DNA of 64,000 bases, from assembly GCA_041743505.1 (NCBI GenBank), contig JBGTMQ010000020.1, forward strand, positions 17,099 through 81,098, in the 5' to 3' direction. The position numbers were made by a program, and so were the translations under genes. This DNA is from Candidatus Saccharimonadia bacterium (GTDB taxonomy: Bacteria; Patescibacteriota; Saccharimonadia; UBA4664). Below, one piece after another: positions 1-64,000 of this stretch (its first letter is position 1; each line of letters opens with the position of its first letter). The notes below the pieces were generated by a model. The model had not been told where the DNA came from. It saw only the letters and a list, made by a program, of their open reading frames with translations, and did not search any database.

Positions 1-516
1 TTCGATGGGTTCGAGATGTCGGTCCGGGCAGTACTGGGCCAGCAGATCAGCGTCAAAGCCGCCACTGTCATTGCCGGCCGCCTCGCGGCCACATTCGGCC
101 CGCCAATCAGCACTCCCCATGCCGGGCTCACGACCATTTTCCCGCCTCCCGCAGTATTAGCCAATGCATCACTCCAAGACCTTATCGGCTGCGGCCTCTA
201 TAGCAAACGGGCCGAAACCATCCAATCCCTTGCCCGGGCCTGCGTCGATGGCCTTTATCTCACTCCGCAGGCCGACATTAGCAGCACCATAGCCACCCTT
301 AAGGCCCTCCCCGGTATCGGCGAATGGACGGCCCAATACATTGCCTTGCGTGCCCTCGCCTGGCCGGACGCCTTTCCGCATACCGACTACGCGGTCAAAA
401 AGGTCCTCGGCGAACAAAATCCCACCAAGGTCCTTGAACTAGCCAAACCCTGGCAACCCTGGCGCGCCTACGCCACCATGCATTTATGGCAATCGCTTAA
501 TCAATCAGCAGATTAA
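1..516 (+). CDS. alkA: DNA-3-methyladenine glycosylase II (AlkA-type HhH-GPD domain), 5'-truncated by window edge
   Basis: Frame is open from base 1. The HhH-GPD region (LPGIGEWTAQYIALRALAWPDAFPHTDYAV) is typical of the AlkA C-terminal domain. Its stop overlaps the ogt start (ATGA). Confidence 0.75.
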   Translation, partial: FDGFEMSVRAVLGQQISVKAATVIAGRLAATFGPPISTPHAGLTTIFPPPAVLANASLQDLIGCGLYSKRAETIQSLARACVDGLYLTPQADISSTIATLKALPGIGEWTAQYIALRALAWPDAFPHTDYAVKKVLGEQNPTKVLELAKPWQPWRAYATMHLWQSLNQSAD

Positions 517-1007
517 TGAAGGAGAACATTATGCTATATGACATCTTCGATTCACCATTTGGCCGGCTAACCATTAGTACCGTCGATGGCGCTCATCTCG
601 CCGAACTGCACATGGAAGGCGACCGCTACTTCACCGCCATACCATCAAGTTGGACGCGCGACTCCAGCCATCCGCTACTCCAGCGAGCCAACCAGGAATT
701 AGAGGAATATTTCGCCGGCCGCCGCACCAGTTTCGATGTCCCGATCCGGCCCACTGGCACACCATTCCAGGAGGCGGTTTGGCAAAGGCTCCCAACCATT
801 CCCGCTGGAACCACCACGTCCTACACCAAAATCGCCCAATCGATCGGTAAGCCTCTGGCAGTCCGCGCGGTCGGCTCGGCCATTGGCCGCAATCCCATCT
901 GTATCATCGTACCCTGCCACCGGGTTATCACGTCCAAGGGCACTTTGGGCGGCTATGCGGCCGGACTCAAGGCCAAGGAGCGCCTGTTAGCTATCGAAAG
1001 TCGCTAG
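516..1007 (+). CDS. ogt: methylated-DNA--protein-cysteine S-methyltransferase
   Basis: Has the MGMT active-site PCHRV motif (IIVPCHRVI) with a DNA-binding HTH region upstream of it. An alternative ATG lies at 531. It is translationally coupled to alkA. Confidence 0.85.
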   Translation: MKENIMLYDIFDSPFGRLTISTVDGAHLAELHMEGDRYFTAIPSSWTRDSSHPLLQRANQELEEYFAGRRTSFDVPIRPTGTPFQEAVWQRLPTIPAGTTTSYTKIAQSIGKPLAVRAVGSAIGRNPICIIVPCHRVITSKGTLGGYAAGLKAKERLLAIESR

Positions 1008-1220
1008 CAGCCATCGTTGCCGAGCTTTCCGCACACCTTGACATCGCAGGTATGAGAACGTACTCTCCCGAGGAAAGTACCACATCTAAAGACATAAATT
1101 AATGGCTTCCCATAAACATAATATGCACTAAGAAAATCATCGACTCTCCCTGGGAGAGTAGGCACTACATAGGTTCACGCACGAAGCCCTGGAAACTAAG
1201 ATCGGCTACAATACAAAAGA

Positions 1221-1742
1221 GTGAATATCTTAACCTCAGCTCTTGGTCATTATGAAGCTACCGGTAACCCGGACGAGGCCGACTGTGTTATTGGCCACTC
1301 TTTCGGGACTCGAACCGAAGAAGGTAGTGTCAACCGCTCGCTAGCCAAATTTATACTTCAAAACGCTCACGGACGCCCCATTGTGGCTGACCGGATGCTG
1401 GCTAACGCATTTCCAAATCCCCAAACACAAGTTAGCTACATAGTTGAAGGACCTATTTCAAACTCTTTGGGCAAAGGCCTTGGCACTTGGGGGACATTGG
1501 TAAAAGCTAGGACCTACACCGACCTTAAAGGACTGTCGCGGCCACTAATGGTAGGCCAGGCATATCATATAGGCAGGGTAGTTATGCAAGCTACGAAGCT
1601 TGGCATCATATCAATTGTGCCGCCTGGTCTCCCGCGTCAATTCGAACCTAAATCAGGTCAACGCTGGACGCGGTCGTTGCTTATGTGGGTACCCCGGGAA
1701 GTCGTTGGCTCAATAGTGCTTCGAGCTCAACAAAGGCTATAA
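1221..1742 (+). CDS. hypothetical protein (possibly DUF218/YdcF-like)
   Basis: 173-aa ORF with coding-like composition. A 7-1-7 palindrome CTCTCCC-T-GGGAGAG lies about 65 bp upstream. I recognise no firm family. Confidence 0.45.
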   Translation: MNILTSALGHYEATGNPDEADCVIGHSFGTRTEEGSVNRSLAKFILQNAHGRPIVADRMLANAFPNPQTQVSYIVEGPISNSLGKGLGTWGTLVKARTYTDLKGLSRPLMVGQAYHIGRVVMQATKLGIISIVPPGLPRQFEPKSGQRWTRSLLMWVPREVVGSIVLRAQQRL

Positions 1743-1755
1743 TAAGGAGACAATT

Positions 1756-2028
1756 ATGTGTCGCAACATCAAGACCCTGTTCAACTTTGACCCGCCGGCC
1801 ACCGACGAAGAAATCCACGACGCCTCGATCCAGTTCGTCCGCAAACTATCCGGCTTCACCAAGCCGTCTCACATCAACGAGACCGCCTTCAACCAAGCCA
1901 TCGACCAAACCGCCGCCGTCGCCCGCCAGCTCCTCGACTCTCTCGTCACCAACGCCGAGCCTCACAACCGCGAAGTCGAAGCCGCCAAAGCCCGGGCCCG
2001 CGCCGCCGAACGGTTCGGCACGCCATGA
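1756..2028 (+). CDS. DUF2277 family protein
   Basis: The N-terminus MCRNIKTLFNFDPPATDEEI is the characteristic conserved start of actinobacterial DUF2277 proteins. An RBS-like AAGGAG lies upstream. Confidence 0.75.
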   Translation: MCRNIKTLFNFDPPATDEEIHDASIQFVRKLSGFTKPSHINETAFNQAIDQTAAVARQLLDSLVTNAEPHNREVEAAKARARAAERFGTP

Positions 2029-2411
2029 ACCACGCACAGGTACTAGCCTGGGTCGATGAATACGTCAAGGTCTGGCGCAGCCCCGGAACGTCACAGCTTG
2101 CCAGCATCTTCGCCGAGAATATCAGCTACCGCGCATCCCCCTGGAAAGACCCCATCAATGGCCTGACCAACCTTGGTCAATTCTGGGAGCAGGGCAGGAC
2201 CGGCCCCGACGAACCCTTCGAGCTACAGCGCGAAATCATCGCCGTCGAAAACAATACAGCCATAGTCAGAATCCAAGTCAACTACGCCAACGATACGCCG
2301 CCACGTTGGCGCGACCTCTGGGTCATAACCTTCAACGACCAAGGCTTATGCGCTACCTTCGAAGAGTGGCCCTTCGCCGAAGGCCAATTTGACGGGCATA
2401 GCCCATCGTGA
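2025..2411 (+). CDS. SnoaL-like / NTF2-fold protein
   Basis: 128 aa. ATGA overlap with the upstream gene. Composition is typical of SnoaL polyketide-cyclase-like small proteins. Confidence 0.55.
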   Translation: MNHAQVLAWVDEYVKVWRSPGTSQLASIFAENISYRASPWKDPINGLTNLGQFWEQGRTGPDEPFELQREIIAVENNTAIVRIQVNYANDTPPRWRDLWVITFNDQGLCATFEEWPFAEGQFDGHSPS

Positions 2412-2424
2412 CCATAATCAGCTC

Positions 2425-3276
2425 ATGACCTGGCAACTACTTACCGCTATCAGTGTCGCAGGTCTCTCTATATCAATAGTCCTGCAGCGAATCCTCATTC
2501 ACAAAGACAAAGCCGATCCCGTCGCATACGCCGTATTTTTCCAGGCGCTCGTCGCAGCCGTCATCGCAGTATTCGTAATATTCAACGGCTTCAGCCTCAA
2601 AAATATCAACAACTTCTGGCTCCCTGCCCTGGCCGCCATCGTCCTCTTCGGCGCCGGCCATATCGTCTACGCCAAGACTTTGCAGAAAGTGGAGGCGTCA
2701 GCTTTCTCGGTCCTATTCGCCACCCACGCTGTTTGGGTGATGGTGCTCGGCATCATTCTCTTCCACGAAAACCTCACCCTCATCCAAATCATCGGGTCCT
2801 TGCTAATATTCGCCAGCATTGGCCTGGTGGTGAATGATTATCGCCACTTATCCCTGGGTAAAGGCACATTTCTCGGCCTCGTGACCGGCCTGTTATTCGG
2901 TTTAGCCATCTTTTATTGGTCCTATGTCGGCCGCAATGTCGACACGCTGTCATGGGCTGCGGTCAGCTTTGTCGGAGCCGCCGCCGTCTCACTCCTATTC
3001 AGCCCCAAGGCCATCAAGAGTATGAGGCCGATGCTCACTAAATCGATCTTGCCAATCATGCTGCTACTAAGCATCTTTTACGCCATTGGCAGTGTTGCCA
3101 TGCTGTATGCCTATAAGGTAGGCAGCTTCAGCCTCGTTTCACCGCTCCGGCAAACCGGCATTATACTCACGACGCTCCTGGCGTTTCTCATCCTCTCCCA
3201 AGAACGCACTAGCGTCGGCCGGAAGCTACTGGCGGCCGCTATATGCACCGTAGGTGTAGTATTAATAGTGATATAA
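2425..3276 (+). CDS. EamA/DMT family transporter
   Basis: About 10 predicted TM helices in two EamA-like halves. The track ORF starts at 2389 inside the previous gene, so ATG 2425 was chosen. Confidence 0.7.
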   Translation: MTWQLLTAISVAGLSISIVLQRILIHKDKADPVAYAVFFQALVAAVIAVFVIFNGFSLKNINNFWLPALAAIVLFGAGHIVYAKTLQKVEASAFSVLFATHAVWVMVLGIILFHENLTLIQIIGSLLIFASIGLVVNDYRHLSLGKGTFLGLVTGLLFGLAIFYWSYVGRNVDTLSWAAVSFVGAAAVSLLFSPKAIKSMRPMLTKSILPIMLLLSIFYAIGSVAMLYAYKVGSFSLVSPLRQTGIILTTLLAFLILSQERTSVGRKLLAAAICTVGVVLIVI

Positions 3277-3286
3277 GGAGCTAGCC

Positions 3287-3979
3287 ATGAAATTACTTCT
3301 CACTTCCGCTGGCATTACCAACGATAGTATCCGCAAAGCCCTCGAAGAGCTCTTGGGCAAGCCAGTCAATAAATCCAAAGCCATCTGCATACCTACTGCT
3401 ATCTACGCCATGCCAAACGGCGGAGTCTATGGCTGGCAAATGCTCAAAGAGCTCGACCTCGGCTGGGAAGAATATGGCACCCTCGAACTCACCGCCGTAC
3501 CAACCATCCAGGAAGAAGACTGGCTGCCCAGCGTAGAAGCGGCCGACATCATCATCGTTGGCGGCGGTAACACCGGCTATCTCAGCTACTGGATGGAAAA
3601 ATCCGGCTTCTTCGACAAGCTGCCCGGCCTCCTCAAGACCAAAGTTTACCTGGGCATCAGCGCCGGCAGCGGCATGGTCACCCACAGCCTGAATTTCAAC
3701 CCCGCAAAAAAACAAGCCGGCATCTATTGGGACGATGAATACGACGAATACGCCCCACTCCACGCTGCCAGCGACCAGACCCTGCCTCTCGTCGGTTTCG
3801 TCATCCGCCCCCATCTGGGCGCCGACTATTTCCCGGCCGCCACCATGGCCAACATGACGCTCTGGGCTACCAAAGTTGATGTACCCATGTACGCCTTCGA
3901 CGACCAGACTGCCCTCAAAATCATCGACGGCAAGGTCGAGGTAGTTTCGGAAGGGGAGTGGAAGTTGTTTGAGAAGTAG
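3287..3979 (+). CDS. peptidase S51 (dipeptidase E-like) family protein
   Basis: MKLLLTSAG...VGGGNT...ISAGSG motifs match the S51/class I glutamine amidotransferase-like fold. RBS GGAG upstream. Confidence 0.65.
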   Translation: MKLLLTSAGITNDSIRKALEELLGKPVNKSKAICIPTAIYAMPNGGVYGWQMLKELDLGWEEYGTLELTAVPTIQEEDWLPSVEAADIIIVGGGNTGYLSYWMEKSGFFDKLPGLLKTKVYLGISAGSGMVTHSLNFNPAKKQAGIYWDDEYDEYAPLHAASDQTLPLVGFVIRPHLGADYFPAATMANMTLWATKVDVPMYAFDDQTALKIIDGKVEVVSEGEWKLFEK

Positions 3980-3985
3980 TTTGCA

Positions 3986-4171
3986 ATGGATACACCGCGT
4001 GCCTCAATCGAACAATCCGAAAACCTACTGCCCTGCCACGACAAACTATCGTTCCCAAGCCGCGAGCAGGCCCAAGCCGCCGCCACACAGGATGCCTATC
4101 ACTTTGGTAGCCGGCTAAAAGTCTACCAATGCCGATATTGCGGGTCGTGGCACCTGAGCAGCCAAAAATAA
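3986..4171 (+). CDS. small Cys/His-rich (zinc-ribbon-like) hypothetical protein
   Basis: 61 aa with LPCH...CRYCGSWH. Tightly packed between neighbouring genes. Confidence 0.4.
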   Translation: MDTPRASIEQSENLLPCHDKLSFPSREQAQAAATQDAYHFGSRLKVYQCRYCGSWHLSSQK

Positions 4172-4220
4172 AGCTATAATCCAAGCATGCAGCAAGCTAC
4201 CCATATCTTGAGCAGCCTCC

Positions 4221-5066
4221 ATGGTTAAAGTCGGCAACGTTAAAATCACCGCCGTGGTTGAGGCCGGGCTAGGTGGCGTCATCCAAGAACTCATCCCAAA
4301 GGCCACGCCGGAGGCAATCAAAGAAATTGCCTGGCTGTATCCGCATCACGCCGATGAGAACGGGCAGCTTAAGGCCCAGGTCCAGACTTTCCTAGTCGAA
4401 GCCGGCGACCAAAAAATCGTCATTGATCCTGGTGTAGGCAACGGTCGCAGAAGACCCGAGTTCCCCACACTCACCAACTTGCAAACAAGTTTTATCGTGC
4501 GTCTATCGCAAACATTTAAGCCTGGTGACGTGGACTTCGTTATATGCACGCATCTGCATTGTGACCATGTCGGCTGGAATACAACATTGGTTGATGGAAA
4601 ATGGATGCCGACATTCCCTAATGCCGAGTATATCTTTTGCGAGGATGAGTTTAACTACTGGAACAGTCGGCCCACTAAGGAGCTACCCGATGACCGTGCT
4701 GGCTTTGACGAGTCGGTGTTGCCTGTATGCGATGCCGGACTATCGCGGCTGGTACCAAGTAACCATAAGCTACTCAAAGAAATATCCCTCATCCCGACAC
4801 CCGGTCACACCCCCGGACATGTCGGCGTTATTATAGAATCCGCCGGGCAGCGGGCCGTCATTGTCGGTGACGCCGTACACCACCCGTGCCAAATTGCCCA
4901 TCCGGATTGGTCAACTGTCGATACCAATAGTGAACGCGCTAACCTTACCCGTCGCCAGTTGCTCGAGCAGTTTGCAGATACCGGCACGCTGCTTATTGGC
5001 GCCCACTTCGCCCGCCCCGAGGCCAGCCGGCTCGAGCGTGACGGCCTGGGCTTTAAGCTGACATGA
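4221..5066 (+). CDS. MBL-fold metallo-hydrolase
   Basis: HxHxDH motif (THLHCDHVGW) and downstream His/Asp ligands. Confidence 0.75.
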   Translation: MVKVGNVKITAVVEAGLGGVIQELIPKATPEAIKEIAWLYPHHADENGQLKAQVQTFLVEAGDQKIVIDPGVGNGRRRPEFPTLTNLQTSFIVRLSQTFKPGDVDFVICTHLHCDHVGWNTTLVDGKWMPTFPNAEYIFCEDEFNYWNSRPTKELPDDRAGFDESVLPVCDAGLSRLVPSNHKLLKEISLIPTPGHTPGHVGVIIESAGQRAVIVGDAVHHPCQIAHPDWSTVDTNSERANLTRRQLLEQFADTGTLLIGAHFARPEASRLERDGLGFKLT

Positions 5067-5144
5067 TCGACAGCGCCCGATCTAACTTCTCAATCCCACA
5101 AAAATAAAATAGCCCGCTCCCAAATACAGGAACGGGCCTAGTGG

Positions 5145-5861
5145 TCAAAACATCGCGGGCTGCGCCGGGGTCCACTCGTCGTCAAGTTGGCGCAATGGCT
5201 CTTGACCCAGTGCTGCCAAAGCACACATCGCAGACATGAACCGCTCAGTCTCCTGGTGCATTTTGTCGGCCGCGCTATCAAGGTGACCCAGGCCGTCACG
5301 GCGCTGCTCATCTGTCGCGGCCTTCTCAGCCGCTCGGCGAAGCACCGGCAGCGACACCTCAAGCCAATCCGCTACGTGTCTGAGCATCGTATAGCATTGG
5401 TCCTTTTGCCGCCGCTTTGAAGCCGACTGGGCTAAACGGTCTATCACAACCTCGTCCGGCGCCGGCAAATAGTAGGCAAACCAACACACACTAAAGGGGA
5501 TAGCATACAGCCGGATATCTTCTCCGCCGCGCTCAACCCGCCCATCCTCGTTGACCGGCGTATCACGTGGGCAAATCGCCACCAACAAAAAACTACTAGG
5601 CCCCATTGCGGGGGTGTCGGGAAGCGGCGGGTTATAGAGCTCGGGAATCACCGGCTTAACGGTCATGTCCGCTCGAACCTGCTCAATCGTTTCCGCCAAG
5701 ACGGTCACACATTTAGCCTGTAAGTCAGCCGGGGCGATATGGTATGCACTATCACTGCCACTCACACTGGCGGATTCACCAGGCCGCCCCTCGAATTCGT
5801 CCATCTTCCAGGCCATACTGATCAGTATCTTGTCAAGCGCAAAAGAGCCGGTGATACTCAC
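5145..5861 (-). CDS. hypothetical protein
   Basis: 238 aa. GTG start at 5861 with AGGAG 6 nt upstream. A convergent terminator hairpin lies downstream. Confidence 0.5.
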   Translation of the reverse strand: MSITGSFALDKILISMAWKMDEFEGRPGESASVSGSDSAYHIAPADLQAKCVTVLAETIEQVRADMTVKPVIPELYNPPLPDTPAMGPSSFLLVAICPRDTPVNEDGRVERGGEDIRLYAIPFSVCWFAYYLPAPDEVVIDRLAQSASKRRQKDQCYTMLRHVADWLEVSLPVLRRAAEKAATDEQRRDGLGHLDSAADKMHQETERFMSAMCALAALGQEPLRQLDDEWTPAQPAMF

Positions 5862-6035
5862 GGTCTGCTCCTAACCTCGAAGAATTCTTTCAATCCCAAC
5901 CCTAGAATAGAATATTCTATTAAGAATAGCAAGAATATGAAATCATTCCGATAGTCACATCACCCATTGAAACCCGCATCCAACCGGCCTATAGTTCGGA
6001 CGTTACGGGCAAAAACTTAACGAAGGAGCAATGAT

Positions 6036-6431
6036 ATGAATCCGGTATCGCATTTCGAAATCTCAGTTGATGATGTGGCCGCGGCCAAGGAATTTTATGA
6101 GCAGGTGTTTGGTTGGGATATTAATACCATGGAATTACCTGGCGGTGAAACCTACACCTCAGTAACGACCACACCAGTCGACGAGAACATGATGCCCACA
6201 GCGCCTGGCGCAATCAATGGCGGCCTCGTCAAGCGCACCGACGACATAAAAAGCCCGGTTATCACCATCAAAGTCGACTCCATCGAAGACACCATCAAAA
6301 AAGTCGAAGCTGCCGGCGGCCAGGACGTTGGCGAGAAAGGTATCATTCTCGGGATGGGAGAGTACGCTTACTTAAAGGACACTCAGGGCAACGTCATCGG
6401 CTTGTGGCATGACCTCCCGCCACAGTCTTAA
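6036..6431 (+). CDS. VOC (glyoxalase/bleomycin-resistance) family protein
   Basis: 131 aa with a glyoxalase-like beta-alpha-beta-beta-beta signature (HFEISVDD...AKEFY). RBS GAAGGAG upstream. Confidence 0.7.
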   Translation: MNPVSHFEISVDDVAAAKEFYEQVFGWDINTMELPGGETYTSVTTTPVDENMMPTAPGAINGGLVKRTDDIKSPVITIKVDSIEDTIKKVEAAGGQDVGEKGIILGMGEYAYLKDTQGNVIGLWHDLPPQS

Positions 6432-6445
6432 CATCTAGTAGGCTA

Positions 6446-6474
6446 CTGACAATCCGGCCCGGATTCGCTACAAT
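6446..6474 (+). promoter_or_regulatory. sigma70-like promoter for the surface-lectin gene (CTGACA-17-TACAAT)
   Basis: -35 CTGACA at 6446-6451, a 17-bp spacer, then -10 TACAAT at 6469-6474, about 25 bp before the start codon. Confidence 0.4.
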
Positions 6475-6499
6475 TTGAGCATAAGCTTATTGAGGTGAT

Positions 6500-8464
6500 A
6501 TGAAAAAAATAGCACCGCTGATGTCGGGTTTTGTGCTCGTTTTATCAGCCATCGTGCTGCCGGTGTGGGGAAGCGGCATAGCCCACGCGACCGGCCTGGC
6601 CAGCGAATCATTTACCAGCGTGTCCACCACAGCCAATGCCTGGCTCAGTGGCGGTAGCGGCAGCGTGGCCTGCCTAACGGCCGCCAGCTCGGCCGCCGCC
6701 AACTCAATTCCCAACTGTGGCGCCGCCATCGACAGCCCTGGAGACGGAGCCCTGCGTCTGACGCCGGCCACCAACGCCCGGTCCGGATATGCCATTTACA
6801 ACACGCCCATTTCCGCTGGTGACGGCCTGGAAATCGGCTTCGACATGTACCAGTACCGTCCCGGCACCGGTCCTGCCGCCGACGGCATTTCCTTCTTCCT
6901 TATCGATGGCGCGTCCAGCCCCACCCAGCCCGGTGCATCCGGCGGCTCGCTTGGATACTCTTCGGGCGGTATTACGCCGGGCATCGTGGGCGGATATGTT
7001 GGCATTGGATTTGATTTCTTTGGTAATTTCTCATCCTCCGGCGCAGGCACTGGCGGTACCGGCGCCCTCGCCAACTCAATTGGCGTTCGCGGGTCTGAAG
7101 CCACCGGCTACCAATTTGTGGGCAACAATGCCGCTGACGGCCAACTAGCCGTCTCGCCCACCTCAAACCGCAACGATGCCAGTCGCCACGTTAAGGTCAC
7201 CATCAGTACCGGCAATATCATGACCGTCGCCGTCGATTACGGTAGCGGCTACGTCACTGAGTTATCCAACCTCGACCTCAATACCATCAACGGCGCCGGC
7301 TCACTGCCCGCGACCTTCAAGTTCGGCTTCGCCGCCTCCACTGGTGGCTTCAATAATATCCACGAAATCAGCGGCTTCAGCGTCGCCACGCTCCGGCCGA
7401 ATGTCAGCGTCAACGTCGCCTCCACCGGCACCTTCCAGCAGGGAGGCACCGGCCATTACACCTTGTCCGTTTCTAACGACGCCGGCGCCGAAGCCACCAC
7501 CGGCACCATTACCGTCACCGACACGCTGCCGGCCGGTCTCACGCCAACCAGCGCCAGCGGCACCGGCTGGTCATGCACCATCGTGGGGCAACTCGTCACC
7601 TGTACCCGGCCCGGCAGTGGCGGTGCCGCCCTGGGCGCAGGCCAAACGGCGCCCGTCATTAATCTCACCACGGCCATTAGCAGCACTGCCGCCGCCTCAC
7701 TCAATAACACCGCCACAGTCACCACCGCCGACAACAGCAACGCCACGCCCTCCGACACCGACACCGTTAGCGTAGCGGCTGGTAGCAGCCGCGACTCCGA
7801 CGGCATGTTCGACGCGGTCGAATTAGCCGCACCCAACGCCGGTGACGCCAACAACGACGGCACGGCCGACGCCGACCAGGACAACGTCACCGCGCTACCC
7901 GATCCCGTATCAGGCCACTACGCCGTGCTCGAGGCCAGCGGCTGCGGCGATAACACCAACGTCAGCGTGGCCGGCGAATCCGCCAACGCCGCCGCCGATG
8001 GCAGCTACAGTTACCCGGCTGGCCTCATGAATTTCACGCTCACCTGCGGCGCCCCCGGTAGTACTGCCACCGTCACACAGTACTACTACGGCAACTTCGA
8101 CCTGGCCAATCTCGTCATGCGCAAATACAACGCCGTAACCCACACCTATCAAAACGTCCCCGGCGCCGCCATCAGCCTCACCACCATCGGCGGGCTGCCC
8201 GCCATCAAAGCCGTCTACCAAATCACTGACGGCGGCCCGCTCGACCAAGACGGAGTGGCCAACGGTACCATCGTCGACCCGGCCGGCCCGGCTGTTCTGG
8301 CGGCAGCCACCAGCTCCGGCCCCGGCGTACCCAACACCGGCTTGGCAACTCAGTCACAGCTCCTGCCAACCCTGGCCGGATTGCTCGGACTCGGGCTCTT
8401 CATCTACGTTAGCAGGAGACCCCGCCGTGCCCAAGGCTCTCGCGCTCAGGACCTTCGTCCGTAG
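6500..8464 (+). CDS. cell-wall-anchored surface protein: signal peptide + legume-type (L-type) lectin-like domain + DUF11-like repeats + LPXTG-like sorting signal
   Basis: N-terminal signal peptide. The lectin-like block is ALRLTPATNARSGYAIY...ISFFLIDG. DUF11-style repeats follow (TITVTDTLPAGLTPTSASGTGWSC). The C-terminus has VPNTG, then a hydrophobic stretch, then an RRPRR tail. Confidence 0.65.
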   Translation: MKKIAPLMSGFVLVLSAIVLPVWGSGIAHATGLASESFTSVSTTANAWLSGGSGSVACLTAASSAAANSIPNCGAAIDSPGDGALRLTPATNARSGYAIYNTPISAGDGLEIGFDMYQYRPGTGPAADGISFFLIDGASSPTQPGASGGSLGYSSGGITPGIVGGYVGIGFDFFGNFSSSGAGTGGTGALANSIGVRGSEATGYQFVGNNAADGQLAVSPTSNRNDASRHVKVTISTGNIMTVAVDYGSGYVTELSNLDLNTINGAGSLPATFKFGFAASTGGFNNIHEISGFSVATLRPNVSVNVASTGTFQQGGTGHYTLSVSNDAGAEATTGTITVTDTLPAGLTPTSASGTGWSCTIVGQLVTCTRPGSGGAALGAGQTAPVINLTTAISSTAAASLNNTATVTTADNSNATPSDTDTVSVAAGSSRDSDGMFDAVELAAPNAGDANNDGTADADQDNVTALPDPVSGHYAVLEASGCGDNTNVSVAGESANAAADGSYSYPAGLMNFTLTCGAPGSTATVTQYYYGNFDLANLVMRKYNAVTHTYQNVPGAAISLTTIGGLPAIKAVYQITDGGPLDQDGVANGTIVDPAGPAVLAAATSSGPGVPNTGLATQSQLLPTLAGLLGLGLFIYVSRRPRRAQGSRAQDLRP

Positions 8465-9146
8465 CCTCCCCAGTCCTCAAGGTCGCCGGTTGCTCATTAT
8501 CATCGCGGGTCTCAGCCTGCTCGCTTTCAGTGCCAACAGCCTACTGACTCGCTACCAAGCCACCCACAATCCGAGTCCACAGCTACCCGAAACCACCGTC
8601 ACGCATTCCACGACCACCCCCGACGAAACCCCTGTCAAAGCCAAAGACTTCGATACCGGCCCTAAGGTCCCGGCCAACCAGCCTCGCCAGATCATCCTAC
8701 CCACCATCGGCGCCCAGGGTTACATCCAAAAAATCGGCCTTGACCAACACCAAGCCGTCGCCGTACCCACCAATATCCATGTGGCCGGTTGGTTCGTCGG
8801 TCAAACCCGCCCCGGGGAGCCCGGCCTCAGCCTCATCGGCGGTCATGTTCAGGGCCGCTACCAGCCCGGCATATTCAAAAACCTCACCAAAATCAAACCC
8901 GGTGACACCTTCCGCATTGAACTCGGCGACCACTCCATCCGCCAATTCCAGGTCACCCGCGTTTCCAAACTCAACCTCACTGACACCGCCCAACAAATGC
9001 TCCTCCAAGACAAAACCATTACTCACCAACTCAACCTCATTACCTGCGGCGGCAACTACGACGCCAAAACAAAACAATACGACCAACGGGTGCTGGTAGT
9101 AAGCAGGCTAACTGAATCGAAAAATCCTATAATGTCTGATCACTAA
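8427..9146 (+). CDS. class F-like sortase
   Basis: N-terminal membrane anchor, a sortase His region (LIGGHVQG), and the TLxTC catalytic motif (LNLITCGG). Overlaps the substrate gene's 3' end. Confidence 0.75.
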   Translation: MPKALALRTFVRSLPSPQGRRLLIIIAGLSLLAFSANSLLTRYQATHNPSPQLPETTVTHSTTTPDETPVKAKDFDTGPKVPANQPRQIILPTIGAQGYIQKIGLDQHQAVAVPTNIHVAGWFVGQTRPGEPGLSLIGGHVQGRYQPGIFKNLTKIKPGDTFRIELGDHSIRQFQVTRVSKLNLTDTAQQMLLQDKTITHQLNLITCGGNYDAKTKQYDQRVLVVSRLTESKNPIMSDH

Positions 9147-9222
9147 CTATGTAGTGGAACTTAGCATGTAGTTTGACTACATAGTTGTAGGAGAGATAGA
9201 AACTTAAGTCCAGGCCAAAACT

Positions 9223-9249
9223 AGGCGCTCCGTCGAACTGACGGAGCGC
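9223..9249 (+). terminator. stem-loop terminator after sortase operon
   Basis: Perfect 11-bp stem GGCGCTCCGTC-gaactg-GACGGAGCGCC. Confidence 0.4.
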
Positions 9250-9608
9250 CGGGTGCCGCAAGCTAGTAGGGCATCGCGACGGTGACACAGCGATCGGTGG
9301 GCAGGTTGAAACACAGTCGGGCCACGTCGCTTGTAAACTTCGTGATATCAGCCACATACTCGACCTTTGAAATCACCCACTCGTTGGACCGCTCCAAATA
9401 GGTGGGCGCTTCCAGTGTAACAGTGGCAACAAGCCTGCCTCCGAAGGACAGAAAGTCACCTCCTCAGTATGGCGCTGACCGAAGGAGTGAATACCACGAG
9501 TCTGCAAAATTGTCAATTAACCAACATTATTTCTGTATCCCAACCCATTGAAAATCGCCATAGAATGGGCCAAAGTTGGTAACGCAATGTTATAAAAGGA
9601 GAACAATT

Positions 9609-10031
9609 ATGCCACAACTTCATCCCTACCTTGCGTTCGACGGTAATTGCCGCGAAGCGATGGAATTCTATCAACAAGCCTTGGGCGCCGAGCTTACCTT
9701 GCAAAAAGTTGGTGAAACACCCGCCAAAGACGGCATGCCGCCCGAAACGCACGACAGCGTCATGCACTCCAGCCTGGAAAAGAACGGCCAGGTGCTCGTA
9801 ATGGCTTCAGATATGATGTCCGAAGAAACAGCTAAACACGGCAACGACGTAAGCCTTTGCTACAGTGGCGAAACCGAAGAAGAGACCCGCGCGGCCTTCA
9901 AAAACCTGTCCGAAGGCGGCAAAGTCACCAGCGAACTCAAGCTCGAATTCTGGGGCGACCTGTACGGGGACTTGTACGACAAATATGGCTTCCGCTGGAT
10001 GTTTAACTACGGCAAAAGCCAAGACAAATAA
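9609..10031 (+). CDS. VOC family protein (PhnB-like)
   Basis: The start MPQLHPYLAFDGNCREAMEFY is typical of PhnB/glyoxalase-like proteins. RBS AAGGAG upstream. The track ORF starts at 9576. Confidence 0.65.
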   Translation: MPQLHPYLAFDGNCREAMEFYQQALGAELTLQKVGETPAKDGMPPETHDSVMHSSLEKNGQVLVMASDMMSEETAKHGNDVSLCYSGETEEETRAAFKNLSEGGKVTSELKLEFWGDLYGDLYDKYGFRWMFNYGKSQDK

Positions 10032-10045
10032 TATAACACTCAACA

Positions 10046-10527
10046 TGACCCAAACCATCCACCAAATCCTCGATGATATCGGCATTGCCTACCAGCAATA
10101 TGACCATCCACCCGTCTTTACCGTTGAAGAAGCTGCAAAGTACGACCGGGGCCACGCCGGACATAGCAAGAATCTGTTTCTAAGAAACAAGAAGGGCAAC
10201 AGGCACTTCTTAGTCGTATTAGGCGCCGACAAGCAAGTCAACATAAGAGACATTGCCGATGCTGTCGGGGAAAATAATCTTGGCTTCGCTTCACCAGAAA
10301 GATTACTAAAATACCTCGGACTCACGCCAGGTTCAGTCTCTCCATTTGGTCTCGTCAATGACACAGCCAAGGGAGTAGAGGTCATTGTCGACAACGAGCT
10401 TCTGAAATCTGACAACCAAGGATTTCATCCCAATATAAATACCTCCACGTTAATCCTCAGCACGGAGGATTTTAAGAAATTTCTGTCGTCTACCGGGAAC
10501 AAAGTAACCTATTTGGAGGTCACATGA
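10046..10527 (+). CDS. YbaK/ProX-type aminoacyl-tRNA deacylase (prolyl-tRNA editing protein)
   Basis: YbaK-family motifs (HFLVVLGADKQVN...LGLTPGSVSPFG). The true start MTQTIHQ lies inside a longer track ORF. Confidence 0.7.
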
Positions 10528-11093
10528 GAAAACTATTTGTTTCAAATCTTGTATCAGTCGACGGCATGTTTGCCGGCTCCGGCGGCAATATCGATTGGCA
10601 CGTTTTCGATGATGAGCTCAACAAACACGCCATCGGTATGATGAATACCGTCGACACCATGATTCTGGGCGGCAAAACCTTTGGCCTGTTCGAGGATTTC
10701 TGGCCTGCTGCCGGCAAGGACCCTGCCACAGACCCCGACGACCTGGTAATCGCCCGCCTGATGGACGAGTACACCAAAATCGTATTCTCCAAATCGCGCC
10801 ACGAAACCAACTGGCAAAACACCAAAATACACCACAACATTGATCCAGCAGAAATCCGCGAACTCAAGAACCAACCCGGCAAAGATATCGTCATCTTCGG
10901 CAGCGGCACCATCGTTCAGGCCATGACTAATCTTGGCCTCATAGATGAATACCAGCTCATCATCAACCCCGTCATTCTGGGCCAGGGTAAACCATTATTC
11001 GAAGGCATCAACCACAAGCTGGACTTAAATCTCACTTCATCCAAGACCTTCAGCTCCGGGAACGTTCTGTTGTGCTATCAGCCCACAAAATAA
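10524..11093 (+). CDS. dihydrofolate reductase family protein (RibD C-terminal domain-like)
   Basis: The start MRKLFVSNLVSVDG...ILGGKTF matches the RibD_C/DHFR-like family. ATGA overlap with the upstream gene. Confidence 0.7.
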   Translation: MRKLFVSNLVSVDGMFAGSGGNIDWHVFDDELNKHAIGMMNTVDTMILGGKTFGLFEDFWPAAGKDPATDPDDLVIARLMDEYTKIVFSKSRHETNWQNTKIHHNIDPAEIRELKNQPGKDIVIFGSGTIVQAMTNLGLIDEYQLIINPVILGQGKPLFEGINHKLDLNLTSSKTFSSGNVLLCYQPTK

Positions 11094-11171
11094 TGCCCCG
11101 ATAGGTGAGATGCTTCCGCCTGGAATAGTAGAAGAATCTCGATCCATCGGGGTTGGGTCGCCAATTATCCG

Positions 11172-11357
11172 TCAGCTGCCTCTTCTCCAGCTCGTCCAGC
11201 CAGGGGTTGTCCCTTCGGGCTGAGGCGTAAATCTGCCAGTCGCCCCGGCAATCTTGCTGCCGTCATCAAGCGTAACGACACCATCTTCTACCGATACTAC
11301 TCCTTTAGTGGTAATGACGGTGTTACCGTCAACTGGAATTTCTTTGGGCTCGGCCAT
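11172..11357 (-). CDS. small hypothetical protein
   Basis: 61 aa starting at MAEPK, with GGGAG 4 nt upstream. The longer track ORF is likely 5' UTR. Confidence 0.35.
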   Translation of the reverse strand: MAEPKEIPVDGNTVITTKGVVSVEDGVVTLDDGSKIAGATGRFTPQPEGTTPGWTSWRRGS

Positions 11358-11468
11358 CGTGGCTCCCTGGAATCGTAGGAACAAACTAGGATGCATCTGC
11401 ATTGTAGGTGAATACGTTACTAAGCTATGACATAAATAACATGAAGTCAAATCGATCTTCACCCCTAC

Positions 11469-12104
11469 TTATTCCTCGGTCTCAATACCAACTTCCGCCG
11501 CTATGACCGCCGCTAAGCTAATTAACTGAGCAGTATCGACCAGAGCTCCCTTTAGGCCCATAACGCCCTTTAGGCCGGTGAGGTTAGAAGTCCGCAAATC
11601 TACCTTAGACAAGGCCGCATCACCAAAATGAGCGCCGGTAAGATTGCATTTTTCAAACCTAGCCTGGGACAGATGTGCCGCATAAAAGTCAGCTTCTTGG
11701 AGGTTACAATTTACAAAAGTGACCGATTTAAGCTTGGAAAATCGAAAATTAGCCATATTCAGTTTACAGTTAGAAAACACTACTTCCTCAAAACTGGCGT
11801 CCGATACTATCAGGCCCGAGAAGTTACCGCCTTTAACCTCGACCCGTAGCCAACCCGACCCATCCAAATCCGAGCCAAACATTAAGCAGTCCTCGGCATA
11901 GACGTCAGTCAAATTGAAGTGCTTGAGCTTGCTCGTCTCCAGAGACACGCGCAGTAGCATTGCCGCCTCGATGCTAACGGCATTAAGATCAGTGCTGGAA
12001 AAGTCGGCGTCCTCAACTAGGACACCGGACAAGTCTTGCTCGCCGGCCAGGGTGGCGCCAGTGAACCGGGTGAGCTGTTGGGGTATATGAAGCCGCATAC
12101 CCAT
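11469..12104 (-). CDS. pentapeptide repeat protein (Qnr/MfpA-like fold)
   Basis: Tandem A(D/N)LxX pentapeptide repeats run through all 211 aa. Confidence 0.8.
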   Translation of the reverse strand: MGMRLHIPQQLTRFTGATLAGEQDLSGVLVEDADFSSTDLNAVSIEAAMLLRVSLETSKLKHFNLTDVYAEDCLMFGSDLDGSGWLRVEVKGGNFSGLIVSDASFEEVVFSNCKLNMANFRFSKLKSVTFVNCNLQEADFYAAHLSQARFEKCNLTGAHFGDAALSKVDLRTSNLTGLKGVMGLKGALVDTAQLISLAAVIAAEVGIETEE

Positions 12105-12146
12105 TAGCTTAGCAAACTCCAGCCTTATGCGTAGAAAATTTCGGCC

Positions 12147-12177
12147 CGCCTGGTGATGTACCAGGCGGGCCGTTTGC
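12147..12177. promoter_or_regulatory. perfect 12-bp-arm inverted repeat in divergent promoter region
   Basis: GGCCCGCCTGGT-gatgta-ACCAGGCGGGCC, between the pentapeptide gene and DUF397 copy 1. Confidence 0.3.
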
Positions 12178-12351
12178 GTACCTCTGCAAGGTTATATTGG
12201 CGAATATATGCTTTCTAACATACAAATGCTAAAAGCTGAGCATGACTGTTTATAAAATGACAAAAGAGTTCAACAAAATTATTGACAACTATGATTGGCA
12301 TGGTTGACAATAGAAGGGCGCAATCCAGCGCCAAGCACCGAAGGAGTAACA

Positions 12352-12582
12352 ATGGGCCTTCCGGCTATCGCAAAAGCCGAAAACCTGTCAGTTTCGTGGC
12401 AGAAGAGCACGCTTTGCTCTAACCCGAGCGGCTGCGTCGAGCTCGCAGAACTGAGAACAGGAGTGATTGTTCTCCGCGACTCGCAGAACCCTTCCGGACC
12501 CGCCTTGTGCTTTACGCCTGGTGAAATTGCAGCATTCATTGGCGGCGCCCAAAAGGGCGAGTTCGACAAATACACTGTCTGA
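12352..12582 (+). CDS. DUF397 domain protein (copy 1)
   Basis: DUF397 consensus blocks are present, including RDSQNPSGPALCFTPGEIAAFIGGAQKGEFD. RBS AAGGAG at 12341. An inverted repeat lies at 12317-12332. Confidence 0.7.
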   Translation: MGLPAIAKAENLSVSWQKSTLCSNPSGCVELAELRTGVIVLRDSQNPSGPALCFTPGEIAAFIGGAQKGEFDKYTV

Positions 12583-12620
12583 CACCACGCTGCACAACAC
12601 TTACGGCTCTAATGCCGCCT

Positions 12621-13244
12621 CTACAAGCGCTCATCCTTCGGATGGGCGTTTTCTCTTTCGTAGCTCTCGCCAATGATACCCTTGGGTTTAATCCGGTCGA
12701 GGCCCAACTTCTGACCGCGTTCGCATGCCCCACCGTAGGTTGAAGACCAAATCGCGTACACCCCCAACAGTCGCTGCATTCGCGAGAGTCCTGCCTCAGC
12801 CGCAAACCTATCAAACAATTTGGCACTGTACCACTCTACTGATGTTTTGCCATTTATATCAATCGGCACCTGGTCCTGATTTGCATCGGCAAAAAAGGTG
12901 GCGCCGGGATGGCCGCGGTCGTGCTGCGACAATCCCAATAGGACCGCCTCAATAAACCCAGCTGGCAACTGGACCCCCGTGTAGATCTGAATTTCGTCCA
13001 GCGCTTCGGCCCCCTTGTCTGTCACGCGCTGGGCGTGATCTATGCCGTGGTAAGTTAGGCGCGGGTTGTCACATGTAAACAGCGAGTTTGCCAATATACG
13101 ACTAAAATCCGAGTGTCCCCGGTCATCAAAAGCAGCTAGGGTTCCCAGTTCAGTCACGTTGCCGTCAGCCGGTGCCAGCGACGGTGGTAGCCCTTGTGGG
13201 TACCAACTCGCAAAGTCAGAGTCAATGAGACGGCCAATCTCCAT
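12621..13244 (-). CDS. hypothetical protein with HD-domain-like H...HD motifs
   Basis: 208 aa from MEIGRL, with AGGAG upstream. Motifs YHGIDHAQRV then LLGLSQHDRGH resemble HD phosphohydrolase motifs I and II. The longer track ORF is the 5' extension. Confidence 0.4.
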   Translation of the reverse strand: MEIGRLIDSDFASWYPQGLPPSLAPADGNVTELGTLAAFDDRGHSDFSRILANSLFTCDNPRLTYHGIDHAQRVTDKGAEALDEIQIYTGVQLPAGFIEAVLLGLSQHDRGHPGATFFADANQDQVPIDINGKTSVEWYSAKLFDRFAAEAGLSRMQRLLGVYAIWSSTYGGACERGQKLGLDRIKPKGIIGESYERENAHPKDERL

Positions 13245-13500
13245 CTGAGCTCCTAAGCGTTGAGGTGCAGAATGTAGAAAACAAACCGACACATATGTTA
13301 TAACACACTCAATTAACAAATGTAGTTTATATATAGTTTGCATAAAGTGAGCTAATAAGCCGAACACAGTTCCTTCTGGAAGCAAGTGTTTGGCCATCAG
13401 TAGTTGACAAAAGTAGTTGACAGAATTATTTGACACCCACGTCTGACATGATTGACAATGATCTTGGCACAACCGATGTGCCAATGCGGAAGGACAGAAA

Positions 13501-13728
13501 ATGGTAGAAAAGGCAGTAGTTTTGGACGCTCAGGCACAATTGCCTGGGGTCGTGTGGCGCAAGAGTAGCCGCAGCGGCCAGCTCGGCAACTGTGTCGAGG
13601 TTGCCTCCCTGGAGAGCGGACAGACGGCTGTCCGGGATTCCAAGAACCCGGCTGGCCCGGCCCTGATCTACACCTCCGCCGAGTGGGCAGCCTTCACAGC
13701 CGGCGTGAACGACGGCGAATTCAGCTAG
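13501..13728 (+). CDS. DUF397 domain protein (copy 2)
   Basis: VWRKSSRSGQLGNCVEVA...VRDSKNPAGPALIYTSAEWAAFTAGVNDGEF is close to the DUF397 consensus. Confidence 0.8.
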   Translation: MVEKAVVLDAQAQLPGVVWRKSSRSGQLGNCVEVASLESGQTAVRDSKNPAGPALIYTSAEWAAFTAGVNDGEFS

Positions 13729-13918
13729 TAGCTAGCTGATGTTCTAGCGGCTAATTTCACTTTCGGGATATAATCCCGCAGTTCCATAGCGCCTATCCGC
13801 AAGGATGGGCGCTTTTCCTATTGCCGAATTTCGTAGTTTTTACCAATAGACATTACGGTATGACATAAATAACATATTGCTATGGCACAACTCAGTGCCA
13901 TCCTGAGAAGGGGTAACA

Positions 13919-14137
13919 ATGAACGGCATGAGGATCTTGAACGCCCAGGCCGACTTGCCTGGAATTGTGTGGCGCAGCCGCTGCAACGGCAGCGACCAGT
14001 GCGTCGAGGTGGGAGGACTACCGAACGGCCTCAAGGCCGTCCGCGACTCCAAGAACAAGACGGGTCCGGCGCTGGTCATCACCGGGGCAGAGTTCGCCGC
14101 AGTCACCGCCGGCATCCGCAATGGTGAATTCTCCTAG
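13919..14137 (+). CDS. DUF397 domain protein (copy 3)
   Basis: IVWRSRCNGSDQCVEV...VRDSKNKTGPALVITGAEFAAVTAGIRNGEF matches the DUF397 consensus. Confidence 0.8.
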   Translation: MNGMRILNAQADLPGIVWRSRCNGSDQCVEVGGLPNGLKAVRDSKNKTGPALVITGAEFAAVTAGIRNGEFS

Positions 14138-14339
14138 CACCGCCTGAACACTCGCTGTAACCCGCTTGGGCTGGGACATCCAGCGCACCTAACCCAAGCG
14201 GCTAATCGCAACCTTGTTGGTTAACCCCTTCAGCTAGATAGCGTCTACCTTGTGGGTAGGCGCTTTCTCTTTCGTAGCTCTCGCCAATGATTCATACTAA
14301 ATGTACTAGTAAACTTGAACCATAACACCGGAGACACCT

Positions 14340-15113
14340 ATGCGGGCACTTTGGACCGGCGCAATTTCATTTGGACTCATAAATATTCCCGTCAAGCTCT
14401 ATTCCGGCTCCGAAACCCGGGATGGTCTCGACTTGCGCATGCTCCATAAGAAAGATAATGCGCCCATCCGCTATGCCAAAATCTGCACCGCCGAAGGCGC
14501 CGAAGTACCCTACGAGGAAATCGTCAAAGGCTACGAGTATGCCAAAGGCCAGTTTGTGGTCCTGGAGGATGAGGATTTTGAGGCGGCTGACGCCAAAAAA
14601 ACCAGCACCATCGATATCGTCGAGTTTGTCGATGAAGACCAGATCGACGTCCGTTATCTGGAGAAGCCGTATTATCTGGAGCCCGCCAAGGGAGCCGACA
14701 AGGCCTATGCCTTGCTCCGTGAAGCGCTCAAAAAATCCAACCGGCTGGCCGTCGCCACGTTTGTCTTACGGCAGCGCGAACATTTGGCGCTCATCAAGAC
14801 CGTCGGCCAGGCCCTCGTACTCAACCAAATGCGTTTCCCGGCTGATTTACGCTCGCCGGGCGGGCTTAAGCTGCCGCCCAAAAGTGCCGCCACCGAGCGC
14901 GAACTGGATATGGCGCTCAAGCTAGTCGAGCAGCTGACGCATCCATTTATCCCCGAAGACTTCCACGATACCTACACCGAAGAATTGCAGACGCGCATCG
15001 AAGCCAAGGTCAAAGGCAAGCCCACGCCCAAAGCTGCCCCCGCCCAAGCCGCACCCGCCCAGGATATGATGGCCGCCCTCAAAGCCAGTCTTGAGGCCAC
15101 CAGCACCAAATGA
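14340..15113 (+). CDS. ku: Ku protein (NHEJ DNA end-binding)
   Basis: Canonical bacterial Ku N-terminus (MRALWTGAISFGLINIPVKLY) and core. Lys/Ala-rich C-terminal tail. Confidence 0.9.
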   Translation: MRALWTGAISFGLINIPVKLYSGSETRDGLDLRMLHKKDNAPIRYAKICTAEGAEVPYEEIVKGYEYAKGQFVVLEDEDFEAADAKKTSTIDIVEFVDEDQIDVRYLEKPYYLEPAKGADKAYALLREALKKSNRLAVATFVLRQREHLALIKTVGQALVLNQMRFPADLRSPGGLKLPPKSAATERELDMALKLVEQLTHPFIPEDFHDTYTEELQTRIEAKVKGKPTPKAAPAQAAPAQDMMAALKASLEATSTK

Positions 15114-17602
15114 GCCTCGAACAGTACCAGGCCAAACGGCGCTTTGACCAAACCCCCGAGCCGCAAGCCGGGCAGGGAAGTGGGCCGCTGCGCTTTGTGG
15201 TCCAAAAGCACGCCGCCTCGCATTTGCACTACGATTTTCGCTTGGAAATGGGCAGTATCCTTAAAAGCTGGGCCGTACCCAAGGGTCCCTCACTCAACCC
15301 TCACGACAAGCGCCTGGCCATGATGACCGAAGACCATCCCTACGACTACCGTACCTTCGAAGGCATCATCCCCGAAGGCAATTACGGCGCCGGCACGGTT
15401 ATGGTCTGGGATGAAGGTACCTACGAGCCGGTCGTCTGGGACAAAAAAACCGGCGTCACTCTGCATCTCAGCCGCCAGGAACAAGACAAAGCCGCCCGTC
15501 ACAGCGTCCATGCCGGCCACCTCACCTTCATCCTACGTGGCCAAAAACTAAACGGTGAGTTCGCCCTTATCAAAATGCATGACGCCGAGGAAAACGCCTG
15601 GCTGCTCGTTAAGGCCGACAAAGATGATGCGGTCACCACCAAAGATGTCACCAAGCAGGACCGCTCAGCCCTCAGCGGCCGCACCTTGGACGAAATAGCC
15701 AAAGGCGGCGGCGCTGCCTGGACTCGCGCTCCCGGCCTGTCCGGCGCGCCGCCCGCGCCACTGCCCGATACCGTAGCGCCAATGCTGGCCACCCTGGCCG
15801 AAGCGCCGTTCGATGACCCGGACTGGCTCTACGAAATCAAATGGGACGGCTACCGCGCCATCGCCACTATCACTCCCGAAGGCGTAAAATTACGCTCCCG
15901 CCGCGACCAGGATTTTGCCGCCAAATACCCGCCCGTCACCTCCGCGCTCCAGGACATCCGCGGCGCCACCGCCGTCCTCGACGGCGAGATCGTGGTGCTC
16001 GACGACCAGGGCCGGTCGGTTTTTGAGGGTCTCCAGACCTACGCCGACACCGCCGGCACCCTGGTCTACTACGTCTTCGACCTGCTCTACTTGGACGGCC
16101 ACGATCTCACCGGCCTGCCGCTCACCCGGCGCAAACAAATCTTGCGTGATTGGCTGCCGCCCTCCGGGCACGTCCGCTACAGCGACCATGTCAACGAACT
16201 TGGCACCGGCTTTTTTGCCGCTGCCAAGCAGCAAAACCTGGAAGGCATCATGGCCAAGGACGGGCGCAGCCGTTATACACCGGGCAAGCGCAGTCACAGC
16301 TGGTTCAAGATCAAAACCCATGCCCGGCAGGAGGCCGTCATTGGCGGCTACACCGCGCCCCGCGGCTCGCGCTCCGGCTTTGGCGCCCTCGTTCTGGGCG
16401 TCTACGATGAAGACGGCCAACTCCACTACATCGGCCACACCGGCGGCGGCTTTGACGAGCGCTCCATCGCTGACACGCTAGCGAAACTCGAACCACTTCG
16501 CCAACCCGGATCGCCATTTGCCGAAACCTTCAAAACCAACGCTCCGGCTACCTGGGTCAAACCAAAACTTGTTGCCGAGGTCGAGTTCCGCGAGTGGACC
16601 GACGACGGCCATATGCGCCAACCAATCTTCCTCGGCCTGCGCCCCGACAAGTCACCCAAATCCGTCCACCGCGAAACCGCCGTCACCCCGCCACCCGAAA
16701 CCAAACCACTCGCCGCCTCAACTGGCACACGCCGCGCTCCCATCCACCACCCCGACAAAGTCTTCTGGCCCGATGACGGCATCACCAAGGGTGAGCTGGC
16801 CGCCTACTACCAGGCCATCGCGCCCACGCTCCTGCCGTACCTCAAAGACCGCCCCGAATCCCTCAACCGGTTTCCGCATGGCATTGCCGGCGACAGTTTT
16901 TACCAGAAAAACGTCGAGGATGCCCCCGATTGGGTCCGCCGCGTCACCGTCCATTCCGACAGCGAAAACCATGACGTGCATTACGTTGTCTGCGACGACC
17001 TCGATACGCTCCTGTATCTCGTCAACCTCGGCTGCATTGAGCTCAACCCTTGGAACTCGCGCATCCAGCACCCAGAACACCCCGATTGGGCCGTCATCGA
17101 CCTGGACCCCGAAGACGTCAGCTTCGACACCGTCGTCGAGGTCGCCCAAATGGTCCATCAGGTCCTAGAATCTGCCGGCATCCCGCATTACCCCAAAACC
17201 TCCGGCGCCACGGGTCTGCACATCTACATTCCCATGGACGCCCAATACACCTACGACCAGGTCAAAAATTTTGCCCACATCAACTGCCAGCTCGTAGGCG
17301 CCAGGCTGCCCGACGTCACCAGCCTGGAGCGCAGCCCGGCCAAACGCCAGCAGCGGGTCTATCTGGACTACTTGCAAAACCGCCGTGGCCAAACCCTGGC
17401 TGCCGCCTACGCTGTCCGCCCCCGGCCCGGTGCCACCGTCTCCACGCCGCTGCATTGGGACGAAGTCAAACCCGGCCTCGACCCCAAAACCTTTACGATT
17501 CACACCATGCCGGCCCGCCTCCAGGAAGCCGGCGACCTCTGGCAACCGGTTATCGGCCCCGGCGTCGATCTGCTCAAGGCATTAAAGCACCTGGACGCGT
17601 AA
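15110..17602 (+). CDS. ligD: multidomain ATP-dependent DNA ligase LigD (phosphoesterase - ligase - polymerase order)
   Basis: The N-terminal PE domain carries HYDFRLE. The ligase domain has the KxDG adenylation motif (EIKWDGYRA). The C-terminal LigD polymerase/primase domain follows. Overlaps the ku stop (ATGA). Confidence 0.9.
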   Translation: MSLEQYQAKRRFDQTPEPQAGQGSGPLRFVVQKHAASHLHYDFRLEMGSILKSWAVPKGPSLNPHDKRLAMMTEDHPYDYRTFEGIIPEGNYGAGTVMVWDEGTYEPVVWDKKTGVTLHLSRQEQDKAARHSVHAGHLTFILRGQKLNGEFALIKMHDAEENAWLLVKADKDDAVTTKDVTKQDRSALSGRTLDEIAKGGGAAWTRAPGLSGAPPAPLPDTVAPMLATLAEAPFDDPDWLYEIKWDGYRAIATITPEGVKLRSRRDQDFAAKYPPVTSALQDIRGATAVLDGEIVVLDDQGRSVFEGLQTYADTAGTLVYYVFDLLYLDGHDLTGLPLTRRKQILRDWLPPSGHVRYSDHVNELGTGFFAAAKQQNLEGIMAKDGRSRYTPGKRSHSWFKIKTHARQEAVIGGYTAPRGSRSGFGALVLGVYDEDGQLHYIGHTGGGFDERSIADTLAKLEPLRQPGSPFAETFKTNAPATWVKPKLVAEVEFREWTDDGHMRQPIFLGLRPDKSPKSVHRETAVTPPPETKPLAASTGTRRAPIHHPDKVFWPDDGITKGELAAYYQAIAPTLLPYLKDRPESLNRFPHGIAGDSFYQKNVEDAPDWVRRVTVHSDSENHDVHYVVCDDLDTLLYLVNLGCIELNPWNSRIQHPEHPDWAVIDLDPEDVSFDTVVEVAQMVHQVLESAGIPHYPKTSGATGLHIYIPMDAQYTYDQVKNFAHINCQLVGARLPDVTSLERSPAKRQQRVYLDYLQNRRGQTLAAAYAVRPRPGATVSTPLHWDEVKPGLDPKTFTIHTMPARLQEAGDLWQPVIGPGVDLLKALKHLDA

Positions 17603-17635
17603 CGACGTCAACGCTCTTTGCCGTACAATAGCCCT

Positions 17636-18286
17636 ATGACGAAAAACATTCTCTGTTTCGGAGACAGCATTATCTATGGGTATGGAGACCTGGAAGGCGG
17701 CTGGGTAGCCCGCCTGCGAAAGCGAATCGACCTAAACTCACCCGAATCCGACCCTCAAGTATTCTTCATGACCTATAACCTCGGAATACCGAGTGATACC
17801 TCTCGGCGCCTCATGGACCGGTTTGAGCTCGAGCTGGCCGCCTACACCAGAGACCCGGCCGATAACTACCTCATCATTTCCATCGGCACCAATGATGCCA
17901 TCCGCAATACTTCAGATAAATCGTTATGGACAGAATTGCCCCAATATAAAGCCAATATTACGGCCCTAATCAACCAGGCCCAAGCCGCCGGCGCCCCAGT
18001 CGTATTCCTCGGTAATATGCCGGTCGATGAGACAAAAACTCATCCGTATGTCTATGACGCCACCATTGAATCAAGCAATCATGACATCAAAACCTACGAG
18101 CTCACCGCCCAACAGGCATGCAAAGAAAATGACGTAGACTTTATCCCGGTATTCGAAAAAGCCATTCAAACCGACTATCCATCAATGTTATCCGGCGACG
18201 GCGTGCACCCTAACGCCAAAGGCCACGCCTACCTGGCCGGCCTGGCCTGGGAGTATATCAACGGCCAAAAATGGCTCCGGGTATAA
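17636..18286 (+). CDS. SGNH/GDSL hydrolase family protein
   Basis: GDS block I (ILCFGDSIIYG), plus GxND and DGVHP blocks. Confidence 0.75.
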   Translation: MTKNILCFGDSIIYGYGDLEGGWVARLRKRIDLNSPESDPQVFFMTYNLGIPSDTSRRLMDRFELELAAYTRDPADNYLIISIGTNDAIRNTSDKSLWTELPQYKANITALINQAQAAGAPVVFLGNMPVDETKTHPYVYDATIESSNHDIKTYELTAQQACKENDVDFIPVFEKAIQTDYPSMLSGDGVHPNAKGHAYLAGLAWEYINGQKWLRV

Positions 18287-18485
18287 TTTATATGTTGACT
18301 TATATTTAATAATGTGATATTGTGTATATATCTGTGGAATAACCGTAAGGCGAGACGCCAGACCGTGAAGCTATTCGCGCCTGACGCCTCGCCTTAAGCA
18401 AGGTTATCCGCAGTGATCTTTTCACTGTGGATTAAGAGGGGTACCTGCTAGGGTATCGACGTTCTTACACACCAAGGAGCATTCT

Positions 18486-18941
18486 ATGTCTCGCGCTGCA
18501 CTCGCAACCAAGGTCGAAGAGCTCTCCAACCAGGTCGCCGTGCTGACCGCTTCCCTCGCGAAGGTTCAGCAGGTTCAGGCCGCAGCCCTCCAGGCTGTCA
18601 CGTTCCTGCCTCAGGAGGTTGCCAGCCTGCTCAACGAGCAGAACCTGGGCGACGGTCAGATGACGCCGGACGGCGCTGGCATGACCTACAAGGTCGGCGA
18701 GCTGCTCACGGTCACCATCTACCCGTTCCGCGAGGAGTTCGTCCTCACCGACGCTGGTGGCAAGATTCGTCCGCTCTGGGTCAGGTTCGGCCCGGACCAC
18801 CCGGTCACCGACAAGATCGTCCTCGAGGTCCTCGGCTTCCAGGCCCTGGTCCTGAACCCGACGATCACCACCACGCCCTCAAGCTTCTGGGCGACGGGCG
18901 TCAACGCCCTCAGGGCTCCGGCGACCACCACCACATCCTGA
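18486..18941 (+). CDS. hypothetical protein
   Basis: 151 aa with RBS AAGGAG. Followed by three stem-loops. Confidence 0.5.
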   Translation: MSRAALATKVEELSNQVAVLTASLAKVQQVQAAALQAVTFLPQEVASLLNEQNLGDGQMTPDGAGMTYKVGELLTVTIYPFREEFVLTDAGGKIRPLWVRFGPDHPVTDKIVLEVLGFQALVLNPTITTTPSSFWATGVNALRAPATTTTS

Positions 18942-18962
18942 TATCCGCTCCCCAGTGAAAAA

Positions 18963-18997
18963 GGCGGTGGGATCGACACTATGTCGATCCCACCGCC
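18963..18997 (+). terminator. stem-loop terminator
   Basis: GGCGGTGGGATCGACA-cta-TGTCGATCCCACCGCC is a perfect 16-bp stem. Confidence 0.45.
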
Positions 18998-19024
18998 CCA
19001 CATCGCAATTATTCTGAAAAAAAA

Positions 19025-19045
19025 TCCGGCACCCGCCGGGTTTTT
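19025..19045 (+). terminator. rho-independent terminator
   Basis: CCGGCACCCGCCGG followed by TTTTTT. Confidence 0.6.
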
Positions 19046-19065
19046 TGTTCCCACTTCTAAAAAAT

Positions 19066-19090
19066 CAGCCCCGCCAACATGCGGCGGGGC
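19066..19090 (-). terminator. rho-independent terminator for minus-strand gene 19100..19618
   Basis: GCCCCGCC-aacatgc-GGCGGGGC, preceded on the plus strand by an A-run (a U-tract on the minus strand). Confidence 0.5.
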
Positions 19091-19099
19091 CTGGCGGAT

Positions 19100-19618
19100 T
19101 TAACCGCCGAGTTTATGCTTGAGATCAGCGAGGCCGGTGGCATAGGCCTGCAGGCGTCGGTCGCCAAGATCATTGAGGTCGGCCGGCTCGCAACCAATGG
19201 TTACCCGGCCGTCAGACAAAAGGTACATCCGAACTCGGGACTGGTCGCGATCAATCACACAAATGCTCCAGGCCGCGAACTTCTTGGTCTTGGGCCCCTC
19301 ATCGGCAGCCTCATCACCGGAAATTCTTTCCAGCAAGGTCTTGACGACGTCTGAAGCCATCTCTTTGATCAGAGCGCTAGGGCTGTAATCGGGCTCATCG
19401 TCCACGACCACATCAATCATGGTGCCATCCGGGAAGTTGTTAGCCCTGAGTAGCAGCAACACCACCGGGATATCGTTTCGGATCTGCCGGCGCAAGGCGT
19501 TGCGGCGCTGAGTCTTCTCTGAGCCCTGGCCGCCGTTGCCGCTGGTTGCTGCTCGCGCCTCGGTGCTGAGCCGCTCGCTGACTACATCTTCTGCCAGTCC
19601 CACTGGAACCACTCCCAT
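19100..19618 (-). CDS. hypothetical protein
   Basis: 172-aa ORF with coding-like composition and a terminator immediately downstream. Confidence 0.45.
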   Translation of the reverse strand: MGVVPVGLAEDVVSERLSTEARAATSGNGGQGSEKTQRRNALRRQIRNDIPVVLLLLRANNFPDGTMIDVVVDDEPDYSPSALIKEMASDVVKTLLERISGDEAADEGPKTKKFAAWSICVIDRDQSRVRMYLLSDGRVTIGCEPADLNDLGDRRLQAYATGLADLKHKLGG

Positions 19619-19711
19619 CTAAAGGAACACTCGGACTGTTTGTAACTTCGTACAACGTCCCCTATAGTAGCATAAAATCTAAACAAATCAAGCAATACGC
19701 ATCTCGTTACA

Positions 19712-19740
19712 TTGACGCAGATAACAAATAGCACCTATAA
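19712..19740 (+). promoter_or_regulatory. sigma70-like promoter (TTGACG-17-TATAAT) for NUDIX gene
   Basis: TTGACG at 19712-19717, a 17-bp spacer, then TATAAT at 19735-19740. Confidence 0.45.
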
Positions 19741-19764
19741 TCCGGAAGACTGAAGGGACAAACC

Positions 19765-20361
19765 ATGAAGCTCGATTTCGCCTGGGACAACGACGGTCAG
19801 TATCATCAATACTGCCTGCACTGCCATGCCGAGACAGTCAAATCGATCCAAGAAAACGGCCGGGCCGCCTACCACTGCGCCTCCTGTAGCCACACGCATG
19901 ACCGGTCCATTGTCATCGATCCGGCCATCAACTGGTGGATCGCTGCCGACGGTGAGTACTGGCATGAAAGCGCCGGCATATTTGTCCGTAACCCTCATGG
20001 CAAGTTTTTGTTCTTTGAACGGACGAAATTCCCGTTCGTTCTAACAATCCCGGCCGGCCATGTCAACGCCAATGAAGCCCCCGAAGCCAGTGCCGTACGC
20101 GAGCTCGCCGAAGAGGTCGGGATCCAGGCCACCGCACTAACCAAGATAGTCACAGATGATATCGTAGGCGACTCTTGCCGCCGCGGCTCCGACGCACACC
20201 GTTGGCATGCGTACCTCCTGGCCCTTGATAAGCCAGCCAATGTTCAAGTCAATGATGAAGGTGGCAACCCGGTCTGGCTGACGCTTGATGAGGTGGGAGG
20301 CAAGAATTTTTCATTTCCCACCAATTACATCATCAAGCACTATCCGGGCGCCTTTCAGTAA
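19765..20361 (+). CDS. NUDIX hydrolase with N-terminal zinc-ribbon
   Basis: Nudix box GHVNANEAPEASAVRELAEEVGI. The N-terminus has CLHCH...CASCSH. Confidence 0.8.
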   Translation: MKLDFAWDNDGQYHQYCLHCHAETVKSIQENGRAAYHCASCSHTHDRSIVIDPAINWWIAADGEYWHESAGIFVRNPHGKFLFFERTKFPFVLTIPAGHVNANEAPEASAVRELAEEVGIQATALTKIVTDDIVGDSCRRGSDAHRWHAYLLALDKPANVQVNDEGGNPVWLTLDEVGGKNFSFPTNYIIKHYPGAFQ

Positions 20362-20384
20362 CAAGCCCTGACTCAAAAAAAGCA

Positions 20385-20413
20385 GGCCCGACGATCTTCG
20401 TGATCGTCGGGCC
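20385..20413. terminator. bidirectional stem-loop terminator
   Basis: GGCCCGACGATC-ttcgt-GATCGTCGGGCC flanked by A/T runs. Confidence 0.5.
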
Positions 20414-20670
20414 AATATACTTACACGCAATCCGCCTTAAGCGGGGACGAGCCGGTAGCCGTGAATTTCACAGTGCTCCATCGGATCGCCGAGCCGGAGT
20501 ACTGCCCCTTCTTCGCAGCCGAATTCCGGGCAGACGAACACGGGCGCCGAAGGATAGCTTGGCCCCGGTGGGGTACAAACCCACTGAAAGGCATGATCGA
20601 TCCGGGTGACGAGGGTTCTTGCCCCTCCCCGGGCTCGTAAGCCTAAGCTAGCCATGTAAAACACCCGCTT

Positions 20671-20973
20671 TCAGGTCGACTGACCGGCTTGCGTCTGATC
20701 AGCGCGGCGCCAATAACCGGCGCTGCTGGTGAGCAAGCCAATAAACATCTTGCCGGGAAATTGCTCAGTAAATCTGTCACCGAGCTCCCGCAGCGGTTCA
20801 CCGGATAGATAGGTGGTACCCATAAACATAAACACCGCGCCGCACTCGCGGCACTGCGTGTCCTCGTCCGGGAACGCATTCGCCCCGCAGGCCGTGCATT
20901 CGGAATGAAACCGCCCGATGGCAATGGTGTGGTTGAATACATCGTCTGCAGCGGTCGGTCCGGCGATCGTCAT
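20671..20973 (-). CDS. zinc-ribbon hypothetical protein
   Basis: About 100 aa from MTIAGP, with CTAC...CREC motifs. Confidence 0.35.
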   Translation of the reverse strand: MTIAGPTAADDVFNHTIAIGRFHSECTACGANAFPDEDTQCRECGAVFMFMGTTYLSGEPLRELGDRFTEQFPGKMFIGLLTSSAGYWRRADQTQAGQST

Positions 20974-21071
20974 GTCAAACTTCTCTCTAGGAGTCGTGGC
21001 GCATGTCCACAAAGCAGCCATTGAAGTAAGCTGTTACTATTGTAGCACAAAATAAACTATTAGTCAAATAT

Positions 21072-22214
21072 CTACGCTACCTGTAGTTTCCTAACCTTGC
21101 TCAGCGAGTACCCGCAAACAACTAACAATGCTGTCCCGGTCACAACCATCAGCGCCAGGAAAGACGACGTATCCAATATCAGTCCCGCCACCGGTATATA
21201 GGCCGCGGCACCGAGCCGGCTCATGAGGCTACCCAGCGACAGAATGCTCGCCCGCTGAGTCGTCTCGATCGTCTGGTTCAGGGTAATATCAACAGCCGCA
21301 TCAATATAACCGCTCAGAATCCCCCCGATCCACAGCGCCCCAATCGAGACAGCTACCAGCTGGACGATACCTATCGGAATAATACTCAGCACAAACGCCA
21401 CAAACGCCACAACAATATGGCTGCGCCAGCCACGTTGGTAGAGCTTAATACCGAGTAAAGGCGTCAGCAAACTAATCCCCATAATGACACCCCAATAAGC
21501 CAGTGGAATACCCATTTGCTCCAATAACGGGTTAAAGAACCACTTAATGCTGACAATAAAGGCCATCACGCTAGCCGAGATAATTAATAAATGCAGAATA
21601 ATCGGCTTGGAACGGATGTGATCCAAGCTGGCAAAAGCCGTCATAAAAATGTTTGCCTGGCCACTTTTCACCACCGGCGACCTCACCGTCAGCACGAAAC
21701 CCGCCGCCAGTACATAGAACACGCCCGTTAAAATAAAAGGCAGATTAATACTTATCAGCGCCAGCAAAGAGCCAAGGGCCGTGGCAGTCACGTTAACGAG
21801 CGTGCCGTAAAACTTTACCTGGAGTTGGTCAGCCTTAAAATTACCCGATACCGCGTGTAGCAAGGCGGCATCGCTGCCCGAAACAAGAGAGATACCCAGG
21901 GCTGCGAAACTCAGGCATACCAGGTAGTACCCGAAGCTGGCGCCAAGCACCATCGCAATCAATGCCACCCCGGCAATGATATATCCCGCTACCAACGAAA
22001 CCTTATGGCCAAAATGATCACCCACCACCCCGGTCGGAAACTCCAGCGCCACGACGGCCAGATAATAAATACTAATCAGCTGAAAGGTCTGAGGCAATGA
22101 CATGTTGTGGTTCTGCAAAAACAGCACCCCAATTGCAATCCAGAATGCCGCGCTAGACGCCAAACGGGCGGCCTTTACCTTGGTCGCATCAGACACAGTG
22201 GCGGCAATTTTCAT
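21072..22214 (-). CDS. MFS transporter
   Basis: 12 TM helices. The MFS signature region is GVVGDHFGHKV. The palindrome TAAGTGTA-agta-TACACTTA abuts the start codon. Confidence 0.8.
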   Translation of the reverse strand: MKIAATVSDATKVKAARLASSAAFWIAIGVLFLQNHNMSLPQTFQLISIYYLAVVALEFPTGVVGDHFGHKVSLVAGYIIAGVALIAMVLGASFGYYLVCLSFAALGISLVSGSDAALLHAVSGNFKADQLQVKFYGTLVNVTATALGSLLALISINLPFILTGVFYVLAAGFVLTVRSPVVKSGQANIFMTAFASLDHIRSKPIILHLLIISASVMAFIVSIKWFFNPLLEQMGIPLAYWGVIMGISLLTPLLGIKLYQRGWRSHIVVAFVAFVLSIIPIGIVQLVAVSIGALWIGGILSGYIDAAVDITLNQTIETTQRASILSLGSLMSRLGAAAYIPVAGLILDTSSFLALMVVTGTALLVVCGYSLSKVRKLQVA

Positions 22215-22411
22215 AAGTGTAAGTATACACTTAGCGTGCCTTCACGGGCACGATAACCGCAATAGGCCCCGGTCCAACCGATCGGGGCCTAGTTATTAAT
22301 AAAACACCTACCATTACAAGACAGTTACCCCAAAAAACTGCTCGATATCGGACGCCTTTTTGTGAGAACAAACCACTAGCCCATTAAGCATAAGCAATAT
22401 AATATAACAAC

Positions 22412-23347
22412 ATGAAATATAAATGGCGCTACTACGCCCTTGCCATTGTTGTCTGGTTAAGCTACGTTGCATTGACGTACAATCCAGCGCAACACGCTAT
22501 TTCGGCCGAAAAATATCATATCTCAGAGGCCGCTATGCTGCTCGTGATCGCCAGCGTTCAGCTCCCGTTCCTCGTCTGCTGGCTATTTGCAGCCACGGGC
22601 TGGCTATATTTCCGCCAATACGTGAGCAGTCTTCCCGGCAATGCCGCTGACCGCCGGGGCTACCGTCTCTTGCTGTGGGGTCTGCTGGTGCTTATTTTGG
22701 GGCTTATTGTACCCTCGCTCATCCGGGCGGTGTATGCCAACTATGCCGGTGTCGAACCGGGACCGGTGCACACCTGGGTCAGAACTTACTCCACCCTCAT
22801 TTTCCCGCTCATCGGCTTCTTTTTGGCTTCAGTCGGTTCGGCCCAGCTGCTTGAGAGTCTCAAACTAAAAGTCGAGCCCTGGTATAAGTCCATGACTGCC
22901 ATCATCCCCATGGCGGTTTTTGCCGTTTTCTACCTCAGCCTCATCTTTACCAATCCCGCCCGCCAGATCTCGTCTAATCCGGCCATCCCCGCCACTTACT
23001 ACCTGCCCGATCTGGCCATTATCTTAACCATCGTCATCCCGGTTATCGCCACCTGGGCTTTTGGATTCCGCATGGTGCTCAATCTGGAGCACTACAGCCA
23101 TTATGTCGACCCGCAGCACAAGCCCGCCCTCATCAACATCTATAATGGTGCCTTAACGATCATTGGTAGCGTCATCTTGCAGCAAGTATTAGCCTCACTC
23201 GGACCCAGCCGGCTGACCGGACTCAATTTGGGCCTGATCCTCACGCTGGTGTATATCCTCCTGCTCGTCATCGGCATTGGCTATGCCTTAATTGCTCGCG
23301 GCGCCAAACAGCTCGCTGTCGCGGGTGCGCCCAAGGTTGCGGACTAG
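22412..23347 (+). CDS. polytopic membrane protein of unknown function (co-transcribed with histidine kinase)
   Basis: 311 aa with about 8 TM helices. Ends 4 nt before the kinase gene. Confidence 0.55.
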   Translation: MKYKWRYYALAIVVWLSYVALTYNPAQHAISAEKYHISEAAMLLVIASVQLPFLVCWLFAATGWLYFRQYVSSLPGNAADRRGYRLLLWGLLVLILGLIVPSLIRAVYANYAGVEPGPVHTWVRTYSTLIFPLIGFFLASVGSAQLLESLKLKVEPWYKSMTAIIPMAVFAVFYLSLIFTNPARQISSNPAIPATYYLPDLAIILTIVIPVIATWAFGFRMVLNLEHYSHYVDPQHKPALINIYNGALTIIGSVILQQVLASLGPSRLTGLNLGLILTLVYILLLVIGIGYALIARGAKQLAVAGAPKVAD

Positions 23348-23350
23348 GCC

Positions 23351-25060
23351 ATGTCCGTCATCCAAAAATTAGTTCTGTCGTTCTTGGCGCTGGCGTTAGG
23401 GCCGGTCCTCCTGATCGCCCCGTTAATCTACTTCAGCATTAGCCAAACCCTCGCCCAGCAAGCCCATCAGCGGCTGGAATCAGTCGCCATTATTCAGGCC
23501 GACTGGGCGCAAAAAGTCGTCAATCACAACCGGGACCGGCTCACCACGCTAACCCTCAAGCCTGAGCTGGCCTCAGGCCTCGACCGGCTGAGCCGTGGGC
23601 CGGCCTCCTCAGACCGCGCCCGCCTCAACGAGCTCCTGCTAGCTACGAAGAGCCAATCCGATAGCTACACCACCGTTGTCGTAGCCGACCCGAATGGCGC
23701 CGTGGTCAGCGCTACCGATCCGGCGCGGCTCGGCCAAAGCGTCGCTGCCCAGGCCGCCTTTCAGACCGGCCGGCAACGAGCTGACGTCTCCAATCACTTC
23801 TTTACTCTGCCTTCAGGCCAAGACGGGCTTTACCTGACCGCCCCGGTCAAGCACCAGGGCCGGCTCGTCGGCGTCGTGCTCATCGAGTCCAATGCTGCCG
23901 GCTTCGCTACGGCCGTCCAAAATCACGCCGGCCTCGGCACCAGCGGGGAAGTGGTACTGCTAAAACAGAACCAGTCCCCGGACTATCAGGCTAATGCCGT
24001 ACTGGCCGTCACCCGGCCCATTGAAGGAACCAACTGGCACCTGGTTGTCAAAATGGACCAATCCGAAGCGTATGCGCCGCTCGCCGGCCTACGCGACACC
24101 TTCCTCATCCTCATCTTTGTCGTCCTGGTTATCGCTGTCTTTGCCGCCCTCTTTGTGGCCCGCTCCACCATCGATCCGGTCATCACCCTCGCCCGGGCTG
24201 CTGAGCTCATGAGCAAGGGTGACCTGTCCCAGCGCGTACCCGTAACCTCGAAAGACGAGCTTGGCAGCCTCGCCACCGCCTTCAACAACATGGCCGGCGG
24301 CCTCGAGAAGATCGACCTGGCCAAGTCCGAGTTCATCACCCTCATGTCACACCAGCTCCGCACCCCGGCCACCGCCGTCAAAGGTTTCATGGCCATGGTG
24401 CTCGACGGCTATGCCGGCAAACTTACGGCCAAACAAAACAAGCTCCTCCAGGCCGCCTATCACGAAAACGAGCGCCAAATGCGCATCGTCGATGACATCC
24501 TGCTGGTCGAAGCCGCCAACACCAACCAAATGGGCCTCATAAAAGCCCCCACCAATCTCACTAGCCTCATCACTGAGGCCGTTGCCGCCCAAGACGGCAT
24601 TTTCCGCGAGCATGAGCAGAAGATCATCGTTAGCCAGCCCAAAGGCTCGATTATGCTCACGTTAGACGAAGAAAAAATCCGCATGGTCCTCGAAAATCTC
24701 ATCAACAACGCCAGCAAATACTCACCGGACCAGACCGAGATTCGCGTTACCGTCAAGCGTGAAAACCGTGGCGCCGCCATCAGCATTACCGATCAGGGCT
24801 TCGGTATCGCTCCCGCCGATATCAGTAAACTATTCCAGCGCTTCTCGCGCCTGCCTAATCCGAATACCACCCAGGCCCAAGGCAGCGGTCTCGGCCTCTA
24901 TCTCGTCAAAAAAATCATCCAACTTCACGAAGGAGACATCACTATCACCTCTGAAGTCGGTAAAGGTACCACCATCACCGTCCATTTGCCCGGACCTGGC
25001 CACAGTTTGTCTCCGGTTTCAGTCGCGCAAGCCAGTCCCGTACCGCCCGGCACCTCCTAA
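23351..25060 (+). CDS. sensor histidine kinase (extracytoplasmic sensor domain - HAMP - HisKA - HATPase_c)
   Basis: Two TM segments bracket a sensor domain of about 200 aa. A HAMP domain follows, then the H-box (LMSHQLRTPATAVKGF) and N/G1/G2 boxes (NLINNASKYS...DQGFGI...GSGLGL). Confidence 0.85.
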   Translation: MSVIQKLVLSFLALALGPVLLIAPLIYFSISQTLAQQAHQRLESVAIIQADWAQKVVNHNRDRLTTLTLKPELASGLDRLSRGPASSDRARLNELLLATKSQSDSYTTVVVADPNGAVVSATDPARLGQSVAAQAAFQTGRQRADVSNHFFTLPSGQDGLYLTAPVKHQGRLVGVVLIESNAAGFATAVQNHAGLGTSGEVVLLKQNQSPDYQANAVLAVTRPIEGTNWHLVVKMDQSEAYAPLAGLRDTFLILIFVVLVIAVFAALFVARSTIDPVITLARAAELMSKGDLSQRVPVTSKDELGSLATAFNNMAGGLEKIDLAKSEFITLMSHQLRTPATAVKGFMAMVLDGYAGKLTAKQNKLLQAAYHENERQMRIVDDILLVEAANTNQMGLIKAPTNLTSLITEAVAAQDGIFREHEQKIIVSQPKGSIMLTLDEEKIRMVLENLINNASKYSPDQTEIRVTVKRENRGAAISITDQGFGIAPADISKLFQRFSRLPNPNTTQAQGSGLGLYLVKKIIQLHEGDITITSEVGKGTTITVHLPGPGHSLSPVSVAQASPVPPGTS

Positions 25061-25085
25061 ATAGATCGGCCGGACACATGAAAAC

Positions 25086-25113
25086 GGCGCCCAAACATCG
25101 GTGTTTGGGCGCC
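25086..25113. terminator. bidirectional stem-loop terminator
   Basis: GGCGCCCAAACA-tcgg-TGTTTGGGCGCC. Confidence 0.5.
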
Positions 25114-25143
25114 ATATATAGTCTGCAAGGCGCACCCCCGGAC

Positions 25144-25614
25144 CTATGCACGTTTCTTTCTTCGGATCGTGCGCCGGATGGGGCCGGCCGCCGCAGCTGC
25201 TACGTCACGCCAGGCCTCAGGATTCTTAATCCTCAATGAGATTGCCGCCTGGTGAACGCCCTCACGGACACTAGCCAGTAGTTCGCTCCGTAGGGCCGCC
25301 TGGAGCACCCGGGTTAGGTAGCGCTGCTCTGTCTGGCCGTCCTTGGTGCGGTCAATACCCAGGGCGCCTCCCACCATACCGGCCAGCTGCCGGTCGGCTA
25401 TCTCCACCCGGCCATGCTGCGTCCGCCGCCGCCGTATAATCACCACCGCCAAAGCGATAACCAGGCCAACAATCCACCGCTCCGAATGAAGCGGCGAACC
25501 GGCCTGCAACATCCGCTGCCAGGTCGTCTCATCAATGCCAAAATAACCGGTCAGAGTTCGCCTGGTATCCTCTACAATGCCTTGCTCGTCATCATTCAGT
25601 CGGGACTCAGGCAT
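25144..25614 (-). CDS. hypothetical membrane-anchored protein
   Basis: 156 aa with a central TM segment and an Arg-rich C-terminus. Confidence 0.4.
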   Translation of the reverse strand: MPESRLNDDEQGIVEDTRRTLTGYFGIDETTWQRMLQAGSPLHSERWIVGLVIALAVVIIRRRRTQHGRVEIADRQLAGMVGGALGIDRTKDGQTEQRYLTRVLQAALRSELLASVREGVHQAAISLRIKNPEAWRDVAAAAAGPIRRTIRRKKRA

Positions 25615-25699
25615 ATCACTTCCTCTCAGATCCCGCCGTACTCAAGCGTTTGCTGTGAGCTAGATAGATTATACAGCCGGCACCTGAAACCTTTGCCTA

Positions 25700-25823
25700 G
25701 GTACTAGAATTTTTCTAATAGTTGCCAAAACAACGCAAAATCAAGCATAATAATAGCTCCATAAAGCCATTATACAGCCATCATGTAAGTGTACCTTTCC
25801 TGACTAGAAAAATTCTAGTACCC
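25700..25823. repeat. ~123-bp repeat element with palindromic inverted termini, copy 1
   Basis: Left end GGTACTAGAATTTTTCTAATAG and right end ACTAGAAAAATTCTAGTACC. The same family occurs at 29797-29918 and 40341-40463. Confidence 0.6.
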
Positions 25824-25883
25824 ACGGGCAGGGGATGGCGTACAGACCAAGAGTCACCGCAAACACCAGAAACCCCGGCAACA

Positions 25884-25913
25884 CTTGACATATTTCCGTT
25901 AAACGTGATATAA
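25884..25913 (+). promoter_or_regulatory. sigma70-like promoter (TTGACA-18-TATAAT)
   Basis: TTGACA at 25884 and TATAAT at 25908, upstream of the 25958 gene and its RBS GAGGAG. Confidence 0.45.
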
Positions 25914-25957
25914 TAGTAAGATCTGTTGATTGAAAACTCAGGTCAGAGGAGACTAGC

Positions 25958-26293
25958 ATGCTCTGCATTTGCGACCATCTTGCCAGCCTTGTCAACTACT
26001 CCGGCGCCAACTTGTCACGCCTATCCAACCAGGCCGCCGCGGCGGCCTGGTTGGATGAGTACAACGCTCTCGCCGGCGACCCGGAAATCCAAGGTGAGCC
26101 CCTCACCGTGGAAGATATGGGTGATCTTGACTGGTACGACCAGGACGGCTACCGCCTGGTGGCATACGTTCGAACCGAGTCCGGCAACCTCGTCCTCTAC
26201 CTGGACGATGACGGCCCCACTCACCGCATCATGTGCCGTCCTCTCCAGAGCACGGACCGGTGTCCGCCCGAACTCTTGCTGGCAATCATCTGA
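25958..26293 (+). CDS. hypothetical protein
   Basis: 111 aa with a good promoter and RBS. Confidence 0.45.
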   Translation: MLCICDHLASLVNYSGANLSRLSNQAAAAAWLDEYNALAGDPEIQGEPLTVEDMGDLDWYDQDGYRLVAYVRTESGNLVLYLDDDGPTHRIMCRPLQSTDRCPPELLLAII

Positions 26294-26403
26294 CCCTACA
26301 ACGATCAACAGATACTCCCGGGCTTTAGCTATTGCAGCTAGCCCGGGAGAATCTCGCAATTATCAAAACAGGCTCCATTTGGGAGTCTGTTTTTTTGTCT
26401 GCC

Positions 26404-26784
26404 CTAAATCTCGCCTGTCTTTTTAGGCAATTCCTGGACCGACCATTTATTCCCATCCGGATCGCTAAAATACACAAACCTGCCCCATGCCAAATCCTCG
26501 ATATCACTTACGTCAACCCCGCGGCTCGCCAAGTGTTCATGTGCCTTTTCGATGTCCGCCACCACCATCTGCACGCCCTCAAGCGAACCCGGCTTCATTT
26601 CCGTCAACCCGGTGCCAATATAAATCGAACAAGCCGAACCGGGCGGCGTCAGCTGCACAAAACGCAAATTTTCATTTACTTGCTGGTCGTGATCGGCCAC
26701 AAATCCCACCTTCTCTGTATAAAAAGCCTTAGCCCGGTCTACATCGCCTACCGGCACCGGTACAAGCTCAAGTTTCCAATCCAT
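26404..26784 (-). CDS. VOC (glyoxalase) family protein
   Basis: 126 aa with a glyoxalase-like fold signature (VGDVDRAKAFYTEKVGF...FSDPDGNKW). Confidence 0.75.
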   Translation of the reverse strand: MDWKLELVPVPVGDVDRAKAFYTEKVGFVADHDQQVNENLRFVQLTPPGSACSIYIGTGLTEMKPGSLEGVQMVVADIEKAHEHLASRGVDVSDIEDLAWGRFVYFSDPDGNKWSVQELPKKTGEI

Positions 26785-27044
26785 AAAACATCCTCCTCAG
26801 AGTCCTTTAATGATCCTTTTATTCATTATACGTCCACTCGGCCACAATATTTTGCGGTATTTTTAATGGCCGGCCCAGACGTATAATAAAAGCAACTTCT
26901 ACTAAGCCCACCACAAGAAGCACCTATGCACAAGCTCTCCGCCGGCGTCTCAAAAACATGGTAAAAATAACTTGACATAACACTAAATATCATGATATAA
27001 AGATACCACTGCCTACCAGGTTGTACCCAACGAAATGAGTCGCC

Positions 27045-27446
27045 ATGACCCAGCCCGACCCCGGCCTCCCGCCAGACGAGCAGGTTGTCCGGCAGCCAGA
27101 TCCGCTACTTCTTCGCAAGCTCATGGACCTCCTGGACTCGGAAACCGGCTCTTACAGCATCCTCTTCCACGAAGGTGGCGTCGATGGAGCCCCGCTGCAA
27201 TTCCCGTTCATTCGAGCCGGGAATGGCCGGTCATCCCCTAAGGGAGGTGTCCGGTTCGACATCGGTGATCCACTGCCCAGGCCGGACCTCGCGTTCCTGT
27301 ATCAAGCCAGGCACTCCATGCCCCCGCTCACAGGGGCAGGCCCGCTCACCGAGGCAGATTGGTTTGGTCCCATCACCCCGCCAGACCCAGCCCCGGAAAC
27401 CGGTTTCAACCAGGCCTTATATGAACAACTCTTGCATTTTGTTTGA
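27045..27446 (+). CDS. hypothetical protein (possibly the 5' part of a frameshifted gene)
   Basis: 133 aa. Overlaps the next ORF by 26 nt in a different frame. Confidence 0.35.
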   Translation: MTQPDPGLPPDEQVVRQPDPLLLRKLMDLLDSETGSYSILFHEGGVDGAPLQFPFIRAGNGRSSPKGGVRFDIGDPLPRPDLAFLYQARHSMPPLTGAGPLTEADWFGPITPPDPAPETGFNQALYEQLLHFV

Positions 27447-27789
27447 TGATGCCGGCCGCCTCATACCCCCGCTGTTCCCACCCGACGCCCAGGAAAGAGT
27501 GACTGTGGCCTCGTCTCCGTTTCCCACACCCGATGAGGTAGACGCCCGCTGGGCCGACCAGACCGGACCCGCGTACGACCAGTTCAAGTCTCTCGTCGAC
27601 AAGAAACTAAAGCAAGGGCCGGCTAGTCAAGGCGTTTATTCCGTGGACATCCCGCACAACGTCCCTCAGGATGTAGTGGCGCGGGTCAGAGCTGAACTGG
27701 CCCTCTCAGGCTGGGACACCACCCAAGGGTCCAGTGCCAAGAACGAGCCGTACATGGAGTTCTGGCGCAAGTCCCGCCCAATCACCTAG
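27421..27789 (+). CDS. hypothetical protein (possibly the 3' part of a frameshifted gene)
   Basis: The coding-looking part begins at MNNSCILF. The upstream part of the track ORF is out-of-frame-like (Ser/Arg-rich). Confidence 0.35.
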   Translation: MNNSCILFDDAGRLIPPLFPPDAQERVTVASSPFPTPDEVDARWADQTGPAYDQFKSLVDKKLKQGPASQGVYSVDIPHNVPQDVVARVRAELALSGWDTTQGSSAKNEPYMEFWRKSRPIT

Positions 27790-27910
27790 CGTACACGCTC
27801 CATCAACAGCCCCCGGCCCGCAAAGCCGGGGGCGAATTATGCGGTACACCCTAAACTCCTTCAGCAACAAAATTAGCGCATCACTCATAAGTAATGCGCT
27901 TTAGGTACTG

Positions 27911-28345
27911 CTACCACTCTCCACAGAGGCCTGCTTTCTGCAAACGTTGCTTGAGAGGGGCATAATCATTGTTTGTTGCAACGAGGTAAACCTCCTGGGT
28001 CGTGCGGCCATAGGCAGCATCGCACTTCAGCGCGCTAATGCGGTCACCGAGCCGGGCGTAGCGCGTTACTTGAAAGCTAAAACCGCCTCCACCGCGTGCC
28101 CGTTTTCTAGGCTGTTTCGCATCGACTGACTGGCTCCGCACACCGCTACCGTCCACCGTTGTAGTGACCGCATGCTTTTTATTAGTGCGGCCAATGCGGC
28201 GCCTGGGCTTTATAGCGCCCAGGCGGATCTGGGAAATCTCCGGCCATGGTTCAATGCTGCTCAAGAACCTCATCAAACCTTCGACCTGGGTTGAATGTGC
28301 ACCGACTAAGATCTTGCCCCGCCGATGCCTCATAGGGTGCGCCAT
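27911..28345 (-). CDS. basic hypothetical protein
   Basis: 144 aa, Arg/Lys-rich. Weak RBS. Confidence 0.3.
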   Translation of the reverse strand: MAHPMRHRRGKILVGAHSTQVEGLMRFLSSIEPWPEISQIRLGAIKPRRRIGRTNKKHAVTTTVDGSGVRSQSVDAKQPRKRARGGGGFSFQVTRYARLGDRISALKCDAAYGRTTQEVYLVATNNDYAPLKQRLQKAGLCGEW

Positions 28346-28558
28346 GTCGTACCTTTCGCAGGGGACTGGAAAGTATATTAAAGCATAAGATCAAGCGTAA
28401 CGCTACATCTTGTATAATATAGAGCCGCTCGCGAAAGCTCCTTGGGGCGACACCTTTGGCATGTTCGCTGACAAGTATGGCATAGAATGGTTGGTCAACA
28501 TCGCCGGTCAATAATCCTAATATTGTACTGATAATTTAGTCCTTGCCATAAATAAAGC

Positions 28559-28590
28559 ACCCCGCCGACCGTCAGCATCGGCAGGGTGCC
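28559..28590. repeat. REP-like hairpin (family of 2; other copy 37167-37198)
   Basis: ACCCCGCCGACC-gtcagca-TCGGCAGGGTG. A similar CCCCGCCGACC...ATCGGCAGGGCGGGG lies downstream of another minus-strand gene. Confidence 0.4.
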
Positions 28591-28625
28591 GGTCGTACGG
28601 TTAGCGGGGTCAGTTGTCCAATGTG

Positions 28626-29189
28626 TTATCTTGCCGAAGCAGAAATGACGGCCTCGAGGTACCACCGTGTGGCGAGCGTGGTGTACGGCACTACGTCCTC
28701 TGGGACTGCAGCACCAGTCTCGCGCCAGACCTCAGGCTGCACCGTATATGTGACCGCGTGAGCTGCTTGCCTGGCCTCTGCCGAATTCGGACCGTGCTGA
28801 CGCAGGGCCTCGTCGTAGCGGACCAGAGCCTCGTGCATCCGGCGATACGTATTGATCTCACTGTCGCCGATGTTTCGTGTGGCGGTTTTTGGGTACCTCT
28901 TGTCCCAAGCCATGGGGTGTGGGTGGGTGACTGGCCGGTTTCTGAAGGTCTCCAGACCTGCGACCAAGGCTCCAAAGGCCTGCACACGGCGCCTAAACCG
29001 GCCGGTCTCTCTGTGATGATCGGCTGCCCGGTCAAGGACGAATTCCATGTTGCTGGGCCAGCCGTCGAATTCCCATCGGAGCCCGGCGCCGTTGATCTCG
29101 TACATGTATGCATTCAACGCGCGCTGAGCCCGGCCCACATCAGCAACGCTGAAGACGCCCGCCGGTGTGATCTCGTTGGTGCTACTCAT
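28626..29189 (-). CDS. hypothetical protein
   Basis: 187 aa with GGAG upstream of the ATG. The antisense track ORF 28614..29213 was judged spurious. Confidence 0.45.
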   Translation of the reverse strand: MSSTNEITPAGVFSVADVGRAQRALNAYMYEINGAGLRWEFDGWPSNMEFVLDRAADHHRETGRFRRRVQAFGALVAGLETFRNRPVTHPHPMAWDKRYPKTATRNIGDSEINTYRRMHEALVRYDEALRQHGPNSAEARQAAHAVTYTVQPEVWRETGAAVPEDVVPYTTLATRWYLEAVISASAR

Positions 29190-29271
29190 CTCAACTCCAG
29201 TCTGTCGGGTTGAACAGTCGAGTCAATTATAACATATAATGTAAACAAAAGCAATAGCAGCCATGCCGGCA

Positions 29272-29727
29272 TTATTTCCTAAACCGTTCAGAGCTAATAA
29301 GATCTAGCCACAAAAATTCGTTACCCCGAGCAAAACCGGCTGCCTCGTAGGTGTGTATAGCCGGCAAATCCTCCGGAGACGTTAACACCGACATAAACTC
29401 ATAACCCATGTCATTGACTTTCCCAATGGCGGCTTTTACTAATGCCGTAGCAATGCCTTGTTTGCGCATGTCTGGCCTGACATAAATATTCTCAATCAGC
29501 GCTTTGCTCAGCGGCCGGTTGCAGTTCACGATAATAAACCCAACGATAGCTCCGTCAGGCTGTACCGCAACGAGCATTATAACTGCTTCGTTGTTCACGC
29601 TTGCCCGCAAGATATCTTCTGGCCAAAAAGTGACAATTAGGTCACTTGTGTCAAACTCTCCTACACGTTCGCCCAGCACGTGCATGGTCTTAACATCTTC
29701 TAATACAGCTTCCCTTATGATTGCCAC
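29272..29727 (-). CDS. GNAT family N-acetyltransferase
   Basis: Acetyl-CoA binding motif RKQGIATALVKAAI. Confidence 0.75.
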   Translation of the reverse strand: MAIIREAVLEDVKTMHVLGERVGEFDTSDLIVTFWPEDILRASVNNEAVIMLVAVQPDGAIVGFIIVNCNRPLSKALIENIYVRPDMRKQGIATALVKAAIGKVNDMGYEFMSVLTSPEDLPAIHTYEAAGFARGNEFLWLDLISSERFRK

Positions 29728-29796
29728 CTTCTTACTTCACTCCAAAAATATCAAATCAATTTTAGCATCCGGCAAGTTCCCGATCTGTATATAGAC

Positions 29797-29918
29797 ATAC
29801 TAGAATTTTTCTAATCGGCCGGCCATAATGGCCACGCCACCGAGATAATGGCTCCACTAAGCCACTGCTACATAACAAATTAACCCATTTTGGCAACTAC
29901 TAGATAAATTCTAGTACC
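29797..29918. repeat. ~123-bp repeat element with palindromic inverted termini, copy 2
   Basis: Left end ATACTAGAATTTTTCTAATCGG and right end ACTACTAGATAAATTCTAGTACC. The interior shares ATAAT(A/G)GCTCCA..AAGCCA with copy 1. Confidence 0.6.
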
Positions 29919-30011
29919 TTACCGATATGGGTTGCCATAAGCTGTCAGCCAGGCCATATTGTTGCTTTCTTGTCCATTCTCAAGTACTATTCAAAAAACA
30001 ATAAGGACAAT

Positions 30012-30746
30012 ATGGAAGCTGCAAACTCTACGCAATTAAGGCCTTTTGGCGAACTGCTTAAGGCCGCATTCGATTCATACAAAAAGAATTTTAAAACGGT
30101 TGCTGCTCTCTCTGCCGTTGCTGTCGCTCCATGGCTGGTATTCTGGCTCGGCACACCCGACAATCAGGCTGACGACCTCAGCGGGCTAACGTTCTTGACC
30201 TCTATAGCGCTGCTCGTCTATATCGTGGCCTCAATCATAGTCACTATCGCTCTCTACTACCTCGCCGACGATAAGCATCCGGATAAGAGCGTTTCCGGCC
30301 TCCTCAAGCTCAGTCTGTCCAAGTTCATACCGATACTCTGGATATCAATACTAGTTGGGTTGGCAACAATCGGTGGTCTCATACTGCTGATAATCCCAGG
30401 CATAATTTTTGCGATCTGGTTCAGCCTTACCACTCAAGCAGTACTATTCGAGGATAAACGCGGCGTTCAGGCGCTGAAACAGAGTCGGGAATATGTCCGT
30501 GGCCGCTGGTGGGCCGTCTTTGGACGTATCATTCTACTCATCCTGGTCATGATCTTAGCCGCCATAATCGTCGCCGCCATAGCCAGCATCCTATCGGCCA
30601 TCGTCGGACCCCGCGCCGATGCTCTCAACGACCTCGTTAGCATATTTATACTGACACCCATCGTTACCATGTTCAGCTACCACCTCTACCGCTCAGCCGC
30701 CGACACTCATACCGTCGCCGCAAAAGAGCCGGCACCGGCATCGTAA
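30012..30746 (+). CDS. polytopic membrane protein (DUF975/YciC-like?)
   Basis: RBS AAGGA then ATG at 30012. About 6 TM helices. Confidence 0.55.
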   Translation: MEAANSTQLRPFGELLKAAFDSYKKNFKTVAALSAVAVAPWLVFWLGTPDNQADDLSGLTFLTSIALLVYIVASIIVTIALYYLADDKHPDKSVSGLLKLSLSKFIPILWISILVGLATIGGLILLIIPGIIFAIWFSLTTQAVLFEDKRGVQALKQSREYVRGRWWAVFGRIILLILVMILAAIIVAAIASILSAIVGPRADALNDLVSIFILTPIVTMFSYHLYRSAADTHTVAAKEPAPAS

Positions 30747-30772
30747 TTCCGCAATAGCACGGAAGTCTACTC

Positions 30773-30799
30773 AAAAGGAGGCCAATTAGCCTCCTTTTT
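30773..30799. terminator. rho-independent terminator
   Basis: AAAAGGAGGCC-aatta-GCCTCCTTTTT. A near-identical copy lies at 31617-31642. Confidence 0.7.
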
Positions 30800-30907
30800 C
30801 TGGTGAACTATTCTATTGACAAATGAATAGATACTTTACTTTTTACAGTAAAGATACTATACTTCTTAAAGTATCAATAACTAAAGTACTTTTCAAGGAG
30901 TAAATAA

Positions 30908-31573
30908 ATGAATCCAAATCGAAAAGCAGCTGGTTTAGCCGGCATCTTAACTGGTCTGTTGCTGGCCGGAGAATTTTTCTTTTTTATGTTAAGCAACTAC
31001 TCGCCTGCCGCATACAATAATGCGAATGAGGCACTCGCAATTCTTACAGATAATGTAAACATTTTGCGGGCTGCGGTACTGTTCGGTATCGCAGGGGCAA
31101 TCGTAAGAATAGTATACGTCGCAGGATTAGCCGCTGTTTTGTATCCAAAAGCACCATCGCAAGCTGTTGCTGTAAAATACTTTGGTATATTGGGCGGTAT
31201 CGGTCATGGACTAGTAGCTCTGACCTTTTTTAGCGGCCTGCCAGTATTGGTTACGCTTGCCGCCCAAGACGCTATGCTGGCGCAACAGGTGTGGCATAGC
31301 TTCACTATTATAACCAGCGGCTTTCAAAGTCTCGGTAACACCCTGCTAGGCCTCTTCCTGCTTGTATCCGGTTTTGTTATCGTTCGCCATCGAGTACTAT
31401 CCTCAGGCCTTGGTTGGGTCGGTATAGCCGGAGGTGTAGCGACACTTATTGGGGTGTTCAGCGCTCAGACCGCGTTTTCCGGTATCGGCTTCATGGCATT
31501 CATGACTTCATTGCCACTTGCCGTAATCTTCAACATTTGGTCGGGTATAAAATTGTACAAACTAGCCGATTGA
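30908..31573 (+). CDS. membrane protein (low-GC cassette)
   Basis: 221 aa with about 6 TM helices. The cassette is AT-rich relative to its flanks and has the RBS AAGGAG. Confidence 0.55.
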   Translation: MNPNRKAAGLAGILTGLLLAGEFFFFMLSNYSPAAYNNANEALAILTDNVNILRAAVLFGIAGAIVRIVYVAGLAAVLYPKAPSQAVAVKYFGILGGIGHGLVALTFFSGLPVLVTLAAQDAMLAQQVWHSFTIITSGFQSLGNTLLGLFLLVSGFVIVRHRVLSSGLGWVGIAGGVATLIGVFSAQTAFSGIGFMAFMTSLPLAVIFNIWSGIKLYKLAD

Positions 31574-31616
31574 TACCTTGTTTAAAACTACTTCGTCAAA
31601 CATGTATTGAACTCAA

Positions 31617-31642
31617 AAGGAGGCCAGTTGGCCTCCTTTTGA
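31617..31642. terminator. rho-independent terminator (near-identical to 30773-30799)
   Basis: AAAAGGAGGCC-agtt-GGCCTCCTTTT. Confidence 0.7.
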
Positions 31643-31664
31643 GTAGATCGGTTAGTTGGTTATT

Positions 31665-34481
31665 TTAGCGGGGCCCAGGATCTGGACTGGGTGAAGGAGT
31701 CGGGGTAGGTGTCGGAGTTGTAGTCGGAGTTGGCTCCGGCTCGTTCTCAGGTTCTAGCACCACACTCACCGCATCCGGCAGGCTGGCAGAGTAGATGTAC
31801 CTGGCCTCCGGATCAAATGGAGCCTGCAGTTCCAGGTCAGCCTCGCCGCCCTGACCGACGACACCCCGGCCGATAGCCCGGACGCCACCTTCGCGCAAAA
31901 CCTCCAGCTTGGTAATCACAGCACCCTCAGTCGCGTACTTAACGAACTCATGGTTGAACTTAATTTCGCTCTTAAAGAACTTATCAAGCACCAGTTTGCG
32001 CGGGTTACTGGTCCACATCTTCAAGGTCGGGTCACCAATGACATGCCAAATGTGATACTCGTAACCCATGTCACCCACGCTCACGCTGCCGGCCGTCTGC
32101 TCGGCACTTACCTGAGTGGCCAGGTAAACTTTGCCCCAGTTCAGAATGTCGCCGAGCCGCTTGTGGCTGGTGTTACCGCCATGTGCTGGCACGGTGTCAG
32201 GCCAGACGGCGTCAAAGAAGCCGCGGGTCAAGGCGTTGTTGGCCCAGGTCGGGCTGTTGCGAGTGTCACCAATCACGCCGATTGCGCCACCGTCGGCTTT
32301 GCGCAATGCGCGCTCAGCCCAGTAGACGCCGTTGTTCGTGGTGCCGTAGGTGCCACCGGCTGTCTCGTTGTCAAACAAGCCACTGGCGCAGTTTACGCTG
32401 AACACCACTGGTAGCCGCTCACCGTTACTCAGTGCGTCAACATCGCCGTTGCCGAAACCAGGGTCACCCCAGCCGCCGGGCCAGCCGTGGTCACGGTGCA
32501 GGAATAGGAAGCGGCCGTCGTTCCAGGCGGCGCTCACGTCAGCCGTGTCACCATCCCAGGCAAAACCGCTACCGGCGCCAATGCCTGCGGGCAACAACGT
32601 GCCGTTGTAGTATCGCCGTGGCGTGGTGTCGCCGTTGTAGGCCGCCTGCGTCTGGATACAATCGCCGCTGGCGTTCTCCTGGATACAGTAACCACCGTTA
32701 TCAATCGTGCGGGTGTAGATCCGCGGCGCCGTATAACCACGGTCCAGCAGCTCGCCGCGCACCAGCTCAGTGGTCTCCACAAACGCCCGCTGGTCAGTAC
32801 CAGGCTGGCCGTTCAATGGCGTCCCATTAGCATTCATGCGGAAGCCCTGGAACTGAGAGGCTAGGCCGGCAGTAGTGTAAAACGGTGCGCCGTTACCCAA
32901 GCCCAGGTTAGGCGGGCTGGCTTCGTAATCTACGATCTTGTCGACCACAGTGTTAGCTTGCGCCAGGGTATCCACCGGTATCCGGCCGGTGCCGAAGTCC
33001 GGGAAGAAGGCGTCAAACAAAATCTGGACGTAGTTGGAGTAGGGGAAATCCGAACCGGCGTTGTCAGGCTGGCCGGCCGGGTAGAACGTCGGGATGAACT
33101 CGGCGTCACCCAACAGCAGCACATACGATGGCCGGACTTGGCAGTCGTCGTACCGGTCCTCGATGAAGTCATCGATTTCCTCAGCCGTGTCCCGGGCCGG
33201 CACGCCGGAGCCCACGTTAAACACGCTCGTCGATAGGCCCTTGGCCTGCTTGTGAGTCGCCAATTCATCCGCCGCCGCCCGGAAGTCCGGGTGCGTCAGG
33301 ATTAGGAATTCCTCACCAAAGCACGGCAGTATCGAAATATCGAAGTCCCGCACATAGTTCTTAATCACCGCCTTGTTGAGCACGGATTCGGCCACTACGC
33401 CGTGGTTACTCTCAAACGGGTGCAGGCTGCGCTTGGTAATAAAGTTACCCTCGCCGCCTTCAAAGTTCACCTGCACATGGAAGCCACTAAACAGCTGGTA
33501 CCGGTCACTCACCGGGTTGTATCGGGCCGTGGCGCACTCCAGCTGCGCCATTTTCAGGTCACGGTACTGACCCATCGGCCGGATAGTACACGGATTAGGC
33601 GGCAGTAGCCGGTTCTGCCGGTAGGTTTCGGCATTAATCTTAAATGGCTTGTCCGCAAAGGTCTGCATTGGTGGCTCTGGTGGCGTTCCATCGTCTGTGG
33701 GCACGTCATTTGGCGCATCCACCGGCTGCTCCTGGAACGGCACCAAATTCAGGCGCAAGTCACCACCCATCTTACTATCAACTTGCGATAGCTTCGGCTC
33801 CGCTCCTTCCGGAATACCAATCAGCGTCCGCCAGACCGGAATCGCCGGCTCACCCGGCTTGCCAACCATGGTCTCCATACCCGGCATATGCACCTGGGTA
33901 AAGGTTTGGCCGCCGCCCTTCATGGTAGTAAGGGTCGGTTGCGGGAAGGATACGTCAAAGCTGAGCTGCTTGTTGTCCGACGTTCCAAGTTTGGTCTCGG
34001 GCTGGCCGCCGAGATCCTCAAAACCACACCGCTTGCCCTCGGGCAGACTCATTAGTATGTCGTGGCGCAGGGTCCAGACCCGAGCGTACAACTCCTCTAG
34101 GTATGCACTGGGTCGCTTGTGGCGCTGCCGCTCCAGCCTGTCGAGCAGTTGGGTCAGCTTTTTGACGGTATGGCATTTATTTTTAAACCACCACCCCCAC
34201 GAATGCCCCACGGCATCATCGTACTCGCGCAGGACGCCTTTCTTGTCATCCAGCGATGAGTCCTGTGCCCCGGCAATCTGGCCACGCGTCTCATTAGCCG
34301 AGGTCTGAATTTGTTGGTCATTCGCGGCCTGAGGTCCCTGAGGCGCGGCTAAAACCGGCCCCATCGGCGCCACCAACATCGCCCCGGCCAGGCCAAACAC
34401 CATCACGATCCGGTGAATCCGCTGCCTGCCTAACCGGCGCAGCCCGCTCTTAATAGTCTGTAAGTTTTGTTGCACGAACAC
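31665..34481 (-). CDS. secreted peptidase C25 (gingipain/clostripain-like) family protein with Pro/Thr-rich C-terminal tail
   Basis: Signal peptide. His-Gly and Cys catalytic-dyad context (LHRDHGWPGG ... VFSVNCASGLFD). Conserved LLLGD..IPT block. PTPTPTPS tail. Confidence 0.55.
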   Translation of the reverse strand: MFVQQNLQTIKSGLRRLGRQRIHRIVMVFGLAGAMLVAPMGPVLAAPQGPQAANDQQIQTSANETRGQIAGAQDSSLDDKKGVLREYDDAVGHSWGWWFKNKCHTVKKLTQLLDRLERQRHKRPSAYLEELYARVWTLRHDILMSLPEGKRCGFEDLGGQPETKLGTSDNKQLSFDVSFPQPTLTTMKGGGQTFTQVHMPGMETMVGKPGEPAIPVWRTLIGIPEGAEPKLSQVDSKMGGDLRLNLVPFQEQPVDAPNDVPTDDGTPPEPPMQTFADKPFKINAETYRQNRLLPPNPCTIRPMGQYRDLKMAQLECATARYNPVSDRYQLFSGFHVQVNFEGGEGNFITKRSLHPFESNHGVVAESVLNKAVIKNYVRDFDISILPCFGEEFLILTHPDFRAAADELATHKQAKGLSTSVFNVGSGVPARDTAEEIDDFIEDRYDDCQVRPSYVLLLGDAEFIPTFYPAGQPDNAGSDFPYSNYVQILFDAFFPDFGTGRIPVDTLAQANTVVDKIVDYEASPPNLGLGNGAPFYTTAGLASQFQGFRMNANGTPLNGQPGTDQRAFVETTELVRGELLDRGYTAPRIYTRTIDNGGYCIQENASGDCIQTQAAYNGDTTPRRYYNGTLLPAGIGAGSGFAWDGDTADVSAAWNDGRFLFLHRDHGWPGGWGDPGFGNGDVDALSNGERLPVVFSVNCASGLFDNETAGGTYGTTNNGVYWAERALRKADGGAIGVIGDTRNSPTWANNALTRGFFDAVWPDTVPAHGGNTSHKRLGDILNWGKVYLATQVSAEQTAGSVSVGDMGYEYHIWHVIGDPTLKMWTSNPRKLVLDKFFKSEIKFNHEFVKYATEGAVITKLEVLREGGVRAIGRGVVGQGGEADLELQAPFDPEARYIYSASLPDAVSVVLEPENEPEPTPTTTPTPTPTPSPSPDPGPR

Positions 34482-34673
34482 GGTCTCCTAATTAAACATA
34501 AGCACTATACCGACTCAAGTCTAAGCATTATAGAGACGTTTTGTACATAAGATAGCTTTTGATTAGATACGATCACAAAAATTTTTGGAAGTTTGCCTAA
34601 TGCGCACCTATAAGCCGGAAACAGGCAGCAGAAACAGCTGTGCAACTAGTGGGTAGCCTTCAGGCTCATTACC

Positions 34674-35573
34674 TTACTTCAAAGTCTTGTCAAAGTGCTC
34701 GGCCGAAATATCAACCGAACGTGTAACTTGTGGCTCCTGATCGTAAAAATCAGTCTGCTCGCCCTCAGTCCAAGTGATGTTCTTTTTACCCGGCACAAAG
34801 TCATAAAAAGCCTTTACGCCGTCAACCGTCGCTGCCGCCTCGCTGTGAACGATCTGCAATGGAACCGCCATGTCTCGTCCATAACGGACCGCGTCAAATG
34901 TCAGCCAGCCAAGCCAACCCATAACTGCAAACCGGTTGGTCCATTCCGAAATTCCACCCCGGTCATGATCCAAGTAAAAATCCAACCTCATCGGCATGGC
35001 GGCTTGCGGGTCCGTTTCGCTTAGCGCCGGGACATAGTCAATCTCTCCCGTTGCTTCGTATTTTATCCGGGCGGCCCGGCCTCGCGCCATCCGTTCCGCC
35101 ACTCCTTCATCGCCACCATACATGGCCCGGATAATCTCGCCGTTGTGCAGCCAAGGCGCTACAAACGCCAGCGACTTTACACGCCCATCAGCAATGCTAT
35201 TCGCCGCCGCATAACCCGCGCTAGCGCAAATACCTAGAATGCCCAGCTTATCGCCGTCAATTTCTGGCCGGCTTTCCAAAAACGTAACGGCATTATGAAT
35301 GTCCTGAATCTTTAAGTCTGGCGATTCAAATTGCCGGGGCTCACCATCCGACGCGCCAAAGTTACGAAAATCAAACGACAATGCCGCCAAACCTTTCTCG
35401 GCCAGCCGCTTGGCATACCGGTCCGCCATTTGCTCCTTCACGCTTGTCCATGTTCCGACCACCACAATCGCTGCCAAACCGCTAGATTCGGCGGCCGGCA
35501 AGTATAAATTGCCGCGCAAGGTCATGCCTTCACTATCAAACGTGACAGCTTTAGCGTGTATCTGGTGCGTCAT
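34674..35573 (-). CDS. alpha/beta hydrolase (dienelactone hydrolase / acyl-peptidase-like)
   Basis: Nucleophile elbow GICASAGYAA and a downstream Asp/His region. Confidence 0.65.
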   Translation of the reverse strand: MTHQIHAKAVTFDSEGMTLRGNLYLPAAESSGLAAIVVVGTWTSVKEQMADRYAKRLAEKGLAALSFDFRNFGASDGEPRQFESPDLKIQDIHNAVTFLESRPEIDGDKLGILGICASAGYAAANSIADGRVKSLAFVAPWLHNGEIIRAMYGGDEGVAERMARGRAARIKYEATGEIDYVPALSETDPQAAMPMRLDFYLDHDRGGISEWTNRFAVMGWLGWLTFDAVRYGRDMAVPLQIVHSEAAATVDGVKAFYDFVPGKKNITWTEGEQTDFYDQEPQVTRSVDISAEHFDKTLK

Positions 35574-36055
35574 TCACGACCCGCTGACTTGCTCAGCTCA
35601 ACGCTCAGACTAAGGGTTGTCGCGTCTACTTGGGCGCCCACGAGCTGGCCCTGCACCCCCCGGTATTTGTCGGTGCCACCGGTAATGGATAGGGTAAAGT
35701 CAGACTCGCTGGAATCTATCACCCCTTGGACTGCAATATCGCCGTCAGGTAACTGGAGCGTGGCCGTACAATAAAGCACTGTAGCAGATTCACCTACTTG
35801 CACACACAAACCCCGGCCATTGCCCACCTGGGTATTGCCGGTTTGGTCAAACAACCGGTTATCGCCAGCAAACTGGTCACCGGCACTCGGGCCCGGAGCA
35901 CCTAGGTCAATTGATGTGAGGTTTGTGCGCTCCACTAGTTTGATAGTATGGCCTCGCTCAGTCCTAGGCGTTTGCTTGGCCATTACTGTTGGTACTAATG
36001 CCAGTGACGCCGCTACGGCCGCGCCAATTCCAATAACTAGTATTTTCTTCTGCAT
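35570..36055 (-). CDS. secreted hypothetical protein (beta-rich)
   Basis: Signal peptide. Overlaps the hydrolase gene by 4 nt, which suggests an operon. Confidence 0.5.
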   Translation of the reverse strand: MQKKILVIGIGAAVAASLALVPTVMAKQTPRTERGHTIKLVERTNLTSIDLGAPGPSAGDQFAGDNRLFDQTGNTQVGNGRGLCVQVGESATVLYCTATLQLPDGDIAVQGVIDSSESDFTLSITGGTDKYRGVQGQLVGAQVDATTLSLSVELSKSAGRE

Positions 36056-36341
36056 TCATACACCTCATCAAATTAGTCTACGCACAGGATACTAATCGGA
36101 TTGACCTAATGGTGCATTGTGCAGATTGCCTATCATGGTAGTCAAAATGATAGTGAAATAAAACAATTGTTATGACTAGCCCGGCTAGCTTACAGTAGGT
36201 CGCGTAACGATTAGGAGAAAAACATGAATCCAGTAACCTGGTTCAGCAAGCCTTCGGCTGGAGAATGCTGCCTGAGACAAAAGAAAAAGCCCCGCTGGCT
36301 ACGAGATTCACTCTCGTGCTAGCGGGGTCATGCGACGTAAC

Positions 36342-36947
36342 TTATGTGGCCCAGAGGGCGAGCGCTTGCTCGTGCAAGTTAGCCCGAGCCTGTTCAATGG
36401 CCCATGCGGAAAATTCTGCGGGTGTCATGAGTTGCAGGCCGAGCGCCTCCGCCTCCTCCTGGGTGTGGTAGAAGTCGGAGTATTTAGCTGCCCGAATATA
36501 CTGCAGCTCGCCTCCCGGCTGCCGAACGATCCAGTCGCCCGGATGCACGATGTCGCTGTGTTCCCGGACCACGTCCCCGCCTTGAGCCGACGGTATGAGC
36601 GTCACAATCCGGCAGGCCTGGTCAGCCTGGTAGGCCTTGGGCAGGGTCACCTTAACCCAGTAGCCCGGACCAACCTTCACATGCATATTTTCCCATTGGG
36701 CTCTGGCTGAACCCCGGCGTACGTCGCCGTCGCTGTTAAGCAGCCCATAGAAGCTACCATAGAAAACCTGCAGGCCGCCGGCCAGAGGCTTGATGATCGT
36801 CGGTAGCTCCTGGCCATCCTCTGTCAGAGGGATGGTTATAAGTACGGCCTGCTTCGGGGCCGGCTTCGGAAAAATGGTGCGAGCCTGGCCCTCATCGAAG
36901 GTAACCTCCGGAAGATTTTCCGGAGGGACATCAGCATGGACTACCAC
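36342..36947 (-). CDS. hypothetical protein
   Basis: 201 aa. A rho-independent terminator (hairpin plus U-tract on the minus strand) lies at 36290-36335. Confidence 0.5.
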   Translation of the reverse strand: MVVHADVPPENLPEVTFDEGQARTIFPKPAPKQAVLITIPLTEDGQELPTIIKPLAGGLQVFYGSFYGLLNSDGDVRRGSARAQWENMHVKVGPGYWVKVTLPKAYQADQACRIVTLIPSAQGGDVVREHSDIVHPGDWIVRQPGGELQYIRAAKYSDFYHTQEEAEALGLQLMTPAEFSAWAIEQARANLHEQALALWAT

Positions 36948-37166
36948 AACGCCGTCACCTCTTTCTGGGATGTACGAAGGTCATATATTTTGAACGTTAC
37001 TACTCGGACGAATTCTGGCGTCACGATGACGAAGTATAGCATATTTTATCCTATATGTCAAAGAAACTCCCTTGAATGCAGGAATCGTCAAATGCCTCGT
37101 CGGCGGATGGTTGCGCCGCCACCCAGCGGTAAATACAAGGCCGGCCCAATATCACACGAAAACGCC

Positions 37167-37198
37167 CCGCCGACCACAAGGATCGGCAGGGCGGGGTA
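37167..37198. repeat. REP-like hairpin (second copy)
   Basis: GCCCCGCCGACC-acaag-GATCGGCAGGGCGGGG. Confidence 0.4.
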
Positions 37199-37202
37199 GC
37201 TG

Positions 37203-37652
37203 TCAGCCCACCAAGCAGTAGGCAAACTTCGGCCTATGACCAAGAAGATATTGCTCAGCCTCGGCCGGCGTGGGCGTCAATTTGGCATCGTTAACATCTA
37301 CTTCGCCGTGGCCTCTAGCAACTTCATCCAGCTCGTAAACCTCGATGTCCCGGCCCTGACGCTTGCCGGCGATATTGTCTTCGCCTAGCTTGCGCTCCAG
37401 CTCGACCGCACAGCCCCTAACAGCCACGATCGCCTCGATAGTGGTCTCGGTCGTATTACCTGAGGTCTCGTCTTCCAGTCTGGGGTTGCCGCCGCCGGGC
37501 GCCAGGGTGAAGCCACTGGCCACAACGTCGGCCCGGAAATCCGCAAGCTGGTTCTGGCGGTCTTTATGATTCCACCAGAATAACGCAGAAATGAGGCCGG
37601 CACCTAATACAACGGCAAGGATGACAGCGACAGTCTTCAGAGCTCCACGCAT
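37203..37652 (-). CDS. membrane-anchored hypothetical protein
   Basis: N-terminal TM anchor; 149 aa. Confidence 0.45.
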   Translation of the reverse strand: MRGALKTVAVILAVVLGAGLISALFWWNHKDRQNQLADFRADVVASGFTLAPGGGNPRLEDETSGNTTETTIEAIVAVRGCAVELERKLGEDNIAGKRQGRDIEVYELDEVARGHGEVDVNDAKLTPTPAEAEQYLLGHRPKFAYCLVG

Positions 37653-37749
37653 ATCCTGCCCCTTTCAAGAGGGTCCGGTGATGAACTGATATATTAAAAC
37701 ATATTATTGAACACAGTGCAATAGTAATGTCTGAAGTGAATGCCCCCGT

Positions 37750-38205
37750 CTAGACGACGGGGGCATCGGGCTCCTTCGAAGGAGACTTAGCTTCGATGGG
37801 CTTGGCCTGGGACGGGAATACGAGCTTCCCGGTAACCGACAGGTTAATGACGCCTAGGCCGGCGACGCTCACAAGGTAAGCCACCATATAAGGCATACCC
37901 ATCATGATCAACACCGCAAAGGCTGCCTGGTTCAGTACCGTACTGCCGGATTTCAGCAGCTGGAATCTATACCATTGCTGCCATAGTGATGTGGTGTGTG
38001 CACCCTTCCAGGTAAACCTCCGGTGAAGGTAGAAGTGAAGCTGGGTCGTAAAGCCTACGCGCGTCAGATTGGCCAGGATCGGGAACATGCCCAGTCCGCT
38101 CACCAGCACCCATAGGACGACAATATTGATTCCTGTGATAAAGAAACCCACGCCCACAAATTTGAGGCGACGCCTCGTGCGCTCCGTCGGTGGTTGCCTG
38201 ACCAT
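37750..38205 (-). CDS. GtrA family protein (lipid-linked sugar translocation)
   Basis: 4 TM helices. The N-terminal KFVGVGFFITGINIVVLWVL matches the GtrA signature. Confidence 0.65.
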   Translation of the reverse strand: MVRQPPTERTRRRLKFVGVGFFITGINIVVLWVLVSGLGMFPILANLTRVGFTTQLHFYLHRRFTWKGAHTTSLWQQWYRFQLLKSGSTVLNQAAFAVLIMMGMPYMVAYLVSVAGLGVINLSVTGKLVFPSQAKPIEAKSPSKEPDAPVV

Positions 38206-38364
38206 TATGCCCCCTGCGGTTGGCTTGTCCGGGGTTGAAGCTCTATAATATGTTATAATATTATGATATATAAGTCAATATTTAACTTGGGACTAACAAA
38301 CTTTACACTTTACTAATATTATATTATAGTGAAGCAGCCGCAACCTCGTTGAAAGGAACAGAAG

Positions 38365-38631
38365 ATGGCCACTCGTCAGGAGCTACGCGATTGTCTGTGC
38401 GAGCTTATCTCGAAGGTAGCCGAGGAACGTCAGACTGAGCTTGCGCTCAGAAGAGAAGTATCAGTGCCGTTGAGCGGGATGCTTGCCCAGGCAAGGCTCA
38501 CCAACCTAGAGCTCAGTGAGCTCCTAGAGGAAATCAGTGACGCAGAGGTGTTGCAGGACCTGGTTGCCGAGTCCGGGTGGAGCGGCAGCCGTGACGAGGG
38601 CGAGCAGGCTCTCATCCTGAAGAAAGCGTGA
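38365..38631 (+). CDS. hypothetical acidic protein
   Basis: 88 aa, followed by a strong terminator. Confidence 0.35.
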   Translation: MATRQELRDCLCELISKVAEERQTELALRREVSVPLSGMLAQARLTNLELSELLEEISDAEVLQDLVAESGWSGSRDEGEQALILKKA

Positions 38632-38697
38632 CACAAGTATACTAAGCCCTGGATGGTAGTCTCAGGGAACCTAACATTACATAGCAGAGGTGAAAGT

Positions 38698-38733
38698 CAA
38701 AAAAGGTTCCAGAATAAATTCTGGAACCTTTTT
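38698..38733. terminator. rho-independent terminator (perfect hairpin with A/T flanks)
   Basis: AAAAAGGTTCCAGAA-taaa-TTCTGGAACCTTTTTC. Confidence 0.7.
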
Positions 38734-38807
38734 CATCTGAAATTTTGAAAATAAATCCTGGTGAGCTCTAGGGGAATCGAAACCGGTTATTAGGACGAGT
38801 GTTCAGA

Positions 38808-38960
38808 TTATTCAATCTTCAGGGTAAGTTTCCCAAGGAAGTGAGTCTCTAGCATCCGGTGCGCGTCTGCGACCTGCTGGAGCGGAAACGTAAGTGTTTC
38901 TAAGCCACCAAAGTGATCGATAGCCATTGCTTGCATAGTGTGTGGTACTGTCTGCTTCAT
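38808..38960 (-). pseudogene. remnant of a Zn-dependent quinone oxidoreductase (MDR superfamily) with an in-frame internal deletion
   Basis: The 50-aa ORF is MKQTVPHTMQAMAIDHFGGLETLTF|PLQQVADAHRMLETHFLGKLTLKIE. Its first half matches the conserved N-terminus of such enzymes (MKA.VI..FGGPEVL) and its second half their extreme C-terminus (AHRLLE...GKIVLK). A strong SD GAGGAGG lies upstream. Confidence 0.55.
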
Positions 38961-39021
38961 AGTGTCCTCCTCTTATACTAATACATCCCGCGACCTTTAG
39001 TCAGCTAGGCGTGCTTATTTA

Positions 39022-39053
39022 ATGTTAACACGTTAATATTAATGTGTTAACAT
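39022..39053. promoter_or_regulatory. 32-bp near-perfect palindrome (putative MarR autoregulatory operator)
   Basis: ATGTTAACACGTTAATATTAATGTGTTAACAT ends at the MarR start codon. It is palindromic except at the paired positions 11 and 22. Confidence 0.55.
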
Positions 39054-39488
39054 GTGTGTATGGAAACTTCGACCGCCTACGCAGTGCACAAGTTAGCCGT
39101 TGAGATGGACCGCGCGGCTGATAGACTCCTGCAGGAGCGTCTAGGCATTTCGTACGGACGTTTTTACTTCTTGCTCGTTCTGGTGGAAAGCGGACAAGTG
39201 CCCCAGCATAGCATTGCCACGACAATGGGTTATAGTGCTCCGGCGATCAGTAACATGGCCGGCGAACTTGTAAAAGACGGGCTTGTCGAAGCAATATCAG
39301 ATCCGGCCCATGGGCGTCGCCGCCTGATAACGATTACTCCAAAAGGCAACAGACTCCTTAGCCAAAGCCTGGAATTACTTGATGAATGCTTTTCAGAATT
39401 GACAACATTAGCCGGCATTGACGAGGTACAGTACAAAGCGGACACAGAACAATTAATCATGGCACTCGTGCGTAAACGAAGGAGGTAA
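39054..39488 (+). CDS. MarR family transcriptional regulator
   Basis: Winged-helix MarR core (SIATTMGYSAPAISNMAGELVKDGLVEAISDPAHGRRRLITITPKG). GTG start at 39054 or ATG at 39060. Confidence 0.8.
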   Translation: MCMETSTAYAVHKLAVEMDRAADRLLQERLGISYGRFYFLLVLVESGQVPQHSIATTMGYSAPAISNMAGELVKDGLVEAISDPAHGRRRLITITPKGNRLLSQSLELLDECFSELTTLAGIDEVQYKADTEQLIMALVRKRRR

Positions 39489-39489
39489 C

Positions 39490-40013
39490 ATGAAACATAA
39501 ACGGGTAGTTTTAGGGGTTGCGGTTGTAATGACCGGTTTGAGTGCGGGTTTGTTTTATGCGTATGCCATATCTGTGAATCCCGCCTTCAGACATCTTTCG
39601 GATGAGACCTATATCGCTGCTATGCAGGCTATTGATAGAGACATACAAAATCCGATCTTTTTTATAAGTTTTTTGGCCCGGCTTTACTACTACCGCTAGC
39701 AGCCTATCTGTATAGAAATGGGTCGGTGTATCACCGGTTTAAGCTTTTGTTAGTGGCCGCGACACTCTATATTATTGGGGCTTTCGGTACGACAGCCGTA
39801 GTAAATGTACCCCTCAATGAGGCACTCGCAAAAGTCCCGATAGAAACATCAAGCCCGAGCCAACTTGCAGCAGCCCGGATAAAATATGCCGAACCTTGGA
39901 ATAACTGGCATATTGTGCGGACAATTGCCGCCACGTCAGCGTTCGCGGTAGCGGTCGCAGCCTGCCTAGTCCCAGAGAATAAGCGTAAAGATAAAAGTCC
40001 AGCAATTGACTAA
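39490..40013 (+). pseudogene. DUF1772 (anthrone oxygenase-like) membrane protein gene split by a frameshift in a T6 homopolymer
   Basis: ORF 39490..39699 ends FLARLYYYR*. Shifting +1 in the TTTTTT run at 39671-39676 reads F(F)GPALLLPLAAYLYRNGSVYHRFKLLL and continues into ORF 39726..40013. Together these reconstruct a 4-TM DUF1772-type protein of about 165 aa. Confidence 0.55.
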
Positions 40014-40091
40014 AATATGACGATGTTGGTCATTTTGTTTTGGGGTTGCTATAGCTGTTTCACATCGGGGCGTGCTGTTAAGAATCTCTTT

Positions 40092-40166
40092 TGGTGATCC
40101 CACGGGGAATCGAACCCCGGTTGCCGGGATGAAAACCCGGTGTCCTAACCGCTAGACGATGGGACC
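40092..40166 (-). tRNA. tRNA-Glu (anticodon UUC)
   Basis: The reverse complement GGTCCCATCGTCTAGCGGTTAGGACACCGGGTTTTCATCCCGGCAACCGGGGTTCGATTCCCCGTGGGATCACCA folds as a cloverleaf. It has a 7-bp acceptor stem, a D-arm, a 5-bp anticodon stem with loop TTTTCAT, a GGGGTTCGATTCCCC T-arm, and an encoded CCA. Confidence 0.85.
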
Positions 40167-40340
40167 AAAGTGTATGGGTGTGGGCCGTGCCAACTGGCTG
40201 GCAAGAAGCCGCTTCGTTAATTCAACACATGTTACATTAACATTTTCGGGCGGTTCCTTCAATAAGAATATGCCACGCAGTTCAGTTGTGGGCAAGCTGA
40301 TAAGGCAGAATCCCAATCCATCCCTCGTCCCACTTAAGCA

Positions 40341-40463
40341 GGTACTAGATTTCTTCTAGTCTCGCAGCCGCCGCAACGAAGCGGCTGTATTAATGGCTTC
40401 GCATAGGAAACATTACGCAATGATCTACGCTATATTGTCAACTACTAGAAAAATTCTAGTACC
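40341..40463. repeat. ~123-bp repeat element with palindromic inverted termini, copy 3
   Basis: Left end GGTACTAGATTTCTTCTAGTC and right end ACTACTAGAAAAATTCTAGTACC. Confidence 0.6.
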
Positions 40464-40583
40464 CCATACCAGCGAAATGCCAAAGGGTCGCCAATGAAGC
40501 CGTCAGAAAAAACGCCTATCTTGTAAATTGCCGCAGGACCTGCCCTGGTCAAAACCATCATCCTGAACTAATAATGGGGAAGT

Positions 40584-41888
40584 ATGAAAAACCTCTCCGG
40601 GCGCACCGCCCGCCTCATCACGCTCATGCGATCCAGCGACTTCATCCGCCACAACAGCATCCTCTTCGTCGGGTCATTCGCCGTCAGCGTCCTGAACTAC
40701 CTGTACTACCCGATACTCGGCCGCCTCATGAGCCCCAGCGATTTCGGTGAGGTCCAAGTCCTCGTCTCGCTGTTTATGCAGGCCACCATCTTCCTCACCG
40801 TCGTCACCAATGTGGCCGTCAATGTCGTCACCAACGAGAGCAACGAAACCCTCCGCAACCGCATCGTCTATGAACTCGAGCATTTCGCCACCCTCATCAC
40901 AGTCGTCACCCTGGGTGTAGCCCTCTTATTTATCGGCCAACTCCAAGAATTTCTCCGGTTCGAACACCCTGCGCCCTTCTTCGCTCTGGCCCTCGTCCTC
41001 GTCATCAGCGCGCCCCTGGCTCTGCGCCAAGCCTACCTGCGCGGCCGCTCGGCCTTTGGCCTTATGTCTATCGCTAGCATTACCTCTTCTCTTGCCAAAA
41101 TCATCTTCTCCGTCATCTTCGTTCTCCTGGGCTGGCGGGCGGTCGGCGCCATCGGCGGCATTATCGCCGCGCAAATCATCGCCCTTATATACACCGCCTC
41201 TCAAGCCCGCAAACTCGGACTGGTTGGCAAAATCAACTGGCGGCTCTGGCGCAAGCCGGACTTAGGCCTACTCCGGCCGCAGCTGCCATACTCACTACTC
41301 GTCTTAATCGTCTCCCTCATAACCACGGTGCTTTTCAGCTTCGACGTCATCATCGTCAAGCACTTCTTCCCGGCTGAGATCGCCGGTTACTACGCCGGTA
41401 TCGCCACCATCGCCCGCATCATTTACTTCTTAACCGGCTCCATCGCCGTCGTCCTACTAACCGCCGCCAAGATAGAAGCCGGCCGCGCCACCAACCACCG
41501 CCTGCTTACGCGCTCCATGTTGCTACAAACGGCCATCGGCGGCGCTGCTCTGGTGTTCTTCTCGCTCTTCCCACAGTTTTCCACTCAGCTCCTCATCGGC
41601 TCCAAATACCTGCCCTATGCTCATCTTTTGCCCATGCTTAGCCTGGCCCTCTTCATCCTCGCCACTCTCAACCTGCTCCTTCACTACGACCTGGCCCTCC
41701 GCCGCTACAGCGCCGCTGTTGTCTCAATACTAGGTGGCGTCGTCATGATCGCAGCCGTGCAGATGAATCACGCCTCCCTCGAAGCCGTTGTCCAAAGCCT
41801 GCTCATCGGCTCCCTGGCCGCCCTCGCCATCCGCGGCCTCGACAGCCTCCGCCGCCGCGCACTGCAACAATTACAGTACCCCTCATGA
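40584..41888 (+). CDS. oligosaccharide/polysaccharide flippase (Wzx-like, MOP superfamily)
   Basis: 434 aa with at least 12 TM helices and a conserved N-terminal region of polysaccharide biosynthesis proteins. Confidence 0.7.
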   Translation: MKNLSGRTARLITLMRSSDFIRHNSILFVGSFAVSVLNYLYYPILGRLMSPSDFGEVQVLVSLFMQATIFLTVVTNVAVNVVTNESNETLRNRIVYELEHFATLITVVTLGVALLFIGQLQEFLRFEHPAPFFALALVLVISAPLALRQAYLRGRSAFGLMSIASITSSLAKIIFSVIFVLLGWRAVGAIGGIIAAQIIALIYTASQARKLGLVGKINWRLWRKPDLGLLRPQLPYSLLVLIVSLITTVLFSFDVIIVKHFFPAEIAGYYAGIATIARIIYFLTGSIAVVLLTAAKIEAGRATNHRLLTRSMLLQTAIGGAALVFFSLFPQFSTQLLIGSKYLPYAHLLPMLSLALFILATLNLLLHYDLALRRYSAAVVSILGGVVMIAAVQMNHASLEAVVQSLLIGSLAALAIRGLDSLRRRALQQLQYPS

Positions 41889-42112
41889 AATGAATATCAA
41901 TTTCCCCGCCACTATGGCGAACCTCATATGCACCTTACCAAACAGCATTATAGGCAATAACCAGGGCGAAGTACCTATATTGTTTACAAATTAGACAAAA
42001 TTTTTGTGGTTCATCACATATTGACCGGCCACGGATGTCTTTATGGTTTATAGAGCCGCACACGTCAGTGTGCTGTATTATGTAGCGTAAGTGGAGGAGT
42101 GATATATACCAG

Positions 42113-43144
42113 ATGGCGCAATCTCAGAAACTCATCAGCATTATTGTGCCTTGTCACAACGAGCAAGCCAATATCGAGCCGCTTTACCAGGCATTATCAC
42201 AAACCATCAATGACCTACCGGAATCTTTCGAGTTTATTTTTGTCGATGACGGCAGTAAGGACGACACCCTAATCGGCCTCCGCGAGCTGGCTGAGCGCGA
42301 CGAACGGGTCCGGGTTATCGAAATGGTGCGCAACTTCGGCAAGGAAATCGCCATTACCGCCGGCCTGCATCAATCCAGCGGCGATGCGGCTATTTGTCTG
42401 GACGCCGACCTCCAACACCCCCCGGAACTCATCCCGGACCTCATAGCCAAGTGGCACGGCGGCGCCGAAGTCGTCGTCGGTATCCGCTCACCCGGCTCCC
42501 GCCACGCCTCATTTATTAAGCTGGCCGGCAGCGCCGTCTTTTATAGGCTCATGAACGCCATCTCCGACGTCGAAATCGTCGCCCGCGCCACCGATTATCG
42601 CCTTATCGACCGGGTCGTCATCAACGAGTTCAACCGCTTCACCGAGCACAGCCGCATCACCCGCGGGCTCATCGACTGGTTGGGCTTCAAGCGCGCCTAC
42701 GTCGAATTCAAAACCCCCAGCCGCAACGCCGGTAACGCCGGTTACGGCATATTCAAGCTCGTCAATCTGGCCCTCAACTCCTTTGTTTCCATGAGCCTTG
42801 TCCCACTCCGCTTCGCCGGCTGGCTTGGCGCCGTCATCATGCTCACCTCGGGCGCTACCGGCCTATTCATTTTCATCGAGAAATACCTTCTCAAGGACCC
42901 CTGGGGCCTTGGCTTCTCCGGCCCGGCCATCCTGGCCGTCATCATCCTGTTCCTCGTCGGCCTCATGCTGGTCTGCCTTGGGCTCATCTCGCTCTATATT
43001 GGTGTCATCCACACCGAAGTCATGAACCGCCCGCTCTACGTCACCCGCAGCCGCAATCGCCGGGGCGGCCGCATCCTCGTTGATGCCCAGGAGGTGGTCG
43101 AGCATCAAAAACAAGAACAAGAGCACGAGGCGCTCCGCCGGTGA
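42113..43144 (+). CDS. family 2 glycosyltransferase (GtrB / polyprenol-phosphate glycosyltransferase-like, with C-terminal TM helices)
   Basis: ISIIVPCHNE...FVDDGSKDDT...DADLQHPPE matches GT2 DXD architecture. Two C-terminal TM helices are typical of GtrB/DPM1-like enzymes. Confidence 0.8.
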   Translation: MAQSQKLISIIVPCHNEQANIEPLYQALSQTINDLPESFEFIFVDDGSKDDTLIGLRELAERDERVRVIEMVRNFGKEIAITAGLHQSSGDAAICLDADLQHPPELIPDLIAKWHGGAEVVVGIRSPGSRHASFIKLAGSAVFYRLMNAISDVEIVARATDYRLIDRVVINEFNRFTEHSRITRGLIDWLGFKRAYVEFKTPSRNAGNAGYGIFKLVNLALNSFVSMSLVPLRFAGWLGAVIMLTSGATGLFIFIEKYLLKDPWGLGFSGPAILAVIILFLVGLMLVCLGLISLYIGVIHTEVMNRPLYVTRSRNRRGGRILVDAQEVVEHQKQEQEHEALRR

Positions 43145-44286
43145 ACATCCTCTGGCTAACCTGGAAGGACCGCCGGAATCCTCTTGCTGGCGGGGCCGAA
43201 GTGGTCAATGAAGAGCTGGCCAAGCGCCTGGCCTCAGGCGGCCACAAAGTCACCTTCCTGGTCGCAGGATTTCCCGGCAGCCAGCCCCAAGAAGACCGCG
43301 ACGGCTTCCATATCATTCGCATCTCCAGCCGCTATATGGTCTATTTAGCTGCCTTCAGCTACTTCCGTCGCCACCAAACCGAACTCAACCCTGACCTAGT
43401 CATCGACGAGTGCAACACCATGCCGTTCTTTTCGGCTTGGTACACGCACAAACCAACCATTATGTTCTTCCACCAACTTTGCCGCATTACCTGGTTTTAT
43501 CAATTTCCCCAACCCCTCTCCACCATCGGCTGGCTGGCCGAACCCGTTTACCTTCGCCTGCTCAAACGCAGCCCGGTTATCACCATCTCAAACTCCGCCA
43601 AACAAGACCTTATCCGCCACGGCTTCAAGGCCGCCGACATCCACATCATCTCCGAAGGCTCCCACCTCACACCCGTCAAAGACCCTGCCGGTGTCGTCAA
43701 ATTTGCCACCCCCACCATCATCAGCCTCGGCTCCATTCGTCCCGTCAAACGCACCCTCCACCAGCTCCAAGCCTTCGAACACGCCAAAGCTACCATGCCT
43801 GACCTCCGCTTCATCATTGGCGGCGACTCCTCGGGCAGCTACGGCAGCCAATTCCTCGAAGCCATCAAGCGTAGCCCCTACGCCGCCGATATTGACTACC
43901 GCGGCCATGTCAGCGACGCCGAAAAACTCGAACTCATGCAGCGTGCCCACGCCATCGTCGTCACCAGCGTCAAAGAAGGCTGGGGACTCATCGTCACCGA
44001 AGCCAACTCGCAGGGCACCCCGGCCGTCGTCTACGACGTCGACGGCCTCCGCGATAGCGTCCGCGACGGCCAAACCGGCCTAATAACGCCAGCCAATACA
44101 CCCGAAGCGCTAGGAGACAAAATCATTGAACTCCTCCGCGACCCCGCCCGCTACCAAACCCTCCGCACGCAAGCCTGGCAATGGAGCAAAACCATCACCT
44201 TCGATCAAAGCTACGCCGACTTCACCAAAGTCCTCAATCTGACTACTACCCCTAACGAATCCCGACAAGAAGTTCCTACTCCGTGA
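43141..44286 (+). CDS. family 4 glycosyltransferase (GT-B fold)
   Basis: GT4 EX7E region EGWGLIVTEANSQGTPAVVYDVDGL. GTGA overlap with the preceding GT2. Confidence 0.8.
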   Translation: MNILWLTWKDRRNPLAGGAEVVNEELAKRLASGGHKVTFLVAGFPGSQPQEDRDGFHIIRISSRYMVYLAAFSYFRRHQTELNPDLVIDECNTMPFFSAWYTHKPTIMFFHQLCRITWFYQFPQPLSTIGWLAEPVYLRLLKRSPVITISNSAKQDLIRHGFKAADIHIISEGSHLTPVKDPAGVVKFATPTIISLGSIRPVKRTLHQLQAFEHAKATMPDLRFIIGGDSSGSYGSQFLEAIKRSPYAADIDYRGHVSDAEKLELMQRAHAIVVTSVKEGWGLIVTEANSQGTPAVVYDVDGLRDSVRDGQTGLITPANTPEALGDKIIELLRDPARYQTLRTQAWQWSKTITFDQSYADFTKVLNLTTTPNESRQEVPTP

Positions 44287-44650
44287 CAGAACTGGAATGC
44301 TGGCTCCGCAAAGTACTCTTAAATGCTAAATAAGCACCCAGGCCGGACAAAACAACCACTAGAAAGTAAACCGGGGACAGTAGCTCCGGCTGGAATCCAG
44401 TTTCCGCTATGGCTAAGCCATTAACAATCACGCTTGGTGCTATTTGTATAACGAGAATACCACCCAGTATTCGCAAAGCAACTCTTGAAGGTCTCACCAA
44501 CACAGTCATAGCCAGAGCGATCGCTATTATGGCTATGACTACAGCAATAAGCCTGTAAAAATTTAGATCAAAGCCAGGTATGTACACGTGTAAGAAATAA
44601 ATTGACACCCCAATCGCCAAAAATGCCGCGGAACGAGATAAATTACTCAT
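44276..44650 (-). CDS. small membrane protein
   Basis: 124 aa with 4 TM helices; low-GC region. Confidence 0.4.
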   Translation of the reverse strand: MSNLSRSAAFLAIGVSIYFLHVYIPGFDLNFYRLIAVVIAIIAIALAMTVLVRPSRVALRILGGILVIQIAPSVIVNGLAIAETGFQPELLSPVYFLVVVLSGLGAYLAFKSTLRSQHSSSVTE

Positions 44651-44742
44651 CCTTAGTTTAAGAATTGCTTAAGCATAAACATAATTTAACATTTTACTGA
44701 AGCAAAGAATATCAGCAAACCGCTTCTACTAACGATATTTAC

Positions 44743-45045
44743 TTACTGACCGAATAATGCCCAAATCCAACCCATTTGAATACTAACAAACAACCCCCAG
44801 CCAATAAGGGCCAGATAAGTTCCAGCCTTGCGAATGAGCAATAGTCGCTTTCGAATCTTCTGATCTTTTTGACGGCGGATCGCCATCGTGATGCCGATGA
44901 ATGCCGCGACGAGGATGACGAGAAAAATAATTGTATAGTTCACATAGTCATAAAAGCGTTGGGCCCAAAGATCTTGCCAAACGGGACTACCGTACGTAAG
45001 GAAGCCTAAATGATATTGGATAATACTCATGTCTACAGTGTACAT
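44743..45045 (-). CDS. small membrane protein, paralog family A (copy 1)
   Basis: The C-terminal 75 aa are near-identical to 48544..48831. Related to 47008..47286. Confidence 0.5.
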   Translation of the reverse strand: MYTVDMSIIQYHLGFLTYGSPVWQDLWAQRFYDYVNYTIIFLVILVAAFIGITMAIRRQKDQKIRKRLLLIRKAGTYLALIGWGLFVSIQMGWIWALFGQ

Positions 45046-45101
45046 AATTTATCCCTACAAAAGCTAAGTCTAGGAGAGCAAGATGCACTCTCCGGGACTA
45101 T

Positions 45102-45461
45102 ATGTTGTTCTTAGCTTGCCCAGGGCAGCTTCCAAAATTTGGAAATACCCTACTAGAACGCTACACTAAGACAGAAATGACGCGCCTAAGTCTTAGTCTT
45201 GTACTACTCCTCAGCGGCCTCCTATTGGCGTTGGTAGCATATACTTGGGCAGCCCCTCAAGTCTGCGCACTCAAGGGTTTACCAATGAACTCATTTGGTT
45301 GCCTGTACATCGTTATCTATGCAACGGCGGGCGCACTACTCGTGCCGTTCTTAGCGGGTCTCGTACTGTACGTACGAGAACTCCGCCGAACTCTTAAGCC
45401 CAATTCAAACACCAAGCAGGGTAAAAGTATGATACCCAGCAAAAAAGATCTAATTATGTGA
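45102..45461 (+). CDS. small membrane protein
   Basis: 119 aa with 2-3 TM helices. Confidence 0.3.
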   Translation: MLFLACPGQLPKFGNTLLERYTKTEMTRLSLSLVLLLSGLLLALVAYTWAAPQVCALKGLPMNSFGCLYIVIYATAGALLVPFLAGLVLYVRELRRTLKPNSNTKQGKSMIPSKKDLIM

Positions 45462-45470
45462 TGATTTCAA

Positions 45471-45785
45471 CTAACGAAGGTTTTCCCAACCTGTTGGAAC
45501 GATTGAAAGAAACTTATAGACGGCCAACTGAGCGATTAAAAGGAACACGGCGAGAGAAGCAGAAGCAATAAGCCAGCCTTTACGCGGCTTATTTAGCCAA
45601 AACCAGCCGAGCCAAGCTAAGCCAGTACCAATAGCTGTTACAGCACCAAATTCAACAACAGAAACCCCCTGATAACGTGCATACTTCCAATACAGGACGG
45701 AAAAGATAATGTAATACACAGGAACAGCTAGTTGGCGAATCACATTGAGGCATTGCTTATTCATGGATATATAGGGAGAAGTCAT
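45471..45785 (-). CDS. small membrane protein, paralog family B (copy 1)
   Basis: Shared motifs with 45802..46095 (IIF..YWKYA.YQG....EFG.V.......LAWLGWF.LN.PRK). Confidence 0.5.
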   Translation of the reverse strand: MTSPYISMNKQCLNVIRQLAVPVYYIIFSVLYWKYARYQGVSVVEFGAVTAIGTGLAWLGWFWLNKPRKGWLIASASLAVFLLIAQLAVYKFLSIVPTGWENLR

Positions 45786-45801
45786 CTGCCCTTACTGTTC
45801 A

Positions 45802-46095
45802 TTATTTGATATTTTCCCAACCCGCGGGAAGAGAAGTCATAAATGTATACACATATATCAGAGCGAATAGTAAAACTATTACTAACGAGGCTGAGGAAAT
45901 AAGCACTGCTTTACGTGGTTGATTCAATAAGAACCAGCCGAGCCAAGCAAGCACGCCACCAGCGGTGATAACGCTACCAAATTCATAGGCAGTGAAGCCT
46001 TGGTAAAACGCGTATTTCCAAAAAATGATTATGAAAATAATGTAAGTCAAAGGGATACTTAGTTGACGAGCTATGGTAGAATATTGCTTACTCAT
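45802..46095 (-). CDS. small membrane protein, paralog family B (copy 2)
   Basis: Tandem paralog of 45471..45785. Confidence 0.5.
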   Translation of the reverse strand: MSKQYSTIARQLSIPLTYIIFIIIFWKYAFYQGFTAYEFGSVITAGGVLAWLGWFLLNQPRKAVLISSASLVIVLLFALIYVYTFMTSLPAGWENIK

Positions 46096-46357
46096 AGCAA
46101 TATTCTACCATAAGCGAATAAGCAGATCGATCGCTGAATTTAATAAGCGGGTGGACACCGAAAGGCGCCCACCCGCAACCTTATCCCAGCCTTACGAGCT
46201 TCTGCTACAGTATTCTTGATGACATCATTGAGCTTGAATCCAAAACTTCAGTACGAGCACAAAAAAAGTCCACATCCCGAGTCATATCGTGATGTGGACT
46301 AAAATCTAGTTGCGAGTACAGATTGAACCGCGGCTAGTATTCGGCTAACATTATGAC

Positions 46358-46600
46358 ATGAAAGGCACGAACAAAGGTTCAAAACCCGTGAAAAACAGGT
46401 CAATAGCGGGGCTAATACTCATATGCCTGAGTCCTCTCGCTGCGTTGCCGGCGGTCACATTTCTAGGTTCGAGCGTATGCCAGCCCCAAGGCGGCTTTTT
46501 AGACTTCAGTTGCCTCCAGCCTAACGCCTACCTTGGAGCCGCTGCTTTAGCATCGGCGCTACTTATTGGTTGCCTGCTGTATTTTTGGCCTTCGCGCTAA
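46358..46600 (+). CDS. small membrane protein
   Basis: 80 aa with 2 TM helices. Confidence 0.3.
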   Translation: MKGTNKGSKPVKNRSIAGLILICLSPLAALPAVTFLGSSVCQPQGGFLDFSCLQPNAYLGAAALASALLIGCLLYFWPSR

Positions 46601-46737
46601 GGACATAGCATTGCGTTATCCTTACTGCTCCTGCAAGTTAATTATATAACGCCTCTATACGCAGTACTTTGGACACTAACTTGGCTGCTTGCTGGGCTCA
46701 TCGTATGCATTCGAGATTCGGCCTGGGCTTCAATGCT

Positions 46738-46995
46738 CTACAATAACCCCACATAGTTTCCGGATGGTATAAAAACGAAGAAATACCACGCTAGCCCACC
46801 AAGGGAAGCTATTGCTGCACAATAAGCTAGAGTTTTGAGAGTCTTCTTTATTTGCGAGCGCCGCTGGCTTTTCCGCCCAGCCAAATACCAATAACTACCA
46901 AGTAACGCAAGCACGATAATCAGTGGCAAAACGATAACTAAGAATATGTGTGCATAAAAAGCTGAAGCTGGAATAAAGCCGTCTGGGTAGTACAT
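46738..46995 (-). CDS. small membrane protein
   Basis: 85 aa with 2 TM helices. Confidence 0.35.
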   Translation of the reverse strand: MYYPDGFIPASAFYAHIFLVIVLPLIIVLALLGSYWYLAGRKSQRRSQIKKTLKTLAYCAAIASLGGLAWYFFVFIPSGNYVGLL

Positions 46996-47007
46996 AGTCG
47001 TGTATTA

Positions 47008-47286
47008 CTAGCCGAGCGGTATCAGAGACATTCCTACGCCGACAAAAAATAGCCACCCTATTAATGAGAGATAAGTACCAATTTTGCGAGCTAACAATAG
47101 TTGCTTTCGAACCTTCTGATTCTTTTGATGACGGATGGCAATTGTTACCACTGTAAAGGCGGCAATAAGAACGACAAAGAAAATAATCGTATAAAGCTCA
47201 TATTCGTAAAGTCGCTGATTCCAAGTATTTTGCCAGTCAGGATCATTCGGGGAAAATGCACCGAAAAGAAATTGGATATTATTCAT
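47008..47286 (-). CDS. small membrane protein, paralog family A (copy 2, diverged)
   Basis: Shares the FSP.DP.W...W.QR.Y.Y..YTIIF...L.AAF...T.AIR.QK.QK.RK.LLL.RK.GTYL.LIGW motif set with family A. Confidence 0.5.
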   Translation of the reverse strand: MNNIQFLFGAFSPNDPDWQNTWNQRLYEYELYTIIFFVVLIAAFTVVTIAIRHQKNQKVRKQLLLARKIGTYLSLIGWLFFVGVGMSLIPLG

Positions 47287-47323
47287 ATATTACAGTCTAC
47301 ACAATTTAGCAACACAAAAGCAT

Positions 47324-47356
47324 AGTCCCGGGGAGCATACTATGCTCCCCGGGACT
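47324..47356. terminator. 33-nt perfect hairpin (family of 3: also ~45068-45099 degenerate, 48868-48900)
   Basis: AGTCCCGGGGAGCATA-g-TATGCTCCCCGGGACT sits between the 3' end of the hydrolase-domain gene and the 5' end of a family-A gene. Confidence 0.5.
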
Positions 47357-47363
47357 ATTGTAA

Positions 47364-47978
47364 TCAGTGTATACCGGCACGCAGTGCTGCAACAGCAGCA
47401 TTAGCGATCTTGGTCTGACCAGCATCATTGGGATGTGGGTAGCCGAAGTAGCGAGTTTGCTGCAACCGCGACAAAGGGCTATTACCAAATGCCGTCCGGA
47501 GGTCAATCACCATGACACCGGGACCTGCCAAGTCTTGGTGTAGTAGATTCAATCCATCAACTACACTTTGAGCACCATGCCATGTGCCTGTCTTGGTCGG
47601 GTCGGACGGGGTAACTGGAATTTGTCGATTCTGGCTGCATACATTATTCGCCGCCAGTGTGTAGGGGTATAGCATGTCGACAAATCTAGTGCTGGCTGAA
47701 GCCGCTCGACCGTCAGCCATTATGCGGATGAGATCGGCACGAATTGGGCCTCGTTGATCCTGAAGCCGATTGTAAAGCGTCTGCGTGTCTGGGCAGTCAG
47801 ACCAATTCTTTACGTTCCATGGCTTAAGGCTACCCGTACGATTTGCATCGTAAAAATCTTTCAGCGTGGCATCGAACCTGATATTGTTCGCACCTCCAGT
47901 TAGGCTAACGATATTCCAGCTCCCCGAGTTTGAGCGGAGACTGCGAACCATTGCATCAATCTGACCTTGCTCGAACAT
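47364..47978 (-). pseudogene. truncated paralog of the SGNH-hydrolase C-terminal domain of 48912..51479 (lacks catalytic GDS block)
   Basis: The 204-aa product aligns almost residue-for-residue with the last roughly 205 aa of the 855-aa protein. It starts just after the position of block I (GDSFSSG), so the nucleophile is absent. Confidence 0.6.
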
Positions 47979-48020
47979 TTGCCGGGTGCTGGCTCCGCTC
48001 TGTGCAACGAGCAGAGTACG

Positions 48021-48224
48021 ATAACGCCAGCCAATACACCCGAAGCGCTAGGTGACAAAATCATTGAACTCCTCCGCGACCCCGCCCGCTACCAAACCCT
48101 CCGCACGCAAGCCTGGCAATGGAGCAAAACCATCACCTTCGATCAAAGCTACGCCGACTTCACCAAAGTCCTCAATCTAACTACCACCCCCAACCAATCC
48201 CGCCAAGAAGTTCCTACTCCGTGA
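48021..48224 (+). repeat. duplicated copy (~97% identical) of the 3' end of the GT4 gene (44083-44286), fused to hydrolase-derived sequence
   Basis: About 195 bp of 44092-44286 recurs with roughly 6 mismatches. The junction uses the 9-bp microhomology ATAACGCCA, present in both parents at 44083-44091 and 49569-49577. It creates the chimeric ORF 47967..48224. Confidence 0.8.
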
Positions 48225-48321
48225 CGGGTCTTTATGCCGAACTTATAGATTTACGCACAAAAACCTGAGCGACAACAATAAGAAAATACCCGAGTGGAGT
48301 GCTATAGACTGCTAAAAACGA

Positions 48322-48519
48322 TTAAGAATTCAGCCAAATATATTGGTAATAATAAAACGCAGCTATCAAAAGCAGAAATGATAGCATTAATAAAGCGAAC
48401 GGCCTCCACCGTAGAGTCTTTGTCTTTTGGAATTGCGTCAGACCCAAACCAAGAGAAACAGCACCACCCAAAAGAATAATACCGAGCAGAACAAGCTCTA
48501 AATATGTAGACGATTTCAT
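48322..48519 (-). CDS. small membrane protein
   Basis: 65 aa with 2 TM helices. Confidence 0.3.
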   Translation of the reverse strand: MKSSTYLELVLLGIILLGGAVSLGLGLTQFQKTKTLRWRPFALLMLSFLLLIAAFYYYQYIWLNS

Positions 48520-48543
48520 ATAAGCATTATAGAAGACATTTAC

Positions 48544-48831
48544 TTACTGACCGAATAATGCCCAAATCCAACCCATTTGAATACTAACAAACAGCCCCCA
48601 GCCAATAAGGGCGAGATAAGTTCCAGCCTTGCGAATGAGCAATAATCGCTTTCGAATCTTCTGATCCTTTTGACGGCGGATCGCCATCGTGATGCCGATG
48701 AATGCCGCGACTAGGATGATAAGGAAGATAATGGTGTAGTTTACGTAATCATAAAAGCGGTTGGTCCAAAAAGCGACCCATTCAGGGTCTGTCGGAGAAA
48801 AATCACCAAGATAAAAATGTATATGATTCAT
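48544..48831 (-). CDS. small membrane protein, paralog family A (copy 3)
   Basis: About 95% nt identity to 44743..45045 over the 3' roughly 230 bp. The 5' ends differ. Confidence 0.55.
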   Translation of the reverse strand: MNHIHFYLGDFSPTDPEWVAFWTNRFYDYVNYTIIFLIILVAAFIGITMAIRRQKDQKIRKRLLLIRKAGTYLALIGWGLFVSIQMGWIWALFGQ

Positions 48832-48911
48832 AGCAATAGTCTACGATAATTTTGCATAGAAAAGCAAAGTCCCGGAGAGTAAGGTGCGCTCTCCGGGACT
48901 ATATGTTGTTC

Positions 48912-51479
48912 TTAGCGTGCATCAGCTCTCAGGGCCGTAACCGCAATGCTAGCCATCTTGGTCTGTCCAGCATCGTTGGGGTGCGGATAACCAAAGTAGC
49001 GGGTTTGCTGCAATCGCTGCAATGGTCTGTTGCCAAACGCCACTCGTAGGTCAACCTTAATCACGTCAGGGCCTGCGAGGATCTGATGTAGGCGGTCAAG
49101 TTCATCAATGACGCTTTGGGCGCCATGCCAGGTACCCATTTGAGATGGGTTAGAAGGATTGGTAGGCACCTGGCGGTCCTGGCTGCACACATTGCTCGTC
49201 GGTAGTACGTATGGATAGAGCATGTCAACAAACCTGGTGCTGGACGAAGCCTCTCGGACAGTAGCAACAATCTGAGCCAGGTCGGCAGTGATTGTGCCTC
49301 TCTGAGCTAGCAAGCGGTTATATAATGCTTGCGTATCGGGGCAGTCAGACCAGTTGGTGACCGCCCACGGCTTAGGATCGCCCGAAGGATGCTCCTCATA
49401 GAATTCACGCAGCGTGTTGAGAAAGTCGATGTTGTTTGCACCTCCAGTAAGGCTGACGATATTCCAGCTCCCTGCGTTTGCACGAATGGTGCGAACCATC
49501 ACATCAATCTGACCTTGCTCGAACATTTGCCGGGTGCTGGCTCCGCTCTGTGCAACGAGCAGAGTACGATAACGCCACTCGTTAGGCACGCCAACGTTGA
49601 GTTTGCTGGCAGCGCGAGTTACCCAGGAGAAGTTTGGATCGTTCGCTGCGTATGACTTTGGGCTACACGACCCAACTAACGGCCACTCGATGGGTGCACA
49701 ACTGCGATTATCCACATCCTGATGGTGACCGCTACTGAAAGAGTCACCAACGCCAATCCATCTCGGTGCCGGAGGCACCTTCAGCTTCGTTGGCGCACCC
49801 CCATAAACAGGCGCATCAGACTTGGCAATCCGGGCAGTAATCGAGACGTTACCACTCGGCGGGAGCCGGTGGATCGAATCAAAGACCTTCCACTGGAAAC
49901 GGTACTGGCTGGGAGCCGTACCGCCCGCGGCACAAATCTGAGGCCGCTTCTCCCAATTACCGGCCGCTATAATCAGCGTAGCCGGACATGAGACGCCTGA
50001 CAGGTCAACCGTTACATCTAGGTGATACAGTGGCGTAGTATTGCCCACTGTCCAATTCACGCCAGTAACCTTGCCGTGCTGCTTGCCATCGGCAGGCGGC
50101 GGCGGAGGCGGTGGGTTGTCCACGGGGCTCTTCCACAGCACCGTTTGCGGGTATGCCCCGGTCAAACCGGGCACATTAAACGCATCAACGCTGTAGCTGG
50201 CCTCGCTTGACTCAGTGCCGCCATTCTTGTGCAGGAGCGACAAAACCGCCTTTCCAGGGACTAACGCCATCGACGGCTTCCATCCGTAATTGAACCAGCT
50301 CTGCTGGTTAGCCGAGCTGTCGCCCTTAAGGATGATGGGACTTTGTGCTGCGCCACCAGCGCTAAAGTGTGAAACTTGCACACCGGCACAGGCATCCGAC
50401 CACAAATTACAGTCGAAACTGAAATTGATTGCCAACAGCACCTGCCCGGTCCCGTCCACATGAGGAGCTTGAACCCCGCGCAGGTAAGTACCGGCTGGAG
50501 ACGTAATCGTCTGGTGCCAGCCAGCTTGCCCTGAACCGTCAACATACTGCACATCAGCACCGCTAGATACGTGGCTGACAACCACAGCACCCCCATTGGG
50601 GGTAGCTGCCACGTACGGCCCGCCATGATTACAGCGGGTAATGTGGGGCAATGTCTTGGTCCAGGCCACACCCGCCGGACCAAACTTAGTCAGCTTGGCG
50701 TCGCCATTGGCATCCAAGCAACCCTCTGGTGTGAGAGTCTGCGTGTACCACACGACGAACAACTCGCCTGTGGCCGAAGCCGAAACATCCCGGCCAACTG
50801 CGTCGGCCGGAGCTGGTGAAGCTGTGAACGGTCCGCCTGCAGTGCGGCCGTCGTATCCGAGGTACCACACACGGCCCGAACCACTATAAGCCACCAGGCC
50901 ACGGTCATAAGCCAGCAGCTTGTCGCTACTGCCGTAAGCAAAACCGCTCAAGGCCACACCAGCAAACAGTTCGTGACCGTCACTAGCATCGTAACCATGC
51001 AGCGTGCTGCCGGTCATGCCATAAACCTGGCCGTTAGCACCAACTGCGAGCAGATCCAACCCCGTTACGGACTTACTCCACTTCTCAGTCGAGCCGCTCG
51101 CTGCAATCAGCCGGGCTTGGCCGCTGCCGGGGTTCTGGACCCGGTAGGTGTTACCCGAAGCGTCCACTACTGGTCCCGGACCAATGTAGTCCTGGTCCTG
51201 GTAGCCCACGTTCCAGCTAGCCGTCCCAGTCGCATTAATGCCCACCAGGGCGTCGCCGCCACTCGGAACACCACCATTTGAGATGGCCGTATTGGCAATA
51301 ACACCACCGTTCGGCTGCGGCGACAAAGCCGCAAAATGCCGCACCGGCACACTCCACGCAGCCCCATTCCCAAACGGGCTGGGTGCAGCTGCTGCCACAC
51401 CTGGCACTAACATCGAGAACACCAGAGTACACAAAAGCACCACGGTCAAAGACCCGGTGCTGCGGCGTGACCTAGTCAC
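48912..51479 (-). CDS. secreted multidomain protein: signal peptide + PQQ/beta-propeller-like repeat region + poly-Pro linker + C-terminal SGNH/GDSL hydrolase domain
   Basis: Signal peptide with an AAAAP cleavage-like site. Repeated G..Y/W blocks suggest a beta-propeller. PPPPPPPPA linker. SGNH block I IGVGDSFSSG and block III SLTGGANNID. Confidence 0.6.
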   Translation of the reverse strand: MTRSRRSTGSLTVVLLCTLVFSMLVPGVAAAAPSPFGNGAAWSVPVRHFAALSPQPNGGVIANTAISNGGVPSGGDALVGINATGTASWNVGYQDQDYIGPGPVVDASGNTYRVQNPGSGQARLIAASGSTEKWSKSVTGLDLLAVGANGQVYGMTGSTLHGYDASDGHELFAGVALSGFAYGSSDKLLAYDRGLVAYSGSGRVWYLGYDGRTAGGPFTASPAPADAVGRDVSASATGELFVVWYTQTLTPEGCLDANGDAKLTKFGPAGVAWTKTLPHITRCNHGGPYVAATPNGGAVVVSHVSSGADVQYVDGSGQAGWHQTITSPAGTYLRGVQAPHVDGTGQVLLAINFSFDCNLWSDACAGVQVSHFSAGGAAQSPIILKGDSSANQQSWFNYGWKPSMALVPGKAVLSLLHKNGGTESSEASYSVDAFNVPGLTGAYPQTVLWKSPVDNPPPPPPPADGKQHGKVTGVNWTVGNTTPLYHLDVTVDLSGVSCPATLIIAAGNWEKRPQICAAGGTAPSQYRFQWKVFDSIHRLPPSGNVSITARIAKSDAPVYGGAPTKLKVPPAPRWIGVGDSFSSGHHQDVDNRSCAPIEWPLVGSCSPKSYAANDPNFSWVTRAASKLNVGVPNEWRYRTLLVAQSGASTRQMFEQGQIDVMVRTIRANAGSWNIVSLTGGANNIDFLNTLREFYEEHPSGDPKPWAVTNWSDCPDTQALYNRLLAQRGTITADLAQIVATVREASSSTRFVDMLYPYVLPTSNVCSQDRQVPTNPSNPSQMGTWHGAQSVIDELDRLHQILAGPDVIKVDLRVAFGNRPLQRLQQTRYFGYPHPNDAGQTKMASIAVTALRADAR

Positions 51480-51737
51480 GACCCCCTCCTTAACATGAGT
51501 AGGCTAAAACTGTGAATGAACTTAGAACCTTGACATTATACACTGGATAGTAAAATAAGTCAACAAAAGCTACTCGGCGCAACCAATCCTACCTGCATAA
51601 GTCGGCCCAATGTCCATAATATTTGTCATATTTCACAAAACACCGCTTGCCATTAGCTTGTAAACTAGTGTAGATAATTCACAAGTACGTTGGAGTAATC
51701 CAACCACATCAAGCCGTTTTAAGCAGGTACCCAGCTC

Positions 51738-52571
51738 ATGAACCAACCGCTCATATCCGTTATCGTCCCCACTCGCAACAGCGAGCCGGTCCTGCGTCCT
51801 TGCCTCCAATCCATCAAAGACCAAACCTACCCCAACATTGAGCTCATCGTCGTTGACCGCGATTCCACCGACGCCACCAAGCAAATCGCCGCCGAATTTA
51901 CGACTCATATATATAACCACGGCCCCGAACGCTCAGCTCAACGCAACCTCGGCGCCCAAAAGGCCACCGGCCAGTACCTCGCCATTATCGATTCCGATAT
52001 GGAATTAGACCCCGAAGTCATCGAACAATGCTTCGCCCAATTCGTCGCCGACCCCACCTTGGCCGGCGTTGTCATCCCCGAAGAATCCTTCGGCCAAGGC
52101 TTCTGGGCCCAATGCAAACGCCTCGAGCGCTCATTCTACGTCGGCGTCACCTGGATCGAGGCGGCCCGCTGTTTCCCGACCAAAACCTACCACCAACTTG
52201 GCGGTTACGACGTCACCATGGTTAGTGGCGAAGACTGGGATCTCGCCCGCCGCGCCGAACAACTCGGTCCCATCGGCCACACCCAGGCCCTCATCCGCCA
52301 CAACGAAGGCCGCATCAACCTCTGGAAAACTCTCAAAAAGAAGTACTACTACGCCCAACAAGCCAAAGCCTATCTCGAAAAAAGCCAAACCGGCTCCAAA
52401 CTCACCGCCCAAGTCGGCCCGCTCCAGCGCTACAAACTGTTTTTCTCAAAACCCGGCCACCTCTTCCGCAATCCAATCCTTGGCATCGGCATGCTCTTTA
52501 TGAAAACCTGCGAATACGCCGCCGGAGCATTCGGCTACTATGGCAGCAGTCTTCGTCGTAAGCCTGTGTAA
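51738..52571 (+). CDS. family 2 glycosyltransferase
   Basis: ISVIVPTRNSE...VVDRDSTD...IDSDMEL (DXD) matches the GT2 fold. High-GC. Confidence 0.75.
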   Translation: MNQPLISVIVPTRNSEPVLRPCLQSIKDQTYPNIELIVVDRDSTDATKQIAAEFTTHIYNHGPERSAQRNLGAQKATGQYLAIIDSDMELDPEVIEQCFAQFVADPTLAGVVIPEESFGQGFWAQCKRLERSFYVGVTWIEAARCFPTKTYHQLGGYDVTMVSGEDWDLARRAEQLGPIGHTQALIRHNEGRINLWKTLKKKYYYAQQAKAYLEKSQTGSKLTAQVGPLQRYKLFFSKPGHLFRNPILGIGMLFMKTCEYAAGAFGYYGSSLRRKPV

Positions 52572-52691
52572 ATCGCCCATCCCAAACCACAATTCGGCAC
52601 TATATTTTGTGAATCTCTCTAAATTAGTTGCGACACGCAGCTAGATTTAGGTTATATTAGAGCTATATACAGCCATAACCGAAATAAATGC

Positions 52692-53639
52692 ATGACCAAG
52701 CTCGATCAATCAAATCAGTCGCCTGTGAGTATAGTTATCCCGACCTTTAACCGGCCGGATAAGCTGGAAAACCTTCTGCGCAGTATTGCTGGCTCTACAG
52801 TAAAAGATTGTGAAGTTATTATTGTTGATGATTGTTCAGCTGTTCCCACCGAAGACTCGCTTCAAAGTTATTTGCCCAGCCTTAACCTGCGGGTCAAAGT
52901 CATTCGGAACAAAACAAACCAGCAGCTCACCAAAAGCCGTAATATCGGGATGAAGGCAGCTAGCGGTAAGTACATTTTCCTTGTCGATGATGATAATATC
53001 CTCGATCCCAAGTGCATTGAGGTTTTGCGGGACAAATTAGCCAGCGATGAGCATATTGGAGTTGTTGGGCCCGTCACCTACTTCGCCAATAACCCTAAAA
53101 CAATCTGGTGGGCTGGCACTAGTCGAAATATGACAACCAGCCGCACCCATTTCATTGGAACCAGCCTACCTCTGCCCGATGAACCGTCCTGGCCGTCCGA
53201 TGACTTTCCCAATGCCTGGATGATTACCCGGGAGATTGTTGATCGCGGGTGTTTTTTGGATGAAAGGTATAAAATTCACTATGACGAAGCCGATTATTGC
53301 GCAAGAATAAAGAAGCTTGGCTACAAGCTCTTTGTCGTACGTGACGCCCGGTCAAATCACGATTTTGAACCTGATTCCCCGAGCGCTTTAGCTGAGCGAT
53401 GGCTAGACCACCGCCGTGTCTATTACTCGGCGCGTAATCGCGTAGTTTTTCATAAGGAGTACTCCACCTCAAGGGAATTTTTGCAGTTTGCGCTATTCTG
53501 GAATTGGCTATTCACAGCCTATTATATGCAATATATCTTGCGCATACCCACCAAAAACTGGAGCACTAAATTAAAGAGCTGTTTCTCTTATCTCAAGGGT
53601 TCTATCGATGGGTTTTATGGCTTTAGAGAAGGTATCTAA
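52692..53639 (+). CDS. family 2 glycosyltransferase (low-GC)
   Basis: VSIVIPTFNRPD...IIVDDCS...LVDDDN matches the GT2 fold. Confidence 0.75.
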   Translation: MTKLDQSNQSPVSIVIPTFNRPDKLENLLRSIAGSTVKDCEVIIVDDCSAVPTEDSLQSYLPSLNLRVKVIRNKTNQQLTKSRNIGMKAASGKYIFLVDDDNILDPKCIEVLRDKLASDEHIGVVGPVTYFANNPKTIWWAGTSRNMTTSRTHFIGTSLPLPDEPSWPSDDFPNAWMITREIVDRGCFLDERYKIHYDEADYCARIKKLGYKLFVVRDARSNHDFEPDSPSALAERWLDHRRVYYSARNRVVFHKEYSTSREFLQFALFWNWLFTAYYMQYILRIPTKNWSTKLKSCFSYLKGSIDGFYGFREGI

Positions 53640-56600
53640 AAAAACCAAGACCGTCTTCTGGGCAGCGCTTGGCGGGGTAGGCATCATTGTGCTTGCCCTC
53701 TTGTCAATTAAAGGCAAGATGTTCATTATCCCGGACAATATGCCCATTACCTTAGAAAATTATCAGCACATTTTCTTGAGTAATAGCGCCTGGAGTCATT
53801 TCCTCAACATACCCACCTACGATCAGTCAATCTTTATATTTCGCCAGTACATCTTCTGGCTCTCCAAACTCTTCTCATTGGAATTAGGGCAAGGGCTCCT
53901 GTTAGGGAAAATTCTGTTCGTGCTTAGTGCCGGTTGGGGCATGTATCTGCTCGGTAAAGATATTAACCGCCGGTTCTTCGATGGCCGAATCGAAACGCTA
54001 TTCTTAATCATAGGCGCTATCTTGTACGCCTTGGCTCCGGCGTTTTTAATAGCCGATAGTTTCTGGGTTGGCATTCAGTTTGGCTACTATATTATTCCCC
54101 TCATACTTTTTAGCGTTACCAAAATAGTGCTAGACGGGAACTGGGTATACTTACCGCTGTACCTGTGGCTCCTGTCTCTCAATAACGCCATTCACTATAC
54201 CTATGGTGGTTACCCGGCATTAATCGGTATTTTTTGTCTGGCGCTTATCATTGGTGAAGGCCGGAGCGAAAAAATCAAACTAGTTCGCCTCGCCATGCGA
54301 CTGACCGTCATCGCGATCGGTTATCTCCTCATAATTTCACCCAACCTGGTCGGCTTGCTGTCTCCTGATGTCGGCATGGCCACCCAGATGACCAAGCAGT
54401 CGATTGACGCGCCGTGGTCGTCGGCTTCATTTGTGAACGTGGCCGTTGGCATGAGTTCTAACAACTTAATACTTGATTATTATTCACGCGATTCGCTCAC
54501 AAAAATCGCCTACGGATTCCTGGCCTTCGTTCCGATGATCGCTCTAATCTCGCTCCTATTTCTCCCAAAATACCGCGAAGCAGCCCAGAAATATTACCGG
54601 TTTCTACTCGCCATCATTATTGGCTATATGCTTGTAATTCTGTGTTTCTCAGATGGGAGCATTTTTAAGTTCATTCATTACTCACTAGCTTTCGATGCTC
54701 CAATGGGCCGCATCCTCAGAACCACGCGGGTGACCGAAAGCTTCGTCCTTATAGCCCTAGCTCTAATCATCCCATTTTCGCTGCACGAGATAAAACGCTA
54801 TTCAAAGATCCCCACCCGTATCATGGCCGTAATAGGCACCCTCGTATTATTGGCCTATATAACCCCCGTTTTAAAAGGGGATATAAACGGGCCAATAATT
54901 TCCGTGCCTAAGCAATATCTAGAGCAGTCCAATTTTCTCAAAACTGTCGCCGACCCTTCGGTCGACAAAACCGTGGCTGCGCCGGAGTTCACCGCCTCAT
55001 ATGGGAAAGATGCGGTTATGAAGCCGCATTGGAGCCCAAACGTGGGTATGATCGCCGAGTTCCTTGGTTACTCACAACCAATACAGGCCATCCTCACGCT
55101 TGATAACTTAAGACATTATTATTACTTCACCGTATCTGACTTTTATAAAAAATCGAATAACCTGATTTTTTCCGAGGAATTCTATGCCCTTGCTCATTTT
55201 TTAAGCCTGAATAACGTCCGGTATCTGATGTTTCACGCCGATACCCAATCAAATCTGAAAGATATCGAATTCGCCGACAAGATTCTCGATTCAAAGTACT
55301 GGCAAAGTGTCTATACCAATAAAGATATAACTGTGTTTGAAAACCAAGTCAGGCAACCGGCGGTTAGCGCTTATTCCCAAGATGAAACCTCGCTTGTGTC
55401 CGGCGGCTATCGGAGTGCTGCCAGGTTTATAAACCAATTGCCCGAAACACTGAACCAAAACCGGCTATTCGCCTTCTTAGACCAAGGCGCTAACCCTGCC
55501 CTAATAGGCACGACCGGGCGACTAATTACCGATAAAACACCCGGGGACCTCAACGGCGACATTATGGCAGCCAGCGTCATTGCCGAGAAATCACTACCAG
55601 GGGCCCAAATAATCTTTCCGGCCGAGAAAACCAAGCAGTACGCCCCAGAATCAGTCTGGTCCACCGGGACATACGCCAATAACCACGAGCAAGAGTGGCA
55701 CAGATATGTAAACGAAATGGACGATTACGCCTGGGATTTTGATTGGGGCCACGGCATTCTATTTATTAACCGGGCCAAAAATAAGTTAGAAATTCCCATT
55801 GAAAACGCCAGTCAGGGGCAATCCAAAATCCATGTCCGGTACCTCAAAAACGACAAGGGCGGAGACATGTATCTCAATATTAGCGGTCAGAGGTTCCATA
55901 TTAACTCAATATCCCCCTATGACGGCTTCGGCTGGGCCAGCTTTGACGTTGGCCAAACTAAAAATAACAACCACATCATCTTAGAAAATAGCAGCGGGTT
56001 TAACGCTGTTTCAACCATCCTCATCATCGACGATAAGGCAACCAATACTATTGCCTCTACTACCAAGCCTTTAATTACGAATGCCAAGATCATCGATAAC
56101 TCACTGGAAACCAGCCCCAATATCTCCCGCGCCTCAGGTTTTGAGAGTCCATCAGACATGGCCCAGTGGCGTGTGTCGAAGAAGGAGGGCTCCTTTACAT
56201 CCAAACTAGATACCAGCCAGCCCAAAGAGGGCAAGTCGTCTCTCGTAGTCCAAACTAGCGGCCAGTCGCGGGCCTGGAGCTGGATAGAGGGCCCATCCAT
56301 AAATGTTGAACCAGGCGAGAAGTATGTCTTCAGAACCAATATCAAGCTTTCCAATGCCATGAACTCACACATCGCGCTAATCGGTAAAGGGAAAAACGGT
56401 GAGAAACAGCTAACTCAACTGCCCGGAGCTATCAGCGGCACCAGTGAATGGCAGAGTTTCCGCCACACCATCAAAATCCCGTCCGGCGTTACTTCTGTTA
56501 GAGTCGCCCTCAATGCTGGCTGGGCAAAAGACAAGTCTCGACCTGCAAAAACCTGGTTTGATGCCATCAAATTAAACCCACTAACGCCCGCCTTACCTTT

Positions 56601-57039
56601 AGGTGAAGTAGAATCGATGTCCAAAAGCGTTACGAATTTAAAACAGCTAAATAACACTCGCTGGGAGGGCGACATCAGTCTACCCAACAACAAGCCTGTA
56701 TTCCTGGCCTTTAACCAAAGCTTCGATCCGGGATGGAAGCTTTTTCTAGCACCCGGCAATCAGTCTCAAAACAACGCAAGTTCTATTGGCTTCACAAAAC
56801 CCGGCCTGGAAATTGATACCAAGAAACATTTTAAGGCCAACGGTATTAATAATGGCTGGGAGATTGACCCAAGCTCGTTACCGCCTAATTTACAGAGCAC
56901 ACCCATGCATTTTGTAATCGAATATTGGCCTCAGCGCTCATACCTACTGGCTCAAATAGTCGAAGGATCAGCTCTCCTCCTCTCAGTCGCCGGTGCTATT
57001 GCCTTTGTCATATTCAGGAGGCGGAACAAACATGCATAG
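53608..57039 (+). CDS. giant polytopic membrane protein with large extracytoplasmic C-terminal domain and C-terminal TM anchor (GT-C / AftD-like architecture; paralog 1)
   Basis: About 12-13 N-terminal TM helices, then roughly 700 aa soluble, then a final TM (ALLLSVAGAIAFVIF) and a basic tail. It shares the C-terminal module (F.PGW.L ... NGW.ID ... PQR) with 59426..63205. Confidence 0.55.
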   Translation: MGFMALEKVSKKTKTVFWAALGGVGIIVLALLSIKGKMFIIPDNMPITLENYQHIFLSNSAWSHFLNIPTYDQSIFIFRQYIFWLSKLFSLELGQGLLLGKILFVLSAGWGMYLLGKDINRRFFDGRIETLFLIIGAILYALAPAFLIADSFWVGIQFGYYIIPLILFSVTKIVLDGNWVYLPLYLWLLSLNNAIHYTYGGYPALIGIFCLALIIGEGRSEKIKLVRLAMRLTVIAIGYLLIISPNLVGLLSPDVGMATQMTKQSIDAPWSSASFVNVAVGMSSNNLILDYYSRDSLTKIAYGFLAFVPMIALISLLFLPKYREAAQKYYRFLLAIIIGYMLVILCFSDGSIFKFIHYSLAFDAPMGRILRTTRVTESFVLIALALIIPFSLHEIKRYSKIPTRIMAVIGTLVLLAYITPVLKGDINGPIISVPKQYLEQSNFLKTVADPSVDKTVAAPEFTASYGKDAVMKPHWSPNVGMIAEFLGYSQPIQAILTLDNLRHYYYFTVSDFYKKSNNLIFSEEFYALAHFLSLNNVRYLMFHADTQSNLKDIEFADKILDSKYWQSVYTNKDITVFENQVRQPAVSAYSQDETSLVSGGYRSAARFINQLPETLNQNRLFAFLDQGANPALIGTTGRLITDKTPGDLNGDIMAASVIAEKSLPGAQIIFPAEKTKQYAPESVWSTGTYANNHEQEWHRYVNEMDDYAWDFDWGHGILFINRAKNKLEIPIENASQGQSKIHVRYLKNDKGGDMYLNISGQRFHINSISPYDGFGWASFDVGQTKNNNHIILENSSGFNAVSTILIIDDKATNTIASTTKPLITNAKIIDNSLETSPNISRASGFESPSDMAQWRVSKKEGSFTSKLDTSQPKEGKSSLVVQTSGQSRAWSWIEGPSINVEPGEKYVFRTNIKLSNAMNSHIALIGKGKNGEKQLTQLPGAISGTSEWQSFRHTIKIPSGVTSVRVALNAGWAKDKSRPAKTWFDAIKLNPLTPALPLGEVESMSKSVTNLKQLNNTRWEGDISLPNNKPVFLAFNQSFDPGWKLFLAPGNQSQNNASSIGFTKPGLEIDTKKHFKANGINNGWEIDPSSLPPNLQSTPMHFVIEYWPQRSYLLAQIVEGSALLLSVAGAIAFVIFRRRNKHA

Positions 57040-57451
57040 GCTTGCCAGAAACGAAAAACCTTCGCAACGGCTAGTTGAGGTTGTATTACGAAACGGCAAA
57101 GTTATAGCAGTTACATTACTTGTCATAAGTATTATCGCTGTTACAAAACCCTCACTTGGACTAATTATATTATTCACGCTGGTCGTACTCGTCAACCTAT
57201 TTCAGGTTGACGCCCTCAAGTTATTTGGTCTAGGGCTAATACTAATGGCAATCTGGCTAGCCCTTTTTACAAGTGACTTCATCCACGCCAAAAGCCTAAT
57301 GCCATCAGGATTAGCGGGCAATTTCCAAGGCTGGCCCTACTACTTGTTTTTTCTCGGCCTCACCCGGCTCCTATTCACCGAGACCCGCCCCAAGAGATCA
57401 ACAGCCGGCCAATTAAGCAGAAACCAGCGTATTTATGGCAGAAGTAAATAG
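57032..57451 (+). CDS. small membrane protein
   Basis: RBS AGGAGG at 57016 then ATG 57032. 4 TM helices. Confidence 0.4.
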   Translation: MHRLARNEKPSQRLVEVVLRNGKVIAVTLLVISIIAVTKPSLGLIILFTLVVLVNLFQVDALKLFGLGLILMAIWLALFTSDFIHAKSLMPSGLAGNFQGWPYYLFFLGLTRLLFTETRPKRSTAGQLSRNQRIYGRSK

Positions 57452-57748
57452 CCAAAAAACAAATAATGTACTCTGGGCGCAGTCTATCAGGTTAACTATT
57501 TTGTAAATTCGCACAATTACGCCGCTTGTCCCAGCTCCTAAACTAATCAAGCTACAATGTGATCCGTTGCTACCAGATCAACGACCGGAGTTATGCCGAA
57601 TTTACTTAAAATCTCAACTTAACTATGCCTAAACGCGCATTCCGTCAGGTGATTCCTGCACGATGAACAGCGCGCTTCTTTCTGTTGTCAAAACTAACCA
57701 CTCAGGCTCAGGCCTCTACTGTATAAACGTCGATTTAAGGAACTAAAC

Positions 57749-58810
57749 ATGAACAGGTTACCAGAGAAGTCTGCCGCTACTAACCCGCACAATGCTCTGA
57801 TAAGTGTCATAATCGTCAACTGGAACGGCAAAAAATGGCTTAAGCGCTGTCTAGATACGCTTCTAGCTCAAACTCACAGTAACACCGAGATAATACTGGT
57901 CGATAATGGCTCCGCCGACGACAGTGTGGAGTATATTAAAACGAATTACCCATCCATAAAATTGGTACTATCGAAAACAAATCTGGGGTTTGCCGGGGGT
58001 AATAACCTAGGCTATAAACATGCGCACGGGGAGTATATCTTGCTTCTCAATAACGACACCTATGTTGAGCCAGAATTTTTAGAGAAGTTTGTGGCAGCAT
58101 ACGCAGAGATTCCTCGACTCGGCAGTGTTCAGTGCAAGCTTGTGCTCATGTACGACCAAAAGCATCTCGATGTGGCCGGTTCATATTGGACCAGTAGTTC
58201 ATTTCTTTACCACTATGGTTACGGCAAAGACGCTACCGACAAAAGGTACAATCAAAAAATGCCTTTTTTCTCAAATAAAGGCGCCGCAATGCTATTGCGG
58301 CGCGATATTATAGAAGAGTTAGGTCTCTTCGATGACGATTTTTGGTGCTACTACGAAGAGACCGACTTGTGCCATAGACTCTGGGTGGCTGGCTACGAAT
58401 GCTGGTATTATCCAAATGCAACCGCCTACCATGCCATGGGCGGTACCTCGCTGCTGTTTCCCAATGATTTTATTCAGTTCCATAACTTCAAAAATAAACT
58501 ACTGAGTTTCTTAAAAAACTTTCAGCTCCGAACGCTAATTACAGTAATACCGCTTTACCTACTGGTCAATTTTCTTCTCAGTATATTATGGCTTATCAAA
58601 GGCAAACCGAAACATGCGTTAGCACTTTATAAGTCTATCTGGTGGAATGCCAAGCACTTTAAAGCTACACTCAAGAAACGACAGCATATCCAAAGCATGC
58701 GTCTATCAAGTGATAAACAAATTTTCGCGCAGGTTAAACGCAACCCGTCGTTTAGCTACTATACAAAGCTGTTTAATGGAACGCTGGCGGAATATGAAGA
58801 CCGAATATAG
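57749..58810 (+). CDS. family 2 glycosyltransferase (rhamnosyl/galactosyl-transferase-like)
   Basis: ISVIIVNWNGKKWL...ILVDNGSADDS...LLNNDT matches GT2. Confidence 0.8.
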   Translation: MNRLPEKSAATNPHNALISVIIVNWNGKKWLKRCLDTLLAQTHSNTEIILVDNGSADDSVEYIKTNYPSIKLVLSKTNLGFAGGNNLGYKHAHGEYILLLNNDTYVEPEFLEKFVAAYAEIPRLGSVQCKLVLMYDQKHLDVAGSYWTSSSFLYHYGYGKDATDKRYNQKMPFFSNKGAAMLLRRDIIEELGLFDDDFWCYYEETDLCHRLWVAGYECWYYPNATAYHAMGGTSLLFPNDFIQFHNFKNKLLSFLKNFQLRTLITVIPLYLLVNFLLSILWLIKGKPKHALALYKSIWWNAKHFKATLKKRQHIQSMRLSSDKQIFAQVKRNPSFSYYTKLFNGTLAEYEDRI

Positions 58811-59450
58811 TGATTACTTCAAACAGCACTATAAAAGCACACTTACAGAAAAGGACATCGTAATTTATAGGCAATGGTTTGATCGTCAGTGGCGGATAAT
58901 CAACCAGAAAATAGCTATCACCCCTTCATCTGAAATTCTAGAGATTGGATCGGGTTTTGGAGGCTTTTATGGCTTCATAAGAGACTCTGGCAATCAAAGC
59001 TACACCGGTCTGGAGCTTGACCCCGAGGCAGCTGCTTTCGCCAACCGCTACTATGACACACAGGTATTTAAGGTCAGTTCCATCGAAGACTATAACCCGC
59101 CAACCACATATGACATTATTTTTGCATTCGAAGTATTAGAGCACATCGACAACCCGGGTGAAACTATCGCCAAGATACACAAGATGCTTAAGCCAGGCGG
59201 CGTTTTTTGTGCCACGTCTCCTTATCCGTTCAAGAAGAATATTGATGCAGACGATACACATGTATCAGTTTTACACCCCGCTAATTGGCGGCGGCTTTTC
59301 CAGCGGACCGGTTTTACGGACATCTCGTCCCATCCCATGTCGTTTTTACCGTTAGTGTGGCGGATTAATAAAAAGGCCAATATCAAGCTACCGTTTTACA
59401 TTCCATTTCAGGGCTTTATATCCACATGTCTCTTTATCGTCCAAAAATAA
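58794..59450 (+). CDS. class I SAM-dependent methyltransferase
   Basis: Motif I ILEIGSGFGGF and motif II/III region DIIFAFEVLEHIDNP. Start MKTEYS at 58794 overlaps the upstream gene's 3' end. Confidence 0.7.
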   Translation: MKTEYSDYFKQHYKSTLTEKDIVIYRQWFDRQWRIINQKIAITPSSEILEIGSGFGGFYGFIRDSGNQSYTGLELDPEAAAFANRYYDTQVFKVSSIEDYNPPTTYDIIFAFEVLEHIDNPGETIAKIHKMLKPGGVFCATSPYPFKKNIDADDTHVSVLHPANWRRLFQRTGFTDISSHPMSFLPLVWRINKKANIKLPFYIPFQGFISTCLFIVQK

Positions 59451-62400
59451 TAACCCTACTCAATATAGCGTTGGCTCTGTTTTTATTAGCTCTGCCTTAT
59501 TATCTTTTTCAAGGCAAGCTTTATATAGGTGGAGACGACACTCGTCTGTATTATTTATTTCCAGCAGAGTATCTTGCCAATCTCGTAAGTACTTCATGGT
59601 TCACATTTTCTTCGACCGGCTTATATAATCCGAATTTCTTTCTAATACCGCTATTAACTGTAGTTTCGGTTTTTAAATTTATAATCCGAAACCCAGTTAT
59701 TCTGACGTACTTCTTTTTTTCGGCACCATTAATACTTGGGGCTTATTTTTTTCAAAAGCTGGTCGGCTCTTTTACTCGAAATAGCAAAGAACTCATCATT
59801 TTCTTAGCTTCGCTCCAGTATATTCTTTCTCCAATCATGCTAGTTGGGCAGCTCGACAAATTTTTGTATTCAGTCTGGTTGATTCCACTTCTACCAGCCC
59901 TACTATACTTTCTCGTCAAATATTGTAAGACCGGCAGCAGTTCTGCTCTAATCGGCGGCGTGGGTTGGAGTGTGGTGATGGCATTAGCGATGTATTCAAT
60001 ACCTTGGCTATTGGGCGCGTTAATCCCCATAGGGTTGAGCGCCCTTATTATATGTACGTATTTTAGACTTTGGAGCAAAGTGGTCTTGATAAGAGGCACT
60101 GTTTTCTTAAGCTTGATCTTTTTGTCCCAGAGTTTTTGGCTAGTCCCTTTCATTAATTCTGTGCTTGTTCCAAGTAGTAATAGTTATGGAGGACAGGCCC
60201 TTTCTGGGGCAGTAGCCGATACTTTCGCTTCGACTGTACAGGCTACCTCTACCGGCAACGTGTTCTACCCGTTAATAGGCTACTTCCATCGAACGATCGC
60301 CTTTGACTTCCAATGGGAACTCGCTTCCGTATATTTGCGCTTCTACGACTACATCGCCGTCCTAGGCTTGGCCTTTCCTGCCATTTTTGTTTATGCATGG
60401 ATAAAGTTCAAAAAATCCAATAACGAAATCAATTGGTACGTTTACCTCGGACTATGGCTGGCATTTTTGGCTACGCTCTTTCTCTTCACCGTCAACATTG
60501 GCTTCTTTAAATCTGTCTTCATTGCCATGGGGCAGATACCTGGTTTTGCGATGTTTAGAAATAGTTACGACAAATTCGCTCTGGCTTATATATTCGTATT
60601 TTCCATTTTATTTTACGTATCGCTCCACACCTACGTGAAAGCCGAGACTAACAAAAAGAAGCTTGCAGCGGTCCTCGCTGGCTTCACTATACTGATACTT
60701 GTAAATTTTGTGCCGGCCAAACAATTAATAAATAGGCCGCTCTGGACTACCCAGAAGTCCTTTACGACCATTGATTATCCTCGTGAATATGTAGATTTTA
60801 TGGAAGCCATTAAAGAAGATGTGCCAATAGATAGTAATATCCTGAGCGTACCTTTTGGGTCGTCATCATACACAATCGTCAAAGATGAAAGCTCAAATAA
60901 CGTCTTCGCGGGACGGTCGCCAGTTAAGATACTTTCCGGCCGAAACGATTTCAGCGGCGACTTGTCTTTTGATGCCACTACAGCCCAGTTGATAAATAAG
61001 TATATTCAATCCAGAGATTATCGAAAATTGAAAAATGTGCTTAATAATCACAACGTTGGCTATATTGTAGAAACTAACAATATTCCCGAAGAGGTAAAAA
61101 AGTCCTACCTATTTAACACCCAAACATTTAATAAGCAGGATGCCCAGTTTAAACATGCCCTTTATGGCCCTCTGGTGTCGACTAGTAGCACCGGTGCTTA
61201 CAAGTTATATAGTATTAACGGACGTTCAGGGATAGCCACAGCCACCACCGGGGTACACAAGTACGTTGTTAACAGCACTGATTATGCTGTAAATGATAGG
61301 TACTTATTTGAAAAAGATGGGTTACTTGGCTTTGCAAACAGCGAATTGCCAACAGCTAGCACGGAGCTAATAAGTAACGCCTTTGCTTACCAAATAAACC
61401 CAAGCAGTACTATCCATGCCCAAAAAGGCGACTATTTAATGCACCTGGATAGCCCAGATATCGCGAGTTTTGTTAGGCTGCGCACACCAGCCGGATTAGG
61501 CGTCAAGAGAGATTTTCATTACTACATTGAGGGCAAGAAAGACTACAAGGCCAATAGCGTTCCTGTCGGCGTGTTGCCTGCTAGCTCGGGCTTACTAGTC
61601 GATGACATTCCAGTATCTCCGGACAAAGTTGATGGATACAGCGCGAGTTCAACAGACGATGTTAGAACGCTGAATCTAGCGGTGGCAAATGTATTTGGTT
61701 CAACCCTTAATTTTCTAAACAGCTCACAGAAAAACGATTGTAATGCTCACTCATCAAAGGGACAGAAGACAGCCTTTAACTACAACGCCGCAAACGCTTC
61801 AATGGTGTTAACAGCTACCGATAAGCATCTCGCCTGCTCATGGCATGAATATGAAGCTAGCCCCGACGCAGTTTATCAATTGCGGTTTAACTATCAAACG
61901 AACGCTTCAAACCTTAAGGTCGTAATCACTGATGAGAATGGGAAGCAACTGGAGGCAAAGGCCCTTCCAAAAACGGCCAACCAGTTTGCTAATTATTCCG
62001 GCTTTATTAATGTGTCGTCGAGACCGTTCAGAGTTTATTTTTATTCAGGCTCAAGTGACCAGATGGCCCGTACGGAATACAAAGATCTCCAGTTGAGCGC
62101 CTATGCCCCTGGGGTAAAAATTAATATTTCGGAGCCTATTAATAAGCTACCCGATAAAATCGCCGTTACCGTCCCGGGCCAAGACACTGGGGCAGTTAAT
62201 ATGACTATTGGTAATAGTGCGACAGATAATAAAGTTTCACCTTTTGCGCTATGGCACCAATCAAATTGTAATGCCGTGAATGATTCTGATTCGGCCGTTT
62301 CATACATCGATAAGGATGGCGGTATTCAGCTTAGGTCTGAAAAAAAGCATGACGCCTGTATCTATAACGACTTCGAAATTAACCCAAACGATAATTATCA

Positions 62401-63205
62401 GCTGGATCTACGATATGACAAACCTCGCGACCAAAGCACATATGTATATATAGGCTTTGGTCGTGGCCACAAGCCGGTTACCTTTCCTCTAACCAATTCA
62501 GGGCAGCTTAAAGCCATGATAGAGCCACCGAAAAGCGCGGCCTTAATGCGGCTGTATTTGTATTCCGGACATTCACTGAGCCAGAACGAGATCACTTACA
62601 AAAGCCTTAACATTAGCTCAATGGCAAAATATGGCTACCGCAACAGTCTAGTTAGTGTCATTGGTAACAAAGAATATGATGTTGACACTAGTAAACTGAG
62701 CCCAACAAAGTACTTGATGACGGCTCATAATATCGATAGCGCTTTTCTGCTTAATTTAAGTGAAGCTTTTCATCCAGGATGGGAGCTAAGTATTAAGGGC
62801 AGAAAAGATAACTCAGCTATGCAGCACGCTGAAATAAATCAGTACTCTAATGGCTGGTACATTGATATTAATAAACTTTGTCGGGGGCAAAAGTTATGCA
62901 CCCAAAATGCCAACGGCTCCTATGACATGGAAATGGTCGCAGAGTTTAAGCCCCAGCGCTGGTTCCATGTTGGCTCTATCATCAGCGGCGCTACGCTCCT
63001 CGGCTGCATCGGCTACCTAACCTACAGTTGGCGGCGACGGAAGCAAAAACCTGGCGAGGAAACTGGTGAGCCACCACAGGATAACGAGCCACCGACGGAC
63101 CGAGAGCCGCCAAAAGCGCCACCAACTCCACCCATGCCGCAAAAACAGGTCCGTCGACGTAGTATGGACATGACTAGGCGCACAGGAGGCGTAAAACGGC
63201 TATGA
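59426..63205 (+). CDS. giant polytopic membrane protein with extracytoplasmic C-terminal domain, C-terminal TM and Pro-rich tail (paralog 2)
   Basis: About 12 N-terminal TM helices. Shares the C-terminal module with 53608..57039. Final TM LLGCIGYLTYSW, then RRRKQ and a Pro-rich tail. Confidence 0.55.
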   Translation: MSLYRPKIITLLNIALALFLLALPYYLFQGKLYIGGDDTRLYYLFPAEYLANLVSTSWFTFSSTGLYNPNFFLIPLLTVVSVFKFIIRNPVILTYFFFSAPLILGAYFFQKLVGSFTRNSKELIIFLASLQYILSPIMLVGQLDKFLYSVWLIPLLPALLYFLVKYCKTGSSSALIGGVGWSVVMALAMYSIPWLLGALIPIGLSALIICTYFRLWSKVVLIRGTVFLSLIFLSQSFWLVPFINSVLVPSSNSYGGQALSGAVADTFASTVQATSTGNVFYPLIGYFHRTIAFDFQWELASVYLRFYDYIAVLGLAFPAIFVYAWIKFKKSNNEINWYVYLGLWLAFLATLFLFTVNIGFFKSVFIAMGQIPGFAMFRNSYDKFALAYIFVFSILFYVSLHTYVKAETNKKKLAAVLAGFTILILVNFVPAKQLINRPLWTTQKSFTTIDYPREYVDFMEAIKEDVPIDSNILSVPFGSSSYTIVKDESSNNVFAGRSPVKILSGRNDFSGDLSFDATTAQLINKYIQSRDYRKLKNVLNNHNVGYIVETNNIPEEVKKSYLFNTQTFNKQDAQFKHALYGPLVSTSSTGAYKLYSINGRSGIATATTGVHKYVVNSTDYAVNDRYLFEKDGLLGFANSELPTASTELISNAFAYQINPSSTIHAQKGDYLMHLDSPDIASFVRLRTPAGLGVKRDFHYYIEGKKDYKANSVPVGVLPASSGLLVDDIPVSPDKVDGYSASSTDDVRTLNLAVANVFGSTLNFLNSSQKNDCNAHSSKGQKTAFNYNAANASMVLTATDKHLACSWHEYEASPDAVYQLRFNYQTNASNLKVVITDENGKQLEAKALPKTANQFANYSGFINVSSRPFRVYFYSGSSDQMARTEYKDLQLSAYAPGVKINISEPINKLPDKIAVTVPGQDTGAVNMTIGNSATDNKVSPFALWHQSNCNAVNDSDSAVSYIDKDGGIQLRSEKKHDACIYNDFEINPNDNYQLDLRYDKPRDQSTYVYIGFGRGHKPVTFPLTNSGQLKAMIEPPKSAALMRLYLYSGHSLSQNEITYKSLNISSMAKYGYRNSLVSVIGNKEYDVDTSKLSPTKYLMTAHNIDSAFLLNLSEAFHPGWELSIKGRKDNSAMQHAEINQYSNGWYIDINKLCRGQKLCTQNANGSYDMEMVAEFKPQRWFHVGSIISGATLLGCIGYLTYSWRRRKQKPGEETGEPPQDNEPPTDREPPKAPPTPPMPQKQVRRRSMDMTRRTGGVKRL

Positions 63206-64000
63206 TACGCTGGCGGCCATGGTTCATATACGGCGCACTCGCAGTAGTCATAATGGGACCATTGTTACTCCCGGGCTACATACTCACAATCGACATGCCC
63301 TGGACGCCTTGGCTGCCGGAACAGACGCCAGGGGACAGCAGCTGGCTGTTTTTCACGCTACTCGGCTGGCTAGGGATAGTGATTCCGAGCATGATACTGC
63401 AAAAGTTGCTATTACTCGCCATCTTCATAGTAGCCGGGGTCGGTGCCTACAAACTGGCCCAAGACAGGGTAGGGCAGTGGCCGGCTTATTTCGCCGGCGT
63501 AGTCTACGTCGTGAACCCGTTTGTTTACACCCGCCTCGTGGCCGGGCAGTACCTAATCTTGTTGGGCTATGCTCTATTGCCGTGGTTTGCCTTGGCGCTG
63601 GTCAAGCTGCTAGAGCGGCCGGGCTGGAAACGGGCGCTGTATCTGGCCGCCTGGGGCTTTGGCGTGGCGACAGTGGCCATCCATGACATCGGTTTAATAG
63701 CCTTACTCGCGCTCGTAATCGTACTGGCGGCCAGCTGGCGGCATTGGCCTGTCTTGCTTGGTTCTGCTAAATGGTTGGCGCTGGCCTTTGTCTCGTGGCT
63801 GGCCTTGTGCGCCATATGGCTAGTCCCATTAGTGATGGGCCGCTCATCCACAGCGCAACAAATCGGTGAGTTTAGCTGGAATCAGTTTGGTGGTTATATC
63901 ACCGCTGGCGAGCAAGCCTGGGTGCCGCTAAATACCCTCGCATTGCAGGGTTTTTGGATCGACACTGCCGGAAAATATGCTTTGCCGAGTGCTACCGGCG
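63202..64000 (+). CDS. N-terminal part of a third polytopic membrane protein (high-GC; 3'-truncated by window edge)
   Basis: The frame is open from ATG 63202 to the window end with no stop, and hydrophobic TM segments run throughout. It is absent from the ORF track because it has no stop codon. The track ORF 63219..63686 is in the wrong frame. Confidence 0.5.
   Translation, partial: MIRWRPWFIYGALAVVIMGPLLLPGYILTIDMPWTPWLPEQTPGDSSWLFFTLLGWLGIVIPSMILQKLLLLAIFIVAGVGAYKLAQDRVGQWPAYFAGVVYVVNPFVYTRLVAGQYLILLGYALLPWFALALVKLLERPGWKRALYLAAWGFGVATVAIHDIGLIALLALVIVLAASWRHWPVLLGSAKWLALAFVSWLALCAIWLVPLVMGRSSTAQQIGEFSWNQFGGYITAGEQAWVPLNTLALQGFWIDTAGKYALPSATG

Follow-up and report, generated by a model that had tools for sequence, protein, structure and literature searches.

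A secreted SGNH hydrolase linked to repeated small membrane-protein gene cassettes, a candidate effector/immunity island in a Saccharimonadia bacterium

Secreted toxins directed at lipids are countered by immunity proteins that are themselves membrane proteins or lipoproteins, one type having four transmembrane (TM) helices (PMC12419801). In the tsaI arrays described in PMC9484751, non-identical membrane immunity genes are arranged in strings and evolve by recombination between tandem paralogs, a precedent to which the small-gene array reported here can be likened. The window analysed is a stretch of 64,000 nucleotides from a probably ultra-small bacterium of Saccharimonadales type, in which ten small open reading frames (ORFs), each with two to four hydrophobic segments by hydropathy analysis, fill the interval between a GT4 glycosyltransferase gene and the gene of an 855-aa secreted SGNH hydrolase (Hyd). 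An earlier sequence-only reading had placed at least ten small membrane-protein genes here and proposed that they form an immunity array; ORF coordinates and hydropathy confirm ten such genes at the positions given. The island, which has a low GC content (0.45), lies between GT4 and GT2 genes and close to a Wzx-like flippase gene; it is best explained as a self-contained two-part module inserted in a glycan-synthesis cluster. Its features are as follows.

43141-44286, plus strand: GT4 glycosyltransferase, 381 aa, left island border (Pfam Glycos_transf_1/Glyco_transf_4)
44276-44650, minus strand: S1, 124 aa, four predicted TM helices
44743-45030, minus strand: A1, family A, two TM helices, 95 aa if translated from the ATG at 45030 (45045 is a possible ORF start)
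45067-45119, minus strand: degenerate terminator hairpin (45067-45101) and 18-nt hydrolase 3' remnant (45102-45119)
45102-45461, plus strand: P1, 119 aa, two TM helices, outer loop with two Cys; paralog of P2
45471-45785, minus strand: B1, family B, three TM helices
45802-46095, minus strand: B2, family B, 97 aa, three TM helices
46148-46180 and 46269-46300, minus strand: two strong stem-loops by folding energy, probable terminators upstream of B2
46358-46600, plus strand: P2, 80 aa, two TM helices, two-Cys loop; paralog of P1
46738-46995, minus strand: S2, 85 aa, two TM helices, basic loop
47008-47286, minus strand: A2, family A, 92 aa, two TM helices; cognate partner of the orphan hydrolase fragment
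47322-47358, minus strand: terminator hairpin with a perfect 17-bp stem and a U-rich tract after it, immediately 3' of the hydrolase fragment
47364-48029, minus strand: Hf, orphan hydrolase 3' fragment, 222 codons in frame, corresponding to Hyd residues 635-855
48021-48029: duplication junction, 9-nt microhomology ATAACGCCA
48021-48225, plus strand: GT4 pseudogene fragment, last 67 GT4 codons and stop codon, 97% nucleotide identity
48322-48519, minus strand: S3, 65 aa, two TM helices
48544-48831, minus strand: A3, family A, 95 aa, two TM helices; first gene after the full-length hydrolase
48868-48900, minus strand: hairpin terminating the full-length hydrolase gene, stem of 12 bp, then UUUGCUUUUCU
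48912-51479, minus strand: Hyd, 855 aa; signal peptide, all-beta N-terminal part, beta-sandwich and SGNH hydrolase domain
51535-51563, minus strand: Hyd promoter-like site, TTGACT-17-TATAAT, 11/12 matches

Hyd starts at a GTG codon with an AAGGAGG Shine-Dalgarno sequence upstream and carries the SGNH motifs GDSFSSG, GGANN and YPHPN. The best Foldseek matches of its AF2 model (pLDDT 87) were 5mal, an S. rimosus lipase, and 4hyq, a phospholipase A1 (E about 1e-8), and the model points to an SGNH hydrolase of lipase/esterase type, with a fold closest to a secreted Streptomyces lipase and phospholipase A1 and not to cell-wall enzymes. A peptidoglycan or acetylated-glycan target, as had been suggested, is therefore not favoured. 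The beta-propeller assigned earlier to the N-terminal part was not confirmed either, as this part had no match in a Pfam search and its single-sequence AF2 model reached a pLDDT of only 39. Hyd has a Sec signal peptide only, without a dedicated toxin-delivery domain, so it may be an ordinary exo-enzyme.

Among the small proteins, the three copies of family A and the two of family B already recognised were substantiated by their amino-acid identities (81% for A3/A1, 57% for A3/A2 and 54% for B1/B2), by alignment scores far beyond chance (z = 42-52 against shuffles) and by dN/dS ratios of 0.15-0.27 for A and 0.09 for B, which indicate real genes under purifying selection. Alignment with the A2 and A3 starts makes 45030 the more likely start of A1, alignment with B2 makes 45764 the more likely start of B1, giving 97 aa, and P1 more likely starts at 45177. 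P1 and P2 constitute a third family, on the plus strand, that the first reading missed (z = 7, 0/500 shuffles, paired Cys). S2 is possibly a very distant relative of A (z = 7 against A3, but an E-value of only 1.7 with the A profile); S1, for which no relatives were detected, occupies the slot that S3 holds in the other repeat copy. None of the small proteins matched a known immunity family in Pfam, NCBIfam, PADLOC or PHROGs.

Family A proteins are about 85-100 aa long and are predicted by the positive-inside rule to be N-out/C-out, with an acidic, aromatic N-terminal segment of about 30 residues outside the cell that bears the motif SP[DN]DPxW, then TM1, a strongly basic loop in the cytoplasm and TM2; in A3 the motif reads SPTDPEW. 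Between paralogs, divergence of the N-terminal 25 or so residues, predicted to be exposed, is about 10-100 times faster than elsewhere in the protein. A1 and A3 share 69/70 of their C-terminal residues, whereas the first 25 residues of A1 have diverged and lost the SPxDPxW motif (dN 0.65 in codons 1-25 against 0.006 in the remainder). As dS is also higher in this segment (1.67 against 0.34), the divergence reflects recombination rather than demonstrable positive selection. In a pair of 85- and 84-aa family A proteins from another locus, L004, dN was 0.64 in the N-terminal segment and 0.056 in the rest, with similar dS (0.97 and 0.77). The dN/dS ratio never exceeded 1 in these codon comparisons.

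Folding energies on the minus strand bear out the hairpins noted earlier, at -36.2 kcal/mol (z -6.9) for 47322-47358, -26.2 kcal/mol (z -6.4) for 48868-48900 and -16.5 kcal/mol (z -1.0) for the degenerate copy at 45067-45101. Within the window their 12-nt arm is confined to these three places, with 5 matches where 0.5 would be expected, and the 47322 hairpin differs from the 48868 copy by a compensatory A-U to G-C change at one stem position. They are intrinsic transcription terminators of the hydrolase gene, a role that had gone unrecognised. At L004, L006, L012 and L007, as in the window, the stop codon of the hydrolase gene is followed by a GC-rich stem-loop, these stem-loops being unrelated in sequence. 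The stem-loops at 46148-46180 and 46269-46300 fold at -35.1 and -22.2 kcal/mol (z -4.6 and -4.8), and a U7 tract follows the latter on the minus strand. The U-tract of the 48868-48900 hairpin overlaps a -35-like box of A3, the promoter/start regions of B2 (46092-46113) and A3 (48828-48849) share 91% identity, and the TATAAT box of S3 ends 6 nt before its ATG. Each small gene has a predicted promoter of its own directly before the ATG and probably a leaderless mRNA.

The island also carries what its sequence marks as the scar of an illegitimate segmental tandem duplication, one junction of which is preserved at 48021-48029. The last 205 nt of GT4 (44083-44287) recur at 48021-48225 with 97% identity, and the microhomology ATAACGCCA at the junction is common to the hydrolase gene (49569-49577) and GT4 (44083-44091). 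Homology between the repeat copies ends at the GT4 stop codon and restarts 9 nt after the A stop codon. Both the GT4 fragment and the junction had been overlooked. The repeat is not confined to the unit proposed earlier, hydrolase plus hairpin plus A gene, but includes the GT4 3' copy as well. The proposal that each A gene follows a hairpin and a hydrolase gene holds for A3 with the full gene and A2 with the fragment, whereas A1 is left with the degenerate hairpin and no more than an 18-nt remnant of the hydrolase 3' end (45102-45119). In the window, the hydrolase 3' end, terminator stem-loop and A gene are thus found in a complete (Hyd, terminator, A3), a displaced orphan (Hf, terminator, A2) and an eroded copy (remnant, degenerate hairpin, A1), a pattern indicating that they behave as one exchangeable cassette.

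The truncation of the hydrolase in Hf is real: it is in frame and 72% identical in amino acids to Hyd residues 635-855, with a dN/dS of 0.14; identity to Hyd is 97-100% beside the junction and falls to about 65% further in. Its description as an orphan effector domain needs qualifying, since Hf matches PF13472 (E = 1.4e-7) and holds SGNH blocks III and V but not block I, which carries the catalytic Ser, and on this evidence cannot be an active domain by itself.

When 1.84e9 representative proteins were searched exhaustively with a profile, only seven relatives of family A emerged; one is a weak match, and six have the same architecture. Wherever the DNA upstream of an A homolog is visible in other assemblies, the A gene follows a hydrolase homolog (8/8 informative contexts). 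The two are adjacent in seven of these, including L004, L006, L012, the P0013 contig and L042/L043, and one gene apart in L007, where a 158-aa membrane-protein gene separates A from a distant PD40-propeller SGNH hydrolase. At L004 the hydrolase is 61% identical to Hyd and accompanied by three intact A genes and a frameshifted copy; across loci, the number of A genes varies from one to three intact copies plus a pseudogene, as had been anticipated for an immunity island. Family A and the hydrolase thus appear from these contexts to be a conserved unit.

More distant hydrolase homologs are followed by small membrane-protein families unrelated to A. By our definition (within 150 nt, same strand, ORF of at most 160 aa, at least two TM helices), a small membrane gene lies downstream of 8/18 hydrolase homologs, compared with 0/81 other large ORFs at the same loci (Fisher p = 2.6e-7). 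The downstream families A, C, D and E are mutually unrelated (hhalign probability <1%) and often form tandem paralogs, three in L036. Orphan hydrolase 3' fragments sit between small membrane genes at four unrelated loci (L025/L027, L026, L028 and L036), the L036 fragment being identical at 33/42 positions to the hydrolase C-terminal end of another locus. Closely related hydrolases pair with unrelated families, L012 (53% identical) with A and L013 (50%) with E, and the very distant L007 hydrolase again has A, so simple one-to-one toxin-immunity co-evolution is not evident.

Linkage of A to the hydrolase, copy-number variation, N-terminal diversification and orphan fragments are typical effector/immunity signatures. 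We consider it about an even call that Hyd is a Sec-secreted candidate effector of lipase/esterase type accompanied by exchangeable cassettes of hydrolase 3' end, terminator and putative membrane immunity gene. The immunity-array proposal is partly supported, through family A; families B, P and S, which had no homologs and no hydrolase linkage outside the source organism, are perhaps immunity genes by their position only.

Strict adjacency, often with one small gene per hydrolase (L006, L012, L022, L023, L028 and L039), would also suit proteins that are not antidotes and that retain, position, activate or regulate the secreted enzyme at the producer's surface, for instance in host-lipid scavenging or remodelling of its own envelope, the arrays being by-products of a recombination-prone locus. 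The SPxDPxW motif is kept across distant A members, as predicted for a binding site, the enzyme has its Sec signal without a delivery domain, and some hydrolase homologs have no same-strand small membrane gene downstream (L001, L015, L019, L020 and L030). For a required partner, however, one would not expect unrelated families to be swapped among hydrolases 50% identical, three or four divergent copies and pseudogenes beside a single enzyme gene, a terminator between enzyme gene and A with a separate A promoter, or orphan cassettes of 3' fragment and small gene, and we regard such a partnership as rather unlikely.

Alternatively, the orphan 3' fragments could be gene-conversion donors that vary the C-terminal part of a surface-exposed enzyme, altering its antigenicity or specificity, with the small genes as passengers. 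Hf has no promoter, is missing the 5' two-thirds of the gene and remains in frame under constraint, a 91-100% identical stretch at its 5' end could prime recombination, and fragments recur at other loci. Yet there are only one or two per locus, several of them short (about 40 codons) or frameshifted (L026, L036), the small membrane gene after each is left unexplained, and the hydrolase-A link persists without any fragment in L004, L006 and L012, which makes this account improbable.

Diverse, unrelated small proteins with two to four TM helices beside a conserved hydrolase are the classical holin pattern, and the families here do switch between loci, as in a lysis cassette, phage or phage-derived, whose holin-like proteins release or activate a lytic enzyme. 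We consider this very improbable, given that no phage genes lie nearby, neither Hyd nor any small protein has a PHROGs match, Hyd carries a Sec signal peptide of its own as well as large binding domains, family A is predicted N-out/C-out with no charged C-terminal tail in the cytoplasm, and the small genes are found 3' of the hydrolase gene, beyond a terminator, as arrays of three to four paralogs. That the small ORFs are core Wzy/Wzz-like glycan-assembly components of fixed copy number, as the glycan-synthesis surroundings might suggest, or an assembly artefact or chance hydrophobic ORFs favoured by the low GC content, is scarcely credible and largely refuted by the varying copy number, by quite different neighbours of the module elsewhere (LepA, methyltransferase and MazEF; SAICAR synthase; restriction enzymes), by the absence of Wzy, Wzz or GtrA matches in Pfam and NCBIfam, by purifying selection on A and B, by an independent Logan assembly (SRR28170470) that reproduces 44881-47983 at 100% identity and breaks at the island repeats, as expected, and by junction parents sharing only 9 nt, too short for a k-mer assembler to create the join.

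Under the effector/immunity reading, the small membrane proteins would protect the producer's membrane from the hydrolase or from relatives' variants of it, the exposed N-terminal peptide of A binding or blocking the cognate enzyme at the outer membrane face. Because each small gene has its own predicted promoter, protection would not depend on transcription of the hydrolase. Additional copies of A, and possibly also B, P and S, would serve as orphan immunity genes against non-self variants, and if Hf and Hyd recombined by homology, the C-terminal part of the enzyme could be exchanged together with its A partner. The layout recurs in other uncultured bacteria and, judged from these loci, looks like a previously undescribed candidate effector/immunity system.

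The small membrane-protein genes occupy an island of the window, located between a glycosyltransferase gene and the gene of a secreted SGNH hydrolase (Hyd), an orphan 3′ fragment of which (Hf) lies within the island.

Layout of the island
43141-44286, plus strand, GT4 gene
44276-48900, island with ten small ORFs of 65-124 aa, eight on the minus strand (S1, A1, B1, B2, S2, A2, S3 and A3) and two on the plus strand (P1 and P2)
47364-48029, minus strand, Hf
48912-51479, minus strand, Hyd (855 aa)

Each of the ten encodes 2-4 hydrophobic segments (Kyte-Doolittle). They comprise family A (A1, A2 and A3, pairwise identity 57-81%), family B (B1 and B2, 54%), a third, more distant pair (P1 and P2, Smith-Waterman z 7.0, matched by 0 of 500 shuffles, with two aligned Cys in common in the outer loop) and the single genes S1-S3. 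No mutual relatedness of S1-S3 was demonstrable in the shuffle test (z ≤ 1.2), and their treatment as one family was rejected. S2 resembles A3 (z = 7; A-profile E = 1.7), which may come from the two TM helices and basic loop that both proteins have. The island's small genes are real genes, with dN/dS values (Nei-Gojobori) of 0.27 for A1/A3, 0.18 for A1/A2, 0.15 for A2/A3 and 0.09 for B1/B2. The GC content of the island is 0.45 versus 0.58 in the flanking genes; in 1-kb steps it ranges over 0.42-0.64 across the window, the AT-richest parts being 44000-49000 (the island) and 57000-63000. The GT4 protein matches GT1/GT4 models and Pfam PF20706, 'GT4-conflict' (Family 4 glycosyltransferase in conflict systems), at 51 bits against a cut-off of 26. 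Downstream of GT2 genes, 53608-57039 encodes a polytopic membrane protein of 1143 aa whose C-terminal domain is a CBM_4_9 carbohydrate-binding domain; this protein is probably part of a glycan cluster interrupted by the island.

A word-indexed search of 5.8e9 proteins with A3 and the B profile returned only proteins of the same organism. An exhaustive profile search of 1.84 billion representative proteins found just seven relatives of family A, one of them weak, which word-indexed searches had missed. Six of the seven, each of 82-97 aa, have a common architecture: an acidic, aromatic N-terminal segment with the motif SP[DN]DPxW, TM1, a basic loop (ARRxKNxxLRKRLxLxRK) and a TM2 containing IGW. 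P0016 (131 aa), a weak A-profile match, is made of two copies, in tandem, of a unit resembling the 'basic loop + TM2' part of A (SIRKQ...LIGWLLFLSFSIGWTVFIPGPKK). Family A stands downstream of a hydrolase homolog in 8 of 8 informative contexts, meaning those with upstream DNA available (L011 and L041 were too short and were left out); it is adjacent in seven of them and one gene removed in L007.

Genes associated with family A in other assemblies
L004/L005/L010 (GCA_038245115.1), hydrolase 61% identical to Hyd, then three intact A genes and one frameshifted copy, then MazEF
L006, hydrolase 56% identical, A adjacent
L012, hydrolase 53% identical, A adjacent
L007-L009, distant PD40-propeller SGNH protein (GDSITAG, WPHPN), then a 158-aa membrane-protein gene, then A
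P0013 contig, 724-aa Tricorn-like protein 97 nt upstream of A
L042/L043, gene upstream of A ending in ...RYYGYPHPDSSGQ

The fourth A copy of L004 (9635-9928) is a frameshifted pseudogene, reading MSPDDPEWQ... to a stop codon with the remainder in the +1 frame, which points to turnover of the array by gene birth and death. A MazE/PemK (MazEF) toxin-antitoxin pair lies directly 3′ of this four-copy array (10636-11252). Neighbours of the hydrolase-A module vary among three genomes (LepA, a methyltransferase, MazEF and chaperones; SAICAR synthase; restriction enzymes), and the module is independent of EPS genes. Among GTDB species representatives, the sole relative of the hydrolase is in a Candidatus Saccharimonadales MAG (L001), at 47% identity; the window probably derives from a related organism of Patescibacteria type.

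A metagenome scan with the hydrolase profile yielded 29 loci. Most hydrolase homologs at 31-50% identity have, about 5-150 nt downstream and in the same orientation, a small membrane gene of another family.

Small membrane-protein families downstream of more distant hydrolase homologs
Family C, three TM helices and an AW(S/H)xYW outer motif: L022, L023, L025, L026 and L028; three tandem paralogs in L036
Family D: L016, L018 and L039
Family E: L013 and L033

Remote homology among A, B, C, D, E and P was rejected (hhalign profile-profile probability < 1%). Under a strict definition (ORF ≤160 aa, ≥2 TM helices, start within 150 nt, same strand), a small membrane gene follows 8 of 18 hydrolase homologs and 0 of 81 other ORFs of ≥250 aa in the same loci (Fisher p = 2.6e-7). 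No such gene follows the hydrolase in L001, L015, L019, L020 and L030. The adjacent, conserved small partner gene that marks effector/immunity pairs is therefore found both in the family A contexts and in this count. Several of these loci also carry orphan pieces of the hydrolase.

Orphan 3′ fragments of the hydrolase in other loci
L026 1486-1889
L025/L027 2105-2448, followed by an IS insertion
L028 1687-1803
L036 2010-2132, identical at 33 of 42 residues to the C-terminus of the L023 hydrolase

In every case the fragment is flanked by small membrane genes, the first one before it and a further one after it, so the 3′ end of the hydrolase and its downstream gene have repeatedly been displaced together. 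Between the orphan fragment and the next small gene, L025 (2575-3330) and L027 (2934-3689) contain an IS-type transposase ORF (251 aa) within the array.

The island itself retains the scar of such displacement in three repeat pairs, found by comparing the window with itself.

Repeat pairs of the island
44083-44287 and 48021-48225, 97% identical, last 67 codons of GT4
44734-45119 and 48535-48920, 84% identical, A gene, hairpin and first 18 nt of the hydrolase 3′ end
47068-48029 and 48613-49577, 71% identical, A gene, hairpin and 222 codons of the hydrolase 3′ end

At 48021-48029 the sequence switches from hydrolase-derived to GT4-derived through a 9-nt microhomology, ATAACGCCA, present in both parents, and this reads as the junction expected of a tandem duplication running from the GT4 3′ end through the hydrolase 3′ part. 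Identity of Hf to Hyd is 97-100% beside the junction (47947-48029) and about 65% deeper into the fragment; A1 and A3 are 92% identical over their 3′ 236 nt, against 75% for the 5′ ends and hairpins; the slots of S1 and S3 are unrelated, and their boundaries coincide sharply with gene ends. Such a mosaic of divergence requires at least two events, an older split of A2/Hf from A3/Hyd and a recent one, by duplication or recombination. A chimera assembled from two strains was rejected: the parents of the junction have only 9 nt in common, so a k-mer assembler could not have created it, and the Logan assembly of SRR28170470, made independently, agrees over 44881-47983 at 100% identity and ends at the start of the repeats.

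Stem-loops followed by a U-rich tract lie on the minus strand ≤12 nt from the stop codons of Hf and Hyd, and GC-rich stem-loops of 13-18 bp stand directly 3′ of the hydrolase stop codon in four further loci.

Stem-loops downstream of hydrolase sequences
47358-47322, minus strand, Hf hairpin, 17 bp then GCUUUUGUGU; -36.2 kcal/mol, z -6.9
48900-48868, minus strand, Hyd hairpin, 12 bp then UUGCUUUUCU; -26.2 kcal/mol, z -6.4
L004 9219-9358, stem-loop after hydrolase
L006 772-849, stem-loop after hydrolase
L012 5145-5206, stem-loop after hydrolase
L007 7406-7467, stem-loop after hydrolase

With a GC-rich stem-loop, a U-tract and a position near a stop codon, the Hf and Hyd hairpins have the form of intrinsic (Rho-independent) terminators; they differ at one stem position by a compensatory A-U to G-C change. 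The copy beside A1 has two mismatches and is indistinct from shuffles (z = -1.0). The arm sequence does not occur again within the window and is therefore not a dispersed repeat, so a REP/MITE-type element was rejected; an Rfam scan of the window returned tRNA-Glu only, and the hairpins match no known RNA family. Among the four other loci a clear U-tract follows the stem-loop in L006 only. Their stem-loop sequences are unrelated, hence it is structure and position that are conserved and not sequence. Two further strong hairpins lie upstream of B2 in a 260-nt gap, at 46148-46180 (-35 kcal/mol) and 46269-46300 (-22 kcal/mol); the latter precedes a U7 run on the minus strand, yet no ORF of that strand ends close by, and P2 is antisense to that path.

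A -10-like hexamer ends 0-8 nt before the ATG of A3, A2, A1, B2 and S3, and these genes have no Shine-Dalgarno sequence.

-10-like hexamers of minus-strand small genes
48832-48850, A3, TAGACT
47287-47305, A2, TGTAAT/TAGACT
45031-45045, A1, TAGAC
46096-46113, B2, TAGAAT
48520-48535, S3, TATAAT

Hyd, by contrast, has AAGGAGG and a TTGACT-17-TATAAT promoter, while the A homolog of L012 has CTAGAC immediately before its ATG. From this arrangement we infer that the small genes are transcribed separately, possibly as leaderless mRNAs. The hairpins, which the sequence-only reading had treated as part of a repeating unit of hydrolase, hairpin and small membrane gene, are probably terminators that keep transcription of the hydrolase apart from transcription of the small genes.

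Recent A paralogs differ mainly in the N-terminus, which is predicted to be extracytoplasmic: the N-terminal segment has 1 K/R against 9 in the loop, giving a predicted N-out topology by the positive-inside rule. In the A1/A3 comparison, codons 1-25 have a dN of 0.65 and codons 26-95 one of 0.006; dS is also raised in the N-terminal codons (1.67 versus 0.34 in the rest), which indicates a recombination breakpoint. The pair of 85-aa and 84-aa A proteins in L004 has dN of 0.64 in the N-terminal part versus 0.056 in the rest, with similar dS (0.97 versus 0.77). Family A also diverges faster than the linked part of the hydrolase, A2 and A3 being 57% identical versus 72% for Hf and Hyd. The fast change of the exposed segment may bear, indirectly, on specific binding or neutralisation of a cognate effector by A.

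Hyd begins with a typical signal peptide and carries SGNH block I (GVGDSFSSGH, with GDSFSSG), in which G-D-S is invariant in 13 homologs. Blocks III (TGGANNIDF, with GGANN) and V (GYPHPNDAG, with YPHPN) are conserved in Hyd, Hf and the homologs; the Asp usually found three residues before the catalytic His is not evident in block V of Hyd or Hf. Evidence for Hyd from sequence comparison was weak (Pfam GDSL E = 0.019); PF13472 matched Hf at E = 1.4e-7, 0.2 bits under the gathering score, and is precomputed on five homologs. A PDB sequence search with the hydrolase profile gave no match, and structure prediction was therefore needed. An AF2 model of the C-terminal 400 residues, built with 12 homologs (pLDDT 87, pTM 0.85), shows a beta-sandwich followed by an SGNH fold. 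Foldseek against the PDB returned 66 matches at E ≤ 1e-3, nearly all SGNH enzymes, the best (E about 1e-8) being 5mal (S. rimosus lipase), 4hyq (S. albidoflavus phospholipase A1) and other SGNH esterases. With block I in Hyd, blocks III and V and the predicted alpha/beta/alpha fold, the enzyme belongs to the SGNH/GDSL superfamily. Like the Streptomyces lipases and esterases (5mal, 4hyq and the S. scabies esterase 1esc), it is secreted and has a GDS(Y/F)SSG block I; the catalytic-domain model reaches Foldseek target TM-scores of 0.67-0.71 against these three at 16-18% sequence identity. Unlike them, Hyd carries an N-terminal extension of about 560 residues, made up of an all-beta region and the beta-sandwich, and we know of no small membrane genes linked to the Streptomyces SGNH enzymes.

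The N-terminal 460 residues of Hyd have no Pfam match, and single-sequence AF2 of this part was unusable (pLDDT 39). The N-terminal regions of homologs contain NHL, RCC1 or PD40/Tricorn propellers, or none, and the beta-propeller originally assigned to Hyd is therefore plausible through its relatives, though not recognizable in Hyd itself. As for the substrate, the lipase- and phospholipase A1-like predicted fold makes lipid or ester bonds a likely target, rather than the peptidoglycan first considered. Hf is in frame, 72% identical to Hyd and has a dN/dS of 0.14. It starts after block I and therefore lacks the nucleophilic Ser, so it could not act as an enzyme alone. This counts against the suggestion that the truncated gene is an orphan effector domain; Hf would instead be an inactive relic or a recombination substrate.

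Five observations come together: a secreted enzyme, a linked small membrane gene, the substitution of unrelated families for that gene, divergent paralogs in tandem with pseudogenes, and fast change of an exposed segment alongside displaced cassettes of '3′ fragment plus small gene'. This five-part combination is what effector/immunity loci show, and it favours the proposal of an immunity array for family A; for family A as an immunity array against the secreted hydrolase, we put the chances at about even. The same proposal had covered every small gene of the island, and for B, P and S the sole argument would be their location within it. The main rival, in which the mini-proteins would assist a nutritional exo-enzyme as its accessory partners (anchor, activator or regulator), seems to us unlikely. 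Less likely again is that the fragments serve silent-cassette variation. Next comes a holin-like role: PHROGs gave zero matches for the ten proteins tested, and the island's neighbours are glycosyltransferases, not the phage context of a holin-endolysin cassette. No small island protein scored above threshold in Pfam, NCBIfam, PHROGs or PADLOC scans, and matches to 2TM-TIR (E = 0.004) and Yip1 (7e-5, score below cut-off) were disregarded as covering TM regions only. Least likely is a role as core EPS components, given that no Wzy, Wzz, GtrA or SMR-type flippase match rose above threshold in Pfam/NCBIfam (best E ≥ 7e-5, sub-cut-off, to unrelated families) and that the neighbours of the module differ among genomes.

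The immunity reading of family A finds parallels in known systems. In CDI (cdiA-CT/cdiI) and Rhs orphan modules, displaced toxin 3′ fragments keep their own small cognate gene. Here, too, a secreted multidomain protein is followed directly 3′ by a small candidate cognate gene, displaced 3′ fragments of the hydrolase each retain a downstream small gene, a conserved stretch at the fragment 5′ end could support recombination, and small-gene copy number varies, pseudogenes included. Unlike CDI/Rhs, export relies on a plain Sec signal, there are no CDI, Rhs, T6SS or T7SS markers, and the toxin and immunity roles are putative. Classical polymorphic toxins join a conserved N-terminal trafficking region to alternative, unrelated C-terminal toxin domains. 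The present system is not one of them, because its catalytic C-terminus is constant (beta-sandwich and always SGNH) and its N-terminal propeller-type domains vary (NHL, RCC1, PD40). It does have the orphan 3′ fragment with a candidate immunity cassette found in such toxins, in Hf with A2 and in L025/L027, L026, L028 and L036; polymorphic toxin/immunity loci with orphan C-terminal cassettes have been described in general terms (PMC12419801).

PMC9484751 describes, for TspA-TsaI and EsaD-EsaG of the S. aureus T7SS, strings of non-identical tandem immunity paralogs beside a polymorphic toxin that evolve via homologous recombination between paralogs, TsaI being a membrane protein that neutralises a membrane-acting toxin. 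The island resembles the TspA-TsaI strings in its tandem, non-identical small membrane paralogs beside a secreted protein. It differs in protein families, toxin activity (theirs membrane depolarisation or nuclease) and secretion route (theirs T7SS), and A, B, P and S showed no sequence similarity to the TsaI/EsaG systems.

The Tle lipases of the T6SS and their Tli partners pair a toxin directed at lipids with an immunity protein that is a membrane protein or a lipoprotein. More generally, immunity to secreted toxins of this kind typically comes from membrane proteins or lipoproteins that act at the outer face (PMC12419801), which fits the lipase/phospholipase A1-like fold and the predicted N-out topology. 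For Lipocone toxins and TelC-TipC, immunity comes from small, rapidly evolving TM proteins or lipoproteins, a 4-TM type included, and in Gram-positive lipid-directed toxins the layout is a simple two-gene one, a signal-peptide toxin plus an immunity gene (PMC12419801). Like the Lipocone and Tle systems, the island would pair a candidate lipid-directed enzyme acting outside the cytoplasm with small membrane partners. Unlike Lipocone or Tle (alpha/beta-hydrolase fold) enzymes, the fold here is SGNH, and the immunity candidates are new families of 65-125 aa.

A broader reading is possible, although we hold it as doubtful: uncultured soil bacteria, including Saccharimonadales-type ones, may possess an undescribed Sec-dependent system of antagonism or host attack. 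Its weapon would be a propeller-targeted SGNH lipase/phospholipase; the C-terminal part of this enzyme would be swapped, as a cassette, together with a mini membrane protein encoded downstream (65-140 aa, from at least four unrelated families). An exposed peptide of about 25 residues in the mini-protein would serve as the antidote that sets specificity, on the outer side of the producer's membrane. We found no described Saccharibacteria or SGNH immunity system, nor this module, in the searched literature, and no curated models for the small-protein families. Effector and immunity genes with orphan cassettes are a known kind of system; what appears new lies in the type of enzyme, its export by Sec only, the mini membrane proteins and the lineage.

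Saccharibacteria and other CPR lineages are ultra-small, host-dependent episymbionts, and to our knowledge the molecules by which they attack or feed on their hosts and spare themselves are mostly unknown. If confirmed, the module would be a concrete, testable candidate for these functions, would add several new mini-protein immunity families without a Pfam entry, and would show that the displacement of cassettes, familiar from CDI, Rhs and T7SS toxins, acts on an enzyme secreted plainly by Sec. Metagenomes can be searched for such loci with the profile of family A and the rule 'SGNH hydrolase, stem-loop, small TM gene'. For lipid-auxotrophic episymbionts, if the broader reading is true, the enzyme could harvest host membrane lipids while the paired device spares their own membrane.

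Follow-up and report, generated by a model that had tools for sequence, protein, structure and literature searches.

The locus raises two linked questions: why a block of low GC content lies within the glycan locus of a Candidatus Saccharimonadia genome, and what the two giant membrane proteins encoded in it may do. We analyzed the 64,000-nucleotide stretch of DNA that contains the block (hereafter the window; features lie on the plus strand unless stated otherwise), for which an earlier note had described a drop from a background of about 60% GC at ~52.6-63.2 kb. A quantitative GC profile bears out the drop, with a value of 0.447 for positions 52,572-63,000 compared with 0.549 for 1-44,286, 0.562 for 48,912-52,571, and 0.567 for 63,202-64,000. 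The background is therefore about 55-57% rather than 60%, and high GC resumes, as the note had it, at the gene starting at 63,202. The block is the lowest-GC 10.4-kb stretch of the window, and its six genes have GC3 values of 0.45-0.55, compared with a mean of 0.65 (S.D. 0.08) in the 32 other genes (Mann-Whitney p 4.5e-5, 6 versus 32 genes). Its upstream edge falls within a 120-nucleotide gap (52,572-52,691) and its downstream edge at ~63,035, within the 3' end of the gene for giant B, so that two modules in ~10.5 kb (52572..63034) fill a variable slot; neither mobility genes nor flanking repeats were found at the edges. The window as a whole is a mosaic, with further low-GC patches at 9-14, 29-31.5, 38-40, and 44.3-48.9 kb.

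Judged by homology and synteny, the conserved frame around the block is a GtrA-like flippase, a tRNA-Glu, Wzx, a PgfS/ArnC-like GT2, a GT4, a GT2, the slot, and an MmpA-like GT-C protein, and in relatives the gene order Wzx, GT2, GT4, GT2, variable slot, giant, MmpA-like gene is conserved. The first two features lie on the minus strand. The GtrA-like small membrane protein (37750..38205; Pfam PF04138 GtrA_DPMS_TM, 49.3 bits, cut-off 26.1), a candidate polyprenyl-phosphate sugar flippase, belongs to the portion of the wider locus that is conserved, and the relative L047 has a GtrA gene at the equivalent place. The tRNA-Glu (40092..40166; ARAGORN and Rfam), where the conserved glycan locus begins, serves as a landmark of synteny and has 87% identity to the same position in L047. 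The Wzx-like polysaccharide flippase gene (40584..41888; Pfam Polysacc_synt, 63.5 bits) has host-like GC (0.59) and is syntenic in L047, L049, and L050. The following GT2 (42113..43144) resembles PgfS/ArnC-like polyprenyl-phosphate sugar synthases over its full length, at scores below the equivalog thresholds (NCBIfam PgfS, 221.7 bits, cut-off 500; ArnC-type PRK10714, 142 bits, cut-off 529); it is 60-68% identical to the orthologues of relatives and is a candidate maker of the lipid-linked donor. The GT4 glycosyltransferase (43141..44286; Pfam Glycos_transf_1 and Glyco_transf_4) has 62-67% identity in relatives, and the GT2 that forms the upstream flank of the slot (51738..52571; Pfam PF00535; GC 0.566) is 67-68% identical to its counterparts in L047 and L049 and 59% to that in L051.

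The block holds everything that the earlier note listed for it: two GT2 enzymes, a SAM methyltransferase, a small membrane protein, and the two large proteins (1143 and 1259 aa). Module A consists of a 315-aa GT2 (52692..53639; Pfam PF00535, 112.6 bits; GC 0.46), which is 48.5% identical to the GT2 preceding an A-type giant in L051, giant A itself (53608..57039, 1143 aa), and a 139-aa membrane protein with hydrophobic segments (57032..57451). The last of these gave no match in Pfam or NCBIfam and has no detectable similarity to the product of the 149-aa gene that follows the A-type giant in L051. A 297-nucleotide non-coding gap (57452..57748), the sole sizeable intergenic stretch within the block, separates the modules, and on reading its sequence we found neither a repeat nor a flank remnant. 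Module B consists of a 353-aa GT2 (57749..58810; Pfam PF00535; GC 0.43), a 218-aa class I SAM-dependent methyltransferase (58794..59450; Pfam Methyltransf_23, 67.7 bits), and giant B (59426..63205, 1259 aa). Among the loci compared, genes related to the methyltransferase (51-57% identity) are present only in low-GC Patescibacteria, and the loci of these organisms that carry relatives of the module B GT2 and methyltransferase have a GC of 0.31-0.38. The last 57 codons of giant B have a host-like GC of 0.58 and encode a tail that is missing from its homologues.

Across the syntenic loci L047-L051, flank proteins are 47-69% identical, whereas the giants are 24-45% identical and show a different pattern of relatedness. 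At the DNA level the flanks are 66-73% identical to those of relatives and the low-GC block matches in short patches only. In most relatives a single AftD-like giant of host-like GC closes the slot. An A-type module occupies the same slot by itself in L051 and a B-type module by itself in L047, whereas the window has two low-GC modules stacked in tandem. In bootstrapped neighbor-joining trees of small samples, the flank GT2 recovers a lineage clade of the window, L047, and L049 (99% bootstrap), whereas lineage monophyly has 0% bootstrap for the cassette GT2: the window and L047 copies fall within one low-GC Patescibacteria clade and the L049 copy in another, each at 100%. The tree of the giant B N-terminal domain likewise gives 0% bootstrap for monophyly of the four Saccharimonadia-type copies. 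With cassette genes nested among low-GC Patescibacteria and flanks following the lineage, these trees support horizontal replacement. The gene at 63,202, the third of the earlier note's series, is the conserved downstream flank. The locus shows the features expected of a variable glycan cassette that is exchanged horizontally, with flanks that are conserved, GC and GC3 that deviate, and gene trees that disagree with those of the flanks, and these features fit the foreign origin that the note had proposed. We consider it probable that the block occupies the variable slot of an otherwise conserved surface-glycan locus and that its two stacked modules were imported horizontally from lower-GC Patescibacteria. 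The window and L047 share a clade of B-type alleles (99%) in which both have kept a low GC, so that the import may be old, with low GC maintained, rather than recent.

The same observation fits a different explanation, in which diversifying or balancing selection has preserved the low-GC alleles as ancient alternative types at this slot. Their composition would then come from a bias in mutation or selection that acts locally (for example through weak expression, or because variable loci are AT-rich) rather than from low-GC donors. The two B-type alleles show little amelioration, and an intermediate case exists in the giant of L050 (GC 0.50). In L051, whose genome GC is 0.37, the cassette (0.28-0.30) is AT-richer than its already low-GC flanks (0.41-0.49), so that a bias of the slot independent of donor GC could also explain the composition. 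Against this, the cassette GT2 genes of three related genomes fall into the two low-GC Patescibacteria clades described above, and the module B GT2 is nearer to the neighbors of B-family genes in low-GC Patescibacteria (58-63% identity) than to the copy of the sister lineage L047 (56-57%), a pattern that is reversed for the flank GT2 (68% to the sister lineage versus 45-52% to low-GC taxa). The slot does not itself enforce low GC, because in a survey that used the MmpA-like gene as anchor and covered 48 loci, the window included, most slot giants are host-like in composition, and a GC deficit of at least 0.08 occurs in only 7 loci, one of them the window. We therefore hold the ancient-allele explanation to be somewhat unlikely and return to horizontal import: on the sequence evidence, both modules were most likely acquired by exchange with lower-GC Patescibacteria. 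We infer a route in which the cassette would have entered by recombination in the conserved flanks.

For the giants, an AftD-like GT-C architecture had been suggested, and the AlphaFold2 model of giant B (pLDDT 85.1, pTM 0.73) agrees with it. The best solved-structure match in Foldseek is AftD (PDB 6W98, chain 6w98_A; PF11847), end to end with an E value of 2.2e-14, followed by STT3. The model has an N-terminal bundle of ~11 TM helices up to residue ~435 and a soluble periplasmic alpha/beta domain (453-608), the combination expected of a GT-C enzyme, then beta-sandwich domains (~655-1075) that match SGBP-B, CBM22, and Cry domains in model comparison, a conserved C-terminal module, a single TM helix (1177-1199), and a 57-aa Pro-rich tail. 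Giant B has more than 120 homologues, among them P0008 (45% identity); the CBM region differs between alleles and is absent from many members of the family (about 770 aa). A GGDD motif at residues 35-38 is invariant; its D37/D38 pair does not change in 39 B-family sequences and reaches at least 90% conservation in a set of 124. At its N terminus giant A has about 10-11 TM segments, followed by a periplasmic part that carries a CBM_4_9 domain at residues 842-973 (Pfam, 38 bits, cut-off 25.9), the C-terminal module, and a TM anchor at 1110-1141; CBM families also occur in relatives. The model of giant A is weak (pLDDT 62), its GT-C fold matches being STT3 and DPY19 (E 1e-4), and the GT-C bundle and soluble domain are assigned to it by homology to the B family. 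Position D43 in its first loop is D or E in nearly all of 22 aligned A-family sequences.

The gene at 63202..64000, cut by the window end, had been taken as a third, partial paralog of the class above 1100 aa, with host-like GC. The composition stands (0.57-0.58), but the full gene, read from the identical contig L001, encodes only 535 aa and is homologous to the giants solely over their first ~600 residues, the N-terminal GT-C module, so that the description as three tandem paralogs over 1100 aa is wrong. Its protein matches the NCBIfam model NF053599 (MmpA/NCgl2761/Rv0226c) over profile positions 6-475 of 543 at 170.2 bits (E 6.6e-50), below the curated cut-off of 210, and by this similarity is a homologue of the MmpA family, not an equivalog. 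Profile alignment with hhalign relates the MmpA-like family to the A family (probability 99.8, E 3.7e-28) and to the B family (probability 97.6, E 4.6e-12). Residue D31, which aligns with D43 of giant A, does not vary within the MmpA-like family. The best homologues of the protein are those named Candidatus Saccharimonadia, and in this analysis the host's taxonomic placement is read from such source names. Its start codon overlaps the stop codon of giant B (ATGA), and a large ORF (at least 690 aa) lies directly upstream of the MmpA-like gene in 42 of the 48 loci. Giant followed by MmpA-like gene is thus a conserved pair of the lineage, and the giant at this position is not in itself a novelty.

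In AftD the domain plan includes D41 and a C-terminal membrane domain of TM12-16 that binds acyl carrier protein (bioRxiv 10.1101/2019.12.22.885152). Giant B shares with AftD the N-terminal multi-TM GT-C and soluble GT-C domains, the beta-sandwich/CBM domains, and the return to the membrane, at a sequence identity of ~10%. In contrast to AftD, both giants lack a TM12-16 domain and end in a single TM helix. An acidic residue is found in the first loop of all three families (B-family GGDD, A-family D/E, and MmpA-like D31), a putative counterpart of AftD D41, which sits in the first loop of that enzyme. Sequence profiles found no PDB relative and gave no alignment to 6W98. HMM searches of giant A, giant B, and the 63,202 gene against the AftD (DUF3367; Pfam PF11847, GT-C_AftD) and YfhO (Pfam PF09586) families gave no match even at E <= 10, and no GT-C model of Pfam or NCBIfam was reached by either giant; weak PF11847 matches do occur among relatives in the three families (5 of 39, 4 of 30, and 4 of 36). 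On the strength of the modeled fold of B and the homology of A to the B family, giants A and B are likely AftD-like GT-C fold glycosyltransferases. To our knowledge, arabinan synthesis is not known in these organisms.

The absence of a curated GT-C match leaves room for another assignment, in which the giants and the MmpA-like protein would not be glycosyltransferases but scaffolds, lipid or glycolipid export factors, or glycan polymerases or ligases. Corynebacterial MmpA (NCgl2761) affects the acetylation and transport of trehalose lipids and has been proposed to act in lipid export or to anchor a complex in the membrane (PMC8698533). We regard this assignment as unlikely, because the whole-length fold match is to AftD and further to STT3, both catalytic GT-C enzymes, because the first-loop acidic residue is invariant or nearly so in all three families, and because the CBM domains and the co-located GtrA and polyprenyl-phosphate sugar synthase-like GT2 fit catalysis.

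A and B had also been called paralogs. They are homologous over their whole length (giant A against the B family, hhalign probability 99.2, E 7.5e-20, 995 columns), and the C-terminal motifs that the note had reported, (F/H)PGW(K/E)L, NGW(E/Y)ID, and PQR, are present in both and conserved across the family, but close paralogy does not hold. An origin as tandem duplicates of one giant gene in this genome, which later diverged, would agree with their collinear homology, common architecture, and shared C-terminal module. It is very improbable and is contradicted by their identity of only 16-21% (~16% is too low for recent duplicates), by closer relatives elsewhere (full-length homologues P0247-P0250 at 33-35% for A, P0008 for B), by other genomes in which one type fills the slot without the other and is paired with a GT2 of its own, and by the lack of DNA repeats linking the modules. 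By these comparisons A and B belong to separate families, and orthologues of each occupy the slot alone in other genomes. That assembly or binning created the GC step by joining the DNA of two organisms is scarcely credible, for although the contig is metagenome-assembled and Patescibacteria of differing GC coexist in such samples, an independent Logan assembly (SRR28170470) is identical over 51,499-64,000 (0 mismatches in 12,502 nucleotides) and extends downstream, both edges lie within a syntenic frame seen in five relatives, and the giant B stop overlaps the start of a gene of host GC.

Composition, homology, fold, synteny, and tree incongruence are observed here; donor, acceptor, catalysis, and function we infer. 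The locus would likely serve to glycosylate a surface glycan outside the cytoplasm, with sugars supplied on polyprenyl phosphate. GT2 and GT4 enzymes in the cytoplasm would make or decorate a lipid-linked glycan, the PgfS/ArnC-like GT2 would place a sugar on polyprenyl phosphate, and GtrA or Wzx would flip the product to the outer face of the membrane. There each giant would transfer the sugar, by means of its acidic first-loop residue (D37/D38 in B, D43 in A), to an acceptor polymer bound by its CBM-like beta-sandwich domains. With two distinct giants, two different linkages or branches could then form, and the slot would set the type of surface glycan. The scheme follows the three-component logic of GtrA, GtrB, and Gtr-type GT-C proteins, as in the Citrobacter GT136 system (PMC11127046). 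Like such systems, this locus combines a GtrA-type flippase scoring above its cut-off with GT-C enzymes that have CBM-like domains, and the PgfS/ArnC-like GT2 is its candidate synthase; unlike them, its three parts span about 26 kb with no compact operon, its GT-C enzymes have two to three times the size, and their function here is putative.

Low-GC O-antigen and capsule clusters of Gram-negative bacteria likewise have conserved flanks, a low-GC center, divergent glycosyltransferases, and trees discordant with the flanks. Here the hallmark variable gene is instead a giant GT-C rather than Wzy or Wzx, the organisms are Patescibacteria, in which no LPS is expected, and a single genome carries two alternative modules in tandem. 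The swappable-cassette pattern, familiar from surface-glycan loci, is thus seen in a little-studied lineage. A parallel also exists in M. tuberculosis, where Rv0226c lies near aftD and MmpA resembles the first 668 residues of AftD (PMC8698533); in the present loci the MmpA-like gene directly adjoins the AftD-like giant. We know of no mycolate or trehalose lipid synthesis in the host lineage.

One reading that joins these points, and that we put forward as doubtful, is of an ancestral two-enzyme unit of Patescibacteria, an AftD-like giant working with a protein of the MmpA/Rv0226c family that would be a true GT-C glycosyltransferase with an invariant first-loop Asp, and with a serotype-like switch at the giant's slot. 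If it is true, the switch would govern how phages, or the actinobacterial hosts of these epibionts, recognize the cells, the tandem modules of this genome would give it a composite glycan, and a testable catalytic hypothesis would follow for mycobacterial Rv0226c, which is essential but mechanistically unexplained.

The window is a compositional mosaic (0.42–0.64 GC per kilobase), with its longest and deepest trough at 52.6–63.0 kb. Measured directly, the block 52,572–63,000 has a GC content of 0.447, compared with backbone values of 0.549 (1–44,286), 0.562 (48,912–52,571) and 0.567 (63,202–64,000), and every other 10.4-kb stretch in the window is at least 0.527. The six genes of the block have third-position GC (GC3) of 0.45–0.55 against a mean of 0.65 (sd 0.08) for the 32 remaining genes (Mann-Whitney p 4.5e-5), the GC shift being present at all three codon positions. 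These data bear out the fall in GC at about 52.6–63.2 kb claimed by an earlier note made by eye; its higher-GC flanks are also real, but at 55–57% and not at the 60% it gave, and further low-GC patches exist in the window. Patches of 0.47–0.52 lie outside the glycan locus at 9,000–14,000, 29,000–31,600 and 38,000–40,000, so the backbone itself is compositionally mosaic. The amino-acid composition of membrane proteins does not force the low GC of the block, given that the GT2 and methyltransferase, which are soluble, have GC just as low and GC3 is shifted; giants of the type in the related contig L049, which are at host GC, also speak against this explanation.

The gene content reported in that note was correct for all six genes. 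The first set comprises a GT2 (52,692–53,639), the 1143-aa giant membrane protein A (53,608–57,039) and a 139-aa membrane protein (57,032–57,451), and is separated by a 297-nt gap from a second set of a GT2 (57,749–58,810), a SAM methyltransferase (58,794–59,450) and the 1259-aa giant B (59,426–63,205). In the NCBI record, B is annotated as 1075 aa with its start at residue 185 (window 59,426–59,978). Because homologues align from residues 1–24 and include the invariant GGDD loop, this model is missing the initial TM helices as well as the putative catalytic loop. Elsewhere in the glycan locus we observed a diverged segmental duplication (44,083–49,577; GC 0.45) dense in membrane ORFs of 80–125 aa. 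It repeats the 3′ end of a GT4 gene (44,083–44,287 and 48,021–48,225, 97%) and small membrane ORFs (44,734–44,969 and 48,535–48,770, 92%), and a 204-aa GDSL ORF (47,364–47,978, minus strand) duplicates the lipase portion at the C terminus of an 855-aa ORF (48,912–51,479, minus strand); the related contig L047 has a single 105-aa ORF at this position. Also notable for a probable reduced-genome Patescibacterium are a complete three-domain NHEJ ligase, LigD (15,110–17,602), a C25-family peptidase with propeptide (31,665–34,481) and a lectin/DUF11/choice-of-anchor-U surface protein (6,500–8,464).

Comparison with relatives places the block in a conserved setting. One frame is common to five related contigs and runs tRNA-Glu, Wzx, a PgfS/ArnC-like GT2, GT4, GT2, variable genes, one giant and an MmpA-like gene, followed by two small genes and then PK, PGK and TIM. 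The variable genes of this slot, between the conserved GT2 and the MmpA-like gene, come from a set consisting of GT2, GT4, pyruvyl transferase, CDP-alcohol phosphatidyltransferase, UDP-glucose dehydrogenase and NYN genes. Protein identity in the flanks is 47–69% in all pairs, whereas that of the giants is 24–45% with a different pattern of relatedness; at the DNA level the flanks are 66–73% identical and the block matches in patches only. GC contents of giant and flanks are 0.48 and 0.60 in L047, 0.44 and 0.65 in L048, 0.50 and 0.58–0.63 in L050, and 0.30 and 0.41–0.49 in L051; in L049 the giant, at 0.575, equals its flanks. With the MmpA-like gene as anchor, a scan of metagenomes added 80 loci. 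In 42 of 48 loci with enough upstream DNA, a large ORF (≥ 690 aa) ends within 2.5 kb upstream of this gene. Most of these ORFs belong to the L049 type and have host-like GC, and a giant GC deficit of at least 0.08 is found in only 7 loci, the window included. Occupying the slot does not in itself force a gene to low GC.

The affinities of the individual genes point outside the lineage for the block and inside it for the flanks. In a species-representative genome collection, B-family genes are almost all in contigs of 0.24–0.48 GC, the exception being one Acidimicrobiales locus at 0.72. Among 45 record titles, 18 are of Patescibacteria lineages (Levy-, Gottesman-, Ames-, Morani-, Berkel- and Gracilibacteria), 21 read 'uncultured Gammaproteobacteria' and 6 carry other names. 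The 21 loci so titled (within L006–L044, contigs of 0.28–0.42 GC) have the same GT2/methyltransferase/giant neighborhoods as Levybacteria- or Patescibacteria-titled contigs, and the name therefore looks like a placeholder. The cassette GT2 at 57,749 is 58–63% identical to neighbors of low-GC B-family genes versus 56–57% to the L047 copy, and the methyltransferase is 51–57% identical to genes in low-GC B-family loci and, among the loci compared, was found there only. The flank GT2 shows the reverse pattern (67–68% to the lineage versus 45–52% to low-GC taxa). In bootstrapped NJ trees the flank GT2 forms a lineage clade with 99% support, whereas the cassette GT2 gives 0% support for lineage monophyly, the window and L047 copies sharing one low-GC clade (100%) and that of L049 belonging to a different one (100%). 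The tree of the B N-terminal domain joins window and L047 (99%) and L048, L050 and a Moranbacteria locus (96%), with 0% support for all four lineage copies together. Taken together, these trees support arrival of the cassette by horizontal replacement; they do not date it. The clade shared by window and L047 suggests that the import was not recent.

The cassette edges showed neither an integrase or transposase gene nor a flanking repeat, and no repeats or flank remnants of ≥ 40 nt were found there or between the modules; promoter and terminator scans were uninformative. We infer that recombination through the conserved flanks was the route of entry. The last 57 codons of B (63,035–63,205) encode a mostly Pro-rich tail of 0.58 GC present in no homologue; B homologues stop a few basic residues past the TM anchor. 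As this tail is host-like in GC and absent from homologues, the downstream junction is suggested to lie inside the 3′ end of B, and the 57-aa tail is possibly read-through into host DNA at a recombination junction.

The reading of the giants as AftD-like GT-C enzymes was supported by fold. DUF3367/AftD, YfhO and GT-C families were sought in A, B and the third gene, as the earlier note had proposed, and the giants had no AftD/DUF3367, YfhO or other curated GT-C match in Pfam or NCBIfam even at E ≤ 10; a CBM_4_9 domain in A scored above threshold. A confident AlphaFold2 model of B residues 1–1200 (pLDDT 85.1, pTM 0.73) has as its best solved-structure match Mycobacterium abscessus AftD (6w98_A, E 2.2e-14, whole-length alignment), followed by the oligosaccharyltransferase STT3 and various CBM-containing proteins. 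AftD has an N-terminal GT-C super-domain and several β-sandwich modules, which are also in B, but has TM12–16 where B has one C-terminal TM helix (bioRxiv 10.1101/2019.12.22.885152). More than 120 B homologues occur in two forms, long (~1230 aa) and short (~770 aa), the latter keeping residues 1–600 and the last ~130 without the β-rich middle. The GGDD at residues 35–38 of B is conserved, and Gly-36, Asp-37 and Asp-38 are invariant in 39 sequences. The weak A model (pLDDT 62) matches CBM4 and CBM22 domains, and also STT3 and DPY19, these two at ~1e-4. A aligns collinearly to the profile of the B family (hhalign 99.2%, E 7.5e-20, 995 columns, 16% identity), carries IPDN at the GGDD position, where nearly all of 22 aligned A-family sequences have an acidic residue, and shares with B C-terminal motifs that are real and kept across the family. 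PDB sequence and profile searches with A, B, the B-family and MmpA-like profiles and two weak-PF11847 relatives returned low-complexity noise only, so AftD residues could not be mapped. The apparent orphan status of A was an artefact of a word-indexed search (3 distant matches); exhaustive HMMER searching gave 461 matches, four of them full-length at 33–35%. No relevant publication on GT-C or AftD-like enzymes of Saccharibacteria or Patescibacteria turned up in a literature search.

The third gene, from 63,202, is cut by the window end. An independently assembled Logan contig from run SRR28170470 has 0 mismatches to the window across 51,499–64,000 and extends past its end, and an assembly chimera was rejected. 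On this contig the gene encodes 535 aa and scores 170 bits against NCBIfam NF053599 (MmpA family; cut-off 210). Profile comparison aligns it with the B family (97.6% probability, E 4.6e-12, B 74–607 to 48–535) and the A family (99.8%, E 3.7e-28), that is with the first ~600 residues of the giants, so its homology is limited to their GT-C module. The idea of three tandem giant paralogs is not sustained. The gene has host GC, and its nearest homologues are titled Candidatus Saccharimonadia, from which the probable host was deduced. A comparable resemblance, of Rv0226c to the first 668 residues of AftD, was noted in published MmpA work (PMC8698533).

Relatives carry the two gene sets separately. 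Flanked by the conserved GT2 (59%) on one side and an MmpA-like gene on the other, the L051 slot contains a GT2 with 48.5% identity to that at 52,692–53,639, together with an A-type giant (33%) and a gene of 149 aa; the L047 slot contains a GT2 (57% identical to that at 57,749–58,810) and a B-type giant (45%). In the window the two sets stand one after the other, and recent tandem duplication was rejected as the origin of A and B. No other related locus was seen to combine two giants with an MmpA-like gene; counts were made with three family HMMs, A-type giants being beyond the reach of the B-family HMM, which is too insensitive. In L058, two tandem 760-aa GT-C homologues (5,348–11,617) lie directly 5′ of an MmpA-like gene, the only other triple arrangement among related loci.

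The same locus encodes a GtrA-like protein (37,750–38,205) and a GT2 similar to polyprenyl-phosphate sugar synthases (42,113–43,144). With the GT-C enzymes, these are candidate counterparts of the components of the three-component extracytoplasmic glycosylation systems reviewed in PMC11127046. Each giant would most likely move a sugar from a donor linked to polyprenyl phosphate onto a surface polymer, which its CBM-like domains may hold, while the cassette GT2s and methyltransferase would supply type-specific steps.

The earlier observation was largely right. The block is a replaceable glycan cassette, familiar in kind and located in an under-studied lineage. Low-GC exchangeable glycosyltransferase cassettes are well known in general, and the surprise for a specialist is therefore modest; its unusual features are that two modules are stacked and that the pairing of an AftD-like giant and an MmpA-like protein is conserved. 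Most members of the Saccharimonadia and of other Patescibacteria have not been cultured and spend their lives attached to host cells, the surface is their contact point with host and phages, and to our knowledge almost nothing is known of their surface glycans. The locus provides a concrete example of a conserved gene frame in which one slot is replaceable, and a large unannotated AftD-like GT-C family without a Pfam or NCBIfam model, and the giant/MmpA-like pairing could inform the mechanism of mycobacterial Rv0226c.
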